This document shows positions 1 to 64,000 of a stretch of DNA of 64,000 nucleotides, one piece after another (the first letter of the stretch is position 1; each line of letters opens with the position of its first letter). Origin of the DNA: Rhynchobatus australiae (taxonomy: Eukaryota); contig JAUZTB010000087.1 in assembly GCA_034780895.1 (NCBI GenBank), forward strand, positions 48,662,741 to 48,726,740, read 5' to 3'. The translations under genes and the position numbers were made by a program. The notes under the pieces are model-generated. The model worked only from the letters and a program-made list of their open reading frames with translations, searched no databases and was not told the DNA's origin.

Positions 1-225
1 AGTTTAGCAACACTATAACTATTTGATCACTTTGCACTGAAATGGACTTTTTTTTTGTTCTATTTGTGTCCTTTCTTATAAAAATTGTGTATAATTTATG
101 TTTTTCTTATGAATGCAGCTTAAATGATGTTATGTGCCTGTGGTGCTGCTGCAAGTAAGTTTTTCATTGCACCTGTGCATACATGTACTTGTGAATATGA
201 TAATAAAATCGATTTTGAATTTGAA
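1..225 (+). mobile_element. Rex1/Babar-type LINE 3' UTR fragment
   Basis: 'tgtgcctgtggtgctgctgcaagtaagtttttcattgcacctgtgcatacatgtacttgtgaatatgataataaa' matches the tail attached to the Rex1 coding fragment at 8048-8612 (minus) and a copy at 37265-37445. Confidence 0.6.
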
Positions 226-234
226 CTAGTGGAC

Positions 235-1672
235 GAGGGACACTCCTGGAAAATCTCAAATTCCAATGATAGACCCTATGTGTGAGTGCCAAAGACTTAA
301 CTGAAGCATTTGAAACCATGTTCAATTGAAGTGCCAGTTGGACAGTATGTCTTTTCTTCTCCTTACAAGCCTCACTATCACAGAAGTCAGTTCCATTTTC
401 TTCACGTGTTAGCAGAAAGCAGCTGAGAGCCCGGATACAGCAAAGGCTGTGGGATTAGACAATGTCCTGGCTGTAGTACTGAAGACCTGCGCCCCAGAAC
501 TATTTGCACTTCTAGCCAAGCTTGTTCCAGTACATTTGCAACACTGGCATCTACCAAATCTCTGGAAAGTTTTCCAGGCATGTCCTGTTTGGAAAAAACA
601 GGACAATTGCAATCCAGTTAATTACCACCCAATCAACCTCTCTCTGTCATAGCAAAGTGATGGAAGATGCATTCAACAGTACTATTAAGTGGCACTTACT
701 CACTGATAACCTGCTTATAACTGCTCCACGCAGACTGCCAGATGATTTAGTTCTTGGCCTTATTTTGCCTTGATCCAAAGAATGGACAACAGCTGAATCC
801 TGCTGAGTTCCTCCAGCATTTCATGTGTGTTGTTCCAGAAGTGAGGTTACAGTGTCTGCCCCTGACATCAAGGCTGCATATAGCAGCAAGGAGGCCTAGT
901 AAAATTGGTTGGAGTTATCCCTTGCACAAGGGTTGTGGTTGTTGGAGGTCAATCATTCTAGCCCAAGGACATTGCTGTGGAATTTCCTCAGGGAAGTGTC
1001 CCAGGAGCTTCTTCACCAATGACCTTTCTTCCATCATAAGATCAGAGTGGAGCTCTTCAATATTGATGCACAATATTTAACCCCATTTGTAACTCCTCTG
1101 TAAATGAATCACTCCATGCCTGCATTCAGCAAAACCTAATTAACATGCAGGCAAGGGCTGATGAATGGCAAGTAAGAGTCCTGCTGCAGAAGTGCCAGGC
1201 AAAGATCATATCCAACAAGGGAGACTCTAACCAGCCTCAAATATTATTACTATTGCCAGGCTCCCTACTATCATCCTCTAGGGGTAAGTGGGATGCAAGT
1301 GCGGGAGGGGGAGCAGCTAACCCTGACCAGAATCTTAACTGGATCATCCACAAAAATACTGTGGCTACAACAGCAGGTCAGAGACTAGTATCCTGAAGCA
1401 AGTAACTTGCCCTTGAACTCCCTGAAGCCTTTCCAACATCTATTGGACATACGTCCAATAACCCCCTCCAGCATGAAAATGCACAGCTCCAACAAGACTC
1501 AACACCATTCAGGGTAAAACAGTTCACTGGATTGGCACCCATCCAACACCCTAACTCTTCCTCCCTCCAGCAACATTGCGCCATAGTTGTGATTTGCAGC
1601 ATCTACAAAATTCATAACAGCAACTTGCTTATTTGAGCACACCCTCAAACCTCCATTGTATACCATCTAGAA
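235..1672 (+). mobile_element. Degenerate CR1-group non-LTR retrotransposon (RT region to 3' end)
   Basis: Frameshifted peptides KAVGLDNVLAVVLKTCAPEL / FQYICNTGIY / WKVFQACPVWKKQDNCNPVNYHPI / SKVMEDAFNSTIK / QARADEWQV are typical LINE ORF2 pre-RT and RT motifs. Confidence 0.8.
792..839 (+). mobile_element. Short Penelope-like terminal fragment inserted in the LINE
   Basis: 'cctgctgagttcctccagcatttcatgtgtgttgttccaga' matches the other PLE-like copies (e.g. 28610-28660) and interrupts the LINE. Confidence 0.45.
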
Positions 1673-1675
1673 GGA

Positions 1676-1935
1676 TAGAACATAGAACATTACAGCACAA
1701 TACAGGCCCTTTGGCCCACCATGTTGTGGCGACCTTTAAACCTCGCCTAAGACTATCTAACCCCTTCCTCCCACCATATCCCCCTATTTTAAATTCCTCC
1801 ATATGCTTATCTAGCAACCTCTTGAATTTGACCGATGTACCTGCCTCCATCACCGCCCTAGGCAGCACATTCTATGCTACAACCATTCTCTGGGTAAAAA
1901 ACCTTCCTCTGATATCTCCCTTGAACTTCCTTGAA
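1676..1935 (-). mobile_element. CR1/HER1-type LINE 3' end
   Basis: Minus ORF 'VMEAGTSVKFKRLLDKHM' is the CR1 ORF2 C-terminus, followed by the 'gggccaaagggcctgtattgtgctgt' tail and short ctatgtt repeats. Confidence 0.8.
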
Positions 1936-2924
1936 TAATAGGACATGGGATCACCTCCAGTCTCTCCAAGGCAGTGATCCCAATAGATTGCTGTTTCTTT
2001 GTGTTTCTGTGTGAAAATTATAGAAGTTTCAATGGAACAGTGTCCCTTCACCAGCCAGAGTGTGGCAGTTCATCTTCACTTTCTCAAGGGCAATTGAGAA
2101 TGGGTAAGAAACAGTGCTCTGGCCCTCTCCACAGTTCCCCACTTCCTCATACCATACCTGTTCTAAATCTATTGTAGTATTCAAATCCATTTCAATGCTG
2201 TCACTTGTTCCATTAGGCTGGTATATTGACCTGCCGTGACTCCCATTTGCCTGTCCAGCAGCAATAGCAGGACATGAGAGGAGTAAATGAAAGACCACTT
2301 TGTCAATGGCAACTGCAATCCTTCCAGCTTTCCAAAGGCTGAGCAAGTTAACAGAAGGCCAGGAGTCATGTGGTGAGGTTGATTAACTGCTTTATGGTAA
2401 ATAAAAACCTGCTCATTACAGAGGTGAATTAAGTTTTTCTTTGTGTACAGTATGACATGCTCTTACTATCAAAGGAAAAGGAACATTTGGAGGAAGGGAG
2501 AATATTGAAAGGTCAGGTGAAATTTTAACACTTAGTTGGTCAGCCTGCTGATCACTGGATCAGGCCATTGTCTTCGTGTAGTAAGAGGACTGGTGTATTT
2601 TAATAGGTGGGTCTCAGGTAAATGGAGGCTGATTTAAGTGGCCCACTACCGAGTGACAGGGAAGCTATTCGGCTACCACTGAAGTAAGTTGATGGGTCAG
2701 ATGGGTGGTGGGGGAGGGGGTGCAGTGGGATGCAGAAGAGCTCAGGACCTCTGGGTGGAAGAAACCAAACCTGTTTGTAATTTATTGTTTTTGTGACAAG
2801 CTTGACGAGGATTCCCTGCTCTTTTTTTCTCCGCAAGTAGCAGGATCTTTCTTTTTCCCCATTTTAACATCCAATCCCTCAGGCCTTCAATGGAATGCTA
2901 GTCTAGATGGCTTTGAGGGGTCTA

Positions 2925-3255
2925 GATAGGGGAGACAGTGAGCCACTCTTCCCCAAAAAAGAAGTGTCTAGTCTAGAGGGCATAGATTTCAAGAAAGGAG
3001 TAAAAGGTTTAGGGGAGATCTACGGAAGATTTTTTTCAGCCTGAGGACAGTTAGACTCTGGAGCACATTGCCTGAAGGGATGNNNNNNNNNNNNNNNNNN
3101 NNNNNNNNNNNNNNNNNNNNNNNNNNNNNNNNNNNNNNNNNNNNNNNNNNNNNNNNNNNNNNNNNNNNNNNNNNNNNNNNNNNNNNNNNNNNNNNNNNGG
3201 CATAGACTTGGTGGGCCGAAGGGCCTGTTCCTTTGTTGTTTTGACTCGATGATTC
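2925..3255 (+). mobile_element. CR1 3' end (gap inside)
   Basis: 'tctagagggcatagatttcaag...aggtttaggggagat' and terminal 'ggcatagacttggtgggccgaagggcctgtt'. Confidence 0.7.
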
Positions 3256-3621
3256 TCTGGTGTGCTGAAGTCAGAGCCACCTGAGTCAGAGGCAAGAGCG
3301 TTACTGCTGACCCATGACTGACACCAGCGGAGAAGATGTGATAAGAATACTATAAAAGGATGAACAATTTTTAAATGTGTAAAATACAGCAGGCTGCTCT
3401 CCTCATTCTATTCCCCATTACGCTGATTTCTGATTGACTCTGGTTCCGTGCTTCAACACCATATGGAATCTTTCTTTTCTAAGCGGCTTGGTAAGGATTT
3501 CCAACAGTGATAAGCTTAGCTAACCCTTCTGACCCTGTAACAGTGGCAGCCTCTGTGTCTTTCAAGGACTGAAGTTCAAATGGTAAGGCAAGAGTTGCAT
3601 GGGGTAATATTATATTTTTAT

Positions 3622-3955
3622 TGGTGGCACTGTGGTGCAGCTGGTAGAGCTATTGCCTCGCAGATCAAGCGAGCCAGGTTTAGTGCTGACTGTGTGGAGT
3701 TTGCCCCTTCTTTCTTTGGCTGCCTGAATTTTCTCCAAGCATTCAAGTTTCCTTCCACATCCCAAAGACTTGTGAGTTGGTAGGTTAATTTGCCAATATA
3801 AATTGCGCCACTGTCTGAGTGAGTGGTAGAAACTGGGGGGATATGATGGAAATGTGGAGTGAATAAAAATGAGGGATTAGTGTAAATGGGTGCTTGATGG
3901 TCAGCATGGACTCAGTGGGCTGAATGGCCTGCTTCATTGCTATATGACTCAATGA
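3622..3955 (+). mobile_element. tRNA-derived V-SINE/HE1-like SINE
   Basis: Head 'ggtggcactgtggtgcagctggtagagc', core 'tgtgtggagtttgc...ccacatcccaaagac', CR1-like tail 'gtgggctgaatggcctg'. Confidence 0.75.
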
Positions 3956-4649
3956 CACTAATATAAGTAAAGAAGGCACTGTTTTCCTTCAAAAAACAAA
4001 ATTCTATCAGGATCTCCATCTGCATAAGTGTTACAAATTGAAAGTATTTCCACTTTTTGTGAGAGCTTCCTTTTGAAGGGAACAATGCAATGGTCAATTA
4101 TGACACGCTTCCATCTCATTTATTAATCTGTCAGGCATTAAATTGACTGTCAAAGGGGAGGTAAAGGAAAGGACCATTTTGAAATCAAGTGAAGGCTTTT
4201 TAAGGATTGTTCATTCCATGCTGTCACTGGATTTATAGTGCGTAATGAATGACATGTCAGCATTAATGGACAAGAATAAATGACTATGCTAATTCTGAAA
4301 TTTGCTTTAGTTTAACCCTGTGTTTACCATAGTCAGTGAGATGAAATGGAAAAAAGTCATTAGTCCTATCAAAAGCTCCATTAAGTTACATACTCATTCC
4401 AAATCCTTCATAGTTTTGATGGGACTAAAAGCCAATAAAAGTAATTTCTTTGGGGTGAAATATTCCATTGCCCTCTGTCAATGTTATTCAGGCTTGCGCT
4501 CTGCAAGAATTGGGCTTTGTCTCTTTGAGCCCTCCTTCTCAGGGTATGCATGCATATATACATGCATCTGAGGAAAGAATTTCAAGTTATACAGCACCTT
4601 TAATGACCTCAGTATGTCTCAAAGCGCTTTGTAGCCAATGAGAAATAAT

Positions 4650-4935
4650 GTGAGTCACGTTACAGGCTGGAGTCCAATCGAGGGATTCAGATGATTTTTA
4701 TATGCAAAGATGAATGCATGGGAGTTTGTATTCAGCTGTAGTATAATTGAGAGGTTNNNNNNNNNNNNNNNNNNNNNNNNNNNNNNNNNNNNNNNNNNNN
4801 NNNNNNNNNNNNNNNNNNNNNNNNNNNNNNNNNNNNNNNNNNNNNNNNNNNNNNNNTAATTGAGAGGTTGAAATATTGATAAAAAGAAATCTGGGAGTGA
4901 GTTACAGACTGGAATTTAAGTGATTTACATCACAG
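4650..4935 (+). repeat. Two degenerate copies of a satellite-like motif
   Basis: 'gttacaggctggagtccaatcgaggg' (~4659) and 'gagtgagttacagactggaattt' (~4895) flank a 100-N gap. Confidence 0.35.
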
Positions 4936-5514
4936 GTGTGAAGTTTGAGTGGTTTATAACTATCAGAGAGAGAAACAAAGCCATGCTTACATGAATGCTG
5001 TTCTGTATGGATTCTTTTTTATCAGATTGGGATTTGGATATTGAGTGGAAACTGTTTTCTCGCCATCTACATTTTCCTTGCATTCTGCTAATGCCATTTC
5101 AAAGAAATTGCTACCATCATTAGACCTTGCACTTGTAATCCTCATGTGTCTGGGGAGAATTGATGGGAATGTGGTGAGAATATATTGTGTTATTTTAGGA
5201 TTAATGTGACAGTTGGCACAGACTTGAGGGGCTGAAGGGCCTCTTTCCATGCAGTATGACTCCATGACTCATATCTGAGTGGGTTTTCTCAGTGAATAAT
5301 CACTACAGCTATTTTTTGCACTGGATTGAGATAATTTAGCCGTCAGCCTTTCACTGGATTTACCTGTGATATATTTAAAGCTGACAATACAGAACTATAT
5401 AATAGGCTACACGTTGCCTGGTTGGAGTTTATTTATGCTGTTTCTTTTCTAACATCCTGCAGGTTTGGACTTAAGATCATGGGCTACTCAACCTATCAAG
5501 TGCTTGTCTGACTG

Positions 5515-5812
5515 CAGAGAGAATGCTTCCCCTGGCTGAAAAGCCGAGGACCAGGGAGCACAGTTATTTTGCAGGCCGTTTAGGACTGAGTTGAGTATGA
5601 ATTTCTTCACTCAGAGAGTGATGGCAAACATTTGAATTTTTCCACTCTGGAGTGCTGTGGAAGCTCAGTCAAGTGATCATTCAAAATTGAGATTGATAGA
5701 TTTCTGGAAATCGAGGATTACAAAGATCTTGCTAGAAAATGGTGCTGATTTTAATGAGCAAGCACAAAGAGGTAGATTGCCTATTCATGCTCCTATTTCC
5801 TATGTTCTTAAG
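5515..5812 (+). mobile_element. CR1 3' end
   Basis: 'tttaggactgagttgagtatgaatttcttcactcagagagtg', 'gagattgatagattt' and terminal 'gctcctatttcctatgttct'. Confidence 0.65.
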
Positions 5813-5819
5813 ATTATGT

Positions 5820-6110
5820 TTAGCTGGGACACCAGAGACCTGGATCTGGATTCGATCCTGACATCAGGTGCAGTCTGTATGGAATTTGCACAGTCTCCCT
5901 TTGACCACATGGGTTTCCTCCCACATCCCAAAAATATGCCAGTAGATAGGTCAGTATGTCGGTGAGTGGTAAGATCTGAGGGAAATTGGTGAGTATGTGG
6001 AAAGAATAAAGAATAGGCAGTGTCGGATTTGTGTAAATGGATGAATTATGACTAGCATAGACTTGGTGGGCTGAGGGGCCTTCTGTGCTATATCTCTTTA
6101 TGGCTCTATG
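5820..6110 (+). mobile_element. V-SINE/HE1-like SINE
   Basis: B-box-like 'gattcgatcc', core 'gtctgtatggaatttgcac...gggtttcctcccacatccc', tail 'ggtgggctgaggggcc'. Confidence 0.65.
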
Positions 6111-6319
6111 AGACTCTGTTAATTAAAATGAATAGGTACAAATATGCAACTGTTGGGAATGCCAAAGCAGATATTGTCCTCTATTACTTTTTCAGTGTCA
6201 AATACTTGCTCGTCAGGTTTCAATTACTATTCACCTTGCTCATTTAATGCTGTATCTATTACTAGCAATTTGCCTGTTGTTTCAGATGGCTTGAGCAGTA
6301 CTCCAAAGCTCTCACACAA

Positions 6320-6590
6320 TCTGGGGCAACTCTCCAGCATAGAACCGAGAGTGTTTCCCATCGTATCAAATATTTAGCCATGGCCTATCTAGGAGGGTAT
6401 AAAAGATTCCATGAAACTCTTTGTAGAATGCTTTCCCAAGTCCTTGCCTGTGTTGCCACAAACAGCAAGACTACAAACTCATGAACTAATGTTTCTACTA
6501 AATTACTATTTGCTGTGTGCAAATGGGTGCACCTTTGCTGAAATTAGAATGGTATTTTGACTTTGACAATGTGCTTTATAAAATAAGCCA
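6320..6590 (+). mobile_element. Degenerate DeuSINE-like fragment
   Basis: 'taaaagattccatg', 'tttgctgtgtgcaaatgg' and 'gctttataaa' are colinear with the copy at 37565-37985. Confidence 0.4.
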
Positions 6591-7759
6591 GTGTAATGTG
6601 CAACACTTTCACCTGAAGACCATTTCCCAGATTTGCTTTCAGCTTAGTTTGAGTTTCAGAATTCATTTAAAATTATGATGAGAGTGAAAATGAACATCAC
6701 AGGAAAGAAAACCATGTTTTTCAGTCTACTTATTAACATCTGAACAGCATACTCAGTCTCTTAGTTTACAAGGCCCTCATGACAGAAACTAAAACAAATG
6801 AGACATATGAGTGGTATTAATAAATGATTCCAGCAGATACATAACTCCACACCTAGCAGTGACTCTAACAAATGTCTCACATTCTCCCTTTTGAGCTGCT
6901 GGTAGCAATTTTGATGTTTTCAAACAGATAAGGTGGGGCCTTCACATCTGCTATTTTGGTTTCTGTATTTTGGTTCCCCCTTTTGATAGAAACTAATAAT
7001 AGCCAATGGTAATCTAATCTGATCATCTGGAGCAGAAGCAGAATTTCTGGCTGTTTTTTATTTCTAAAAGCGCGCGTTGTGCATCTTCTGAGAAAGTTTA
7101 GTTTGTTGTCCTTTCCTCTTCCCTCCTCCCTTTTAACTGGATGTGTAACCCTATAATCAGGCATCGACTAGATCCAGCTTTTGAATTTGACCATGTGTTG
7201 GCGAGATGTACAAGGTAGTAGCTTGTTGCATCAGACGCCAAAAGGAAGGTTAGAAAGGGCAGTGTCAGCATTGCACTCAGAACGTCAAATGATTTGAACA
7301 ACTTAAGGGTTTTAATGGCAAAGATAGAAATGGTCTGCAACAGATATACTTACTGCCAAAGTGTGACCACATTTCTGTGGGTAACCTTGTGACATTGCAA
7401 TGGGACTATGCTGAATAGGCAGTTTCTGATAGAGCTAGCTGAAGATGATAGTACTGGCACTTTAGGATATTGTTAGTGTCTGGAATTAATCATAGAAGAT
7501 GTTACTCTATGGAGAATTCTTTTGGGGGGGGGGAAGAAAAGCTTATTTTTTGATGAGGAACAAAATTGTTATTTGTTTCCGAGAGGCATTCATCAAATTC
7601 TGCAAGTAATTTTCTAGGGCTCTTGTTGGGCTGGATTTAAATTAACCCTGTGAACCTTTGTAAACTGCTCTATTTGTACTGCTCAACACTTCCTCCTGTA
7701 AATAACTCTAATCATGAATAAAGCTTTTAATAGTTTCAAGAACCCTGCAGCCCCTCCAG

Positions 7760-7930
7760 CTTTCACTAACTTCGGTCCACTGGTGGCTGTGTCTTCAGAC
7801 GTCAAAGCATTGAGCTATGAAACTTGTTTCTTGAACCTTACTGCCTTTCTCCCTCTCTCTTTCTCTTCTTTGAAGACTCTCCTTAAAATTTATCCCTCTG
7901 AGGGAGCTTTTGGTCACTTGATCTAACATT
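7760..7930 (+). mobile_element. L2-type LINE 3' end
   Basis: 'ggtggctgtgtcttcag...tttgaagactctccttaaaa...gcttttggtcac' is typical of L2 3' ends. Confidence 0.5.
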
Positions 7931-8047
7931 TCATGTTCTGTGTCGCTGTCTTCACTAATTTTTTGAGCCAAGGCCACTTTGGCAAAATACATTGAACATG
8001 AGAGTTACGTTAAACTACAAAATTAACACTTCGCTTACTACTTGTCA

Positions 8048-8612
8048 GGTTAAGTTTATTGTCATATGCACAAGTATGGTGAGGTACAGGTACAATTAAA
8101 AACCTGTTTGCAGCAGCATTGGAACACAGAGAACATAAATTTTACATAAATTATACAAGACAGCGAAGAAAAAACTGTGCAAAACAAGATATTAGTGCAA
8201 AAACACAATTATAAACAAGTCCATGGTAGTGCAGGAAGTGGTCCACAGTGTTCCATTGCTGAGGTAGGATTAGGGTTGTGCAGGTCAGTTCAAAAACCTG
8301 ATGATTGTAGGAAAATAGCTGTTCCTGATCCCTGGTGTTGTGGGACTTTAGGCTTCTGTACTACATGCCCGGCAGTAGCAGTGAGAAGAGGGCATGGCCT
8401 GGATAGTGGGGATCCTAGATGATAGATGCCACCTTCTTGAGGCAGTTCTTCCTGTATATGCTTTTGATGGTGAGGAGGGCTATCCCTGTGCTCGACTGGG
8501 CTGTGTCCACTACGCTCTGCAGCCTCTTGCATTCCTGTGCATTGGAATTACCATACCAGCCCATGATGCAACCAGTCAGGATACTTTCCACAGTGTATCT
8601 GTAAAAATTTGT
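8048..8612 (-). mobile_element. Rex1/Babar LINE, C-terminal coding region plus 3' UTR
   Basis: Minus ORF 'LTNFYRYTVESILTGCIMGWYGNSNAQECKRLQSVVDTAQ' is the characteristic Rex1 C-terminal region; the tail ends in 'gacaataaac'. Confidence 0.85.
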
Positions 8613-8619
8613 TAGTGGC

Positions 8620-9094
8620 GTGCTCTCTCTCTTCCTGTTGTACTTCCTCATTCTACTTCTCATTCTATCTCACTTTCCCTACCCCTCTCTTAATATATTC
8701 CTCTCTCCCCCTCCCTTTCAACCATCTCATTCTCTCCATCCACTCAATTTATTTTCTTCTCTTATTTCCTCCCTCATTTCTTGTCATCTTTCCTTCTGTG
8801 CTCCTGTTATTTTTCACTCTTGCTCACTCCCCTCTGCTTTGCTCCTTGCCCAGTTACACTGAGCTTATCTGAAATCTCTCTCCTGCAGTTAATTCTTCGT
8901 CTCAGTTTATCTGTTTTTCTGTCACTCTGTCCCTCTGTGTCTATTGATTTCAATGTCCTGTTTAGCTGTCTCTCTTACTCCACCACTCCCTAATATTGCT
9001 CTGATCCAATCTCATCCAATATCTCCCTATCCCTTTCTCAATATCTTTCTTCTTGTGCCTTTCTTCTGTATTTGTGTACTGCTTTCTGTTGCTC
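8620..9094. repeat. Pyrimidine-rich (CT) low-complexity tract running into a ~1 kb gap
   Basis: Strong C/T bias on the plus strand; overlapping ORFs are only L/S/F/P-rich. Confidence 0.7.
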
Positions 9095-10089
9095 ANNNNN
9101 NNNNNNNNNNNNNNNNNNNNNNNNNNNNNNNNNNNNNNNNNNNNNNNNNNNNNNNNNNNNNNNNNNNNNNNNNNNNNNNNNNNNNNNNNNNNNNNNNNNN
9201 NNNNNNNNNNNNNNNNNNNNNNNNNNNNNNNNNNNNNNNNNNNNNNNNNNNNNNNNNNNNNNNNNNNNNNNNNNNNNNNNNNNNNNNNNNNNNNNNNNNN
9301 NNNNNNNNNNNNNNNNNNNNNNNNNNNNNNNNNNNNNNNNNNNNNNNNNNNNNNNNNNNNNNNNNNNNNNNNNNNNNNNNNNNNNNNNNNNNNNNNNNNN
9401 NNNNNNNNNNNNNNNNNNNNNNNNNNNNNNNNNNNNNNNNNNNNNNNNNNNNNNNNNNNNNNNNNNNNNNNNNNNNNNNNNNNNNNNNNNNNNNNNNNNN
9501 NNNNNNNNNNNNNNNNNNNNNNNNNNNNNNNNNNNNNNNNNNNNNNNNNNNNNNNNNNNNNNNNNNNNNNNNNNNNNNNNNNNNNNNNNNNNNNNNNNNN
9601 NNNNNNNNNNNNNNNNNNNNNNNNNNNNNNNNNNNNNNNNNNNNNNNNNNNNNNNNNNNNNNNNNNNNNNNNNNNNNNNNNNNNNNNNNNNNNNNNNNNN
9701 NNNNNNNNNNNNNNNNNNNNNNNNNNNNNNNNNNNNNNNNNNNNNNNNNNNNNNNNNNNNNNNNNNNNNNNNNNNNNNNNNNNNNNNNNNNNNNNNNNNN
9801 NNNNNNNNNNNNNNNNNNNNNNNNNNNNNNNNNNNNNNNNNNNNNNNNNNNNNNNNNNNNNNNNNNNNNNNNNNNNNNNNNNNNNNNNNNNNNNNNNNNN
9901 NNNNNNNNNNNNNNNNNNNNNNNNNNNNNNNNNNNNNNNNNNNNNNNNNNNNNNNNNNNNNNNNNNNNNNNNNNNNNNNNNNNNNNNNNNNNNNNNNNNN
10001 NNNNNNNNNNNNNNNNNNNNNNNNNNNNNNNNNNNNNNNNNNNNNNNNNNNNNNNNNNNNNNNNNNNNNNNNNNNNNNNNNNNNNNNNN

Positions 10090-10910
10090 CACCCTTTCCA
10101 TTGCTGACCCCTCAATGATGACTGGTGTGTGTTCTTCCAACTTCCCCTTCCTGAAGTCCACAATCAATTCCTCGGCCTTGCTGATGTTGAGTGTGAAGTT
10201 GTTTTTGCAACACCACTCAATAGCCAATTGCTCTCACTCCTGTACACCTCCTCATTGCCATCGGAGATTTTACCAACAACAGTGGTGTCATCTGCAAATT
10301 TATAGATTGTGTTTGAGCTGTGCCTAGCACGGTCATAAGAGTAGAGTAGTGGGCAAAGCACGCACCCTGGAGGTGCACCTGTGTTGATTGACAGCAAGGA
10401 GGAGATGTTATTATTGATCCATGCTGACTGTGGCCTCCTGATAAGGAAGTCAAGGATCCAGTTGCAGAGGGAGGTGCAGAGGCCTAGATTTTGAAGCTTG
10501 TTGATTAATACTGAGGGGATGATGGTGTTGAACAGTGAGCTTAAATCAATAAACTACAGCCTGACGTATGTTTTGCTGTTGTCTAGGTGCTCCAAATCAG
10601 AACAGAGAGTCAGTGAGATTGTGTCCACTGTAGACCTGTTGTGGTGCAAAGCAAATTGCAGTGGGTCCAAGTCTTTGTTCAGGCAGGAGTTAATCCTAGC
10701 CAGAGCCAGCCTCTTAAAGCACCTCATCATGGTAGATGTGAGTGCTACCGGGTGATAGTCCTTGAGGTAGCTCACTCTGCTCTTCTTGGGCACTGGTATG
10801 ATTGCTGCTCTTTTGAAGCAGGCAAGAACCTCAGACTGCAGCAGTGAAAGGTTGAAGATGTCTTTGAACATTCCAGCCAGTTGGTCGACACAGGTTTTCA
10901 GTACCCGGCC
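10090..10910 (-). mobile_element. Rex1/Babar LINE reverse transcriptase region
   Basis: GRVLKTCVDQLAGMFKDIFNLSL...IIPVPKK...YHPVALTS...LDPLQFA; [15 protein letters not shown]; catalytic '[10 protein letters not shown]'. Confidence 0.9.
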
Positions 10911-11063
10911 TTTTATGAACGCTTTGAAAGGGACAATAACACTACACCTGTTTGCGTCCCCACAACATCTGGCGTCCCTGTGATCTCTGTCTCGGAAGCT
11001 GATGTCAGAACATCGTTCAGGAGGGTGAACCCTTACAAGGTGTCAGGCCTCGACGGTGTACCT
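10908..11063 (+). mobile_element. Inverted 5' segment of the same Rex1 element
   Basis: Plus-strand 'AFYERFE...VSEADVRTSFRRVNPYKVSGLDGVP' is the sequence that directly precedes 'GRVLK' in Rex1 proteins. Confidence 0.85.
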
Positions 11064-13237
11064 AATGGATTACTGGAGCAAAAGGTCAGAATCGATCTGG
11101 CACTTCTTCAGAAACTTGGAAGAAATCCAAGTTGAGCACTATTTAGAAAGAAACACACAGTTTCATCATTGTGCATTGATTCCCATGTTGCTGGCCACAC
11201 TCTCACCCTCTGACTCCTGATCCCAGCCACACTCCAACCCCTGTCTCTCATTCCCTGCCATGCTCCAGCCCCCAGCTTCACACATGTCCCCCTTCCTGGC
11301 CAGGCACCAGCCACTGCCTCCTGATCCTGGCTGTGTTCCTGGCTACATTCCGGCACCCTGCTCCCTTGGGTCTTGCACTCAAGGTCAACACGAGGTGTCA
11401 CTAGCTCACAGGTCTTGCAATGAAGAGCGCTACTCTAGGGATGGAGCTCAATTTCCCCACAGTGAGAATGAGAGAAAGGGCGGCAAAACTGCCAGGTAGC
11501 AACAAAAGCTGTGTCTCAATGAAGACAACAGTTATCAGTGACTCATGTTTTTAAAACAGATCTTGAATAATGTTTCAACTGTTTCAAAACAATTTATTAT
11601 TTTCAACATTTCTAAGAGGCCTGTGAGAAAGCTAATAACTGATAATTTTGAAACAAAAAGAAACCTTCAAAATTGGAACAAAAATATAGAGAGCTTTTTT
11701 TTAACAAGATTAAAAGTCAAATCCAATTTTAATATATGCATCGAGAGGAGAGGGAATTAAAATCTGTGTTAAAAGTCTTCCAAAGCCTGTAAATAAAATA
11801 CTAAAACTAAGATCAAATTATTTCTGGGAATAAAACAGTGTGGCGAGCGGCTGAGAGAAAGATGCAGAGCATTCAACCCCCAGAGAGGTTAGATGGATTG
11901 GCTGGAGGCCAAGATAGACCAAATTATGGCCTGTTGGAGCAATGGGCTTGTTATACTGAATGGCTTTCTCTCATGCAATGCTTAGTTTTTGAACCTCAGT
12001 TTTTTTTTTCTCTCTCACATTTGTTTGACATTTTATTTTACTGTCTGGCTTCAGCTGCAGAAGAAGCGATGTTGAGGTTCTCTGGAGGAAGTGATCATAG
12101 ACTCACATCAGGATGGAAGCATTCTTGATTACCAGCCTCTCCTTTGTGCAGCTCTTGCTTGTCACAGGATTAGCAACCACAGCTGTTCAGAACTGAAATT
12201 AGTTTTCCACATTTATTGTTTACTTTGGCTTCCTAATGCAGAGCTTGGATTGTGCAACTCTAATAGCTTAAACAGTTACCAGATCACAGTGTAGAATGCC
12301 AACTAAGTCTTACAAAACCCTGGTGTTTCTTTTAAACAGCACCAGTATATTTTTTCAGACAAATGTTTATAAAATTAGACATATGTTGATTTCCCAACTG
12401 GCTAGTATTTTAAGGCACTGGATAACAGAATGAGAGNNNNNCAGATTCATTCACCAGCCCATTCTAGGGTAGTTAATCCAAGCTGGGGGCCAATAGATGT
12501 ATCATTCTTGTCCTGTGAATCATCTTGGGAAGTTCTTCTGCATTAAGATATTACAGAAATGCAAGCTGTATGTGCTCTGTCTTTGACAGATAACTGTTTG
12601 ACTGGCTTGATGAAGTATTAGGCTCTACGGATGCATCGATCAATCATTGGGAAGTATTTGCATCTCTCATCAATGCTTCAGTTGGCTATATGTTCTCCTC
12701 CCTGCATTTTCGAAAGTTATCATTTACATGCCATTGACAGATGCCAAGACTTGTCAGAGAATCATGAACCTTTGGATTTATCTGATTGTTAATTTCATTC
12801 AAACATGAAATACGACCTTACAGGAATCCATTGATCTTTGCACATTGTTCGCTCACTGCAGACTGACAGAGGACCACTGGTGAGATGTAAGCCAGCAACT
12901 GCTGCTGGAAGCAGAAATAAACATAGGGAGTTCTCCTAGTTTTACTGTTGAGGAATAGCTGATAAGATCATCTTCAGGTGATGGACTGCCTCCTTGAACA
13001 GTTACGATCCTTGTAGTGTTAGGTAGGGACTTCCAGATTTAGCTCCAAATGCGATTTATAGAATTACTGAAAACAATGAGTTTCCTAGCTTCCCTGTCAA
13101 AAATCAAGTTACAAAGTGCTGAAAGTGAACTTCCAAGTTCAATAAAACCAAAGGTATAATAATTGAGAATAAAGCCTTCTGTATGTAATAAACTGGATAT
13201 TTCTCTTAATTCACTTTTGGGATGTACATGTTGCTGA

Positions 13238-13560
13238 TATGGCAAGTAGAGCTGTTGTCTCCCAGCTCCAGCAACCCAGGTTCAATTCTGACCTGAGGTG
13301 CTTTCTATGTGGAGTTTGCATATTCTCCCTGCAACTTTGTGGGTTTCCTCCAGGGCTCCAGTTCCCAGCCACATCATGTACTGAGTTAATTAGTTATTGC
13401 AGATTACCACTGGTGGAAGTGGGTGGTAGGAGATTGAGGGTGGAGTTGATTGATATGTGAGTGTGAATAGCTGCAGGGAAATAAGAGGGGAGTGGGACTG
13501 ATGGGAATGCTCTCAAAGCTGACTTGATTGGCAAAGTGCCCTCCTTCTTAAAGAAATAAA
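13238..13560 (+). mobile_element. V-SINE-like SINE
   Basis: 'cagctccagcaacccaggttcaattctgacc' (B box) and core 'tgtggagtttgcatattctccc...gggtttcctcc'. Confidence 0.65.
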
Positions 13561-13564
13561 AGAT

Positions 13565-13812
13565 ACGAGTTGCTCTTGAGAAGATGGTGGTGAACTGTTT
13601 TCTTGAACTCCTGCAATCCATATCATGAAGGTATTCTCTGGGTTCTGTTAGGTAGGCAGTGACAGGACTTTTAACTCTGCAATGATGATGCAACAGTGAT
13701 CTATATCCAAGTCAGGTATGTGATTTAGGACTTGGATGGCATTCTAATTCACCTTTCACTGTTGTTCATCTTGATGGTTGAGGCTATGATTAGGGATGTG
13801 CTGTTGAAGAAG
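13565..13812 (-). mobile_element. 3' tail of a CR1-group LINE
   Basis: 'cttgagaagatggtggtgaactgttttcttgaac...tgttaggtagg' tail; a partial copy is at ~12975-13040. Confidence 0.45.
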
Positions 13813-15169
13813 CCTNNNNNNNNNNATTCTGTGAGTAGGACTCCCTGTAGCCAAGGTGGAGGGAGACGAGGCTTAAGCTGAATCCAGGTGGTGATATTTA
13901 CGTGGCCAGTTTCACTGCAGATTGCCAACTGCAGCCCAAGTGCAAGTATACTGTAAGGTTTAAAAGCAAAGACTGCCCAGTTAATTTATACTAGCAAGAG
14001 TTTTAGAATGAGGAGTGACTCCAGAGCCAAGATGGAGAGTTCAATTCAAATCCCGCTCAAAAGGAGATTATTGAGGTAGGAAATGATGCTGGTGGTACCT
14101 TTGGAAGCTGTTGACTGTCAGTTGTTCATTGTTCAGACCGTGCGAATGCACTGAAATATGATATGAGCTGCAAGCCAGATGCTTGTGTATCTAAAGTCCC
14201 ACTCATCCAACAGACTAGTCCTTAAGACCATCGGTGAAACATGGAGGAGAGGAACTGGCTGCACTTCACATTTTCACACAAACTAAACACCCATCCACCC
14301 ATGACCCCCACTTTACATTGAGAATCTGACATATGGAGCATAATCCCATTCACTGTGGAAGAAAGTTAGCAGCTGAGATACTTTATTTTTATTTGTTGCT
14401 TTTAATAATATGTTAATGCTTTAATGAGTTTTTCATTGAGAAGACAAAATATTTATGGAATGCATTTAACTGATTGCACAGAGGAATAACTGACCCTTAT
14501 AGTACAACGTTGTCATGAATCTATTTCAGAATAAAATATCCTGGGTCAACACTGTTAACCTCACCTCCTTGGGAACTGTGTTTACGTTAGGGAGAAGTGT
14601 ATGAGGCATATCTTCTGATGATCTGACTACAGTTACTCCTGAACTGGCTTTTCTTATGGGAAGATGAGCAAACGGGCCAGCTTGTTCCTCTGCCAAACTT
14701 CCTGCCAATCCAGCAAGGGTTCTATTGCAATGCTGACTTCTCCACAGAGTTCAGCTTCACAGTAAAATCTCCTGGCACTTGTGTTGGTGGTGACCCTGTC
14801 TGTGGCAATCGAGGCTTGCCTACATGAGTTCGGACTGCTGTCTGATGTTGTTACTATTGTTGTTCCTAATTTGTGATAGAAAGGATTGCCAGAGCTGTTT
14901 CTTAATTAACTTTTCAAATCAACAGATTCAAATCTGTGGTTTACATTGTGTTTTCTTTCAAACTGTAGGCCATATGCCATTGGTTTCTACATGGTGTAGA
15001 GTGTAATAGTGACTAATGGGTACAAGTGCAAATTGTATATCCTATAGTAAGTAAAATAATATACAATATTGATTCCTATTTATTGCAGTATCAAAATTAA
15101 ATGCACAAAACTGTAGTTCTAAATGTTTTTAATATTTGTACAATATATTTTTTAATAAACTCCAACAGT

Positions 15170-15612
15170 TACAAATTTACGAGGATGTTGCCAGGACTAG
15201 AAAATTGTAGCTATGAGGAGAGATCGGATAAGATGGGGTTGCTTCTTTAGCAACAGAGGAGGCTGTGGGTAGAGTTAAACATGGTTTCTAAATTATGAGG
15301 AGCCATATTAGATTAAATAAGAAGAACTAGTTCCCTTTGGCATGTGGTTTCAAGTAATTGGTAAAAAGATTAGAGGAGGAATGAAGAAACGTATTTTCAC
15401 CCAGAGGAAGATGAGGGTCTGGAACTCATGGCCTGAAAGGGAGTTGGAGGTGAAAACCATTATCATATTTAAAAAGTGCCTGGATATGCATTGAAAAACT
15501 ATGGCAAGGATCAAAGGCTGGAAAGTGGGATTAATTTGAGTCACTTTTTTTCAATGAGCAGATTAACGACGGGTCTAACGGTCTCCTTGTGTGTTGGAAA
15601 TTTCCTATGATC
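15170..15612 (+). mobile_element. CR1 3' end
   Basis: 'tttacgaggatgttgccaggactag...gctatgaggagag' (FTRMLPGL...YEER), 'ttttcacccagagg' and tail. Confidence 0.75.
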
Positions 15613-16257
15613 CGATAATTTCAGTAAATTTAATGGAGCTAATTACATTTGAAGTTGGCGTATCCCGCTACGAAGGAAATCCAGGTCATTATGTCAGATT
15701 AGTGAAGATTTTAGCAGTGATTAGTTTCATTTTATTCTCAGGGGCACAAAACAATGTCAGCTGTGCCAGCTTCCCTGAACAGCTTGTACCTTATGTTTTA
15801 AGGTGGTAGTGAGCAACAGTGGTTTCCCTCCACTAGATTAGTTGCCCCATAGTACCAGAAAGGTAACTGCTAGAATTCTATTGTGATTTGTAGCCCATTG
15901 TCCGCATTGGGTTGGGAGAAAGTTAACAGCCAAGCCTGGGATGGAGAACTGTACCATCCTGCACTCCAGTCCCCTCTTGGGAACTGGATCTTATGGGATC
16001 TGAGGGAGCAGTTTATCTGGGGGTGGTTGGGAGCTCATTGACTGTCAATGCCATTCAAAGGTCAGGTTGGCCCTTTCAGGTTGGAAAGGCCCTGCACTGG
16101 ACACACCTCCTCAATCCCCAGGAGATTCTTCTCCCCGCAGGAAACTGGATCCAGGAATGCACTAGAAGAAACAGGGTTCTCCCAATGGTGTGTGACTGGA
16201 AAGCTCTATCAACTCGGTCAGTAGTTCAACATACAGGAAATGATTCACCAGGGAAAA

Positions 16258-16534
16258 GATATTTTTTATATTCAGAAATATATGTTATTCATAATTTATA
16301 GAGTAAATACATCCACTAGACATGTGTCATGGTTCTGAGTACTGACCCTTGAATTGGCTCCTTAGATGCCTCGTTGTCCAGCACATGGATTCCATGCTGG
16401 ACTGTTTGCATAATGACACACACTGGAGCCCCATCAGGGGTCCAGCATAAGTACCTGGGGTTTCTCTAGCACTAGTTGCCAGAGTATTGGTCAACCTTTG
16501 GCTCCTGGCTGCTTAGAGTGGTCTACTCTAGAGC
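16258..16534 (-). mobile_element. Possible L1/Tx1-like 3' end
   Basis: Minus strand ends 'ttatgaataacatatatttctgaatataaaaaat' (polyA signal-like plus A-rich tail); the rest runs into a gap. Confidence 0.3.
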
Positions 16535-17019
16535 NNNNNNNNNNNNNNNNNNNNNNNNNNNNNNNNNNNNNNNNNNNNNNNNNNNNNNNNNNNNNNNNNN
16601 NNNNNNNNNNNNNNNNNNNNNNNNNNNNNNNNNNNNNNNNNNNNNNNNNNNNNNNNNNNNNNNNNNNNNNNNNNNNNNNNNNNNNNNNNNNNNNNNNNNN
16701 NNNNNNNNNNNNNNNNNNNNNNNNNNNNNNNNNNNNNNNNNNNNNNNNNNNNNNNNNNNNNNNNNNNNNNNNNNNNNNNNNNNNNNNNNNNNNNNNNNNN
16801 NNNNNNNNNNNNNNNNNNNNNNNNNNNNNNNNNNNNNNNNNNNNNNNNNNNNNNNNNNNNNNNNNNNNNNNNNNNNNNNNNNNNNNNNNNNNNNNNNNNN
16901 NNNNNNNNNNNNNNNNNNNNNNNNNNNNNNNNNNNNNNNNNNNNNNNNNNNNNNNNNNNNNNNNNNNNNNNGAAGAGTGAGGATCCGTTGTACTTACAGG
17001 TGTTGACACCACCAACTCT

Positions 17020-17540
17020 TACTTGCATTTTAATAGCAAATCTAATGGAGCAAAACTTCCTAAGAAGTTACACAAGAGTTTCATCAAACAAAGGAGATAT
17101 AAGGGCAGATGACCGAATGCTTAGTTAAAGTAGATTGTATGGAAAAGTTTACTGATGTTTAGCGAGGCAAAGGCTTTTAGGAATTCCAGAGCTTAGGAGC
17201 AAAACTAAAAATGTTCTAGAAGCCAAAATTGGAGGAATGCCAATATTTTAGGGTGTTGTCAGGCCATTGATTAAAGTAGGGGAAGGATGAGGCCATGCAG
17301 GAGTTTGAAAATAAAGATGAGAATTGTAACATCAAGTTCTTGTTTAATCAGAAACGATCATAGGTTATCAACCATGGGTAATACGTTTGCAGGACTTGGA
17401 ACAAGTTAAGAGTGGACACCAGAGTTTAGCATAGTCATGTGTTTAGAGGATAAATCAAGAGATGCTGGCCAGGAGTTCTTTACAATTGTCAAGTCTTGAG
17501 TTAAGAAGAGTGTGGGTGGGAGATTCAATGTAATTAATGT
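17020..17540 (-). mobile_element. Degenerate L2-type LINE 3' region
   Basis: 'acttgcatttt', 'ggaattccagagcttagg', 'gaggccatgcaggagtttgaaaataaagatgagaatt'. Confidence 0.5.
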
Positions 17541-18449
17541 GAATCAGCGAGAGTTAGATAATGTTGCTGAGACAGAAATGGAGGCCAGACCCAAACGGAA
17601 ATGCTGGAGATTGCAGATTAGTTTGCTGTCGATGGTGTGAACGGCTAAGGAAGTCATTGATAAACAAGCATGAGGCTGTAAAATCAAAAGGATTACATTT
17701 GGAATTTCTATTGCTGACTACAAAGCCACCCCACAGAGCATTAATCTGTAACTAATATTTTCCTACATTAGGGGCCTCAGGATGCTTGAATGCCTGTTGA
17801 CATGTAATTCATCACAGAATAAGCAATGAAATAGGTTAGACCAGTGGTGGTCCCAGCCCTGCTGATCTCCCAAGTTGAAAGCAGCTCAATTGCTTTCCTC
17901 TGTGGGTTTGTAACCAGCAGGCAGCTGCTCCTGTGATGGAAGGCAAATGAATCACTAATAGTAGATTGGGTCTTATTATTCCTCTCACTTAACACTGTTC
18001 TTTGTGCCACATATTGGTGCAATGTGGTTACCACTGGCAACTCCTGTCCTCACTCTGCTATTCTCCTTAGATGTCACAAGAGCATTGAAAAGGCGGGCTG
18101 TGGAATGTGTATGTAGGGACGATCCAACCCAATGAGGTGGTGCCCCAACCTTAACTCTCAATCGCAGCCAGTAATTGCAAAGGGGAAAACAGCACTTAAA
18201 CAATGGCTTTAATGTAAGGAAATGTCCGAAAACAATTTGCAGGAGAGTTATTAAACAAAATTGAGCTACACAAGGAAATATTAAGAAGCTTCATCAGAGG
18301 TAGGTTTTCAGGACTATTTTAAAGGCAGAAGGAACAATGAAGAGGTTGATGGAGTAAAATCCAGAGCAAAGGACCTTTGCTGGTGAAGGCAAGGCTACTA
18401 ATGGAAGGGTTGGAGGAGTGGACCTGGGTGGAGGTGGGAGACGAGGGCT

Positions 18450-18880
18450 TATGTCTCACAGCTCCAGCATCCCAACTTTGATCCTGACCTCCGGTGCTGC
18501 GTGTGTGTGGAGTTTGCACATNNNNNNNNNNNNNNNNNNNNNNNNNNNNNNNNNNNNNNNNNNNNNNNNNNNNNNNNNNNNNNNNNNNNNNNNNNNNNNN
18601 NNNNNNNNNNNNNNNNNNNNNTGCGTGTGTGTGGAGTTTGCACATTCGGTCAGTGACTTAATGGAACTTACCAGCTGCTCTGGTTTCTACTCACATCCTA
18701 GAGCTGTGCTGGTTGGTGGGTTAATTGGTTACCATGACACTGAGAAGGTGGAGAATCAGGACAGAGTTATTGGGCATGTTAGAGAAATTAAGTCACAGAA
18801 ATAAATAAAGGAATGGGTTTGCTCTGTGAGCTGGCATGGATTTGATGGGCTGAATGGATTTCTTCTCTGTCATAAGGAAA
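18450..18880 (+). mobile_element. V-SINE-like SINE (gap with duplicated flank inside)
   Basis: 'ctcacagctccagc...gatcctgacctccggtgctg...gtggagtttgcacat' and tail 'gatgggctgaatgg'. Confidence 0.65.
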
Positions 18881-19039
18881 TATAAGATTAATTCAATAAG
18901 AGAACAGGAAGAGTGCAGAAGAGCAGAGTATGTCTACCTAGTATCAGGTTAACGATTGAGTCCAGTTAACTGGATAACCATTACAATTCAAAATAAGGTT
19001 CCATCTACCTTCAGAATTATTTCAATCCTTTTTCTCCAG

Positions 19040-19232
19040 AGAGGATTGGGAAAAAAAGTTTAATCCCAGTTGGTACAGAAGGAGTCAATCCTTCTCTGAC
19101 ATGGCATTGTACAGATTAGTCCCAGTTTATATTGAAAGGATTATTTCCTCTTGGAACTCAAGAGGGGTTTCTCCTTCAGCATCCACTTCATGCTAAGGAG
19201 TGAGTCCCACTTAGCATTGAAGGGGTTATTCT
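19040..19232. repeat. Degenerate minisatellite (~23-nt motif)
   Basis: 'aatcccagttggtacagaagg', 'agtcccagtttatattgaaagg', 'agtcccacttagcattgaagggg'. Confidence 0.35.
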
Positions 19233-21139
19233 GACACTGTGTTGCGGTGTATTGAGACAGTAGACGGTAGATTTATTTATGGAGAGATTGAGTTTGCAAC
19301 ATGACAGATTGTCACTCAGTCTTATTCACTGCATTCTCCAAGCCTGTTTGCAAGCAAGATCGACATCCTGAGGAGTGACAACTGGTATTTGCTTTTCTAA
19401 TGCTTGGTTCTCAGAGATGGCAAGGCAAGGAAAGACTATTCTCCTTCATTTACATTTTATAGTTGAAATAAAATCCATTATTTAATGCTATCGCTAATTT
19501 TTGTTAACCTTTATGTGATGCATAATTTAACAGGCAGCATTATCCTGGTAATTCGTCTTTACAAGGAAGATGCAAAAATGTAATCATATGTAGAATTACA
19601 AACTCATATGAGAAGTAGTGTCTGCATGGAACAATGGGTTTGATGGGCTTTGACTGCAAGTTCACATTATATGCACTTCTGCTTACTGTTAAACTTTTCA
19701 ACTAGCTTGCATTTGCCTCTCCTTTCTACAAGGGCACATCTCACTGGTGTTTGCGTATTTGCATCTTATTGTTTTCGCTTGTGCTGTTCGATAATTAGCC
19801 TTCTAGACTAAGATCCATGCTTCAACATTCCTTGCAGTTCCATGCTTGCTGAAAAATACTATATATTACACAGAATATAGTATCCTAGTGATTTATATAG
19901 ATATATTAAATATACTTAACAACCTTGTCCGTTACAATAAGATAACATTGCTATTTCTTCTTTTTAATACTTTTTCTCTTGGATGATTTATTTTAAACTT
20001 AAAAGCTATTCCCCATTTTAACTAGAGTGGTAAAATGTTACACCTCCATTTTATTGNNNNNNNNNNNNNNNNNNNNNNNNNNNNNNNNNNNNNNNNNNNN
20101 NNNNNNNNNNNNNNNNNNNNNNNNNNNNNNNNNNNNNNNNNNNNNNNNNNNNNNNNATTGACTTGGTCGTAATCATTGCTTCCAGTGATGAGCTGGTGCA
20201 CTATTTTAATAACATGATGTTTGTTCTTCCAATTACTAGAAAAGTTATACTCAGTTCTGCTGTTTGTCCTGATGTTGTTGCTGTCAGTGGTTCCAGTTCC
20301 ATCAGTTCTGATGCAGACTGGAGGGGGGATTCAATGCCATCTCATCTGTTGACCTGTCTCAGTCTTGATGATATACAATCTTGGGATATTGGCTCCTTTG
20401 ATGACCTTATCTTTGTTCCACATTTTCATAATTGGATCTTGTAGATAGGCTGCATGTCCTCTTGGGTGATGATATCACATCGTCCTTGTAGTGTTGGCGT
20501 CCTTTCATATGTGCATCTATCATTTCAGTCTTGTATTTTCTGTCATTCAGTAGCTTGGCTCGCCATTTCCCTCTGCATTTGATCTTCTTGACCGTTTAGA
20601 CAGGTTTCAATGAACTTTGTCCTCTTGGATGATATGGTGCTGAGGTCACAATGATAAACTGGCATTTCCCTGTGCGCTCTCTAAGTTCCCTCAAGGTGAA
20701 TTGAATTTTGTTACCAGACTCCCATGTTTTACAAAAAAAAGGCTTCTCACTGTTAAGCGTATTTTTGCCACTCTTAAATCTTGCATTCTTCTGATTCGTG
20801 GGAGCATGGAGCAGACATCTACAATGAGATGCTATTGTTGCTTGTCTGTGAACAAATTAGTTTCCATTGTCTACTGGAGCCTTGGTGGTATCCCAGCAGC
20901 CATCATCTTTCTGTTGTGTATTTCTCTGTGGCTGGCATACTGTGCATAAAACACTCTTCTTTGTGTATCTTTGTAGATGTCATTTCAAGTATACAGCTGA
21001 CCTAGCTGTCGGTTTGCATTTCTCTGTACCTATGTGGCCTTATTGCATATTCTGAAGTGGATATTGCAAATTTTAGAACACCATTCTCCAATGAGATATT
21101 ATTTCTGATTGTCCAATAGCAACATCTTACTGGCTATGC

Positions 21140-21226
21140 TAAAAACAAAACATGCTGGTCAGGCAGCATTCATGGAAAGAGAAACAGAGTGAATGCTTCA
21201 AGCTGGTGATGTTTCATCAAAACTGA
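21140..21226 (-). mobile_element. Penelope-like terminal fragment inside gypsy pol
   Basis: 'ggtcaggcagcattcatggaaagagaaacagag...tttcatcaaaactg' matches the other PLE-like copies. Confidence 0.6.
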
Positions 21227-21914
21227 GCACTGCAATACCATTCCGGCCTACTCGAAGGCTAAATTGTAGATATTTAAATTGGGATCATCCAAATGGTGTG
21301 GTAGGTGTTGTTGGCAGTGAAGACTCTTCACTTAGCTTCATAATCCAGTACCCGTTTCTGGCATTGAGTTTATTGAATATATTGGTCTCTGCCAATGCTG
21401 GCTTGATTTCTTCCAGATTTGGGGTTGGATAGTGATCCCTTTTGACTGCTTGATTCAGACCATTTTGGTCTAACCATATCCTTAGTTATCCATATGTTCT
21501 CTCAGCACAATGGAATTCATCTAGTCTGTAGTTTTAGTGAATTTAGCCAGCTTTTGGAGTTCCTTTCAGGCTTCCTCTTCAGCTTAATTGGTTCCATAAA
21601 TTGCAGATGTATTATTGGTTTAGCTTGAGGATCAGTAGTGATATGATATCAACATTTTCAAATCATCCAATAGTTTGGTTTACGTCTACTTTGCTTCTCA
21701 ATTGGCATTGTACTTTCAATTTTCATTGTTGTATTGCCCACTTCCTGGTTAATTGAGATCAACTATGGTTCTTTACAACTTCTCATACTCAGGATAGCAG
21801 GTCCTTCTGTTTCTGTGACATACAACATGCAGTTAACGTCATGCCCTTCGTGCATGCCACCGTTGGGTTGTCCAAGTTTTGGAATTCTACCTTTTCCAAG
21901 CATTGCCAGTATGA

Positions 21915-22013
21915 TCCAAAAAGAAGATTCAGGGAGAACTCAGTGGGTCAGACAGCATCTATGGAGGGAAATGAACAGCCAACATTATGAGCCAAGACCT
22001 TTCATCTGGACTG
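21915..22013 (-). mobile_element. Penelope-like terminal fragment inside gypsy protease region
   Basis: 'aactcagtgggtcagacagcatctatggagggaaatgaacagcc...ttcatctggactg'. Confidence 0.65.
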
Positions 22014-23200
22014 ATGTTGTTTTGTTTCAAGACATTATATTTAGTATACCCATCTTTGTTCAGGTTTTCAGGGAAGACCTTCTAGTAAAACCAGTCAGAT
22101 GATGTTACTTTAAGTTTCGGTATCCAGATTTTAGCATTAGGTTTACAGTGGTGGGTTTGCTTCTTATGCCTGTTCGGATCTGGGTGGAGAGGAATGGGAA
22201 TGTTGAATGTAATTCCTCTGATAACTGCCACACATAATCACTCTATGTATATGTATTGTTCCAATATTTAGTCCGTGCTTGGACTCTACATTTTCCACAA
22301 TACAGATGTTCTAGTTTTGAATCTTTTGTACTGATTTTTTGCTCTTGTTCCTCCATGTTCTCAATATGTTTTCCTTTTTTGATTTGCACATCCTTTCCCA
22401 ATGTTTGAGCTTGCTACAAAACCTGCAGATTGATCCACATGTAAGGCACGTGCTTCTCTCTGTGAGTTCATCTAGTCATCTACATCTGCTCTACAGCCTT
22501 CTTTTAATCAGCTTTTTATTCTTTTGATTCTGTTACTGAATTGCGTCACCATTGTTTTCTTTCCCATGACTGTTCAGGATGTAGGATGCTTGAGTATTTC
22601 AGCATTTCCATTGGTCTTCTTGCAGCTTCCTGTGCTGTTACTGTGTCTATAGTTTGTACCACAGTGGACTTTACCTTACTGATTAAAGAAATCTGCATGT
22701 TTGAGTATATGAGTTGGTCCACTACGTTTTACCTATTTCCCTCAGTCTACCTTACTAGCTGTGCTTCTAGGTCCTGGAAAGAAATCATCAACAATTGCCT
22801 CAGGATTCAGAATTTGTATCCATATATCCAGTCACTCAATCACAGCCTGAAATATGCACTGAAAATTTCCACCATCGCATCAGGAGTTTTACTTTTGTCC
22901 TCGCACATTTCTCAAGCGCTGAAAAGATCTAATCCTTTCTCTTCTGTCCACAAAAGGATATAACTGGCATTGTCTTCATTATTCATACTTTTCAGAAAAC
23001 TACTGAAGGTCAGCTTTTTAAAAAAGTTTTCTGGACACCTCCATAACATCACCGGCTTCCCAGTCCATTATGGGTTGCTGTCATGAAGAGATTGTATCTA
23101 TTTTTCATCCACAGTCACCATAAGCTAGATTTGATTTATGTTTAATTCGGCATTCACGTGGTTCATGTAGCAGAGATTTCTATCACTTTTATTCATTTAA

Positions 23201-23212
23201 CCACTGCTACCA
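23201..23212 (-). other. Primer-binding site (tRNA-iMet) of the gypsy element
   Basis: Minus strand '...CA TGGTAGCAGTGG' is 11/12 identical to TGGTAGCAGAGG, the complement of the vertebrate initiator tRNA-Met 3' end, and lies just upstream of gag. Confidence 0.6.
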
Positions 23213-24389
23213 TGTTAGTCTTCCATGCTTTCCACATGATATGTTAATTATGTTTCCAGACAGTATTGCTCCTTAGTCCTACACCATTGTAGTAAATGGT
23301 ACCCAGTAGTGCCCCTTTAATTGCCTCACCAAGTGGATATTCCCTTGAGAGGAATGTTCTTTAGATGATTTAAATGATTTAGGGGGTGTGGGGCCATATT
23401 TCAGTCAATGAAAGCTAACGGCCCCCCAAATCTGAAAACTGATATACAGTCTTGATAAGAAGTCCACTTATTTTATAAAGAATGGGTATTTGCTGCTTTT
23501 ATTTGTAGGTTTTTTACCCAACGATACTTCACTTGACTGCAGGGAACATAATCTAAATCTAGAAAAACCTTAAGGGGAATCTAAACTGTTGAATGCACAA
23601 AATCAGAAGTACATTTCTAAAAGTTCTGAGAAAATCTATCCCTTGGGGTTGTTGCATTGCAGAGGATGCATTCCAGTTCCATTCAAGTGCTCTTACACAG
23701 ATCATGACATTTGGAATGTCAATATATCCACTAAACCATCAAAATAATTTCTCCAAAAATTACTTCCACACTTCTGCACTCACAGGTTATCCTCTGACTC
23801 AGTGCAAGTATACTTTTTGTGCTCCAGACTCAATTCAGAAACTCTCTCTGCATTCAACATTCTCAAGGATGCTTTCTTCTCCTCCAGTTCATGGTGACAT
23901 TCACCTCCATCCCTCCACCCCATCCCCAATGTTAAACCTTCTCCCTACTCCACCCAGTAAAAGATGTGAATTTTCTCCTTAGTTTCTTTTTTTCCATAGT
24001 ATGGTGGATAACCTTCCTCTACAGACTTCTGCCCGTTCATTAAAGCTGAGGTCACCACCTTTACAAACAGAACAAGTGGGATACTTGCTGTAACAGAAAA
24101 GGGGTGCCATTAATTTTATGGGTAGGGCATGTTTTACACCTCAAGTGTGAAACATTGACATGCAGAACCTCTTCACAGAAGGATGGACCTAGTTCCAAAT
24201 TGTACATTCTGCCAGTATTCATTTAATTTTGCCTAGAACAGTTATTCTCTTGGGGTCTTCTGGCAATGGTTTTCAAAGGTGGCAGATGGCAGCAGGAACC
24301 CCACATTTGCAGCCTTGCTTTGGAGTGAGTGACGGGCTCCTATCAGCTGGGCCACAGGAAACTATCTGCCAGCTCTGGTGACACTGCCT

Positions 24390-25520
24390 AAGAACTTAAA
24401 AGATAGGAACAGAAGTAGGCCATTGGCCACTCAAGCCCACTCCGCTATTCAGCAAGGTTATGGCTTATCTTCCACCTCAAACATTTCCGTCCTTTGGATA
24501 CACTTATCTGTGCTCTCTGATTTCTGCCTATTAATCAATCCATTCCAATTTACTGCCCCAATCCCATGTGTGCTAATTTTGCTAACAAACATCTTATGAG
24601 GCACCATAGCAAAGACCTTCTGAAGAAAACCACATCCAATGGCTTCCCTTTATTTCTTCCTCTAGTTAAAGCCAAAATATGATTTTCCTTTCATAAATCC
24701 ATGCAGACTTTCCCAATCCTATTATTATTTTCGAAGGGCTTATTATCACTTCCTTATTGAAGGATTTTAGCAATTTCCCTACCACTCTTGTCAGGCTAAT
24801 TGGTCTGCAGTTCCTTATTTTCTCTCTCCCTCCGTCCTTAAGTAATGGGGTTATATTTGCTACATTCTAATCTCTGGGAACCATTCTGGGATATGTAGGA
24901 TTTTGGAAGCTTCATCATCTCCATCTCAATCAAAACCCGACGATCCAGGTCATTTGACCCTTGTAGTTTATTGGCTTTCAGTACCATTAAGTTCTTCGTT
25001 ATTTTTTACTCATGCTGATTTTCTTTAGCTCCTCAACCATCTGTTGTTCCTCATTACATCCAAGAGGTTTTATTTGAGTCTTCTTCCACAGTCACAGACA
25101 AGGGGATATTTGTTTGAATTCCCTGCAATTTCCCTATTTCCCATTATAATTTCTCCTGTTTTGGTCTGTACGGGACCCAAATTAACTTTCACTAGTGCTT
25201 ATACATATCTTTGCAGTCTGTTTTATGATTCCCATAAGATCACTCTCATATTCTGCTTTTCCTTTCTTTATCAATTTTTCGGTCCTTTTTTGCTGAATCC
25301 TGAAATCATCTCATCACTCGTGATTACTATTCGTTTTGACATCATTGTCATCTCTTTCCTTTGAACAAACTAATTTTCTTAGCTACAGTGGGATCATATT
25401 TCCTGCTGGGTTTTTGTGTCTTAGAGGGATATGTATTGGTTGTAGACTTCCCTCCTATTTCTGCTGCTGCCCACTCTTACATCCTCATTTCCCTCATTTT
25501 ACCTCATGCCTTTTCTAGCT
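24390..25520 (-). mobile_element. Degenerate, internally deleted CR1
   Basis: Tail 'ataggaacagaagtaggccatt', RT-derived 'aaagaccttctg', 'gattttcctttcataaatccatg', 'gtcaggctaattggtctgcagttcc'. Confidence 0.65.
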
Positions 25521-26512
25521 GCTTATAGTTAAGGCTGTTCTCCCATTAGAGCCCTTCCTAATTCTGATCAAAAATACCATCTACATTACCACAGTATTTC
25601 AAAGCATTTCCTTTCACATTGGTATAGGTATCCATCCAACCCAATAGCAGCAGACCTGAGTGGGAATTAAATTAAAGAGTGGGAATTTCATCAGCAAATG
25701 CAGCTCCTTTATGAAAAATGCCGTGTATTCATTTGGTATTTAAGCAGCTGAAATCAGTTAATTCAACACTGATTGAGGGCTGTCCTGGGAATCTTTGGGA
25801 TTAGGCTGTCAACCGTGAAAAAAGGCTACCAGAAATTGGGAATGTTTAATACAAAACTCAAGGGAACATCCATGGATTTAGCTCCATTTACCACATTTGA
25901 ATGAATTATTTAAACAGCNNNNNNNNNNACAGCACTTAAATTACCAGCTTGCGCCTTCCATATGAATTGAATAATTTGCATCGTCAGTAAGTATATTAGA
26001 AATTATACCATCCAATGAGCAATATAATAGAAAATGCTGTATGTAGTATTATTATATGTTATACTTAAATCTGCACATAAAGCAGGAGACATATGTTGAT
26101 TTATAAACTATTGTACACAGCATGTGAATTTTCTGAGGTAATGCTCTTGGAGAGTTTTGATGGAAGAGCAAGACAAAAACTTCAGCAAGGAGTTTGTGAC
26201 CTAACACNNNNNNNNNNNNNNNNNNNNNNNNNNNNNNNNNNNNNNGTGTGTTTTGACCTCCCCATGTAGATCCTCTATGAATAGCTGGGATGCACAGCTC
26301 TGAGCTGAGTGGCAAAGTTTACCTAATTTAACTTGATATACATGGTAGTCGACTGTAATTTGTCCTCCATTTTGCCTGTTGTGCACATTTAATTGACACT
26401 TGCCTTTTGGTTTATTGTTCAGAATGTATGGCTGTATTATGGATACAGTATCTCTATGCATTATACAGCAGTAGGTATGCCCTGTTGTGTTGCTCCTTCG
26501 GTAGCTCAGGTT

Positions 26513-27525
26513 GAAACACAGAGCATGAAAAGGCCATTTGGTCCAGCACATACATGGGGAGTGGGGGACCCTCCCATATTAATCCCATCTTGCAGCATTT
26601 GGTCCATAGTCTTCCATACCTCAGTGATTCAAGTGCTCATTTCAACATTTCTTAAGTACTGTCAGCAACTCACTCTTTCAGGCAGTATATTCCAGGTATT
26701 TACCACTCTCTCAGTGGAAAAGGACACCCATAGGACATAGAACAATACAGCACAGGAACAGGCCCTTCAACCCATGATGTTTGTGGTGACAATGATGTCA
26801 ATTAAACTAATCCCATCTGCCTGCACATGGCCAATATCCCTCCATTCTCTGCCTGTTCATGTGCCTGTCTAAATGCCTCTTAATTGTTGCTATTGTATCT
26901 CTTTCCATCACCATCCCGGGAAGCTTGTTCCAGACACCTACCACTCTCTGTGTTTAAGAACCATGCCTCGCAAATCTCCTTTGAACTTTTCCCTTCCAAC
27001 CTTAAAGCTATGCCCTCTAGTATTTGACATTTCCACCCTGGGAAAAAGACTCTGACCAGCTATCCTATCTATGCCTCTCATAATTTCATATACTTCTATC
27101 TGGTCACCCCTCAGCCTCTGATGCTCCAGAGAAAACAATCCAAGTCTGTCTAACCTCTCCTAATAGCTAATACTCACTAATCCAGGCAACATCCTGGTGA
27201 ACCTTTATTTCACCCTCTCCAAAACCTCCACATCCTTCCCAAAATTCAGTGACCAGAACTGCACACAATAGATCCACTCTAAATCTCTTACCCCTTGCCC
27301 TAATTCTATGTTTTCTATTTTAACCTACCTTTGATATAGGGATTAGTTTGCTGCAGTTTACCCTATCCATACTCCTCATAATTTTATATACAGTACCTCA
27401 GTCTTACTCTCTCTTAACTTCCTCTGCTGCAGGGAAAACAGACCCAGCTTTTGTAGTCTTGCCTCATTACTGAAGTGCTTCATCCAAACAACATCCTGGT
27501 CAATCTCCTCTGCACCCTCTCCGGC
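26513..27525 (-). mobile_element. Older CR1 3' end split by a nested CR1
   Basis: Tail at 26513-26725 resumes at ~27271 ('ctctaaatctcttaccc...ccctatccatactcctcataatt...aacatcctggtcaatctcctctgcaccctctcc'). Confidence 0.65.
26731..27270 (-). mobile_element. Younger CR1/HER1 3' end nested in an older CR1
   Basis: Minus ORF 'FSLEHQRLRGDQIEVYEIMRGIDR...LFPRVEMSNTRGHSFKVGREKFKGDLRG'. Confidence 0.85.
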
Positions 27526-27759
27526 AGCATAAACTGTCCCTTTAAGGCGCCTAGTTCACTGAAGAGTACAGAAGGGCACGCTGAGAGCAGCACCCTGGCT
27601 TAGTTAAACATGAGATGCCAATCTGGTAAAGCTGCAATGCAGGACTACATGCTTGTTGAACAGCAAAAGAAGCAAACAATAGGGAGAGCTATATGATTCC
27701 ACTACCGATGGATCAGATCAACGCTTTGTACTCTTGTTGCATCTAATCAATGAATAGTG

Positions 27760-28410
27760 ATAGAAAATTAATTCAAGAACATCCCCATCCTCAATGGCGA
27801 TGGAGCCCAGCATTTGAGTAATACAAGGCTGAAGCACTAGCAACTTATGCTCAGCCAGAAGTGCCAAGTGAATGAACCATCTGGGCTTCCTCCTGAGATC
27901 CCCACAATCACAGAAGTCAGTCTTCAGCCAATTTGACTCAGTCCACATTATATAAAGAAACAACTGAAAGCACGGGACANNNNNNNNNNNNNNNNNNNNN
28001 NNNNNNNNNNNNNNNNNNNNNNNNNNNNNNNNNNNNNNNNNNNNNNNNNNNNNNNNNNNNNNNNNNNNNNNNNNNNNNNAAAGAAACAACTGAAAGCACG
28101 GGACATAGCAAGGGCTATGGGATGAGACAAGCTTTGCTTCAGCACTAGGTGTGCCTCTTGCCAAGCTATTTCAGAACAGTTCCAACACTGGAACCCAGCC
28201 AACAATTAGAACATTGTCCAGTTGTGTCCTGTTCACAAAAGCAGGAACATCCATTCTGATAATTGTCACCAAATTAGTCTACTTGCAGTCAGCAAAGTGA
28301 TGGCAGTTGTCATCAACAGGGCAACCAGGGGATAATATTTATTCTCCAATGATCTGCTCACCATTGCCCAGTTTGGATTTCACCAGGACCACGTGGCTCT
28401 AGACCATTGC
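27760..28410 (+). mobile_element. CR1-group LINE RT fragment (same family as 235-1672)
   Basis: 'cacagaagtcagtcttcagccaatt', 'caagggctatggg', 'gttgtgtcctgttcacaaaagcagga', 'cagcaaagtgatgg', 'cagtttggatttcaccaggaccac'. Confidence 0.7.
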
Positions 28411-28499
28411 TTTGTAAACGTTGTCTTGGTCGGAGTACTCCAGCCTTACCTTACCACCCTGAGATGTTTATAATATCTGATTGACTCCAATACATTCTT

Positions 28500-28682
28500 T
28501 CAGACTATCTGAAACTTCCCAAGAAGTTTTCCTTCTCTCTCTTACCCTCAGTCCTGATCAGGGGTTTCGACCCAAAACATTGACAACTCCTTTCCTTCCA
28601 CAAATGCTGCTCAACGTGCTGAGTTCCTACAGAAGATTGTTGCTCCAAATTCCAGCATCTGCAGTATCTTGTGTCTCCTTTC
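28500..28682 (+). mobile_element. Penelope-like terminal fragment with decayed hammerhead
   Basis: 'cagtcctgatcaggggtttcgacccaaaacattgac...atgctgc...gctgagttcc...ttccagcatctgcagt'. Confidence 0.7.
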
Positions 28683-29206
28683 CATCTATCTACCTGGGTT
28701 TATCAATCAAGACAGGTATTTTTTATTTATTCATTTTTCAGGATCTAGGCATTTGCTGCAGGGCCAGTGTTTATTGCCATTCCTCGTTGGCTGTAGCTGT
28801 TTGCTACTTTGAGATTTCTTGCATAGGAATACCACAATGACAAGAGAAGCTAAACAGGTTGGTCTGAACAGGTTCAGAGAATGAGAAGTGATCACATAAG
28901 ATCCTAAGGGATTTTGAAAGATGTTTCCACTAGTGGGAGAGTCTTGAATATGGGGGCATAGTTTCAAGATAAGGGTCCAATCTTTTTCTTTCTTTTTCAA
29001 TCTTTTATATTGGTTTCAAATCAATACAAATGGTATATGGCATCAAAGTTTTTACATATCTTACAACAAGATCTGGTTATCATTCAAATCTTAGATAACC
29101 ATACAANNNNNNNNNNNNNNNNNNNNNNNNNNNNNNNNNNNNNNNNNNNNNNNNNNNNNNNNNNNNNNNNNNNNNNNNNNNNNNNNNNNNNNNNNNNNNN
29201 NNNNNN

Positions 29207-29345
29207 AATGTGGGAGGAAACCGGAGCACCCGGAGGAAACCCACGCAGACACAGGAGAACGTACAAACTCCTTACAGACAGCAGCGGGAATCAAACCCAG
29301 GTCACTGGCGTTGTAATAGCGTCGTGCTAACCACTATGCTACTGT
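29207..29345 (-). mobile_element. V-SINE head/core
   Basis: Near-identical to the heads at 56965 and 58443 ('gtggttagcacgacgctattaca...gtctgtaaggagtttgtacgttctcc'). Confidence 0.8.
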
Positions 29346-32300
29346 ACTGCTACTCCTGCTCCTTTTTTCTTGTGCTCTTGTGTCTGAGCTTCAGAAACCT
29401 ACCAGCTAGAGGATGTATAGTGTGGAGATGCGTTTTGAGCATTTAACATATTCAGGAGTCCCAGCTAACTGAAAAGAAGGGCATGACAGCAGGAGTTTGT
29501 TTGCTAATGAAGGTCTGGCTCAGAAAGTAGCTCCCATGGGATACTAATGACACCAGATCAACTGTCTTCTGCAGCTCTGATGCATTTTTCCTCACTAACT
29601 GGATTAAAGTCATTACTGAATAGATTAGCCCTCTATATAGACCATAGCCTAATGAGCCTGTTTGCCTGAGGCTGAGCTCCAATGTAAGGCCAAAGGGCAG
29701 ATTGGCAGTGGGTGGAAGAATCATTTGTTGTGTCTCCTCAGGATGTTTGATTGCTGGCTAAGAATGGAATTCTTTAAAATAACCAGAATTCAGACGTGGG
29801 CTTTACTTAGCAGACTCCCAGCAGAATCCTTTCAATCCATGTTTTGCAGTGCACTTTTAGGATGTGATTATATTATGATCCTGATTATATTAGGATCTGA
29901 CTAACATGCATTAAAAGCAAACTATTTTCCAGCAAGTCTTCAGTTCTGTAAAACAAAATATGGGCAGATTCTGGAAATCACTTTGCCTTCTGAAAATGTA
30001 GTTAGAACCATATTCTTGCTGCCTTTCATATCTTCCTGATGGATCAGAATTTATAATTGTTTTAATCGCAAACATATGGCGGGCTGATATGTTTCAGTTC
30101 CAAACTTCTATAATCCATTCCAACTGGGATGAGCTTGGTACATCTGAACCAATGCTGGGAGAGAGGGACAGTGTGGGTAAGTAAGTGAAGTATTGTTAGC
30201 AACTCCATTTCAGGGATTCCTGTTCTTTGTGTAATGTGGTCCAATTTATTGACTCATTTTGACATCTGTCAGACAGAGAGGCAGGAGTGACACTTGGAGC
30301 CACCTGAACACAGGGATAGTGGGCAAAATAGCAGAAGGTGATTGTTATTTGTCTTTAAAGACTATACTCTACAGGGAGGCGGGATTGCATCTGTCCTGGG
30401 AAGGTAAGTGGGAGGGAGGCAGAGTGAGGAAGAATTAATTCAGTGGGTCTCTCATGATAGCCCATCATAGAACAGCATTACCTCTGACGCCCAATCCCCA
30501 AACAATTTGATCCCATTCAGGCCCATCTTGTCAGGAAACTGGGAAAGAAGAATATCCCTGGATACATCCTGAACCACCATGCAAAGGGATGGTTAAATTC
30601 CAGAGCACTGTTGTATGCGAATTGAGAGATTTGGGATATATTGGATTTTGGGCCTTGGAACATGCTGCTATGTTGGTAGACCTTTGTAGGAGGCTATATG
30701 GCTAAGTGGTCAGGTCATATCACAGGGACTGGAGGAGTCAGCTGGGCTTTGGGGACCATTCAAATCCAAAGCACCTACCACCTGCTGTAGGCATGGTTAA
30801 CTTGTTTCTTTTGTTTGCCGTTTTCTCTGGCGGCTGGCATACTTTTGGTAAGATGGCTGTGCATGTTTCCTGTGCCAATAACCTCCCGAGGTTGCAAAGT
30901 AAATTAGTAGCCATTGCTTGGCACAATTCAACATGAAAGATCATTACAATGCAAACAACAAAATAAAATAATTTTGAGACAGAAAGGGCCAGAAGTTGCA
31001 TTCCCACACTTTAATGGAATTAAAACAATGCTGCAGAGTAGCTGAACTTTTTGTGAAAATTACATAAGGAGTGAAATGTTCAAGAATGTGTTTTACTGCG
31101 CAATATTGCTGGGTTTACTAGTGTAATACTGTACAGAAAGTGAGGTTGTAAATTTCAGCCTGGTGTTCCCGAATGATGTGTTTCATGTTCTCAGTGCTGT
31201 TGTCATTTAAACTCTCAGGATCATTCTTTGCAGCCAGTTCTTAAAGGGACATACCACAATATAAACAACACCTTTCCAGCTACTGAAAGGATAGATACTG
31301 GTAGGAGGCGAGAAGTAAGAGGTAGAGTACTCATGTGGGCCAGGGGAACCTGGACAGACTGGTAAAGAACAGTGCCTACTCAAGGTATGTCCTTCATTCA
31401 ATGGGAGGTGTGAAAATTCTCTAGAGCAACAACTAGGTGCTCCAGGAAGGAGATTGCCAGAGAGGTCGCTGTAAGGACGCATATTGTCTCTGATGCTTGC
31501 ACTTTGGGGAAGCCTGCAGTAATAACAAATGCCCATTCCTGTTCTCCCTGCTCCTTTGGGCTGAAGGAACCATAAATGAAGTCTCCTCTCCTTGGGTATG
31601 GATTTTGGATGACCTCCTTAAAGCAGCAGTGAGCAGAAAACTGTGTGGTATGGCAGAAATCAGCAGCAGTAGCTGAAATAGTCTTGAGACTTAGAAGTAG
31701 AGATTGACCATGACTACAACGTCCATTGGCAAAGCAGTCCAGGAACACGTTTTTGAGGCAGCATTTGTGGTTGCAGGAGGTCAGGGATGTCGGTGTGGAC
31801 AAAGAATGCATTTGAGTGTGGATCCTTCAAATAACATTGTTTCAGGGAAGCAGGGAGTGTGAAAACTTGTTGTTCTGTGAGTAAATAAAAATTGAACCTT
31901 TAGATTAGCAAGGTTGAAAATTTCACTGTAGACAAATTTTGCAATCTGTTCCATTGCAGCACTACACCTTGGGAGAGTTTTGTACCAGAAAAAAATTACC
32001 AGAAGAATTAAAACTTTCACCAAAATAGTCAGGAGTTGAGTTTCCTGACTGGTGCTATGACACCCAGAAATGTGTGCAGAATTGCTCCATTCCATGTTCC
32101 ATTTCAACTGCACTGTACATTTTTTGGAATTCTCTGAAGAATCAAGATACCTGTTACATTGGCCTTGGACAAGATGAGGAGGAAATGGAGGACTTCGCTC
32201 CTTTAGTGGTGTCTTGGATGACTGCAGTGGCTGGTGTGGAACTAATCATAATGTTTGGGATTCACTGCTCTGTGCTCAGCTGGCTGATCTCAGACAGGCT

Positions 32301-35006
32301 ACTGCTGGACCAGGTAAATATTTTTATCCTGGGTCCTGATCCTCATTACTGTTCAGTGACTTTATTAGGAACCACAAGCATTGGGGCCTCAAGTAAAATA
32401 AACCAGAAGTAAATTACAACGTCCTCCTTAGTGGTGTAGTCAGTAGGTACACAGTCTGGATTCAAAAATAAATAGTAGCTGCCAGAGCAAAATATTGGAG
32501 GATTACTGATGCCCACAGGACTATTTTTCAGGAAGTGTTGTGACTCTCCTGAGGAGAGAAAAGAAAAGAGGACAAGTAAGGGATAGCTGAAAGTAGCCTC
32601 CAAGCCATGGTTCTATAATTGGAAATGAAATGGAGTAATTATTCTTTAATAAAGTGCTAAATAATTGTGAAAAAACAAATAAAATGACAGCACATAGACA
32701 AAGGTAAAGATGCAAAGTTGGGGTTTTTGGCATTTGTTTCAGATCCAATAAAATTCCTAAAGCACTGGCCATCTCTGAACCAATTCCCTGCCAACTGCCC
32801 ATCTCCCATCTCCAGCCAATCCTCTGCCTTTAGCAGGATGGAATTAACATTATGCATCAGCTGAAGAGATAACATTGGTATGTGCAGCCTTTAACAGCTG
32901 AACTATTCCTCCAGCAAACTCAAAAGCATTTCCCAAGGGGACAGTAAATGTCAAATTATGGCTGACAGTCTCACCAGAGCTCACACAATTGGAGTCAATG
33001 ACACAAAGCAGATCCTCTTCTGAATTTGGTGGTGGAGGAGAATTGTATTCCATCACTGAAGGCAAGTAAGCAGTGGGGATTCTGGAAACCCCCTCCTCCC
33101 TTAAGAGCTAACACTGTGTCATCACAGACTACTGTGCTGGCTGGTGGTGGTGTGAATGGAAAGGTACGATACCCTGGGATTCAGGCCGACAGCATCTGTA
33201 GTTTGGGGATTTGCTGCACAGTGTTCATTTTGGAGAAAGAGTTCTGCACAGAAACTGCATGGCTGCTGCTCAGTCACTTCCTGCAACATCTGCACAGTAC
33301 ACAAATACAGGGCATTCTGGAGTAAATACATCTGTTGCACTGACTCAGTAACAGGATTGTTATGATGGTGTTGAGGTTTCTGTGCAGCTGGAGTCATTAG
33401 AATTGGTGTGGCTCATAAAAATGTAATGCATTGAATCTGTCTAATATTTGATTTTAATTAGATAGAGTTCTATGACTGCACAAAGTCAACCATGTTATGA
33501 GCCGAATCCAGGTGTTTCCCAGTATGGAGTGTGGGACACACTGGGAGGTGGGTGTTGGTGGGACAGGGTGTGTGTGTGGGATGGTGAGGAGGACAGTGGA
33601 AAGGATCCTTCTTACACTTCTAGCAACTGCTACAGACAGGTATAGTAGCACCTTGCCTGCTTGTGTTTCTTGGACTAACTTTCGGAGAGCATCAAGTAGA
33701 CTAATTAAAACAATGGCATTTAAATATTTTTCTTAATGTCTGTCCATACAGTCAATAGGCCAAATCACATTGGACCCATTGCCCATCAGCACTTAACTTT
33801 TCCGGACATTGAGAACTCAATCACCTGCCTCTCCGCGTCCCTGGGGGCTCCAGAAGGTCACTAGGCCTCAGGGGCTCAACCCTGAGGCTTTGCCCTCCCC
33901 CCCCCCCACACACACACTTTCCCCAGAAAACCCCAAAGCCTGTCAAACAATATTGAACTGTTTTGAATGTTTCTGATGATGAGACATTAAAAACAATTCA
34001 AATAATTTAAGCAATTATTAAAATAGCTTAAAATATAAAGCTTAATTAAAAGCACCACAAAATGCTGAAATATAATTAGAAAGCAGTCAATCATTCAAAC
34101 ACCTACATTCTTCCATAGGATCATTCACCCCATTTAAATGAATGTCTGTACTCCAGNNNNNNNNNNNNNNNNNNNNNNNNNNNNNNNNNNNNNNNNNNNN
34201 NNNNNNNNNNNNNNNNNNNNNNNNNNNNNNNNNNNGAGTCCTTGGGTAGAGTGAGAAACTGAATGCATTTTTATCTGACCTCCAGATCCTTTCTGACTCC
34301 TGCATTTGGTCAAGAAACAAACCATGTAGTGAGTGGCTGTCTGCTGGCCCTTCCAACTGTTAGCCAACTTGATTCAGACCACTAAAATCATGTTCCCGTT
34401 ACATAGATCCCTTTTCATGTTAGCTTTTAGAGAGCCATTGGGATTTAGAGTTGGAATTGTTCACAACTTCCCTGTATCTGAAGCAGAGTCCACTACTTCT
34501 TGTGTTGACTTCACATGAAGTTGCTCTGATGGTCTTGATGGCTTAACACAAGTGGTTGAATATCACTGGCTGCAGTATGAAATTTAGTGGCTTGGTCTTT
34601 AAGAAAGCAAAGAGAAACAACAACCCATTTATTTGGTAAGGAACACTGATGTAAAGTCACAAGTGGAATGTTAAAACCATCTCTAAATACTCCTGGAACT
34701 CTCAACAGTTCTTAACTGTCTATGAACATCACCATCAGGGAGCTGATTAGGAACCAAGTGTTGTCATTAAGGAAGGTTAGAATAAAAACATGTTTAAACA
34801 TATGAATCTGCCATCTGGAGCTAATTTTATTTTACAAACTAAGCTGTATAAAAATAAGACAGTTGTAAGCCAAAATAAGTGACACTTGACAGGTCTGTCT
34901 TTAAAGCTGAAATCCTTCCAAGATTTGAATAATGCTCCTCGTTTTGGGATGCTCCAAACCGCAATCTCTTACTGCTGGCTGTGATCCGAGACAAAGCTTG
35001 TTGTTT

Positions 35007-35227
35007 CATCTCTGGTCTCCAACTCTGTTGTCTGGTGTTATTACATCAATGACCATTGATTCCCTGATCTCTCTCCCATTTTCAAAATGTGCCACCCTAC
35101 AAACCCCTTCCTCAGTCATCCCTGGTCTCCAACTCCATTGTCTAGCATTATTACATCAGTGACCACTGCTTCTCGGATCTTCCTCCAAAATGTTCAAAGG
35201 ATGCCACCATACAGAATCCTTCCTCAT
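35007..35227. repeat. Diverged 110-bp tandem duplication
   Basis: 'catctctggtctccaactc...ttattacatcaatgacca...tgccacc...ccttcctca' starts at 35007 and again at 35117. Confidence 0.8.
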
Positions 35228-37264
35228 TTCTTGGTGTTAAAATTGAGATTGTTTTGCACAGTTCCCTTCTCAAACTAATTCTTTGCCAGTCCATACCAAT
35301 CAGAAATCTTCAATTTTTTTGTCTTTTTTCTGCCTTTCCATCTACTAGCCTTTAAGAGAACCGGGGCAACTAGATACAGAGCACCAGATTCAAGCCTATT
35401 TTTTTAATCAGTAAATTTCAGTTTCACTTGCTGTTTGGTCGTATTCACCCCTGAAATGTTTCCTCTTTTCCAAAGCACATGCTTACTTCTTGGACCTACT
35501 CAACACTCTGTTTTAATTAACTCATAGAATAATTTGTTCCATAAGATGCAGTAGCTTTAAAATAAAGGAAAACATATTCCCTGGCCTCCCAATCCTCACC
35601 CCACTTCTCACTACAAATTTTATTGGGTCATTCCAAAGTTTTGATGGAAGCTGAACTGATAAACTTATAAAAAGTTCCATCATAACTTAAATTCCTGAAT
35701 CATGTTTGTTGCTTCTTTTATACTTCCTCAAAACTAATAAAGTGGTTGCTATAGTTTTGTGCCTAGATCTACATGAAGGGATGAGGTGGGATTGTGAGGG
35801 GTTTGGTGGGTGGCAGGCAGCAGAGGAGGTAGTGGGGGAAGTACAGAGGGGGGAGAGAGATGGGATGAGTTTATGGGGAGTGCGAGTGGGAAGATAGATG
35901 AGAGAAAGGAAGCACAGACTGAATAGGGTCAGGACAGAGCAGGGTTCAGAGAGCAGTGATAGATGATTTACATGTTGTAGAATACTGCATTGTCAATGGA
36001 TTGTGCAGCCATTTCTCACTGGATCTGAGTCTGTTGAATACATCATCAAGCAATCGGAGAATTGCAGGATGACCATGAAACGCACCAGGCAGGAAAAAAC
36101 AAAAAATCCCCAATGTATGTTTAAAAAAATGCAAGCTGGCAAGATTGCAGTATTTGGAATTCACTGCCCCACTCCAGTTCTTGAAAGGGTTAAGGGATGT
36201 TATAAAGCTGGGCTAGAAGGGAAAGGCAAGCATTGATATTTTAATCTGATATATTACAACTTTAATATGCATTCTCATTCACTGTCTGCANNNNNNNNNN
36301 NNNNNNNNNNNNNNNNNNNNNNNNNNNNNNNNNNNNNNNNNNNNNNNNNNNNNNNNNNNNNNNNNNNNNNNNNNNNNNNNNNNNNNNNNNNNNNNNNNNN
36401 NNNNNNNNNNNNNNNNNNNNNNNNNNNNNNNNNNNNNNNNNNNNNNNNNNNNNNNNNNNNNNNNNNNNNNNNNNNNNNNNNNNNNNNNNNNNNNNNNNNN
36501 NNNNNNNNNNNNNNNNNNNNNNNNNNNNNACTTTCAATTCTTAACTGTTTCAGTGATGACCCTCATTAGAATGACAACATGATAGTCTGAAGTGCAATTG
36601 TAGTGCTTTTCTATTCCTTAAAATATTTTTAGAATAACGAAGCATTAGAGTGACGCTCTGTGTGGCTGCGACAATGCGATGACCAAAGCAATGAACGCCA
36701 ATCACTAACCCCTGATAGTGGATTGGAACTAATCACTGATGGTAAATTGGAATTGAAAGTGCTCGTTGCAACTGTTGGCTAAACCTCAATATAATTGTGT
36801 AGCTGGATTGAAAATCAACCTCTTGGCTTCTTCTTCTGGGACCCAAATTGTAATCTAGCCTATCCAGATGGAATAAACACTTCTCTCAATGGTATGGGTT
36901 CAGAATTTGGAACAGCCCTAGGCTTATTTCTGAGCACCAATGCCATGATAACTGCCCGTATCACCTAACTCAGGTTGGAGTGGGAATGAACATTCATTGT
37001 GTAATAAGGGGTTGCTGTGCTAATATGTAATGATGAGGTAAAGGAGATGAAGTTTTATCCTGCATCCTTCTTACAGTGCATGAACTTCCCCAGAAATAAA
37101 TTGGACATAATTATCCACTCAATTCACTTACATTAATCTCAGTCTATTGAGGAGCATTGTCACCTATTGGTCCAAAGATTATGAACACAAGCTACGCTGG
37201 TTATACCAATTCTAATTGGATGTATTCTGGGAGATTTGACCATAAGTCTCCTACAGCCAGTCCC

Positions 37265-37445
37265 AGTTCTAATTGTGTCCTTTCTTGTAAAACAAAATGT
37301 GTTTATTTATGTTTAAATGTTGTTTTTTCATATAAATGCTGCTTCTATGATGCTATGTGCCTGTGATGCTGCTGCAAATAAGTTTTTCATTGAACTTGTG
37401 CATGCTTGTACTTGTGGAGATCACAATAAGATAGATTTTGAAACA
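37265..37445 (+). mobile_element. Rex1/Babar 3' UTR fragment
   Basis: Highly similar to 60-225. Confidence 0.65.
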
Positions 37446-37564
37446 ATCTGATTTCTAATCTTGACCAATCAAGAAAATATCAGAACAAACCGCATTTCTT
37501 TCCCCAATCCCTTCTCTCCTTCAGGTGAATGTGCAAATTTCTTTCACAGGTGTGGCTCACACAC

Positions 37565-37985
37565 ATATCTGAATCAGAAGGTTGTGGGTTCAAGTCACAG
37601 TCCACAGATTTGAGCATGAAAGTTTAGGCTGACGCTCCCTGGCATTACTAAGGGAGTGGTGCTCTATTGGAGGTCCCTTCTTTCAGATAAGATGATAAAC
37701 TGAGGTTCAGGAGGATGTAAAATATCTCACGGCACTGTCTTGAAGAAGACGATAGGAATTTTCCAAGGTGTACCGGGCAATGTTTAACCTTCAGTCAGCA
37801 TCTGTGAAATAGATGATCTGTTCATTATCACATTGCTGTTTGTGCTTACTGTAGGCACATTGGTTATCATATAACTGAAATTACAACCGTGACTACATTT
37901 TGAAAATTTGTCATTGGTTACAATGCATTTAGAGAGTCCCAGCAATGATATAAAAGGCACTGTATAAATGCAAATCTTTCTTTAT
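37565..37985 (+). mobile_element. Near full-length DeuSINE-like (SacSINE1-type) SINE
   Basis: tRNA-like B box 'gggttcaagtc', central 'ggatgtaaaatatctcacggcactg...tgaagaaga...cattatcacattgctgtttgtg', L2-like tail 'aaaggcactgtataaatgcaaatcttt'. Confidence 0.7.
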
Positions 37986-38379
37986 CACAGCAGGAAACTG
38001 CTGATGTCTTACCCAAAACCACTGAGATAAATTATTTCTTTCTCGCTGCTGATTGTTAGATTGGTGCATCTCCAACTAGGCAACATTGACTGTATACAAA
38101 GTTATGCTGCTGCCTGTGGAACAATTTAGAGGTTGCAGAAGCTGTGGAAAGAGCTACATAACCGCAATTTGTGTCTTTCTTCCATATCTTATAGCAGGGT
38201 AATATGCACGTCACCTTGACTTTGTCCCAGTGATGGATAGTACAGGATAGGATGTTTTGGCAGAGAAGTCTCCAATCTTGCTTTCTGTTTCATTGCCTTT
38301 CACAGTACATGTTACAGTGGTGACTGGATAAGTCTTTTGGAAATAATTGGTAACAGAGTTGAATAGAAGTATTAATTAT

Positions 38380-38480
38380 AACAAAAAACAAACTGCTGGA
38401 GTAGCTCAGTGGGTCAGGCAGCATTTGTGGAGGCAGAGGGATGGTCGATCTTTCAGGCCAAGTCCCCGTATCTGGACTCT
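38380..38480 (-). mobile_element. Penelope-like terminal fragment
   Basis: 'tgctggagtagctcagtgggtcaggcagcatttgtggagg...gtcgatctttcaggcc...tctggact'. Confidence 0.65.
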
Positions 38481-38871
38481 AGAACTATTAACTGTAACTC
38501 AGAGTCAGAATATCTTGGAGCCATAAATTTGCTAAAATATCACGGCCTATTGACTGGCTTCAATGGAACTGAATCTCGGAAGAAAAATTACAAGGTGGTG
38601 ATGCTGGTTTTCATGCCGCCAACCAGCGATTAACTTTCACACCATTGTACCTGAATTTTGAAAAGGAGTCGGGGTGATTTCCACTGGAGGTCTGCATCGG
38701 CATAAAATTAAAATCTGACCCAAACCCAACCTGACTTCTACCAATGTGAACCTGACCCAGACCTGATCCGATCGTCAAACTATATTTAACAATCTCAAAC
38801 ATGTCATTCAAGTGCAGTAATTGGAAGTAAATCCTCCCCACCCAGACTAAATATTGAACCCATCTAGCTGG

Positions 38872-39125
38872 GTGGGGCAGTAGCTCAGCAATTAGTGCTG
38901 CTGCCTCACAGCTCCAGTGACCTGGGTTCAATCCTGGCCTCGTGTGCTGTCCTTGGGGAGTTTTCATTTTCTCCATATGACTGCATGTGTTTCCCTGGGT
39001 GCTCCAGTTTCCTCTTGCATCCCAAGGGCATCCAAGTGAAATTCTTTGGTTTCCACACATGCCGACACTACTAGCAACAGACTCAATACTGGCTGCTTGT
39101 TTGATGGTGAGCATTGTCTCCTGCA
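38872..39125 (+). mobile_element. V-SINE-like SINE
   Basis: 'ggggcagtagctcagc...cctcacagctccagtgacctgggttcaatcctg'. Confidence 0.65.
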
Positions 39126-39429
39126 TGTGGATGGAGTGATACAATAATACCTATCCCCCACTGATTGGCTGCTGTGGGCCTACAAGAAAGAGAGGGGAAT
39201 GTGCTAATTTGTGTTGCATATTGCACTTGAGTGATGTGACTGTGATGGTATGTCTTACAGCAGTGTCATAGAGTCACACACCATGGGAAAACACCCTTCA
39301 GCCCTTCATTGCTGGGTGTGAAAGGGTAAGGTGGAGTTCTTTATTGTACCTGTACATACATGTACATGTGCATATGACAATAAACTTGACTTGATGTTTA
39401 CCCAAAACTACTCATTGTCTGTGTTAAAC

Positions 39430-40100
39430 AGGATCTCGGAAAAGAAGCTTATTTACAAAAAAACTTCCTTGATCTCGGTATGAACTACTTTTGAAGCCTG
39501 ATCTTTGTTGTAATGAAGGAAACACAGCAGCCAAGTTGTAAACAGCAGCTCCCACAATCCGCTCTGATTACTTGTCCCAGCAATGATAGTTGAAGAATAA
39601 ATATTAGCCAGGACTATGGAAAAACTCTTTTGTTGGTCTTCGAAATTGTGCCATAGAACGTGTTATAGTCAAATGAAAGACACAGTTTAATGAAAAGTGA
39701 GGCCCCCAACAACTCAGTTGCTCCTTAGCATTGGTTTGGAGTATCCACCAATTTTATGTACTCAGGATTATGAAGAGTGAGATCAAAACAGAAAATGCTG
39801 GAAACATTCGGCAGGTCAGGCAGCATCTGTGGAAGGAGAAACAATTAATGTTTCAGGTCCAGGACCCCTCATCAGAGAGAGAGAGAAAAATGAGTTCATT
39901 TTCAGAAACAGAGAAGGTGGGGGAGGGATAGATAGAACAAAGGGAATATCTCTGATAGGGTGAGATCAAATGGGTGCAGGGGAGCAGTTAGAGTAACAGT
40001 TAGCACAACATTAAACATCTTTGTGTAATCTAAAGAGTGGGACTTGAGGCCAGAACTGCTTGGTTTACTAGAGAAAGTGCTACCTCTGAACTTCAGCTGG
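39430..40100 (-). mobile_element. DeuSINE-like SINE split by a Penelope-like insertion
   Basis: Tail/core 39430-39770 ('aacagcagctcccaca...taaatattagccagga') and head 40035-40100 ('gagtgggacttga'). Confidence 0.5.
39780..39965 (-). mobile_element. Penelope-like terminal fragment with hammerhead core
   Basis: Minus strand reads 'CTGATGA G GGGTC CTG GACCT GAAA CATT', followed by 'cacagatgctgcctgacctgc...ccagcattttctgtttt'. Confidence 0.7.
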
Positions 40101-42489
40101 TACCAGGAACATTGACCTGGGACTGACAGGATTGCTCTTCCACGAGCAGGAGTAGCACTGATGGGCTGAGCGGCCTTCTATACCTTAACAAGTCTATAAT
40201 GCCACCGAAATGCCTAAAGCCTCAGCCATGTCAGATTGATCCAGATGCCAAGTTGGATGTGAGAAAGATCTTGAAGTTACATTTTTTTCCTCATCTGCTT
40301 GCTCCATGTATTAAATCCCATTGACCTCTTGAGCCCAACACCCATGTCAAAAGATAGAAACGTCTTTAACTTATCAAAGCTCAGAAGTTAAAAATGTGAA
40401 GAGAACAATTTCTTGACAAGATGTAAACCCTGCTATGTCTTTTCCAGAAGGCCTGTGTTTAGCTTTATTTATTTATTTATGAACCAGCCATCTGCAATCA
40501 CATTCCATTAGCGTTAATGTAGAAACAGAAAGCGCTTTAGTGCCAGCCCAGCACCCAAAACTGCAAGCGAATAAATCATCCTGGAGCAATATCCAGGCTG
40601 CCTCTGCAGGTGACTCATTGATTATGCTATTAGCTTCATGCACAGTCTAATGTCAAACTTAAACACTCCACATTCATTATGATTGCTTCTCCTGAAGTAA
40701 TATCACCTTATTAGCCATGACATGAGAAGCATTCTGTTTTCCAGGCTCTTGTTTCCTGCAGGAATACTGTACCTTGTTAGATGTGGAATTGCATTTATCA
40801 AACCTTCTTCCCTGACAGGAACTCACTGCGCAGCACTGACACACACCATCAGTCATTGTTTTACAGATTGTGACTTTTAACCCTATGTGACTGTGAATGC
40901 CCCACTCACTATCAGCTGTGGTTTGCCCCTGTGTTGGGACAAGGAGGAAAGCAAAATATTTTAAGCCGTTGTGAGGGGCATTCACACAATTATAATGAGG
41001 GCAGGTCATCAGAGTGCAGTGGTGCCTGCTCTCTGTCCATGTTTGTCCAGACTTAAATGATGGACTGAAGTGTACAGGGGTTGAATGACCAGGAAAACCA
41101 TACACTCAGTATATTTGCTGTACAACTGGTGAGTAGCATGTACAATGGTGAGTGGCATGGGGTATATACAATAAGGACAGGGTAATGGAAGAAGCTTATA
41201 ACAATTGGGAGGATCAATTAGCACTGTAATTACCAGTGTTAATAGAGGCAGAAACTTGAACGCATACACATCTTTTTCCATTATGAGCACGTAACTCTCG
41301 ATGATCACCAATGTGTGTCCATGCTGTATTGATAATCACTATTTTAAAACTGTACCAATAATTGTCCAGTGCCAACAGCGTGCCTGCAAATGGCACATAG
41401 CTAACAAATGGAATGAAGAAGCAGTGCAAAAATTCAGTTGTCTTTCTGCAGAGATTGAAATATATAGATCCTTCTATTTATCGTCACTGTGACTAATTGG
41501 TGTGGAATGGAGACAAAGTCATGCACCATGGATTGGAGCTGCAAGCAGCTCTAAGTAAAGGCATCCCTGCTCCAAGCACAAAACCTGGGCATCCTAAATC
41601 ATTTCCCATTCTGTCCCATTGTACAGAATGCTTGATCCAAGTATAGCAGTTAATACAGAGGACAGGGCCAAGTCAGTAAATATTCCCTTCCCCAATAGTT
41701 TGTTTTTATTTCTATGTAGATTAAGTATAGCCTGAATAGTGCAAAGTATTGGAGAGAGCAGGATATTTTTGAAGTTTAATCACTTTTGGGTAAATTATAA
41801 ACTTTNNNNNNNNNNGTTGCATGTTTCTGAAGAACTGTTTTTTCCTGTTGAGAGAGAATTGCTAATGATTAAGATCAAAAAAACCTGCAGATATTGGAAA
41901 TCTGACATTAAAACAGAACATGTCAGAAACATTCTGCTTTGCTTTTAATTAGAGTTTTATTTATTTTTGTTCAGACCCTTGTATAGGCATAGGCCACATT
42001 ATACTAATAATTAAGAAATGTGATGTTTAGAATGGGGGTGAGACCCTTGCAGTGCAGGAAATAGTGATGTGGATAGGAACCCCGGTTCAAGTTGCATGGA
42101 AAATTTGTTCATTATGAACATTAAAACACTCCCCCAGCTTCATGCCGCATTGGAGCCAATGGACCACAAGTTTGTTCACATAACCCCCTCAAAACACAGT
42201 GCTAAAAATCAGAAATTTTGCACATATTTCTGGGTATAACAGCACTCATCCTGAAACGTGTTCCTTCTTTTTTGGAGGGATTTCCATTCTTCCTCACACT
42301 TTTTTTAGTGTGGGAATACTCCCCCAAATAACAACACCTGAAAATTTCATCTGCAGTGAGATTTTCAACTGTACTGGTGTGGAATATGACAGTTCTTATT
42401 TAATCACAGAAAAAAAAAACAGGGTCTGCTGTAATGAAAACAGAAAAAGCTGAAAAGATTCAGCAGGTCTCATCAAATGGAAATATTCC

Positions 42490-42613
42490 CTTTGTTCCAC
42501 TCATCTGCTCTCCACCTTCTCTGCTACCGAAAACTAGTGTTTCTTCTTTCCCAGTCTGACAAAGCATCGCAGACCTGAAACATTATCTCTTTCCACAATT
42601 GCTGCTTGACTGG
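42490..42613 (+). mobile_element. Penelope-like terminal fragment
   Basis: 'ccagtctgacaaagcatcgcagacctgaaacatt...tccacaattgctgcttgac'. Smaller minus-strand pieces lie at ~41875-41935, 42425-42470 and 42738-42770. Confidence 0.55.
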
Positions 42614-43077
42614 NNNNNNNNNNNNNNNNNNNNNNNNNNNNNNNNNNNNNNNNNNNNNNNNNNNNNNNNNNNTTGGATTTTCAACCAGGTTTTATGAATG
42701 GTGTATCCTTGCATCCAAAGGGCCAATGTTCAAAATGAGAAGCAAAGGACTGCAGATGCTGGAATCTAAGTACATTGTTTGTCCTCACTGAGATCTCTGA
42801 CCTCCAATATAGCTCACGTGTGTGCTCGGATTGTCTTGCCTGTGGAAATCAGAATCATGGTTAATTCCAGTTTCTGAGCCACAGGATTTTTCCACCGCTG
42901 TCGCATTTCATTTTTGCTGCTCATTGTTGCAATAGGGAGGTCACCCAGGGTCCATGTTCAAGGATGGGAGGCCTCATCTACTTCACCCACAACCCACAGG
43001 AGCTGGCAAAGTGGGCACAGGGATTTGCCTGCATTGCAGACTTTCCTAAAGTGCAGGCAATGATAGACTGAACTCAT

Positions 43078-43430
43078 GGGTGGTATGGTGGCACAGCAGT
43101 AGGTGCTCACAGCTCCAAGGACTCTGGTTCGATTCTGATCGAGTGTTGTTGGAGTGGAGGTCGGAGGTTTTCTCTGTGACTATGCAGGTTTCCTTCAGGT
43201 TCTTTAGTTTCCTCCCATTTCCCAAAAGCATGCTGGAGGGTTAATTAACTGCTACAAGTTGGGGTGACAGCAAAAGGATTCCAAGGGAAGTTTCTGGACA
43301 TGTGTAAGAGAGAATGGGTTGGGGGTACAGGGAAATAAGGAGAGGGGGGAATCGGTTTGATGGGATTGCTCCCCTGGGAGCTGGCAAGGACCGAATTGGC
43401 TAAATGTCCTCCTTCTGTGTTGTTATAACA
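43078..43430 (+). mobile_element. V-SINE-like SINE
   Basis: 'ctcacagctccaaggactctggttcgattctg' (B box), core and tail as at 13238-13560. Confidence 0.65.
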
Positions 43431-43877
43431 AGTCCTTACAGAGACCAGCTGAGCTAACCTCCTCCCAGGAACTCCTCAGTGTGGCCCTGAAGGGCATCAG
43501 TGGTTTCCTGAGCAAAGAACAAGCATCCTGCACACACTGCACTTCACCATCTTGTCCATGTCCCTGAGCTCCTGGATGAACTCTTCCACTCCTCTCTCGT
43601 CATTACAACATCCATTCATTCAGCAGCAACACCTCCTTGTGGTTGGAAGTTTTCTTGCACAGTGGCTTGTTACTTCAGTTGCTACCTGCAACATTACACC
43701 GATTGGGTTCTGTTGTCAGAACGGCGAGAAGCTGCATCACACTAATAGGGTACNNNNNNNNNNNNNNNNNNNNNNNNNNNTAAGCACAGCTTAGTACGTG
43801 GAACCCGCAATGCTGCTCTGTGAGCCAAACATTTGAAGTTGTCATTCTTTGCATGATTTTCACAAATAAGGCAAGAG

Positions 43878-44140
43878 GCACCACAGTGGTTCTGCTAGAA
43901 GTACTGCTGCCTCACAACTCCAGTGACATAGGTTCCAATCCTGATCTTGGGTGCTGTCAGTGTGGAGTTTGCACAGTCTCACTGTGACCGCCTGGGTTTC
44001 CTCCTATATCCCAAACACATGCAGGTTGGTAGGTTATTTCTCTACTGTAAATTTCCTACTGGTGTGTAGGAAAGTGGTAGAATTTGGGGAGAGTTGATGG
44101 GATTGTGGGTAGAATCAGTTAAATGGAAAATTAGTGGGGG
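43878..44140 (+). mobile_element. V-SINE-like SINE
   Basis: 'gctgcctcacaactccagtgac...gtgtggagtttgcacagtctc...gggtttcctcc'. Confidence 0.65.
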
Positions 44141-44224
44141 AATACAAGAACATAAGAAAACAGGAGCAGAAATAGACCACCAGGTCCCTCAAGCCTGCCC
44201 TGCCATTCAATATACTCATGTTCA

Positions 44225-44350
44225 GTTAAAGGGGTGCTTGATCCGAAACATCAATTGTCCATTTCCATCCACAGATGCTGCCTGATCAGTTGAGCTCCCA
44301 GCATCTTGTTTTATCGTTCCAGATTCTAGTATCTGCAGTCTCTTGTATCA
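44225..44350 (+). mobile_element. Penelope-like fragment inserted in a minus-strand CR1 tail (44145-44460)
   Basis: 'tccgaaacatcaattgtccatttccatccacagatgctgcctga...tatctgcagtctcttgt'; CR1 tail 'cataagaaaacaggagcagaaatagacca...ccattcaa' resumes as 'atggctgatct'. Confidence 0.6.
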
Positions 44351-44784
44351 CTATGGCTGATCTATACTGGCCTCAACTCCTCTTCTGTGCAAATTCCCCA
44401 CTGCACTCAATCTTTCAAATATTTGTCCATTTCCCCTTTAAATGTTTTGTGACCCAGCAGACACAATGCACCAAATAATCTCCTATATCAAAAGGAAATA
44501 TGGAAAATATATGGAATAGCATTAAGGAGATCGATAACACTGTTTTCAACTAATCTGGAGAAATCTCTGGGTCCCTATTGTCTCGTGGAATGTACTTGGC
44601 TGATTCACACATTGATCAGAGAGTTTGAGGACAAAATGCTGAAGACAAAAATAAACAGATGCTACTTGATATTGATAAATTAACAAGAGGTTATAATAAC
44701 CTTAATAGTAAATGCCTCAGCAGTGCAACACTGAAGATTGGGTGGGGCAAATTAATGTTGAACTTGTTTTGAAAGAAGGTCCAG

Positions 44785-44958
44785 TTTATGTTTCTGCCCA
44801 TCATCCTTCACCCCTCCTCAGTCCACCAATCACCTTAAGCTCCTGTCTAACCACTCCCCGTCTTCTTTTAATACTAGCTATCTCCCTTCTCCAATCTCAG
44901 TCCTGATGCAAGGTTTTGACCCAAAACATTGAGAATTCCTTTCCTCCCACAGATGCTG
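44785..44958 (+). mobile_element. Penelope-like terminal fragment with decayed hammerhead
   Basis: 'cagtcctgatgcaaggttttgacccaaaacattga...cccacagatgctg'. Confidence 0.65.
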
Positions 44959-46284
44959 NNNNNNNNNNNNNNNNNNNNNNNNNNNNNNNNNNNNNNNNNN
45001 CTTATAAAATGTCTATGCATCCTGGAACAACTGCCTGGACAGTTGAAACTCTGAATGGCACAAGATGAAGTCAAGACATGGTCACAACTATATTTTCAAT
45101 ACAATAGACAACCACAGTTTCCCAAGCTGTTATGATGTAGAAGAGTGGAAGGATTACTGAATCACTTCCCAAGGGCCTTGTTGAACCATCTGATAATTCC
45201 ATGCTAATTTATCTTGCAGGAGCTGTCCAAGGTGATTGGCACTTTCTGCTTCACAGCAAGTACTTAGTGCCTTTTACTGTGGATCTTACCCCACTTCCCC
45301 TAAGGCTTTAAACACAAGCTGGAAACTTTATTACATACAAAATCACTAACCAGAACCTGTGTCCCACTTGTCCAAGCCACAAGTTTCAACAGCGTCAAGT
45401 TATTATTCAGCAATTCTGAGTCCATTTCCCGTTTGTTGTTTGAGTCTCTTGAATTAACAGAAGTGACACTGAGGCAGAATGAATCTCTGAGAAAGTGTGC
45501 CTTAAAAGCCTTAGGAGTGGTTCTCAGCACCAGAGATAATTTCCTCTATTTCTAATGATAATTTGACAAAAAGATTGGAAATGTTAGATATGGATATTAT
45601 TTAAATGGGGCAAAACTGACACGGCATTTACAATTATGCTGCTCCCCAGTTGCTTCATGAGATGATTTCAGATACACATGGAGATAATAGAAGGCAGGAT
45701 CACTGACTAATCCTGCCTTGTAAACTGGCATGTACTGAATAAATACTTTGTGCTTGGTAACTATTATCATGTAACCAATTAGACCCGCTGTGCTAATTAG
45801 GTCCAGTTCCATGAGTCCTAAAGTAACCATGGCAATGAATGGGCATGAAAGAGATGGATTAGCTATAGAAAATGAGCTTCTTGTTTTCCTGATCCAGAGG
45901 AAAATGTCTTTAGTTATAGTGTAGTAGTAATGACATGTTTAATTAAGAAATGCCACCACAATTACATCATTATCTATTGTCACTTAGAACCCTTGTAACT
46001 TTTAAGTGCAATCTGCCCAAATCCCGCAGCCTTTCAGTAGAGAGAGCAGGAATTCAGCATCCAATTTATTCTGTTAATTGGAGAATGTTTGCATTCTGGC
46101 ATCACCTTCTCACTAGAAAGTGTATACCAGTTTTGTTTTGAAATGTACTATTTGGTTGTATTCTAAAGNNNNNNNNNNNNNNNNNNNNNNNNNNNNNNNN
46201 NNNNNNNNNNNNNNNNNNNNNNNNNNNNNNNNNNNNNNNNNNNNNNNNNNNNNNNNNNNNNNNNNNNNNNNNNNNNNNNNNNNN

Positions 46285-46358
46285 GTGCAGCTGGCATACC
46301 AAGCAGTAATGCTGTATGTCAGGATGCTCTCCACCGCACACCGATAGAAGTTCACCAG
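46285..46358 (-). mobile_element. Rex1 fragment
   Basis: 'LVNFYRCAVESILTYSITAWYASC'. Confidence 0.75.
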
Positions 46359-47369
46359 AATCCAGAATTTATCTGGAATGTCACAAAAATGTTCCAGGAA
46401 CCAACATAACAAAGCAGATTTTTTAAAAGTATTCTATTAAGATGTATTCCTCAATGCATATAAGAGTAGTAAACTTTTGCAATTTTATTAATGCAGCTGA
46501 AAATGGATTTATCACCACAAATAAGTGTTCTAACAAACATGTTCAGTCCTCCACCTGTGAGTAACCTAATTTAAAACACTGACAAAGAAACCTGCATGTT
46601 TCGGTGCAATGGTAAACTGATTATGTGTAGAAAAGAAACAAAATAATGCAGACACATAGTTCCTTACTGAACTTCAGAACATCCCACTGATGGATTACTT
46701 ACAATGTGCCCATTATTGCCTGTGCAGTTAAGAAAATGAGTAAAATTTGAACAGCCTTTCAAATCTGCACAACTGGCAAAACTTCACAATTTCCACATGG
46801 GATAAGGGCAATTTGGGAATTGCAAACCAGTATAAAAAATGGCAGAAAACACAAAATTATGAGTAAAACCCATTATATTGAAATGGAGTTTGCAAATACG
46901 ATAGTATTGTTCAGGATAAAGTAGATCTAACCAGGAACTCTAATGTAAATAATAAGAGTAGAATCTATAGGTATCATGAAAAGAGAACATCTGTCTTTGT
47001 CTGATGTACAACAGTACTGGTTTTGAGTGAGCTTTGCAGATGTGAAAATGTAAGCTGGTTAGCAGAAATATAGTTTTTATGTTACAGCTTTGATTTTTTT
47101 TCTGTTCCTGAATTTTATTATGTTGAGACTTTAGTCATTAAGGGTATTGATGAAACTTTATCAGCCACAACAAGAGCACTGGGGAGTCATACTTATTCCA
47201 GTTGTGTTTCTTGATCACAAGTTTATGGATTGGAAGAGAGTTAGAGGTTTAGTGGCAACCTCTGCTGACCCACTGCTGTATGCAGATTAGGAATCAGGAA
47301 GTTTCTGCTTGAAACAGCTGGGTGTTTTATAGGGGCATGTTACCATAGTTTCTTACAACATTGAATGCT

Positions 47370-47668
47370 TTCAGAGCATTCCCATTAATCTCATTCCCTC
47401 ATTTATTTCCCTGTAACCTCTTCTCTCTTACATGTCCATCCAATCTTCTCTCTTTCTCCTGCAATCTCTCTGCAGTTGAGACTATTTACAGTTGCCAGTT
47501 AACATACCAGCTCATCTTTGGGATGAGGGAGGAAACCGAAGCACCTAGAGGAGACTGGAATGGTCACCGGGAAAACATACAAACTTCACAGACAATACCA
47601 GAGGTCAGGACTGAACCCGTTGAGCTGTGTGGCAGCAGCTCTACCTGGTGCATCACTCTGTCACCCTG
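47370..47668 (-). mobile_element. V-SINE-like SINE
   Basis: 'tctttgggatgagggaggaaaccgaagcacc...gaggtcaggactgaaccc...gcagcagctctacc'. Confidence 0.65.
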
Positions 47669-47689
47669 CGTTTTGGGGACAGTGACATA

Positions 47690-47960
47690 AGTTTGTCCTG
47701 TAGCACTTTGACTGTTCCAACGTATCCACTAACAGTCTTTCCATCTTCATCTTGCACAGACATCTGCTGATCCAGAACGTTGTCGCCCAAATCCTCTCCT
47801 GCAATGGAATCCAGTCAGCCTTTATCATGGCCCTTGCTGATTTGCAGCTCCCCATCAACACAAACTTAAACTTCTCCTCCTTATGCTTAAATCCCACTTG
47901 GTTTACACATTGGCTGCATGAGCTTTGTCCATCTGATTCCAGCCACTTATTCACCTTTCC
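47690..47960 (+). mobile_element. L2-type LINE fragment
   Basis: 'LIQNVVAQIL...IMALADLQLP' resembles the L2 C-terminal LQLIQNSAARIL...L..LHWLP pattern. Confidence 0.45.
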
Positions 47961-49254
47961 AACTTCCCTCCCATCTTAAACCTATCGTTGGCTCCCAAGA
48001 ATTTTTTCAGAGTATCTCCCAACCCCACAACTCTGTCACCTGGAAGGGCAGTAGGTACCTGAGAACATTATAATCACTAGGTTTTCTTTCAAGTCATGCA
48101 TAGTACCAACCTGGGTGTACATTGGTGTTTCATCAGTGATTTGATGCACTTTGAACAAGCAGCTGGAGTATAAAGGAGATCTCATTTCTTTGCATAGCCT
48201 CACTAATCTTCAGTAAAAAGGTTTCAGGTTAAGTTTTATGTTTTATGTTTACTTTTCTTTATTACACTTTATAGGTATGTATTTAATTAATTAAAGTGGT
48301 TTAATATGAGACGTTTAAAAAGTATGAGCCATGCCCTTGTTAGCGAGCCAGGAGATGGGGACTCAGGTTCCACCTCCTCAGGCTTGGTCATCGTGTGCAG
48401 CCCACTCTGCCTTAGGGGTGGCCCACCAAGTAAAGGCTCCAGTCTAGTGTGTCCTCCTGCAAAGCTGAGTGTGTTTAATGTGGTCATGAGGGTCAGGAGT
48501 AGGGGAGTTGTGAGGTGACAGAAAAGCACTGACCATGTCAAACACGATCCAGTCCATTATTGTCCTTGATTGCCATGGACACTCTTCCAGCATTTGATGC
48601 NNNNNNNNNNNNNNNNNNNNNNNNNNNNNNNNNNNNNNNNNNNNNNNNNNNNNNNNNNNNNNNNNNNNNNNNNNNNNNNNNNNNNNNNNNNNNNNNNNNN
48701 AGAGCTTCCTCCAACATATTATTTCTCGGGGCTGCCCTTACATGTTTCCATTCCTGCCAGTGATGCATCTCCAGCAGAGATTTCTTTTCTCTCTCCCACA
48801 CAGTACCTTCTGGAGATCCCCTAGATTGAATCCTTTGCCTTCACTCATGTTCTGCCCTCAGTGATGTCATCCTCTGGCACATAGAGCTGTGGTGATTATC
48901 CTGATCAGTGACCACAGGCTTTTTATTTTCATTTTACTTAAGCTGGAAAGCATAGAATTCATTTTATTCATGTGGGCTGGTGGTTTTTAAACATTTCAAT
49001 ATGTGGAAATCCTTGTGAATATTGCCACTTTCCTGAAGACCCCTTGCAAGTTATCATTTTCCCAGAGGAAAACATTTCCAGATTACATGTTTCTTTGCAT
49101 TATTGTAATAGAAGCAATTGTGCTAACTGTAACTCCATCCACCAAGCAAAAAACAGCTGAACAGACAGTTAATATTGAGCAGTAACTTACTGACTCAGAA
49201 CTTAACAAGTATGATATTGACTTACAATTTCTGCAGACAAATTGAGGTCTGATA

Positions 49255-49820
49255 GGCCTTTATTGCAAGACAATTTGAGTATAAAAAATCTTGCTCCATT
49301 TACGTATATGATGAAACCACATTTGAAATATTGTGTGTAATCCAGTCTCTATCGTAAGAAGGATATGCTTGTGATAGATGTAGGGAAATGAAAGTTCACC
49401 AGATTGACTCCTTGAATGAGGTTTGTTGTATGAGGAGATAATAAGTTTAAACAAATGTGTGGTGATCTTACTGAAGCATACAAAATTCTTAGGGTGTTTA
49501 TATTTCTCCTCGCTGGGATGTCTAGAATGAGNNNNNNNNNNNNNNNNNNNNNNNNNNNNNNNNNNNNNNNNNNNNNNCCCAGCAGGAGGAAATTTTTGGA
49601 ATTTTCTGCTCAAGAGGGCTGTGGAGACTCGGTCACTGAGTATATTCAAGAAAGCGGTTGATAAATTTTTCAATATTAAGGGAATCAAGGGATCTGGAGT
49701 TAGTGCAAGAAAGTGGCATTGAGGTAAAAGATTAACCGTGATCCTTTTGGATATTGAGGGAATTAAAGGACATGAAGTTAGTGCTAGAAAATAGCGCTGA
49801 GGTGAAGGATTAGCCATTTA
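49255..49820 (+). mobile_element. CR1 3' region with duplicated terminal segment
   Basis: 'GDLTEAYKILR' and 'gagggctgtggag...agcggttgataaattt'. Confidence 0.65.
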
Positions 49821-49856
49821 ATGGCCTTATGGTACCTGTTCAATAGCATGTTATGT

Positions 49857-51517
49857 AGAGTCAGAGAGTTATACATTTCAGAAACGGGCCCTTCGGCCCA
49901 ACATGTCCATGCCGACCAAGTTACCCAGCTGAGCTAGTCCCATTTGGCTGTATTTGGCCCATATCCTGCTGAACCTTTTCTATCCATGTACTTGTCCAAA
50001 TGTCCTTTAAACATTGTAATTGTACCCACTATTACCATTTCCTCTGGTAGCATGTTCCACATACCCACCACCTTCTGTCCCCGTTAAATCTTTCCCCTTT
50101 CACCTTAAACCCAAACCCTCCAGTTTTAGACTTCCCCACCTTGGAAAAAAGATTGTGACCATCCATCTCATTTAGGCCCCTCAGAATTCTATAAACATCT
50201 ATAAGGTCACCCCTTTGCTCCAGGATAAACAGTCTTAACCTATCCAATTCCAGCAATATTCTTGTGAATCCTCTCCACTCCCCCTCTAGCTCAATCACAT
50301 CCTTCCTACAGCGTGGTGACCAGAGTAGCACACAATACTCCAAGTACAGCTTGTACAGTTGTAACATGACGTCACCAATTCCTGTACTCAGTGCCCTGAC
50401 TGATGAAGGAAAGTGTGCCTTATGTCTTCTTCAGCACCTTGTCCAAATGTGTTGCCACTTTCAGAGAATTATGTATTGTACCCCTTTGTCTCTGTTCTAC
50501 AATACTCCCCAGGACCCTGCCATTCACTCTGGATGTCCTGCCTTGGTTTAACTTCACAAAATGCATCACTTTGTACATGTCTGAGTTAAATCCTATCTGC
50601 CATCCTTTGCCTACTTTTCCAGTTGGTCTAGATCCCGTTGTAACCTCAGACATCCTTCTTCAATGTCCACAAAACCACCAATTTTGGTGTCATCCGCTAA
50701 CTTACTAATCATGCCACCTATATTCTCATCTAAATCGTTAGTGTATACAACAAACAACAGGGGACTCAGCATGATTCCTGTGGCACACCACTGATCACAG
50801 GCCTCCATTCTAAAAAACAACCATCCACTACCACCCTCTGACTCCTAGCACCAAGCCAATTGTGTATCCAGTTAGCTAGATCATGTGATCTAACCGCCTG
50901 GATCAGCCTACAATCCAGGACCTTGTCAAAGGCCTTGCTGAAGTCCATGTGGACAGCTTCTACCATCCTGCCCTCACCTATCCGCTTGGTCACCTTTTGA
51001 AAGAAATCATTCTAACTTGTGAGGCATGATTTCTCACACACATCACCATACTGACTGCCCAAAATCAGTCCTTGCCTTTCCAAATGCAGATAGATCCTTT
51101 CTCTCAGAATCCCCTCCAGTAACTTTCCCATCACCGTTATTAATTTCACTGGCCTGTGGTTCCCTGGCTTGTTCTTGCAACCCTTCTTAAATAAAGGCAC
51201 ACCATCAGCCACCCTCCAGTCTTCTGGTATCTCACCCATGGCTAACAAAGATACAAAAATCTCTGCCACGACCTTAGCAATTTCTTCCCTTGCTTCCCAC
51301 AATGTCTCAGGGTACATTTGGTCAGGTCTTGGGGATTTATCCCCCTTTATGCACTTCAAGACGGCCAACACCTCCTCTTTCATGTCAAACTGTTTCAGGA
51401 CATCACTGTTATCTTTCCTGAGCTCTCTGGCTTCCATGATCTTCTCTATGGTAAATACAATCAAGATTCACTTCCCTGAGCTCACTAGCTTCCATGACCC
51501 TTTCCATGGTAAATACA
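49857..51517 (-). mobile_element. 5'-truncated CR1/HER1 LINE (RT to 3' end)
   Basis: 'DKSPRPDQMYPETLWEAREEIA...PEDWRVADGVPLFKKG', 'MDFSKAFDKV', 'WRPVISGVPQ', 'SKLADDTKIGG', 'LEYCVLLWSP', and CR1 tail. Confidence 0.92.
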
Positions 51518-52189
51518 GATGACTTACATCTAGAGGTTTGCCAATACCAGTAATTTGTTACAGCCAGTTTATGGAATTCTTGCTGAAGGAGTGCATGTGT
51601 GTGCACATGTGTGCCTGCAATGCCATTAAGAATGGCTGCACCATCTTCAGTATCAAGCCTTATGCATTTTGTGCTTGAGGGTCAAGTAAGTGCAAATGAA
51701 AGGACAACATGGTAATGTTTGCAGGGGGAGAGACTGGGTAATGTAAGCAGTTAACCCCCTCATCTTCTGACATCTGCCACTCTCCAATTCTTATGATTCC
51801 ATTCCTAGCCAGGCTGTGTTACACATTGCTGAATATTGAGATGTACATCGGAGAAAGTGTAAGGAAACAGATTATTGGGCAATTGAGGGCATCAGACAGA
51901 CCATGTTACATAGTAACATAATAAGCTTCTCATTATGTCCTATAGGGTTTCAGTGTAGATACTTCCCTCTTAATAGAGGGGAATGTTTGAGTAGGAATTA
52001 AAACAAGAGTGACTTGAATCCCTTGGGTTCAGGATGATCTCCCTTGCAAGCTTTATTTTTCAGTGGGCCCTCAGGTCACAGGGGAATTGATCCGAAAGGC
52101 TACAGACATCTGGCCAGATGTACAAGGTGTTAAAAGGCAGGATTAGGTTGCAGTTGTTATGAGGCTGCTTTAGGTCTTTCTTTTACTGG

Positions 52190-52445
52190 TCTTTCTTTTA
52201 CGTTTGAGACAATGATGAGACAATTTTCCTTAAAGGCTGTTAGCTCCTTGGTCAAACCTTCACCAGATAGCCTTGTCTTGAAACACTGTCTCACCGATGT
52301 GAAAAACACATCTTTTGAGGGTGTCTTTAATGCCTTTCCTCTGGCCTGATGCCACCTCCCTTCCTTGGCGAGTTGGACTTCAGCAATTATTTTGATAGGT
52401 GGGTTATCAGGCATTTGAGCATAATGTTACCTCCACCTTAGTTGG
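52190..52445 (-). mobile_element. RTE-clade LINE C-terminal fragment
   Basis: 'HYAQMPDNPPIK...QLAKEGRWHQARGKALKT' resembles the RTE 'GHV.RMPD.RLPK...L..G.R..GG..KR.KD' motif. Confidence 0.5.
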
Positions 52446-53296
52446 NNNNNNNNNNNNNNNNNNNNNNNNNNNNNNNNNNNNNNNNNNNNNNNNNNNNNNN
52501 NNNNNNNNNNNNNNNNNNNNNNNNNNNNNNNNNNNNNNNNNNNNNNNNNNNNNNNNNNNNNNNNNNNNNNNNNNNNNNNNNNNNNNNNNNNNNNNNNNNN
52601 NNNNNNNNNNNNNNNNNNNNNNNNNNNNNNNNNNNNNNNNNNNNNNNNNNNNNNNNNNNNNNNNNNNNNNNNNNNNNNNNNNNNNNNNNNNNNNNNNNNN
52701 NNNNNNNNNNNNNNNNNNNNNNNNNNNNNNNNNNNNNNNNNNNNNNNNNNNNNNNNNNNNNNNNNNNNNNNNNNNNNNNNNNNNNNNNNNNNNNNNNNNN
52801 NNNNNNNNNNNNNNNNNNNNNNNNNNNNNNNNNNNNNNNNNNNNNNNNNNNNNNNNNNNNNNNNNNNNNNNNNNNNNNNNNNNNNNNNNNNNNNNNNNNN
52901 NNNNNNNNNNNNNNNNNNNNNNNNNNNNNNNNNNNNNNNNNNNNNNNNNNNNNNNNNNNNNNNNNNNNNNNNNNNNNNNNNNNNNNNNNNNNNNNNNNNN
53001 NNNNNNNNNNNNNNNNNNNNNNNNNNNNNNNNNNNNNNNNNNNNNNNNNNNNNNNNNNNNNNNNNNNNNNNNNNNNNNNNNNNNNNNNNNNNNNNNNNNN
53101 NNNNNNNNNNNNNNNNNNNNNNNNNNNNNNNNNNNNNNNNNNNNNNNNNNNNNNNNNNNNNNNNNNNNNNNNNNNNNNNNNNNNNNNNNNNNNNNNNNNN
53201 NNNNNNNNNNNNNNNNNNNNNNNNNNNNNNNNNNNNNNNNNNNNNNNNNNNNNNNNNNNNNNNNNNNNNNNNNNNNNNNNNNNNNNNNNNNNNNNN

Positions 53297-53405
53297 TTTG
53301 GAATATGAGAGGAAACCAGAACACCAGGCAGAAACCAAGCGGTCACAGGAAGAATTTGCAAACACCATAGGAGTCTTGCACCTGAAGTCAGGATCGAAAC
53401 GAGAT
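53297..53405 (-). mobile_element. V-SINE-like fragment
   Basis: 'tttggaatatgagaggaaaccagaacacc...gtcaggatcgaa'. Confidence 0.55.
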
Positions 53406-54469
53406 CATCTGCAAATCTTGTCTTGCTAAGGGCATCAATGTCAATGTTCTCAGGTGAAAATGTTGGGTCTTTCCTCTTCAGAATCTTCTATTGTGGTCAG
53501 GCATTCCAAGTTATAAAAAAAGATTTTGCTTTTCCAATCACACTTGGAGTAGTGGCACTGGACACAGTTATTTAGTCAAAACTGCAGCTGCTAAAATTGC
53601 TTTCCTATTCAGTCCATGAAGTACACATGAACAACCATCTTTAGGTTACCACCTGTGTGGAGATGTGCGACTAGGGTCTCCCTATCACAATTCAGCTATC
53701 ATCAGGGGATTTTGAGGGTGGTAGTGGGGAGTTGGGGGAATCTTTTATTGTGAAGGGAGCCTACAAATAGCTCAATGTGAAGGAACCATTGTACACCAGC
53801 AAAAGACTTGGCGAAGGAGGTAGGATTCTCCAAGACAACCAAGAATTTTTCTTTCATCCCCAGCTTCATTCATGTGCATGGCTATTGAGAAGGTAACCCT
53901 GCTACATCTTCCCGCTTTGCCCAGCAATGTTCTAGTGCTGAACTGTGCAAGAGTCCTGATGGTATCACTCTCAGAGTCTTTGGTACGTGAAGCATTTCCA
54001 TCAAGGTGAGGTGGCAACCCAGGGTGAGAATTAAATATAATGCATGACAATGGATGGTTTAGAGTTTACAGAAACACCGCACAGCACACCTTTACATCAC
54101 TTCCATGACAACTTTCCAGTGCATCAATAGGGTGATTGATCAGCTGCCTTGCAATATAAAACACTACACTTTCAAAGGACATGGCCTGGTAATGGGATAT
54201 GTTAAATTCTCAAGCGGAAGCCTGGCAGGAAATTGAGGAGGACAGATTGACTAAGTCTGCATCTTATAGTGGATGATAATTCTGTCTACTCCCATCCCAA
54301 CTCTCTGCTATGGTCAACTTGTATTCCTGGAGGTGTCATCAAAAGACTTGTAGCATCCAATGACCTCACTTGGTCAAACAGCCTTTACCTCCGAACTTCA
54401 CTTTATTCCAGGGTTCTGTGAGTTTTCTCTTCAGAATGCTTGCAGTAAGGTAGGATGGTTAATAAAATT

Positions 54470-54641
54470 ATAGAGTCATGCGGCACAGATATAGGCCCTT
54501 TGGCCCACCCTGACTATGCTGACCATCAAATACCTATCTATACTAATTCCACTCACCAGTACTTGGTCCGTAGCTTACTCTGTCTTGGTGGTGCAAGTGC
54601 ATGTCCAGATACTTCTTAACTGTTTTGAGAGTCTTTGCCTC
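54470..54641 (-). mobile_element. CR1 3' end
   Basis: 'tagagtcatgcggcacagatataggccctttggcccacc'. Confidence 0.7.
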
Positions 54642-55619
54642 NNNNNNNNNNNNNNNNNNNNNNNNNNNNNNNNNNNNNNNNNNNNNNNNNNNNNNNNNNN
54701 NNNNNNNNNNNNNNNNNNNNNNNNNNNNNNNNNNNNNNNNNNNNNNNNNNNNNNNNNNNNNNNNNNNNNNNNNNNNNNNNNNNNNNNNNNNNNNNNNNNN
54801 NNNNNNNNNNNNNNNNNNNNNNNNNNNNNNNNNNNNNNNNNNNNNNNNNNNNNNNNNNNNNNNNNNNNNNNNNNNNNNNNNNNNNNNNNNNNNNNNNNNN
54901 NNNNNNNNNNNNNNNNNNNNNNNNNNNNNNNNNNNNNNNNNNNNNNNNNNNNNNNNNNNNNNNNNNNNNNNNNNNNNNNNGATTAATCTTTAATTCCGGG
55001 AGCCTCTCGGACAATCCTGGGAACATCGACAAACCAAGTCCTCCAAATGCCCATAACATCCACCTACATCTTTTGCATATGGAATCACCTGGTTACCCAT
55101 AACTTCTTTGGGTTGAACATGGGTCTGTATGCCTGACAACTGAGCTTGTATTCTTCTCAACATCCTACAGGCTAGCAAATTGTTGGGCATTCACTACTGA
55201 CAGCCCAGTAAGTAATTTTTTATCATTAAAATTGATTTAATAGCGAAGAGCAAATGCAGCTCCGTTAAGTGGCTTTGATTTATGACTGAGTCATGAATGC
55301 GTCATCTCCAGCAATCAATATGGGAATATTTATATTAATAAAACTCAGGGTTAATTAAATCAGATTGACTCGTGGGTAAATCAGGCAGGATGGAATAGGA
55401 GTAGGATTCCCAAACCGTTTGTTATAGGGCTAGTTAGCTCAGTTGCCTTTTACTGTCAATTTTTAAAGAGATTTTTAACAGCACTTTGGAAATATCTGGC
55501 AGAAAATAAAGTGACATCATCCCCATAGCAGTTTCCAGAATGGCTCCAGTACTATAATCTTTCATCTTGTCCTTTGTTTTCAATATTCTCGACCAGTTTG
55601 TAACCAACCTTTCCCTCAC

Positions 55620-55770
55620 AGAGAGAGTCTTGGATTTTATTCATCGCTGTTCCCAGCATCAGACAATCTCAAAGTGTTTAACAGACAATTAAATATTTTT
55701 GTAGTATAACTACTGTCGTAATGTAGGAAATGTGGTAGCCAATTTGTGCATGGCAAGTTCTCACAAGTGG
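55620..55770 (-). mobile_element. DeuSINE/L2-like tail
   Basis: 'tctcaaagtgtttaacagacaat...actgtcgtaatgtaggaaatgtggtagccaatttgtgca'. Confidence 0.5.
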
Positions 55771-55789
55771 TCTTCCTGCTAATACCTTT

Positions 55790-56230
55790 GGATTGCAGTT
55801 TTGCAAGGGCACCTTGATGTCACAGCCAGTAAAATGCTCAAGAGATCACTCTGGGAATCCAGATCTTTTCTCCATGCTTGGACCAAGGGTGCAATGAGTT
55901 CGGGAACCACATGGTCCTGGTGGGACATAAGTAGTGTGTGATTGAATAGGTTGCTGGTAATAGTGCCTGATGGTATGGTTGTTCTTTGTTTTCATCACCT
56001 TACTGATAGCTGAGAGTAGAGTAAAGATGGAGTGATTGGCTCAATACCTGCTTTTTGTGGAGAGGACATACCTAGATCATTTTCCACGTTATCAGGTGGA
56101 CATCACTGGCTGCACTGGAGGAAAGTTCGATGGGCATGCAGCTCGTCCTAGTGCATGTCAAGAGCTGTGAAATGATCAAGACCCAAAGTCTTTGCTGTAT
56201 CTAATGCACTCAGCTGTTTTTTGATGTCAC
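55790..56230 (-). mobile_element. CR1-group LINE RT fragment
   Basis: Minus 'KQLSALDTAKTLGLD...TWKMI*VCPLHKKQ...LLSAISKVM...LVQAWRKDLDS'. Confidence 0.65.
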
Positions 56231-56329
56231 CATTGAGAATGCAGATGTTTAGATCCTGTCGGGNNNNNNNNNNGGGTGGCCTGGACTCAAGGTTGAGGAC
56301 TCCGAGGGAAATTTATTTTCTATTGTGTG

Positions 56330-56840
56330 CTATTGCATCACTATTACAGATGTCACACCTTCCAGTCAATGTCCCAGGCATCGTCACCAAGTTCCATGAG
56401 TGCCCTGTTCCATCAGGACAGTCACACCGGAGGCTGTGATACAACAGCCAGTAGTCCACAGGAGGATACAAATAGACCTGGGAGTTCTCAACATTGACTC
56501 CAGTCCACATAACCTCATGATTTCAGGTTAATCATATCTTTAGGTCAAATCTCATGGTGATTGCCACCATTCACCCTCCCTCAGCTAATGAATGCTGCTA
56601 TTCTGTGTCGAACACCACTAAGAACCACTTAGGGTAACAATGGCAACGAATGCTCTCTGGGCAGGATATCGCAACATCCACCATCAGGAATGGCTCCAAA
56701 ACTCCATTATGGAATAAGCCCAAATGCAGATAGCTGCAAGACTAGGCCAGCAGCTGGTTGCAAGGGAATCAAGAAGAGGGAAAAACCTAGTTAAAACTTG
56801 TCATGGATGCACCCTGTCTTTGAAAGTGAGAGATACCATC
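56330..56840 (+). mobile_element. CR1-group LINE APE-endonuclease fragment
   Basis: Plus 'LGVLNIDSSPH...NLMVIATIHPPSANE...NALWAGYRNIHHQEWL' corresponds to the YRPP and GDFN.H motifs of LINE endonucleases. Confidence 0.6.
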
Positions 56841-56964
56841 ACGTAGTTGCACATATAAATATACAGATGAATTAAGAGCAAGGGTAGGCCATTCAGCCCC
56901 TTGTACCTGCTCTGCCATTTAGTAAGTTTGTGTCTGATCTGGTTGTAACCATCATTTATTTTTA

Positions 56965-57200
56965 GGGGCGGCACAGTAGCGTAGTGGTTAGCACAACGCT
57001 ATTACAGCACCGGCGATTGGGGTTTGATTCCGGCCACTGTCTGTAAGGAGTTTGTACGTTCTCCCGTGTCTGTGTGGGTTTCCTCCAGGTGCTCCGGTTT
57101 CCTCCCACATTTCAAAGACATACGGGTAGGTTAACATGGGTTTAAAATGGGCAGCGCAGACTTGTCAGGCCAGAAGGGCCTATTACCATGCTGTAAATAA
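56965..57200 (+). mobile_element. Young full-length V-SINE/HE1-like SINE with CR1-type tail
   Basis: A box 'tagcgtagtgg' (56977-56987), B box 'ggtttgattcc' (57021-57031), core, tail 'ggccagaagggcctattaccatgctgt', AT-rich end. Confidence 0.85.
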
Positions 57201-57489
57201 AATTTTTAAAAAATTTTAAAAATTTAGAAAAAGCATCGAGGAACATCTGATTAATGATAACACAGTTAGATATAAATAATGAATGCGAAATAGTCCGAAG
57301 GCGTTTCAAATCATTTACCTATAAAAGAAGCTTATTTTAAGGGAATGAGGAAAAAAATGAGGTAGCACAATAGAATTGTATCAAGAGAAAAGGCTATAAC
57401 ATTCTGCCAAAAAAAGGATATAAGCTTGAAGATTTAAAAATTTCAGACTGAGTAAAAGAGAACTAAGGATGAATCTAATGTCACTCTTG

Positions 57490-57750
57490 GAGTCATACAG
57501 CATGGCAACAGATGCATCAGCCCAACGCATCCATACCAACCATCAAGCACCCATCTTCACTTCAACTTTTTCTCTTTCATCCACACAAGCTCGTGATTCT
57601 TCTGCCACATACCTATGCTAGGGCAATCTAAAGAAGCAAATAAGTCTCCAACTGGCATATCTTTAGAACGTGGTGGGAAAGCTATGCATCCGTAGACAGG
57701 GCACGCAGACTGCACAAACAGCATCAAAGGTCAGGATCAAACCCAAGTCT
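57490..57750 (-). mobile_element. Degenerate V-SINE-like SINE
   Basis: 'agtcatacagcatgg...ccatcaagcacccat...aggtcaggatcaaaccc'. Confidence 0.55.
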
Positions 57751-58187
57751 AATCACTGCTGTAGATTCCATATCTCCCATAACCAACAGATGCCTCATAT
57801 CTTTATTGATTGCCTTGTTTCGATTTAAGACCCTGGTCTGAGATTGTTCAAAATCATCTATAAAATTCTGTTGTTATTTTCATTCTTCCCTGAAGTCCCT
57901 TAACTGCCAGGTGAACAGGAAAGACCTATTTTCTTTTTGTTGGTACAGACATTGCCATTTTGGGGGAGAGAGTGGTGCAGTTTCATTGTTAGAAGGAATG
58001 GAGGGGAATTGTGGGGGGGGGGGGGGATAAAGTTCTGACTGAGTATGCTTGAGATCTGGTCTCTCTCCCCAAATGGGTTTGGAGGCATACGTGCTGAGCA
58101 GATTTGAAAGGTCACTGGAATCGAACTTGAAAAGCCTTAATGGTTGCAGACAATGGCAGTGAAGTAGGAGTAATCTTAAATAATATA

Positions 58188-58443
58188 AGATTTCTATTCG
58201 TCACATGTACGTTGAAACACAGCGAGAAGCATCTTTTTGCATTGAGTGTTCTGGGGGCAGCCCGCAAGTGTCGCTACGCTTCCGGAGCCAACATCGCATG
58301 TCCACAACTTCCTAATCCTATGTCTTTGGAATGCGGGAGGAAACCCACGCAGATACGGGGATAACGTACAAACTCCTTACAGACAGTGGCCGGAATTGAA
58401 CCCAGGTTGCTGGCGCTGTAAAGCGTTATGCTAACCGCTACAC
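58188..58443 (-). mobile_element. V-SINE-headed SINE with a non-CR1 tail
   Basis: Same head/core as 56965-57120, but the tail is 'gttggctccggaagcgtagcgacacttgcgggctgccccc...tgtgtttcaacgtacatgtgacgaata'. Confidence 0.8.
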
Positions 58444-58514
58444 AATTGTGCACTGTGTCATCAGAAAGATAACATCAGCATCAAAGCAGTACTCTGCCAT
58501 GGCACAGTGGCACA

Positions 58515-58604
58515 AGCATCATCCCAGCCATGCCCTCTTCTCGATGCTGCCATCAGGCAGGAGGTACAGGAGCCTGAAGACCCACACCTCAAGGTTCAAC
58601 AACA
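58515..58604 (+). mobile_element. Rex1 C-terminal fragment
   Basis: 'HHPSHALFSMLPSGRRYRSLKTHTSRFNN'. Confidence 0.8.
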
Positions 58605-60165
58605 NNNNNNNNNNNNNNNNNNNNNNNNNNNNNNNNNNNNNNNNNNNNNNNNNNNNNNNNNNNNNNNNNNNNNNNNNNNNNNNNNNNNNNNNNNNNNNNN
58701 NNNNTGAACAATCCTCATTGAGACACAGTCTTGGCTTGAAATTGAGAACACCTTCCATTTGGTTGTGAGAAACTATATAAATGAGATAGACTTGGAACTG
58801 ATCTAGTCATTCAAAACTAGACATCCATAAGGCATGGTAGGAAAATTGCATGCCACCCTTATTTATTACCTTATTGATGTAAATCAGGAGTATGTTGTAA
58901 GGTTGACTTGCTTAGGTGTGTCCTTGTCATGCCAGGTGGCTATGTTGATGAATATTGATTCATCCTATTACATTTCATTGTTTTGTTTTTGCAGAATTTA
59001 AAGAACAAGGTGACTTGCTCATCTGTTTTAGAGGGCAGTTAGTTAGCCACATGGGTGTAGGTCTGGTGTCAATGACAGGCCAGACCAAATAATGATGAGC
59101 AAACCAAAAGGATTTTTCAAACACTCTGGTAGTTTCTTGGTTATCCGTAGAATTTATGTTAGATTTTTTCATTCCTTGTTTGCCTTATTAATTTAATTTA
59201 ATTTTCCAGTCTGCCATGGGAAGATTGGAATTTTGGTCTCTGGATTGTAAAGCCAGCGTTCTGGATTATTTGTCACAACAGTCCCATTTCCTTTGAGACC
59301 TTATTGAACTAATCCCATTGGTATGCAAACAACAGTCTCCAGTNNNNNNNNNNNNNNNNNNNNNNNNNNNNNNNNNNNNNNNNNNNNNNNNNNNNNNNNN
59401 NNNNNNNNNNNNNNNNNNNNNNNNNNNNNNNNNNNNNNNNNNNNNNNNNNNNNNNNNNNNNNNNNNNNNNNNNNNNNNNNNNNNNNNNNNNNNNNNNNNN
59501 NNNNNNNNNNNNNNNNNNNNNNNNNNNNNNNNNNNNNNNNNNNNNNNNNNNNNNNNNNNNNNNNNNNNNNNNNNNNNNNNNNNNNNNNNNNNNNNNNNNN
59601 NNNNNNNNNNNNNNNNNNNNNNNNNNNNNNNNNNNNNNNNNNNNNNNNNNNNNNNNNNNNNNNNNNNNNNNNNNNNNNNNNNNNNNNNNNNNNNNNNNNN
59701 NNNNNNNNNNNNNNNNNNNNNNNNNNNNNNNNNNNNNNNNNNNNNNNNNNNNNNNNNNNNNNNNNNNNNNNNNNNNNNNNNNNNNNNNNNNNNNNNNNNN
59801 NNNNNNNNNNNNNNNNNNNNNNNNNNNNNNNNNNNNNNNNNNNNNNNNNNNNNNNNNNNNNNNNNNNNNNNNNNNNNNNNNNNNNNNNNNNNNNNNNNNN
59901 NNNNNNNNNNNNNNNNNNNNNNNNNNNNNNNNNNNNNNNNNNNNNNNNNNNNNNNNNNNNNNNNNNNNNNNNNNNNNNNNNNNNNNNNNNNNNNNNNNNN
60001 NNNNNNNNNNNNNNNNNNNNNNNNNNNNNNNNNNNNNNNNNNNNNNNNNNNNNNNNNNNNNNNNNNNNNNNNNNNNNNNNNNNNNNNNNNNNNNNNNNNN
60101 NNNNNNNNNNNNNNNNNNNNNNNNNNNNNNNNNNNNNNNNNNNNNNNNNNNNNNNNNNNNNNNNN

Positions 60166-60290
60166 CCCAGACCTGAAATAATAATTGTCTCTTACTGCCT
60201 GACCTGCTGAATTTTTCTGGCATTTTCTGTTTTTTTTTAAATTTCATATTTACAGCATCTGCAGTGTTTGTTTTTGATTTCCAATTACTG
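60166..60290 (+). mobile_element. Penelope-like terminal fragment
   Basis: 'gacctgaaa...ctgcctgacctgctgaatttttctggcattttctgttt...cagcatctgcagt'. Confidence 0.6.
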
Positions 60291-61344
60291 GTCAGAAGTA
60301 CTTGTTTGAGAAGATTCAGCAGTTTATCCAGCCCAAACCTTGAAATGTCTGCATTTCTTGTCACCAAGAGACAGGGGAGGCATTCAACTTTGGGAGATGC
60401 TGCTGGGCAGAGTCACAAGGCTGATTTCAAGATTTGGTAGCTTGGTTGAGGAAATCAGTAGAGAGGTGAAGTTGTAAAAAGAAAATATTCAAAAAGTGAC
60501 CTTGGCACATGAGATAATTGAAGAAACCTACAGTTGTGTTTCAGTCAGATCCACCTCAGCTTTATGTTTTACTTACTGTCAAGTTCATGAATTGCAAGCA
60601 GTAATTGTTTTGCTTTCTCAGAAGCATTCTGTACCATGAGCTTTACTTATGTCTAATGCCTGCCAGAGTGCTGCAGTGTTTTCATTACTGTATGGCTACA
60701 AGACTTGGTTTATTCATCAATACCACATTTTGAAATGTGGTGGATTCAACTGAGCTGCCTTTGAAGAATAGTACGGAAGAAAAGGCAAAATACGACTCTG
60801 TTTGCTTGTTCTTGAGATGTATAGCATGGCAAATATCGAATTGATGCATATTTCTGCATTGGCCCCATCAAACAAGTGCAGGATTTTGAGGGCTCCAAAA
60901 AATCTACTGTATGGTCAATATTAGCAAGAACTATGTTACAAATGAGATCTGAAAAAGAGGCAGAAAGACATGCACAAAATTAACTTAATGGCTTGTGGCA
61001 TTCATGGTAGAACATGGGCAACAGACACAAAAAGTTGCGTGGCATGACACACCACTTCTAAGACTGCAGTTCATGTTACCTGGAATGACCATCTGGAAGT
61101 AATCAAAGAGAAGTAGAGACAGCGTAAGGCCTCCACCATCAATGAATGGTCTCCAATAGTTCCAATGATGCCCAATGTAAATTCAGAGAACACCACAAGT
61201 CACATTCTACCCTTTGGAACTCGATTAAATTCAACAGTTTTGATCAACCAGCTTCTTTTTTTGCTGGATTTCNNNNNNNNNNNNNNNNNNNNNNNNAGTT
61301 TACAGTTTATTCTATGGTTTATTTTCTTCTCTGTCTCTAAGTGC

Positions 61345-61555
61345 TGATATTTAAAATGATTGTTACTTTGGTGTGTTCTCTATCACAAACATTCCCACTG
61401 TTCTCCCATCTGTCCCCTTCTTTGCAACTTAAAATATGCTTGTTTTCACACTTTTCCAGTTCTGATGAAGGGTTCTTGAGTCAAAATGTTGACTCTATTT
61501 CTCTCTCTGCAGATGCTGCCTGACCCGACTGCTTCAGGCATAATCTGCTTTTTGT
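61345..61555 (+). mobile_element. Penelope-like terminal fragment with decayed hammerhead
   Basis: 'cagttctgatgaagggttcttgagtcaaaatgttgact...cagatgctgcctgacc'. Confidence 0.7.
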
Positions 61556-62219
61556 TGCGAGCCACGTGTGATGTGTGTGTGTTGTATATACTGATCATAA
61601 ATAGGTGTTCATCACGCAGAGGGTTTACAATATCCATTGATGAACTTAGTACCTGTATAGAACATCAACTGATATGATGGACAAAAGACAATTCAACTGT
61701 TTAATACAAATCAATTTTTATTAATACTTTAACACTTTAAGCAGCTGTTTATACAGTTAATTTTACTAGCTTCATCTTCTACTTGCTTTTCTTCAGTCTT
61801 TATTGGTACTTTGTCCACTTAAAACACAGCTGTAAGCAATTAAACCTCAATATCTTTGCATTATTATTCTAACATCACTGATTTGAGTAACATCACAAAT
61901 GTTCTCAATATTGAAATAATTCCATCTGAGATGAACTGGCCAGACTCACTCTGATGAATTGTAGTCTTCTCTGAGTCTTGAACTTAGGGCTCTTTCTTCT
62001 GAATATTGGTCCTAGGTTCTCACACACACCAGTGTTTGGTGAAGAGTTAAATACTGTTTTCAAAATCTATTCCTCTGCTCTCCTCCAATGAGATGATACC
62101 ACATCAGTAGTCCAGCCCTTGTCTGACCCATTTCAGTCATCTTAGTCCTGTTACTACTGGACTATTGGATGTTACATTGCCATTTCCATCTCCACTGTGA
62201 AGCATTTTAATTGTTTGTA

Positions 62220-63021
62220 GTGAGTCAATCAAGTACACAAAAGCATAAGATTGATTTCTCCTGACAGTTCAAAGATCTTGGCTCTTCTTCCTGCTGTTGA
62301 AGTCCTGGATGTCATTGACATACTAACCTTGACATACGAATATTTTTGTTTGCATCTTATCTGGCCTCTAGTTGTCCTTTGACACATGCCGGACTGGTTT
62401 ATTCTGTGCTTAAGTCATTTTTTGTTCCTTATTGGTAATTCCTTAGTATTCTCAGAGAACTTTGTGGACCATTATCCATCCTTGTATGTAACAGACTCCA
62501 AATGTTTATTCATACTGAAAAACTAATCATTCCTCTGTTCTTCAATGGTTGTTTTTAACCCTTTGACTACCACATCATTATGTTGATGGCCCAGTCCTCG
62601 ATGATAAGAGTGGTAAATAGCATGAAGTTTTAGTTTCAGTCCTAGAGTAGGACAGAGAAACTCAGAATTAAACCAATAATGGGTAAATCTGAGCATTGTC
62701 AAGATTTTTTTCTTTATAACAAGATTAATAATTGTGTAGCATAGATTTCAGTGAGCAGTAGTTTGGGTGGAATCGTAACATCTTTTAAGAAGCAATTAGG
62801 TGCATATATGGGGAATTTTTGCCAACCTTATTGTTGGATGAACTGAATGGTGTTAAATAGTTTTCTTTGTCCATATCGATGTTCTTGGAAGTGAATTTTA
62901 CATTTCGTTTGCAAAAATATCGTAATTTTCTCTTTAATTCGATCTAACATTTTGCACAGTATTTCTGTGTCAACTCTCTGATGCAGGGACTGACCCACGT
63001 ATTTCAAATGGGTTAACATCC
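62220..63021 (-). pseudogene. Possible decayed two-exon coding remnant of unknown identity
   Basis: Polypyrimidine-AG acceptors at 63022 and 62642 and an AG|GT donor at 62827/62826; splicing keeps one frame of ~200 codons with about 5 stops. Confidence 0.2.
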
Positions 63022-64000
63022 CTAAAAGAGAGCAATTGAAAAGATATTTATACACAAATCACAATTAGGATTTGGAATTCTCTACATGGACCATTGCTGA
63101 TCTCTGAGCTGTACCGAGATTTCCATAGCCCATCATTTCTACCTATTTCTCAGGAATCTCGGCACATTGTCTCACTGGAGATGAACATTAGAGAAAATTT
63201 TCTTTTTGAGTGAAGGATATTATTGCAGGAACCCAAAATATTTTAGGATTTAACTGCCTATGTCATGATTGCTATTCCCAGGCCATGTCTGACAAGAAGC
63301 AATGTCCTGTCAGGAACAATCTTTTCTGTTGTATGAAAATTTGTTAATAATGTCAAATAAATATAAATGCTTGGACTTAAAAACTCGCAAACCATTACAA
63401 ATGTGCCCCTATTCTTTTTCACTCAATGTCAAGCTCCAGTAACTATGGATAAATGCTGGGCAAACTTCCTGCTGAACTAATTAATCCAGAGGAAAAAAAG
63501 TTTGTGACCGAAAATTAATTTTAGTGTGGACAAATTACTGCTTCTCCTCCACTATTTTCTTTCACTTCATTTATGAATCTAGGGTCTACATTATTTGACT
63601 GTGGGTATAGTTTCAAACATCAACAATCAGGATTAGGAATTTAAGCTCCTCCTAATTCCTATCAAGCCCAGGGCAATTGCAATGAAGGAAGAAGCTTGCC
63701 CAGCACAGCCTGGGTATGTCTCTGGTCAGCATGACTTACAGGTCATGCTACACATTTCTGCTCTGCATATCTCATCATATTTTATCCACCTGCTATTGTA
63801 GAAAAGGCATAATATACATCAACTGCAGCAGGGCCATCAAACTGTGCACCTTCAGCACAAACTATTTCCTTTCTGCTGTCCACTGAAGATTTAGTATAAC
63901 TGTGCATGTCTCAGTCAGAGCAACCCTCCACAAAGGAGAACAAAGTTAATCAAATTTCTATGCAGGTTTTTATGGGGAGCAAATTTTCCAAGAACTTGAA

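Follow-up and report, generated by a model that had tools for sequence, protein, structure and literature searches.

Minimal hammerhead ribozymes (min-HHRs) are a known feature of the pLTRs of metazoan Penelope-like elements (PLEs). In the available portions of Cervera and de la Pena (2014, PMC4209133), these are described as having a CUGANGA-H core with an extra base before G10.1, a G10.1-C11.1 pair, a GAAA box, a loopless palindromic 15.2-16.2 and a short helix I; their copies are mostly single, truncated and widespread, and full elements carry them at both ends. As excerpted, Craig et al. (2021, PMC8557442) describe EN+ PLEs of the Neptune clade as encoding a reverse transcriptase (RT) followed by a C-terminal GIY-YIG endonuclease, with a C-x4-C-x2-C linker, and list 5′ truncation, adjacent inverted copies and a 30–40-bp tail as PLE hallmarks. 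In PAc, the Anolis Poseidon element, a pLTR hammerhead lies near the start of the ORF, which begins within the ribozyme, reverse transcription starts within the ORF, two adjacent 3′ termini correspond to two reverse transcription start sites, and no RNA reads end at the cleavage site (Frangieh et al., 2024, PMC11167929, accessible text). Short hammerhead variants of PLEs are described as dimer-dependent and weak (Lunse, Weinberg and Breaker, RNA Biol 14:1499, as summarized in a review), and PLE-derived type I hammerheads also occur in vertebrate genomes as non-LTR retrozymes, which consist of tandemly arranged units whose ribozymes are intact (Li et al., 2026, preprint, in part).

Judged by its sequence, the dispersed repeat of Rhynchobatus australiae analyzed here is the min-HHR of metazoan PLE pLTRs, in a Neptune-like shark or ray family. 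It shares the PMC4209133 features listed above, the domain order, linker and hallmarks of PMC8557442, and with PAc a pLTR hammerhead close to where the ORF begins, a pair of adjacent 3′ termini and, in a weak test, the lack of RNA reads ending at the cleavage site. Unlike the published min-HHRs, helix II is 4 bp only, and the 56 representatives given in PMC4209133, as far as that text was available, include no shark or ray. Unlike the retrozymes, the copies are dispersed, truncated and mostly broken. The repeats are very probably 5′-truncated terminal fragments of PLEs carrying the known pLTR hammerhead, with the copies in the window decayed and predicted not to cleave. The original prediction, made from the letters of this DNA, thus identified the family correctly and overcalled its non-autonomy and novelty. 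A literature search, outside which most subscription papers fell, returned no paper treating PLE hammerheads of sharks or rays, and none on variants at A9.

Repeat copies in the 64-kb window

The window is the whole stretch of DNA that was analyzed, 64,000 nt of contig JAUZTB010000087.1 (positions 48,662,741 to 48,726,740, forward strand). A profile built from natural copies detected 11 fragments below E=1e-4, plus a weaker twelfth (E=0.052), in line with the approximately 12 counted by eye, while the best match in the reversed window had E=3.1. The six copies cited originally beside the focal one were recovered at their positions and strands. Apart from the focal insertion, the fragments were as follows, with subfamilies as defined below:

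799–837, + strand: 3′ end fragment without ribozyme (E 6.5e-5)
21154–21227, − strand: subfamily E copy, ribozyme heavily decayed, absent from the original list
21914–22015, − strand: A-group copy, A at core position 4, G12 lost
38376–38478, − strand: subfamily C copy with C at position 9 and further damage to the core
39778–39876, − strand: subfamily E copy, core letters intact, stem I and stem III palindrome broken, ~97 nt of upstream homology
42431–42469, − strand: likely inverted partner fragment just 5′ of the 42548 copy (weak profile match, E 0.052; repeat family D9)
42548–42612, + strand: E-like copy without G8, interrupted by an assembly gap, homology extending ~77 nt upstream
44230–44322, + strand: A-group copy, truncated within the ribozyme, absent from the original list
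44895–44958, + strand: subfamily B copy, C at position 9 kept, G12 lost, gap-cut, ~111 nt of upstream homology
60169–60238, + strand: fragment adjoining an assembly gap (E 7e-6)
61454–61559, + strand: subfamily E copy without G12 and with a damaged stem II

The 64-kb window held no RT or endonuclease remnant of this element, and its copies are therefore linked to the ORF described below only via their subfamilies.

The focal copy

Three features were assigned at the focal locus:

28521–28541, + strand: likely short piece of the element's ORF-start region, just 5′ of the ribozyme
28547–28678, + strand: 5′-truncated 3′ end (pLTR) of a subfamily-B PLE, long 3′ tail included
28549–28584, + strand: decayed minimal type I hammerhead with a 3-bp stem I and a 4-bp stem II

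The insertion (profile match 28547–28642, E 8e-23) was assigned to subfamily B by columns outside the ribozyme, and its best genome matches, at 82–90% identity, were of B type. Re-reading the letters reproduced the layout first parsed at 28549–28584, with the exception of the "very short stem III": there is no intramolecular stem III, and 15.1-16.1 is a 4-nt palindrome that pairs only between two copies. The minimum-energy fold consists of exactly stem I (3 bp) and stem II (4 bp), whose UUCG loop is closed by a U-A pair. Because this fold was no more stable than those of shuffled sequences (z 0.22), the focal copy alone is not significant on structure, and because in addition an Rfam scan gave no hammerhead match at E≤10, the case rests on the family.

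In the focal ribozyme, position 8 is C (28559), 12 is A (28574), 16.2 is A (28579) and 17 is U (28581). With G8C and G12A, and with the stem III palindrome and C17 lost, this copy is predicted to be dead. G8 and G12 are both catalytic (PMC9901934, accessible text), and G8C abolishes cleavage by the anole PLE hammerhead, while such mutants still insert in vitro (PMC11167929, accessible text). Immediately upstream, 20 of the 21 letters of 28521–28541 equal the ORF-start stretch of locus L073; no score this high was reached by any of 2352 random windows or by any of the remaining 81 upstream flanks.

In most subfamilies, the ribozyme is closely followed on its 3′ side (28585–28610 in the focal copy) by a run of pyrimidines that ends in YAG and resembles a 3′ splice acceptor; its AG is absent in subfamily D and in the focal copy. 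PLEs have a 5′ intron near the ribozyme.

Genome-wide motif and abundance

The consensus originally drawn by eye proved right: the exact canonical minimal-hammerhead pattern had 441 matches, of A type, in the 2.23-Gb genome and its reversed control had 0. Exact E-type matches numbered 93 genome-wide. CUGANGA and GAAA boxes with U16.1-H17 are present at the family level and are the group majorities in A1, D and E, and intact copies have both the extra base between 9 and 10.1 and the palindromic 15.1-16.1. Natural copies folded into helices I and II, which were paired in 68% and 90% of cells, respectively, with every slid control lower; helix I spans 5 bp in A versus 3 bp in B and C. Intact copies match the PLE min-HHR consensus published in PMC4209133 (as accessible), and the assignment to minimal type I hammerheads was upheld. 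The extra nucleotide had been likened to that of a viroid; it does occur in the CChMVd (+) hammerhead (PMC3376415, in part), but it is no viroid oddity, being a stated hallmark of the PLE min-HHR (PMC4209133, in part).

It is extremely improbable that the hammerhead likeness arose by chance in a pyrimidine-rich repeat end. Such a chance origin would fit the absent Rfam match, a focal fold no better than shuffles and flat covariation statistics (stem covariation on a 12-row alignment was not above shuffles), but intact copies have every published feature of the PLE min-HHR consensus at the expected pLTR position, and stem pairs switch compensatorily between subfamilies. Pair 2.1-1.1 is C-G in A–D and U-A in 14 E copies, and pair 10.1-11.1 in E is A-U in 13, G-U in 11 and G-C in 3; these compensatory switches concern two stem pairs and few independent events.

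Abundance was estimated from 77 stretches of 10 kb chosen regardless of content (628,339 called bases). These contained 135 matches, or 215/Mb, with 0 in the reversed control. The window, at 186/Mb, is of ordinary density and not enriched. Scaling to the genome gave 3.9–4.8 × 10^5 fragments, so that the very high abundance first suspected was borne out. In the accessible part of PMC4209133, coelacanth and Xenopus have 4,000–9,000 descriptor matches, counted by a different method, versus about 4–5 × 10^5 fragments here.

Linkage to a Penelope-like RT-endonuclease ORF

At 2 of 20 loci with an intact motif, an endonuclease-like frame ended ~330 nt upstream. The genome was searched with that natural endonuclease peptide, and 150 of the 53,961 candidates were scored. 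Among endonuclease-selected loci, the repeat lay 59–342 nt downstream on the same strand in 9 of 19, the other 10 having gaps or contig ends. Over all loci, 27 of the 43 endonuclease ends had it within 700 nt; when only ends followed by 450 gap-free bases were counted, it stood behind 14 of 14, at about 300–350 nt, with 6/6 in the endonuclease-selected and 4/4 in the random-sample part of this subset.

Proteins homologous to the ORF come from rays and sharks and match GIY-YIG and RVT_1 in Pfam. Pfam gave no family for the degenerate L026 peptide itself, and the domain assignment therefore rests on the homologues. This linkage, together with the 14 gap-free endonuclease ends, supported the Penelope-like origin. 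A C-x4-C-x2-C linker between RT and endonuclease was found in the L026 peptide and in homologues P0001–P0004; by the linker motif criterion in the available text of PMC8557442 alone, this points to the Neptune clade. RT-endonuclease remnants run into ribozymes of B type (L187), A2 type (L186) and A1 type (L195, L182).

In 5 of the 25 loci selected on the 5′ part of the ORF, the ribozyme, its 3′ flank and the tail continue into a likely ATG, ~140 nt downstream of the cleavage site. From overlapping natural fragments, we infer that this ATG would open the RT frame. This position differs from that in PAc as described in the accessible text, and most 3′ ends lie before the ATG. The repeat was thus found on both sides of the ORF, behind the stop and ahead of the likely start, in different loci, and it is therefore a pLTR hammerhead. 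The layout of the element was pieced together from overlapping natural fragments; no full-length element with both pLTRs was among the 20 long loci or the 50 N-terminal loci.

Ray genomes annotate pieces of the PLE ORF (P0003, P0006, P0008, P0109) as isoforms of host genes, namely kinase domain 1C, mucin-2, chitinase domain protein and nicotinamide riboside kinase, which is either an annotation artefact or exonisation.

Fragment ends and truncation

Of 146 matches, 61 stop short of the ribozyme start and the other 85 reach −8 to 506 nt upstream (median 24 nt; 95th percentile of the control 13). This extent is continuous without a fixed boundary, and its longest examples enter the 3′ UTR and the endonuclease. 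Inverted partners within 600 nt were divergent for 44 of the 146 and convergent for 8. The 3′ ends are common to copies. Measured from an anchor, 24 of 53 fell at 7–33 nt and 27 at 45–71 nt, with none at 34–44, forming two groups ~35–40 nt apart. The ribozyme lies within ~100–140 nt of the 3′ end of the element, which is why the fragments are centred on it. The non-autonomous repeat that had been proposed is thus not supported, and the fragments correspond to 5′-truncated ends of RT/endonuclease elements without a fixed 5′ boundary.

The 5′ end lay no more than 15 nt upstream of C3 in 16 of 61 young copies and in or beyond the ribozyme in 18, and 5′ ends concentrate near the 5′ side of the ribozyme beyond a smooth truncation curve. 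Definition of the 5′ ends by the cleavage site was rejected, as the 18 young copies with ends in or beyond the ribozyme formed no cluster there. Transcription start or fold-back at the 5′ side of the ribozyme is a possible cause of the concentration.

Read-through copies L231, L238, L240, L241 and L249 begin at profile columns 8–18, toward the 5′ side of the ribozyme rather than at its cleavage site; in three, this start adjoins an inverted copy. Short two-part units, in which the first few hundred bases of the ORF are joined to the final bases of the 3′ UTR plus another ribozyme, were seen in L231, L236, L237, L239, L240, L247, L248 and L249. Their junctions differ each time and are likely template jumps. 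A same-strand pair of identical-looking copies 2.2 kb apart (C42; L051:5481-7823) was considered as a tandem element and rejected, since the two bracket a gap and are likely a duplicate created by the assembly.

Most of the short copies could instead come from a discrete non-autonomous element with a ribozyme, SINE- or retrozyme-like and derived from a PLE pLTR. We consider this unlikely. Units with two ribozymes spaced ~530–910 nt apart do occur among the 25 loci selected on the ORF 5′ part (e.g., L231, L240, L247, L249), the focal copy has its ORF-start piece just upstream, the young 5′ ends cluster as given above, and PLE-derived retrozymes have been reported in vertebrates (bioRxiv 10.64898/2026.07.22.740005, seen in part). 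However, the junctions of the two-ribozyme units vary by locus, the 5′ extent of the copies is continuous to 506 nt, into the 3′ UTR and endonuclease, and no tandem array came to light, the single close same-strand pair retrieved being the likely assembly duplicate.

Under the preferred reading, 5′ truncation of PLEs encoding RT and a GIY-YIG endonuclease, the element protein would prime reverse transcription about 55–115 nt downstream of the cleavage site, and reverse transcription would usually stop within 100–200 nt; this early stop would leave most insertions as stumps centred on the ribozyme.

Subfamilies and core variants

The copies had been treated as a single family. Here, 104 non-redundant copies with scores ≥30 (96 in the randomly chosen stretches and 8 in the window) were grouped by columns outside the ribozyme and formed at least five subfamilies: E (38 copies), B (21), A2 (16), A unassigned (10), A1 (7), C (7) and D (5). 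Non-CpG divergence from the group majority was 4.9% in D, 8.5% in A1, 10.3% in A2, 12% in B/C and 19% in E, values that set upper limits, since one group may combine several source elements.

Canonical cores characterize A1, D and E. C at core position 9 was found in 18/20 B/C copies versus 1/54 elsewhere (p 5e-14), and A at core position 4 in 8/11 A2 copies versus 6/59 (p 4e-5). CpG decay or random change as the source of C9 was rejected, exact matches numbering 86 with CA, 4 with CG, 12 with G and 3 with T, and random change as the source of A4 was likewise rejected, the first 100 of 194 matches having A in 64, C in 33 and G in 3. C9 in B/C and A4 in A2 are master-level traits. C, in 33 of the first 100 of the 194 position-4 variants, is more frequent than the A-to-G rate at position 9 would suggest; these variants possibly form a further small subfamily or reflect biased conversion. 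In the accessible part of PMC4209133, C9 or A4 is present in 0/56 representatives, which were found with a descriptor that demanded the canonical core.

B and C together account for 25 of the 96 sampled copies, or roughly 47,000–107,000 genome-wide. B-type and C-type ribozymes come after endonuclease remnants of their own, and in a small endonuclease tree two C9 elements group apart from the A lineage (support 0.918), with A2 not resolved.

One reading of these data, which we hold tentatively and lean slightly against, is that PLE lineages with a catalytically impaired hammerhead were each amplified to tens of thousands of copies. The impaired cores would be C9 with a 3-bp helix I (B/C, which have their own endonuclease lineage) and A4 (A2). 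In a mutational scan, as seen in part, single changes in the CUGA turn gave low activity (PMC9901934), and A4 is therefore predicted to be weak; by analogy with general core conservation (PMC3088659, in part), the change of A9 likely weakens the ribozyme. Alternatively, CUGAUG-C-A may itself be active, as a new core whose bulged base has shifted from behind A9 to in front of it.

Decay, activity and selection

The mismatch rate was 36% at CpG-type columns versus 7–14% in core, stems and flank, confirming the CpG decay first suggested. In groups A–C, G12 had become A in 44% of copies versus 36–46% for three other CpG guanines; G12 is thus lost at the neutral CpG rate, and inserted copies therefore decay neutrally. 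Among 68 copies spanning the core, the core was canonical in 10, and core, stems and palindrome were together intact in 1, with B, C and A2 types failing this test by definition. With the palindrome also lost in all eight window copies checked, the copies are probably inactive, as had been proposed.

Core divergence was 6.8% versus 12.6% in the flank, and a base-matched test restricted to groups B–E counted 38 core changes versus 68.5 expected; the lower divergence arises mostly in group E. The pattern would be expected from past selection on source elements that are pooled in the groups, and selection on some inserted copies, or alignment bias, may also lie behind it. It is very unlikely that the host keeps some inserted copies as working ribozymes, for example as a nearby pair cutting an intron as a dimer. 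The 441 exact canonical copies and the less divergent core would suit such use, but 441 among ~4 × 10^5 could have survived by chance in young subfamilies, G12 decays at the neutral rate, only that single copy of 68 is fully intact, and 0/8 window copies have the palindrome.

RNA-seq reads, from an organism not shown to be R. australiae, covered both strands, and the same reads gave no site where many molecules begin or end, which is a weak test.

Under the PLE-fragment reading, source elements with the canonical core (A1, D, E) would cleave weakly as dimers through the 4-nt palindrome, probably aided by protein. The ribozyme would likely not be needed for each round of insertion, because the changed-core subfamilies B, C and A2 were also amplified.

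Neighboring repeats

A second abundant dispersed repeat (families D1–D7, D13, I1), which we take to resemble the elasmobranch HE1 SINE, was seen in the window:

3630–3955: second repeat
5848–6081: second repeat
13232–13381: second repeat
18444–18860: second repeat
29207–29350: second repeat
38878–38988: second repeat
43884–44125: second repeat
56968–57135: second repeat
58311–58424: second repeat

Broken frames at 10164–11042 (−), 50032–50551 and 51012–51522 resemble, by eye, RT and endonuclease remnants of non-LTR (LINE) elements.

Significance

These results extend a known PLE feature to a cartilaginous fish, in which it is extremely abundant; the copies in the window are fossils. According to the available portions of the respective papers, the PLE hammerhead may simply parasitise PLEs (PMC8557442) and is not needed in vitro (PMC11167929). 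The changed-core subfamilies are a natural experiment, offering ready-made variants on whether cleavage matters for mobilisation. If lineages with impaired ribozymes were indeed amplified, their spread would be evidence, from evolution in vivo, that PLE retrotransposition can for a short time do without cleavage; A1 and D, the youngest lineages, would nonetheless have kept the canonical core.
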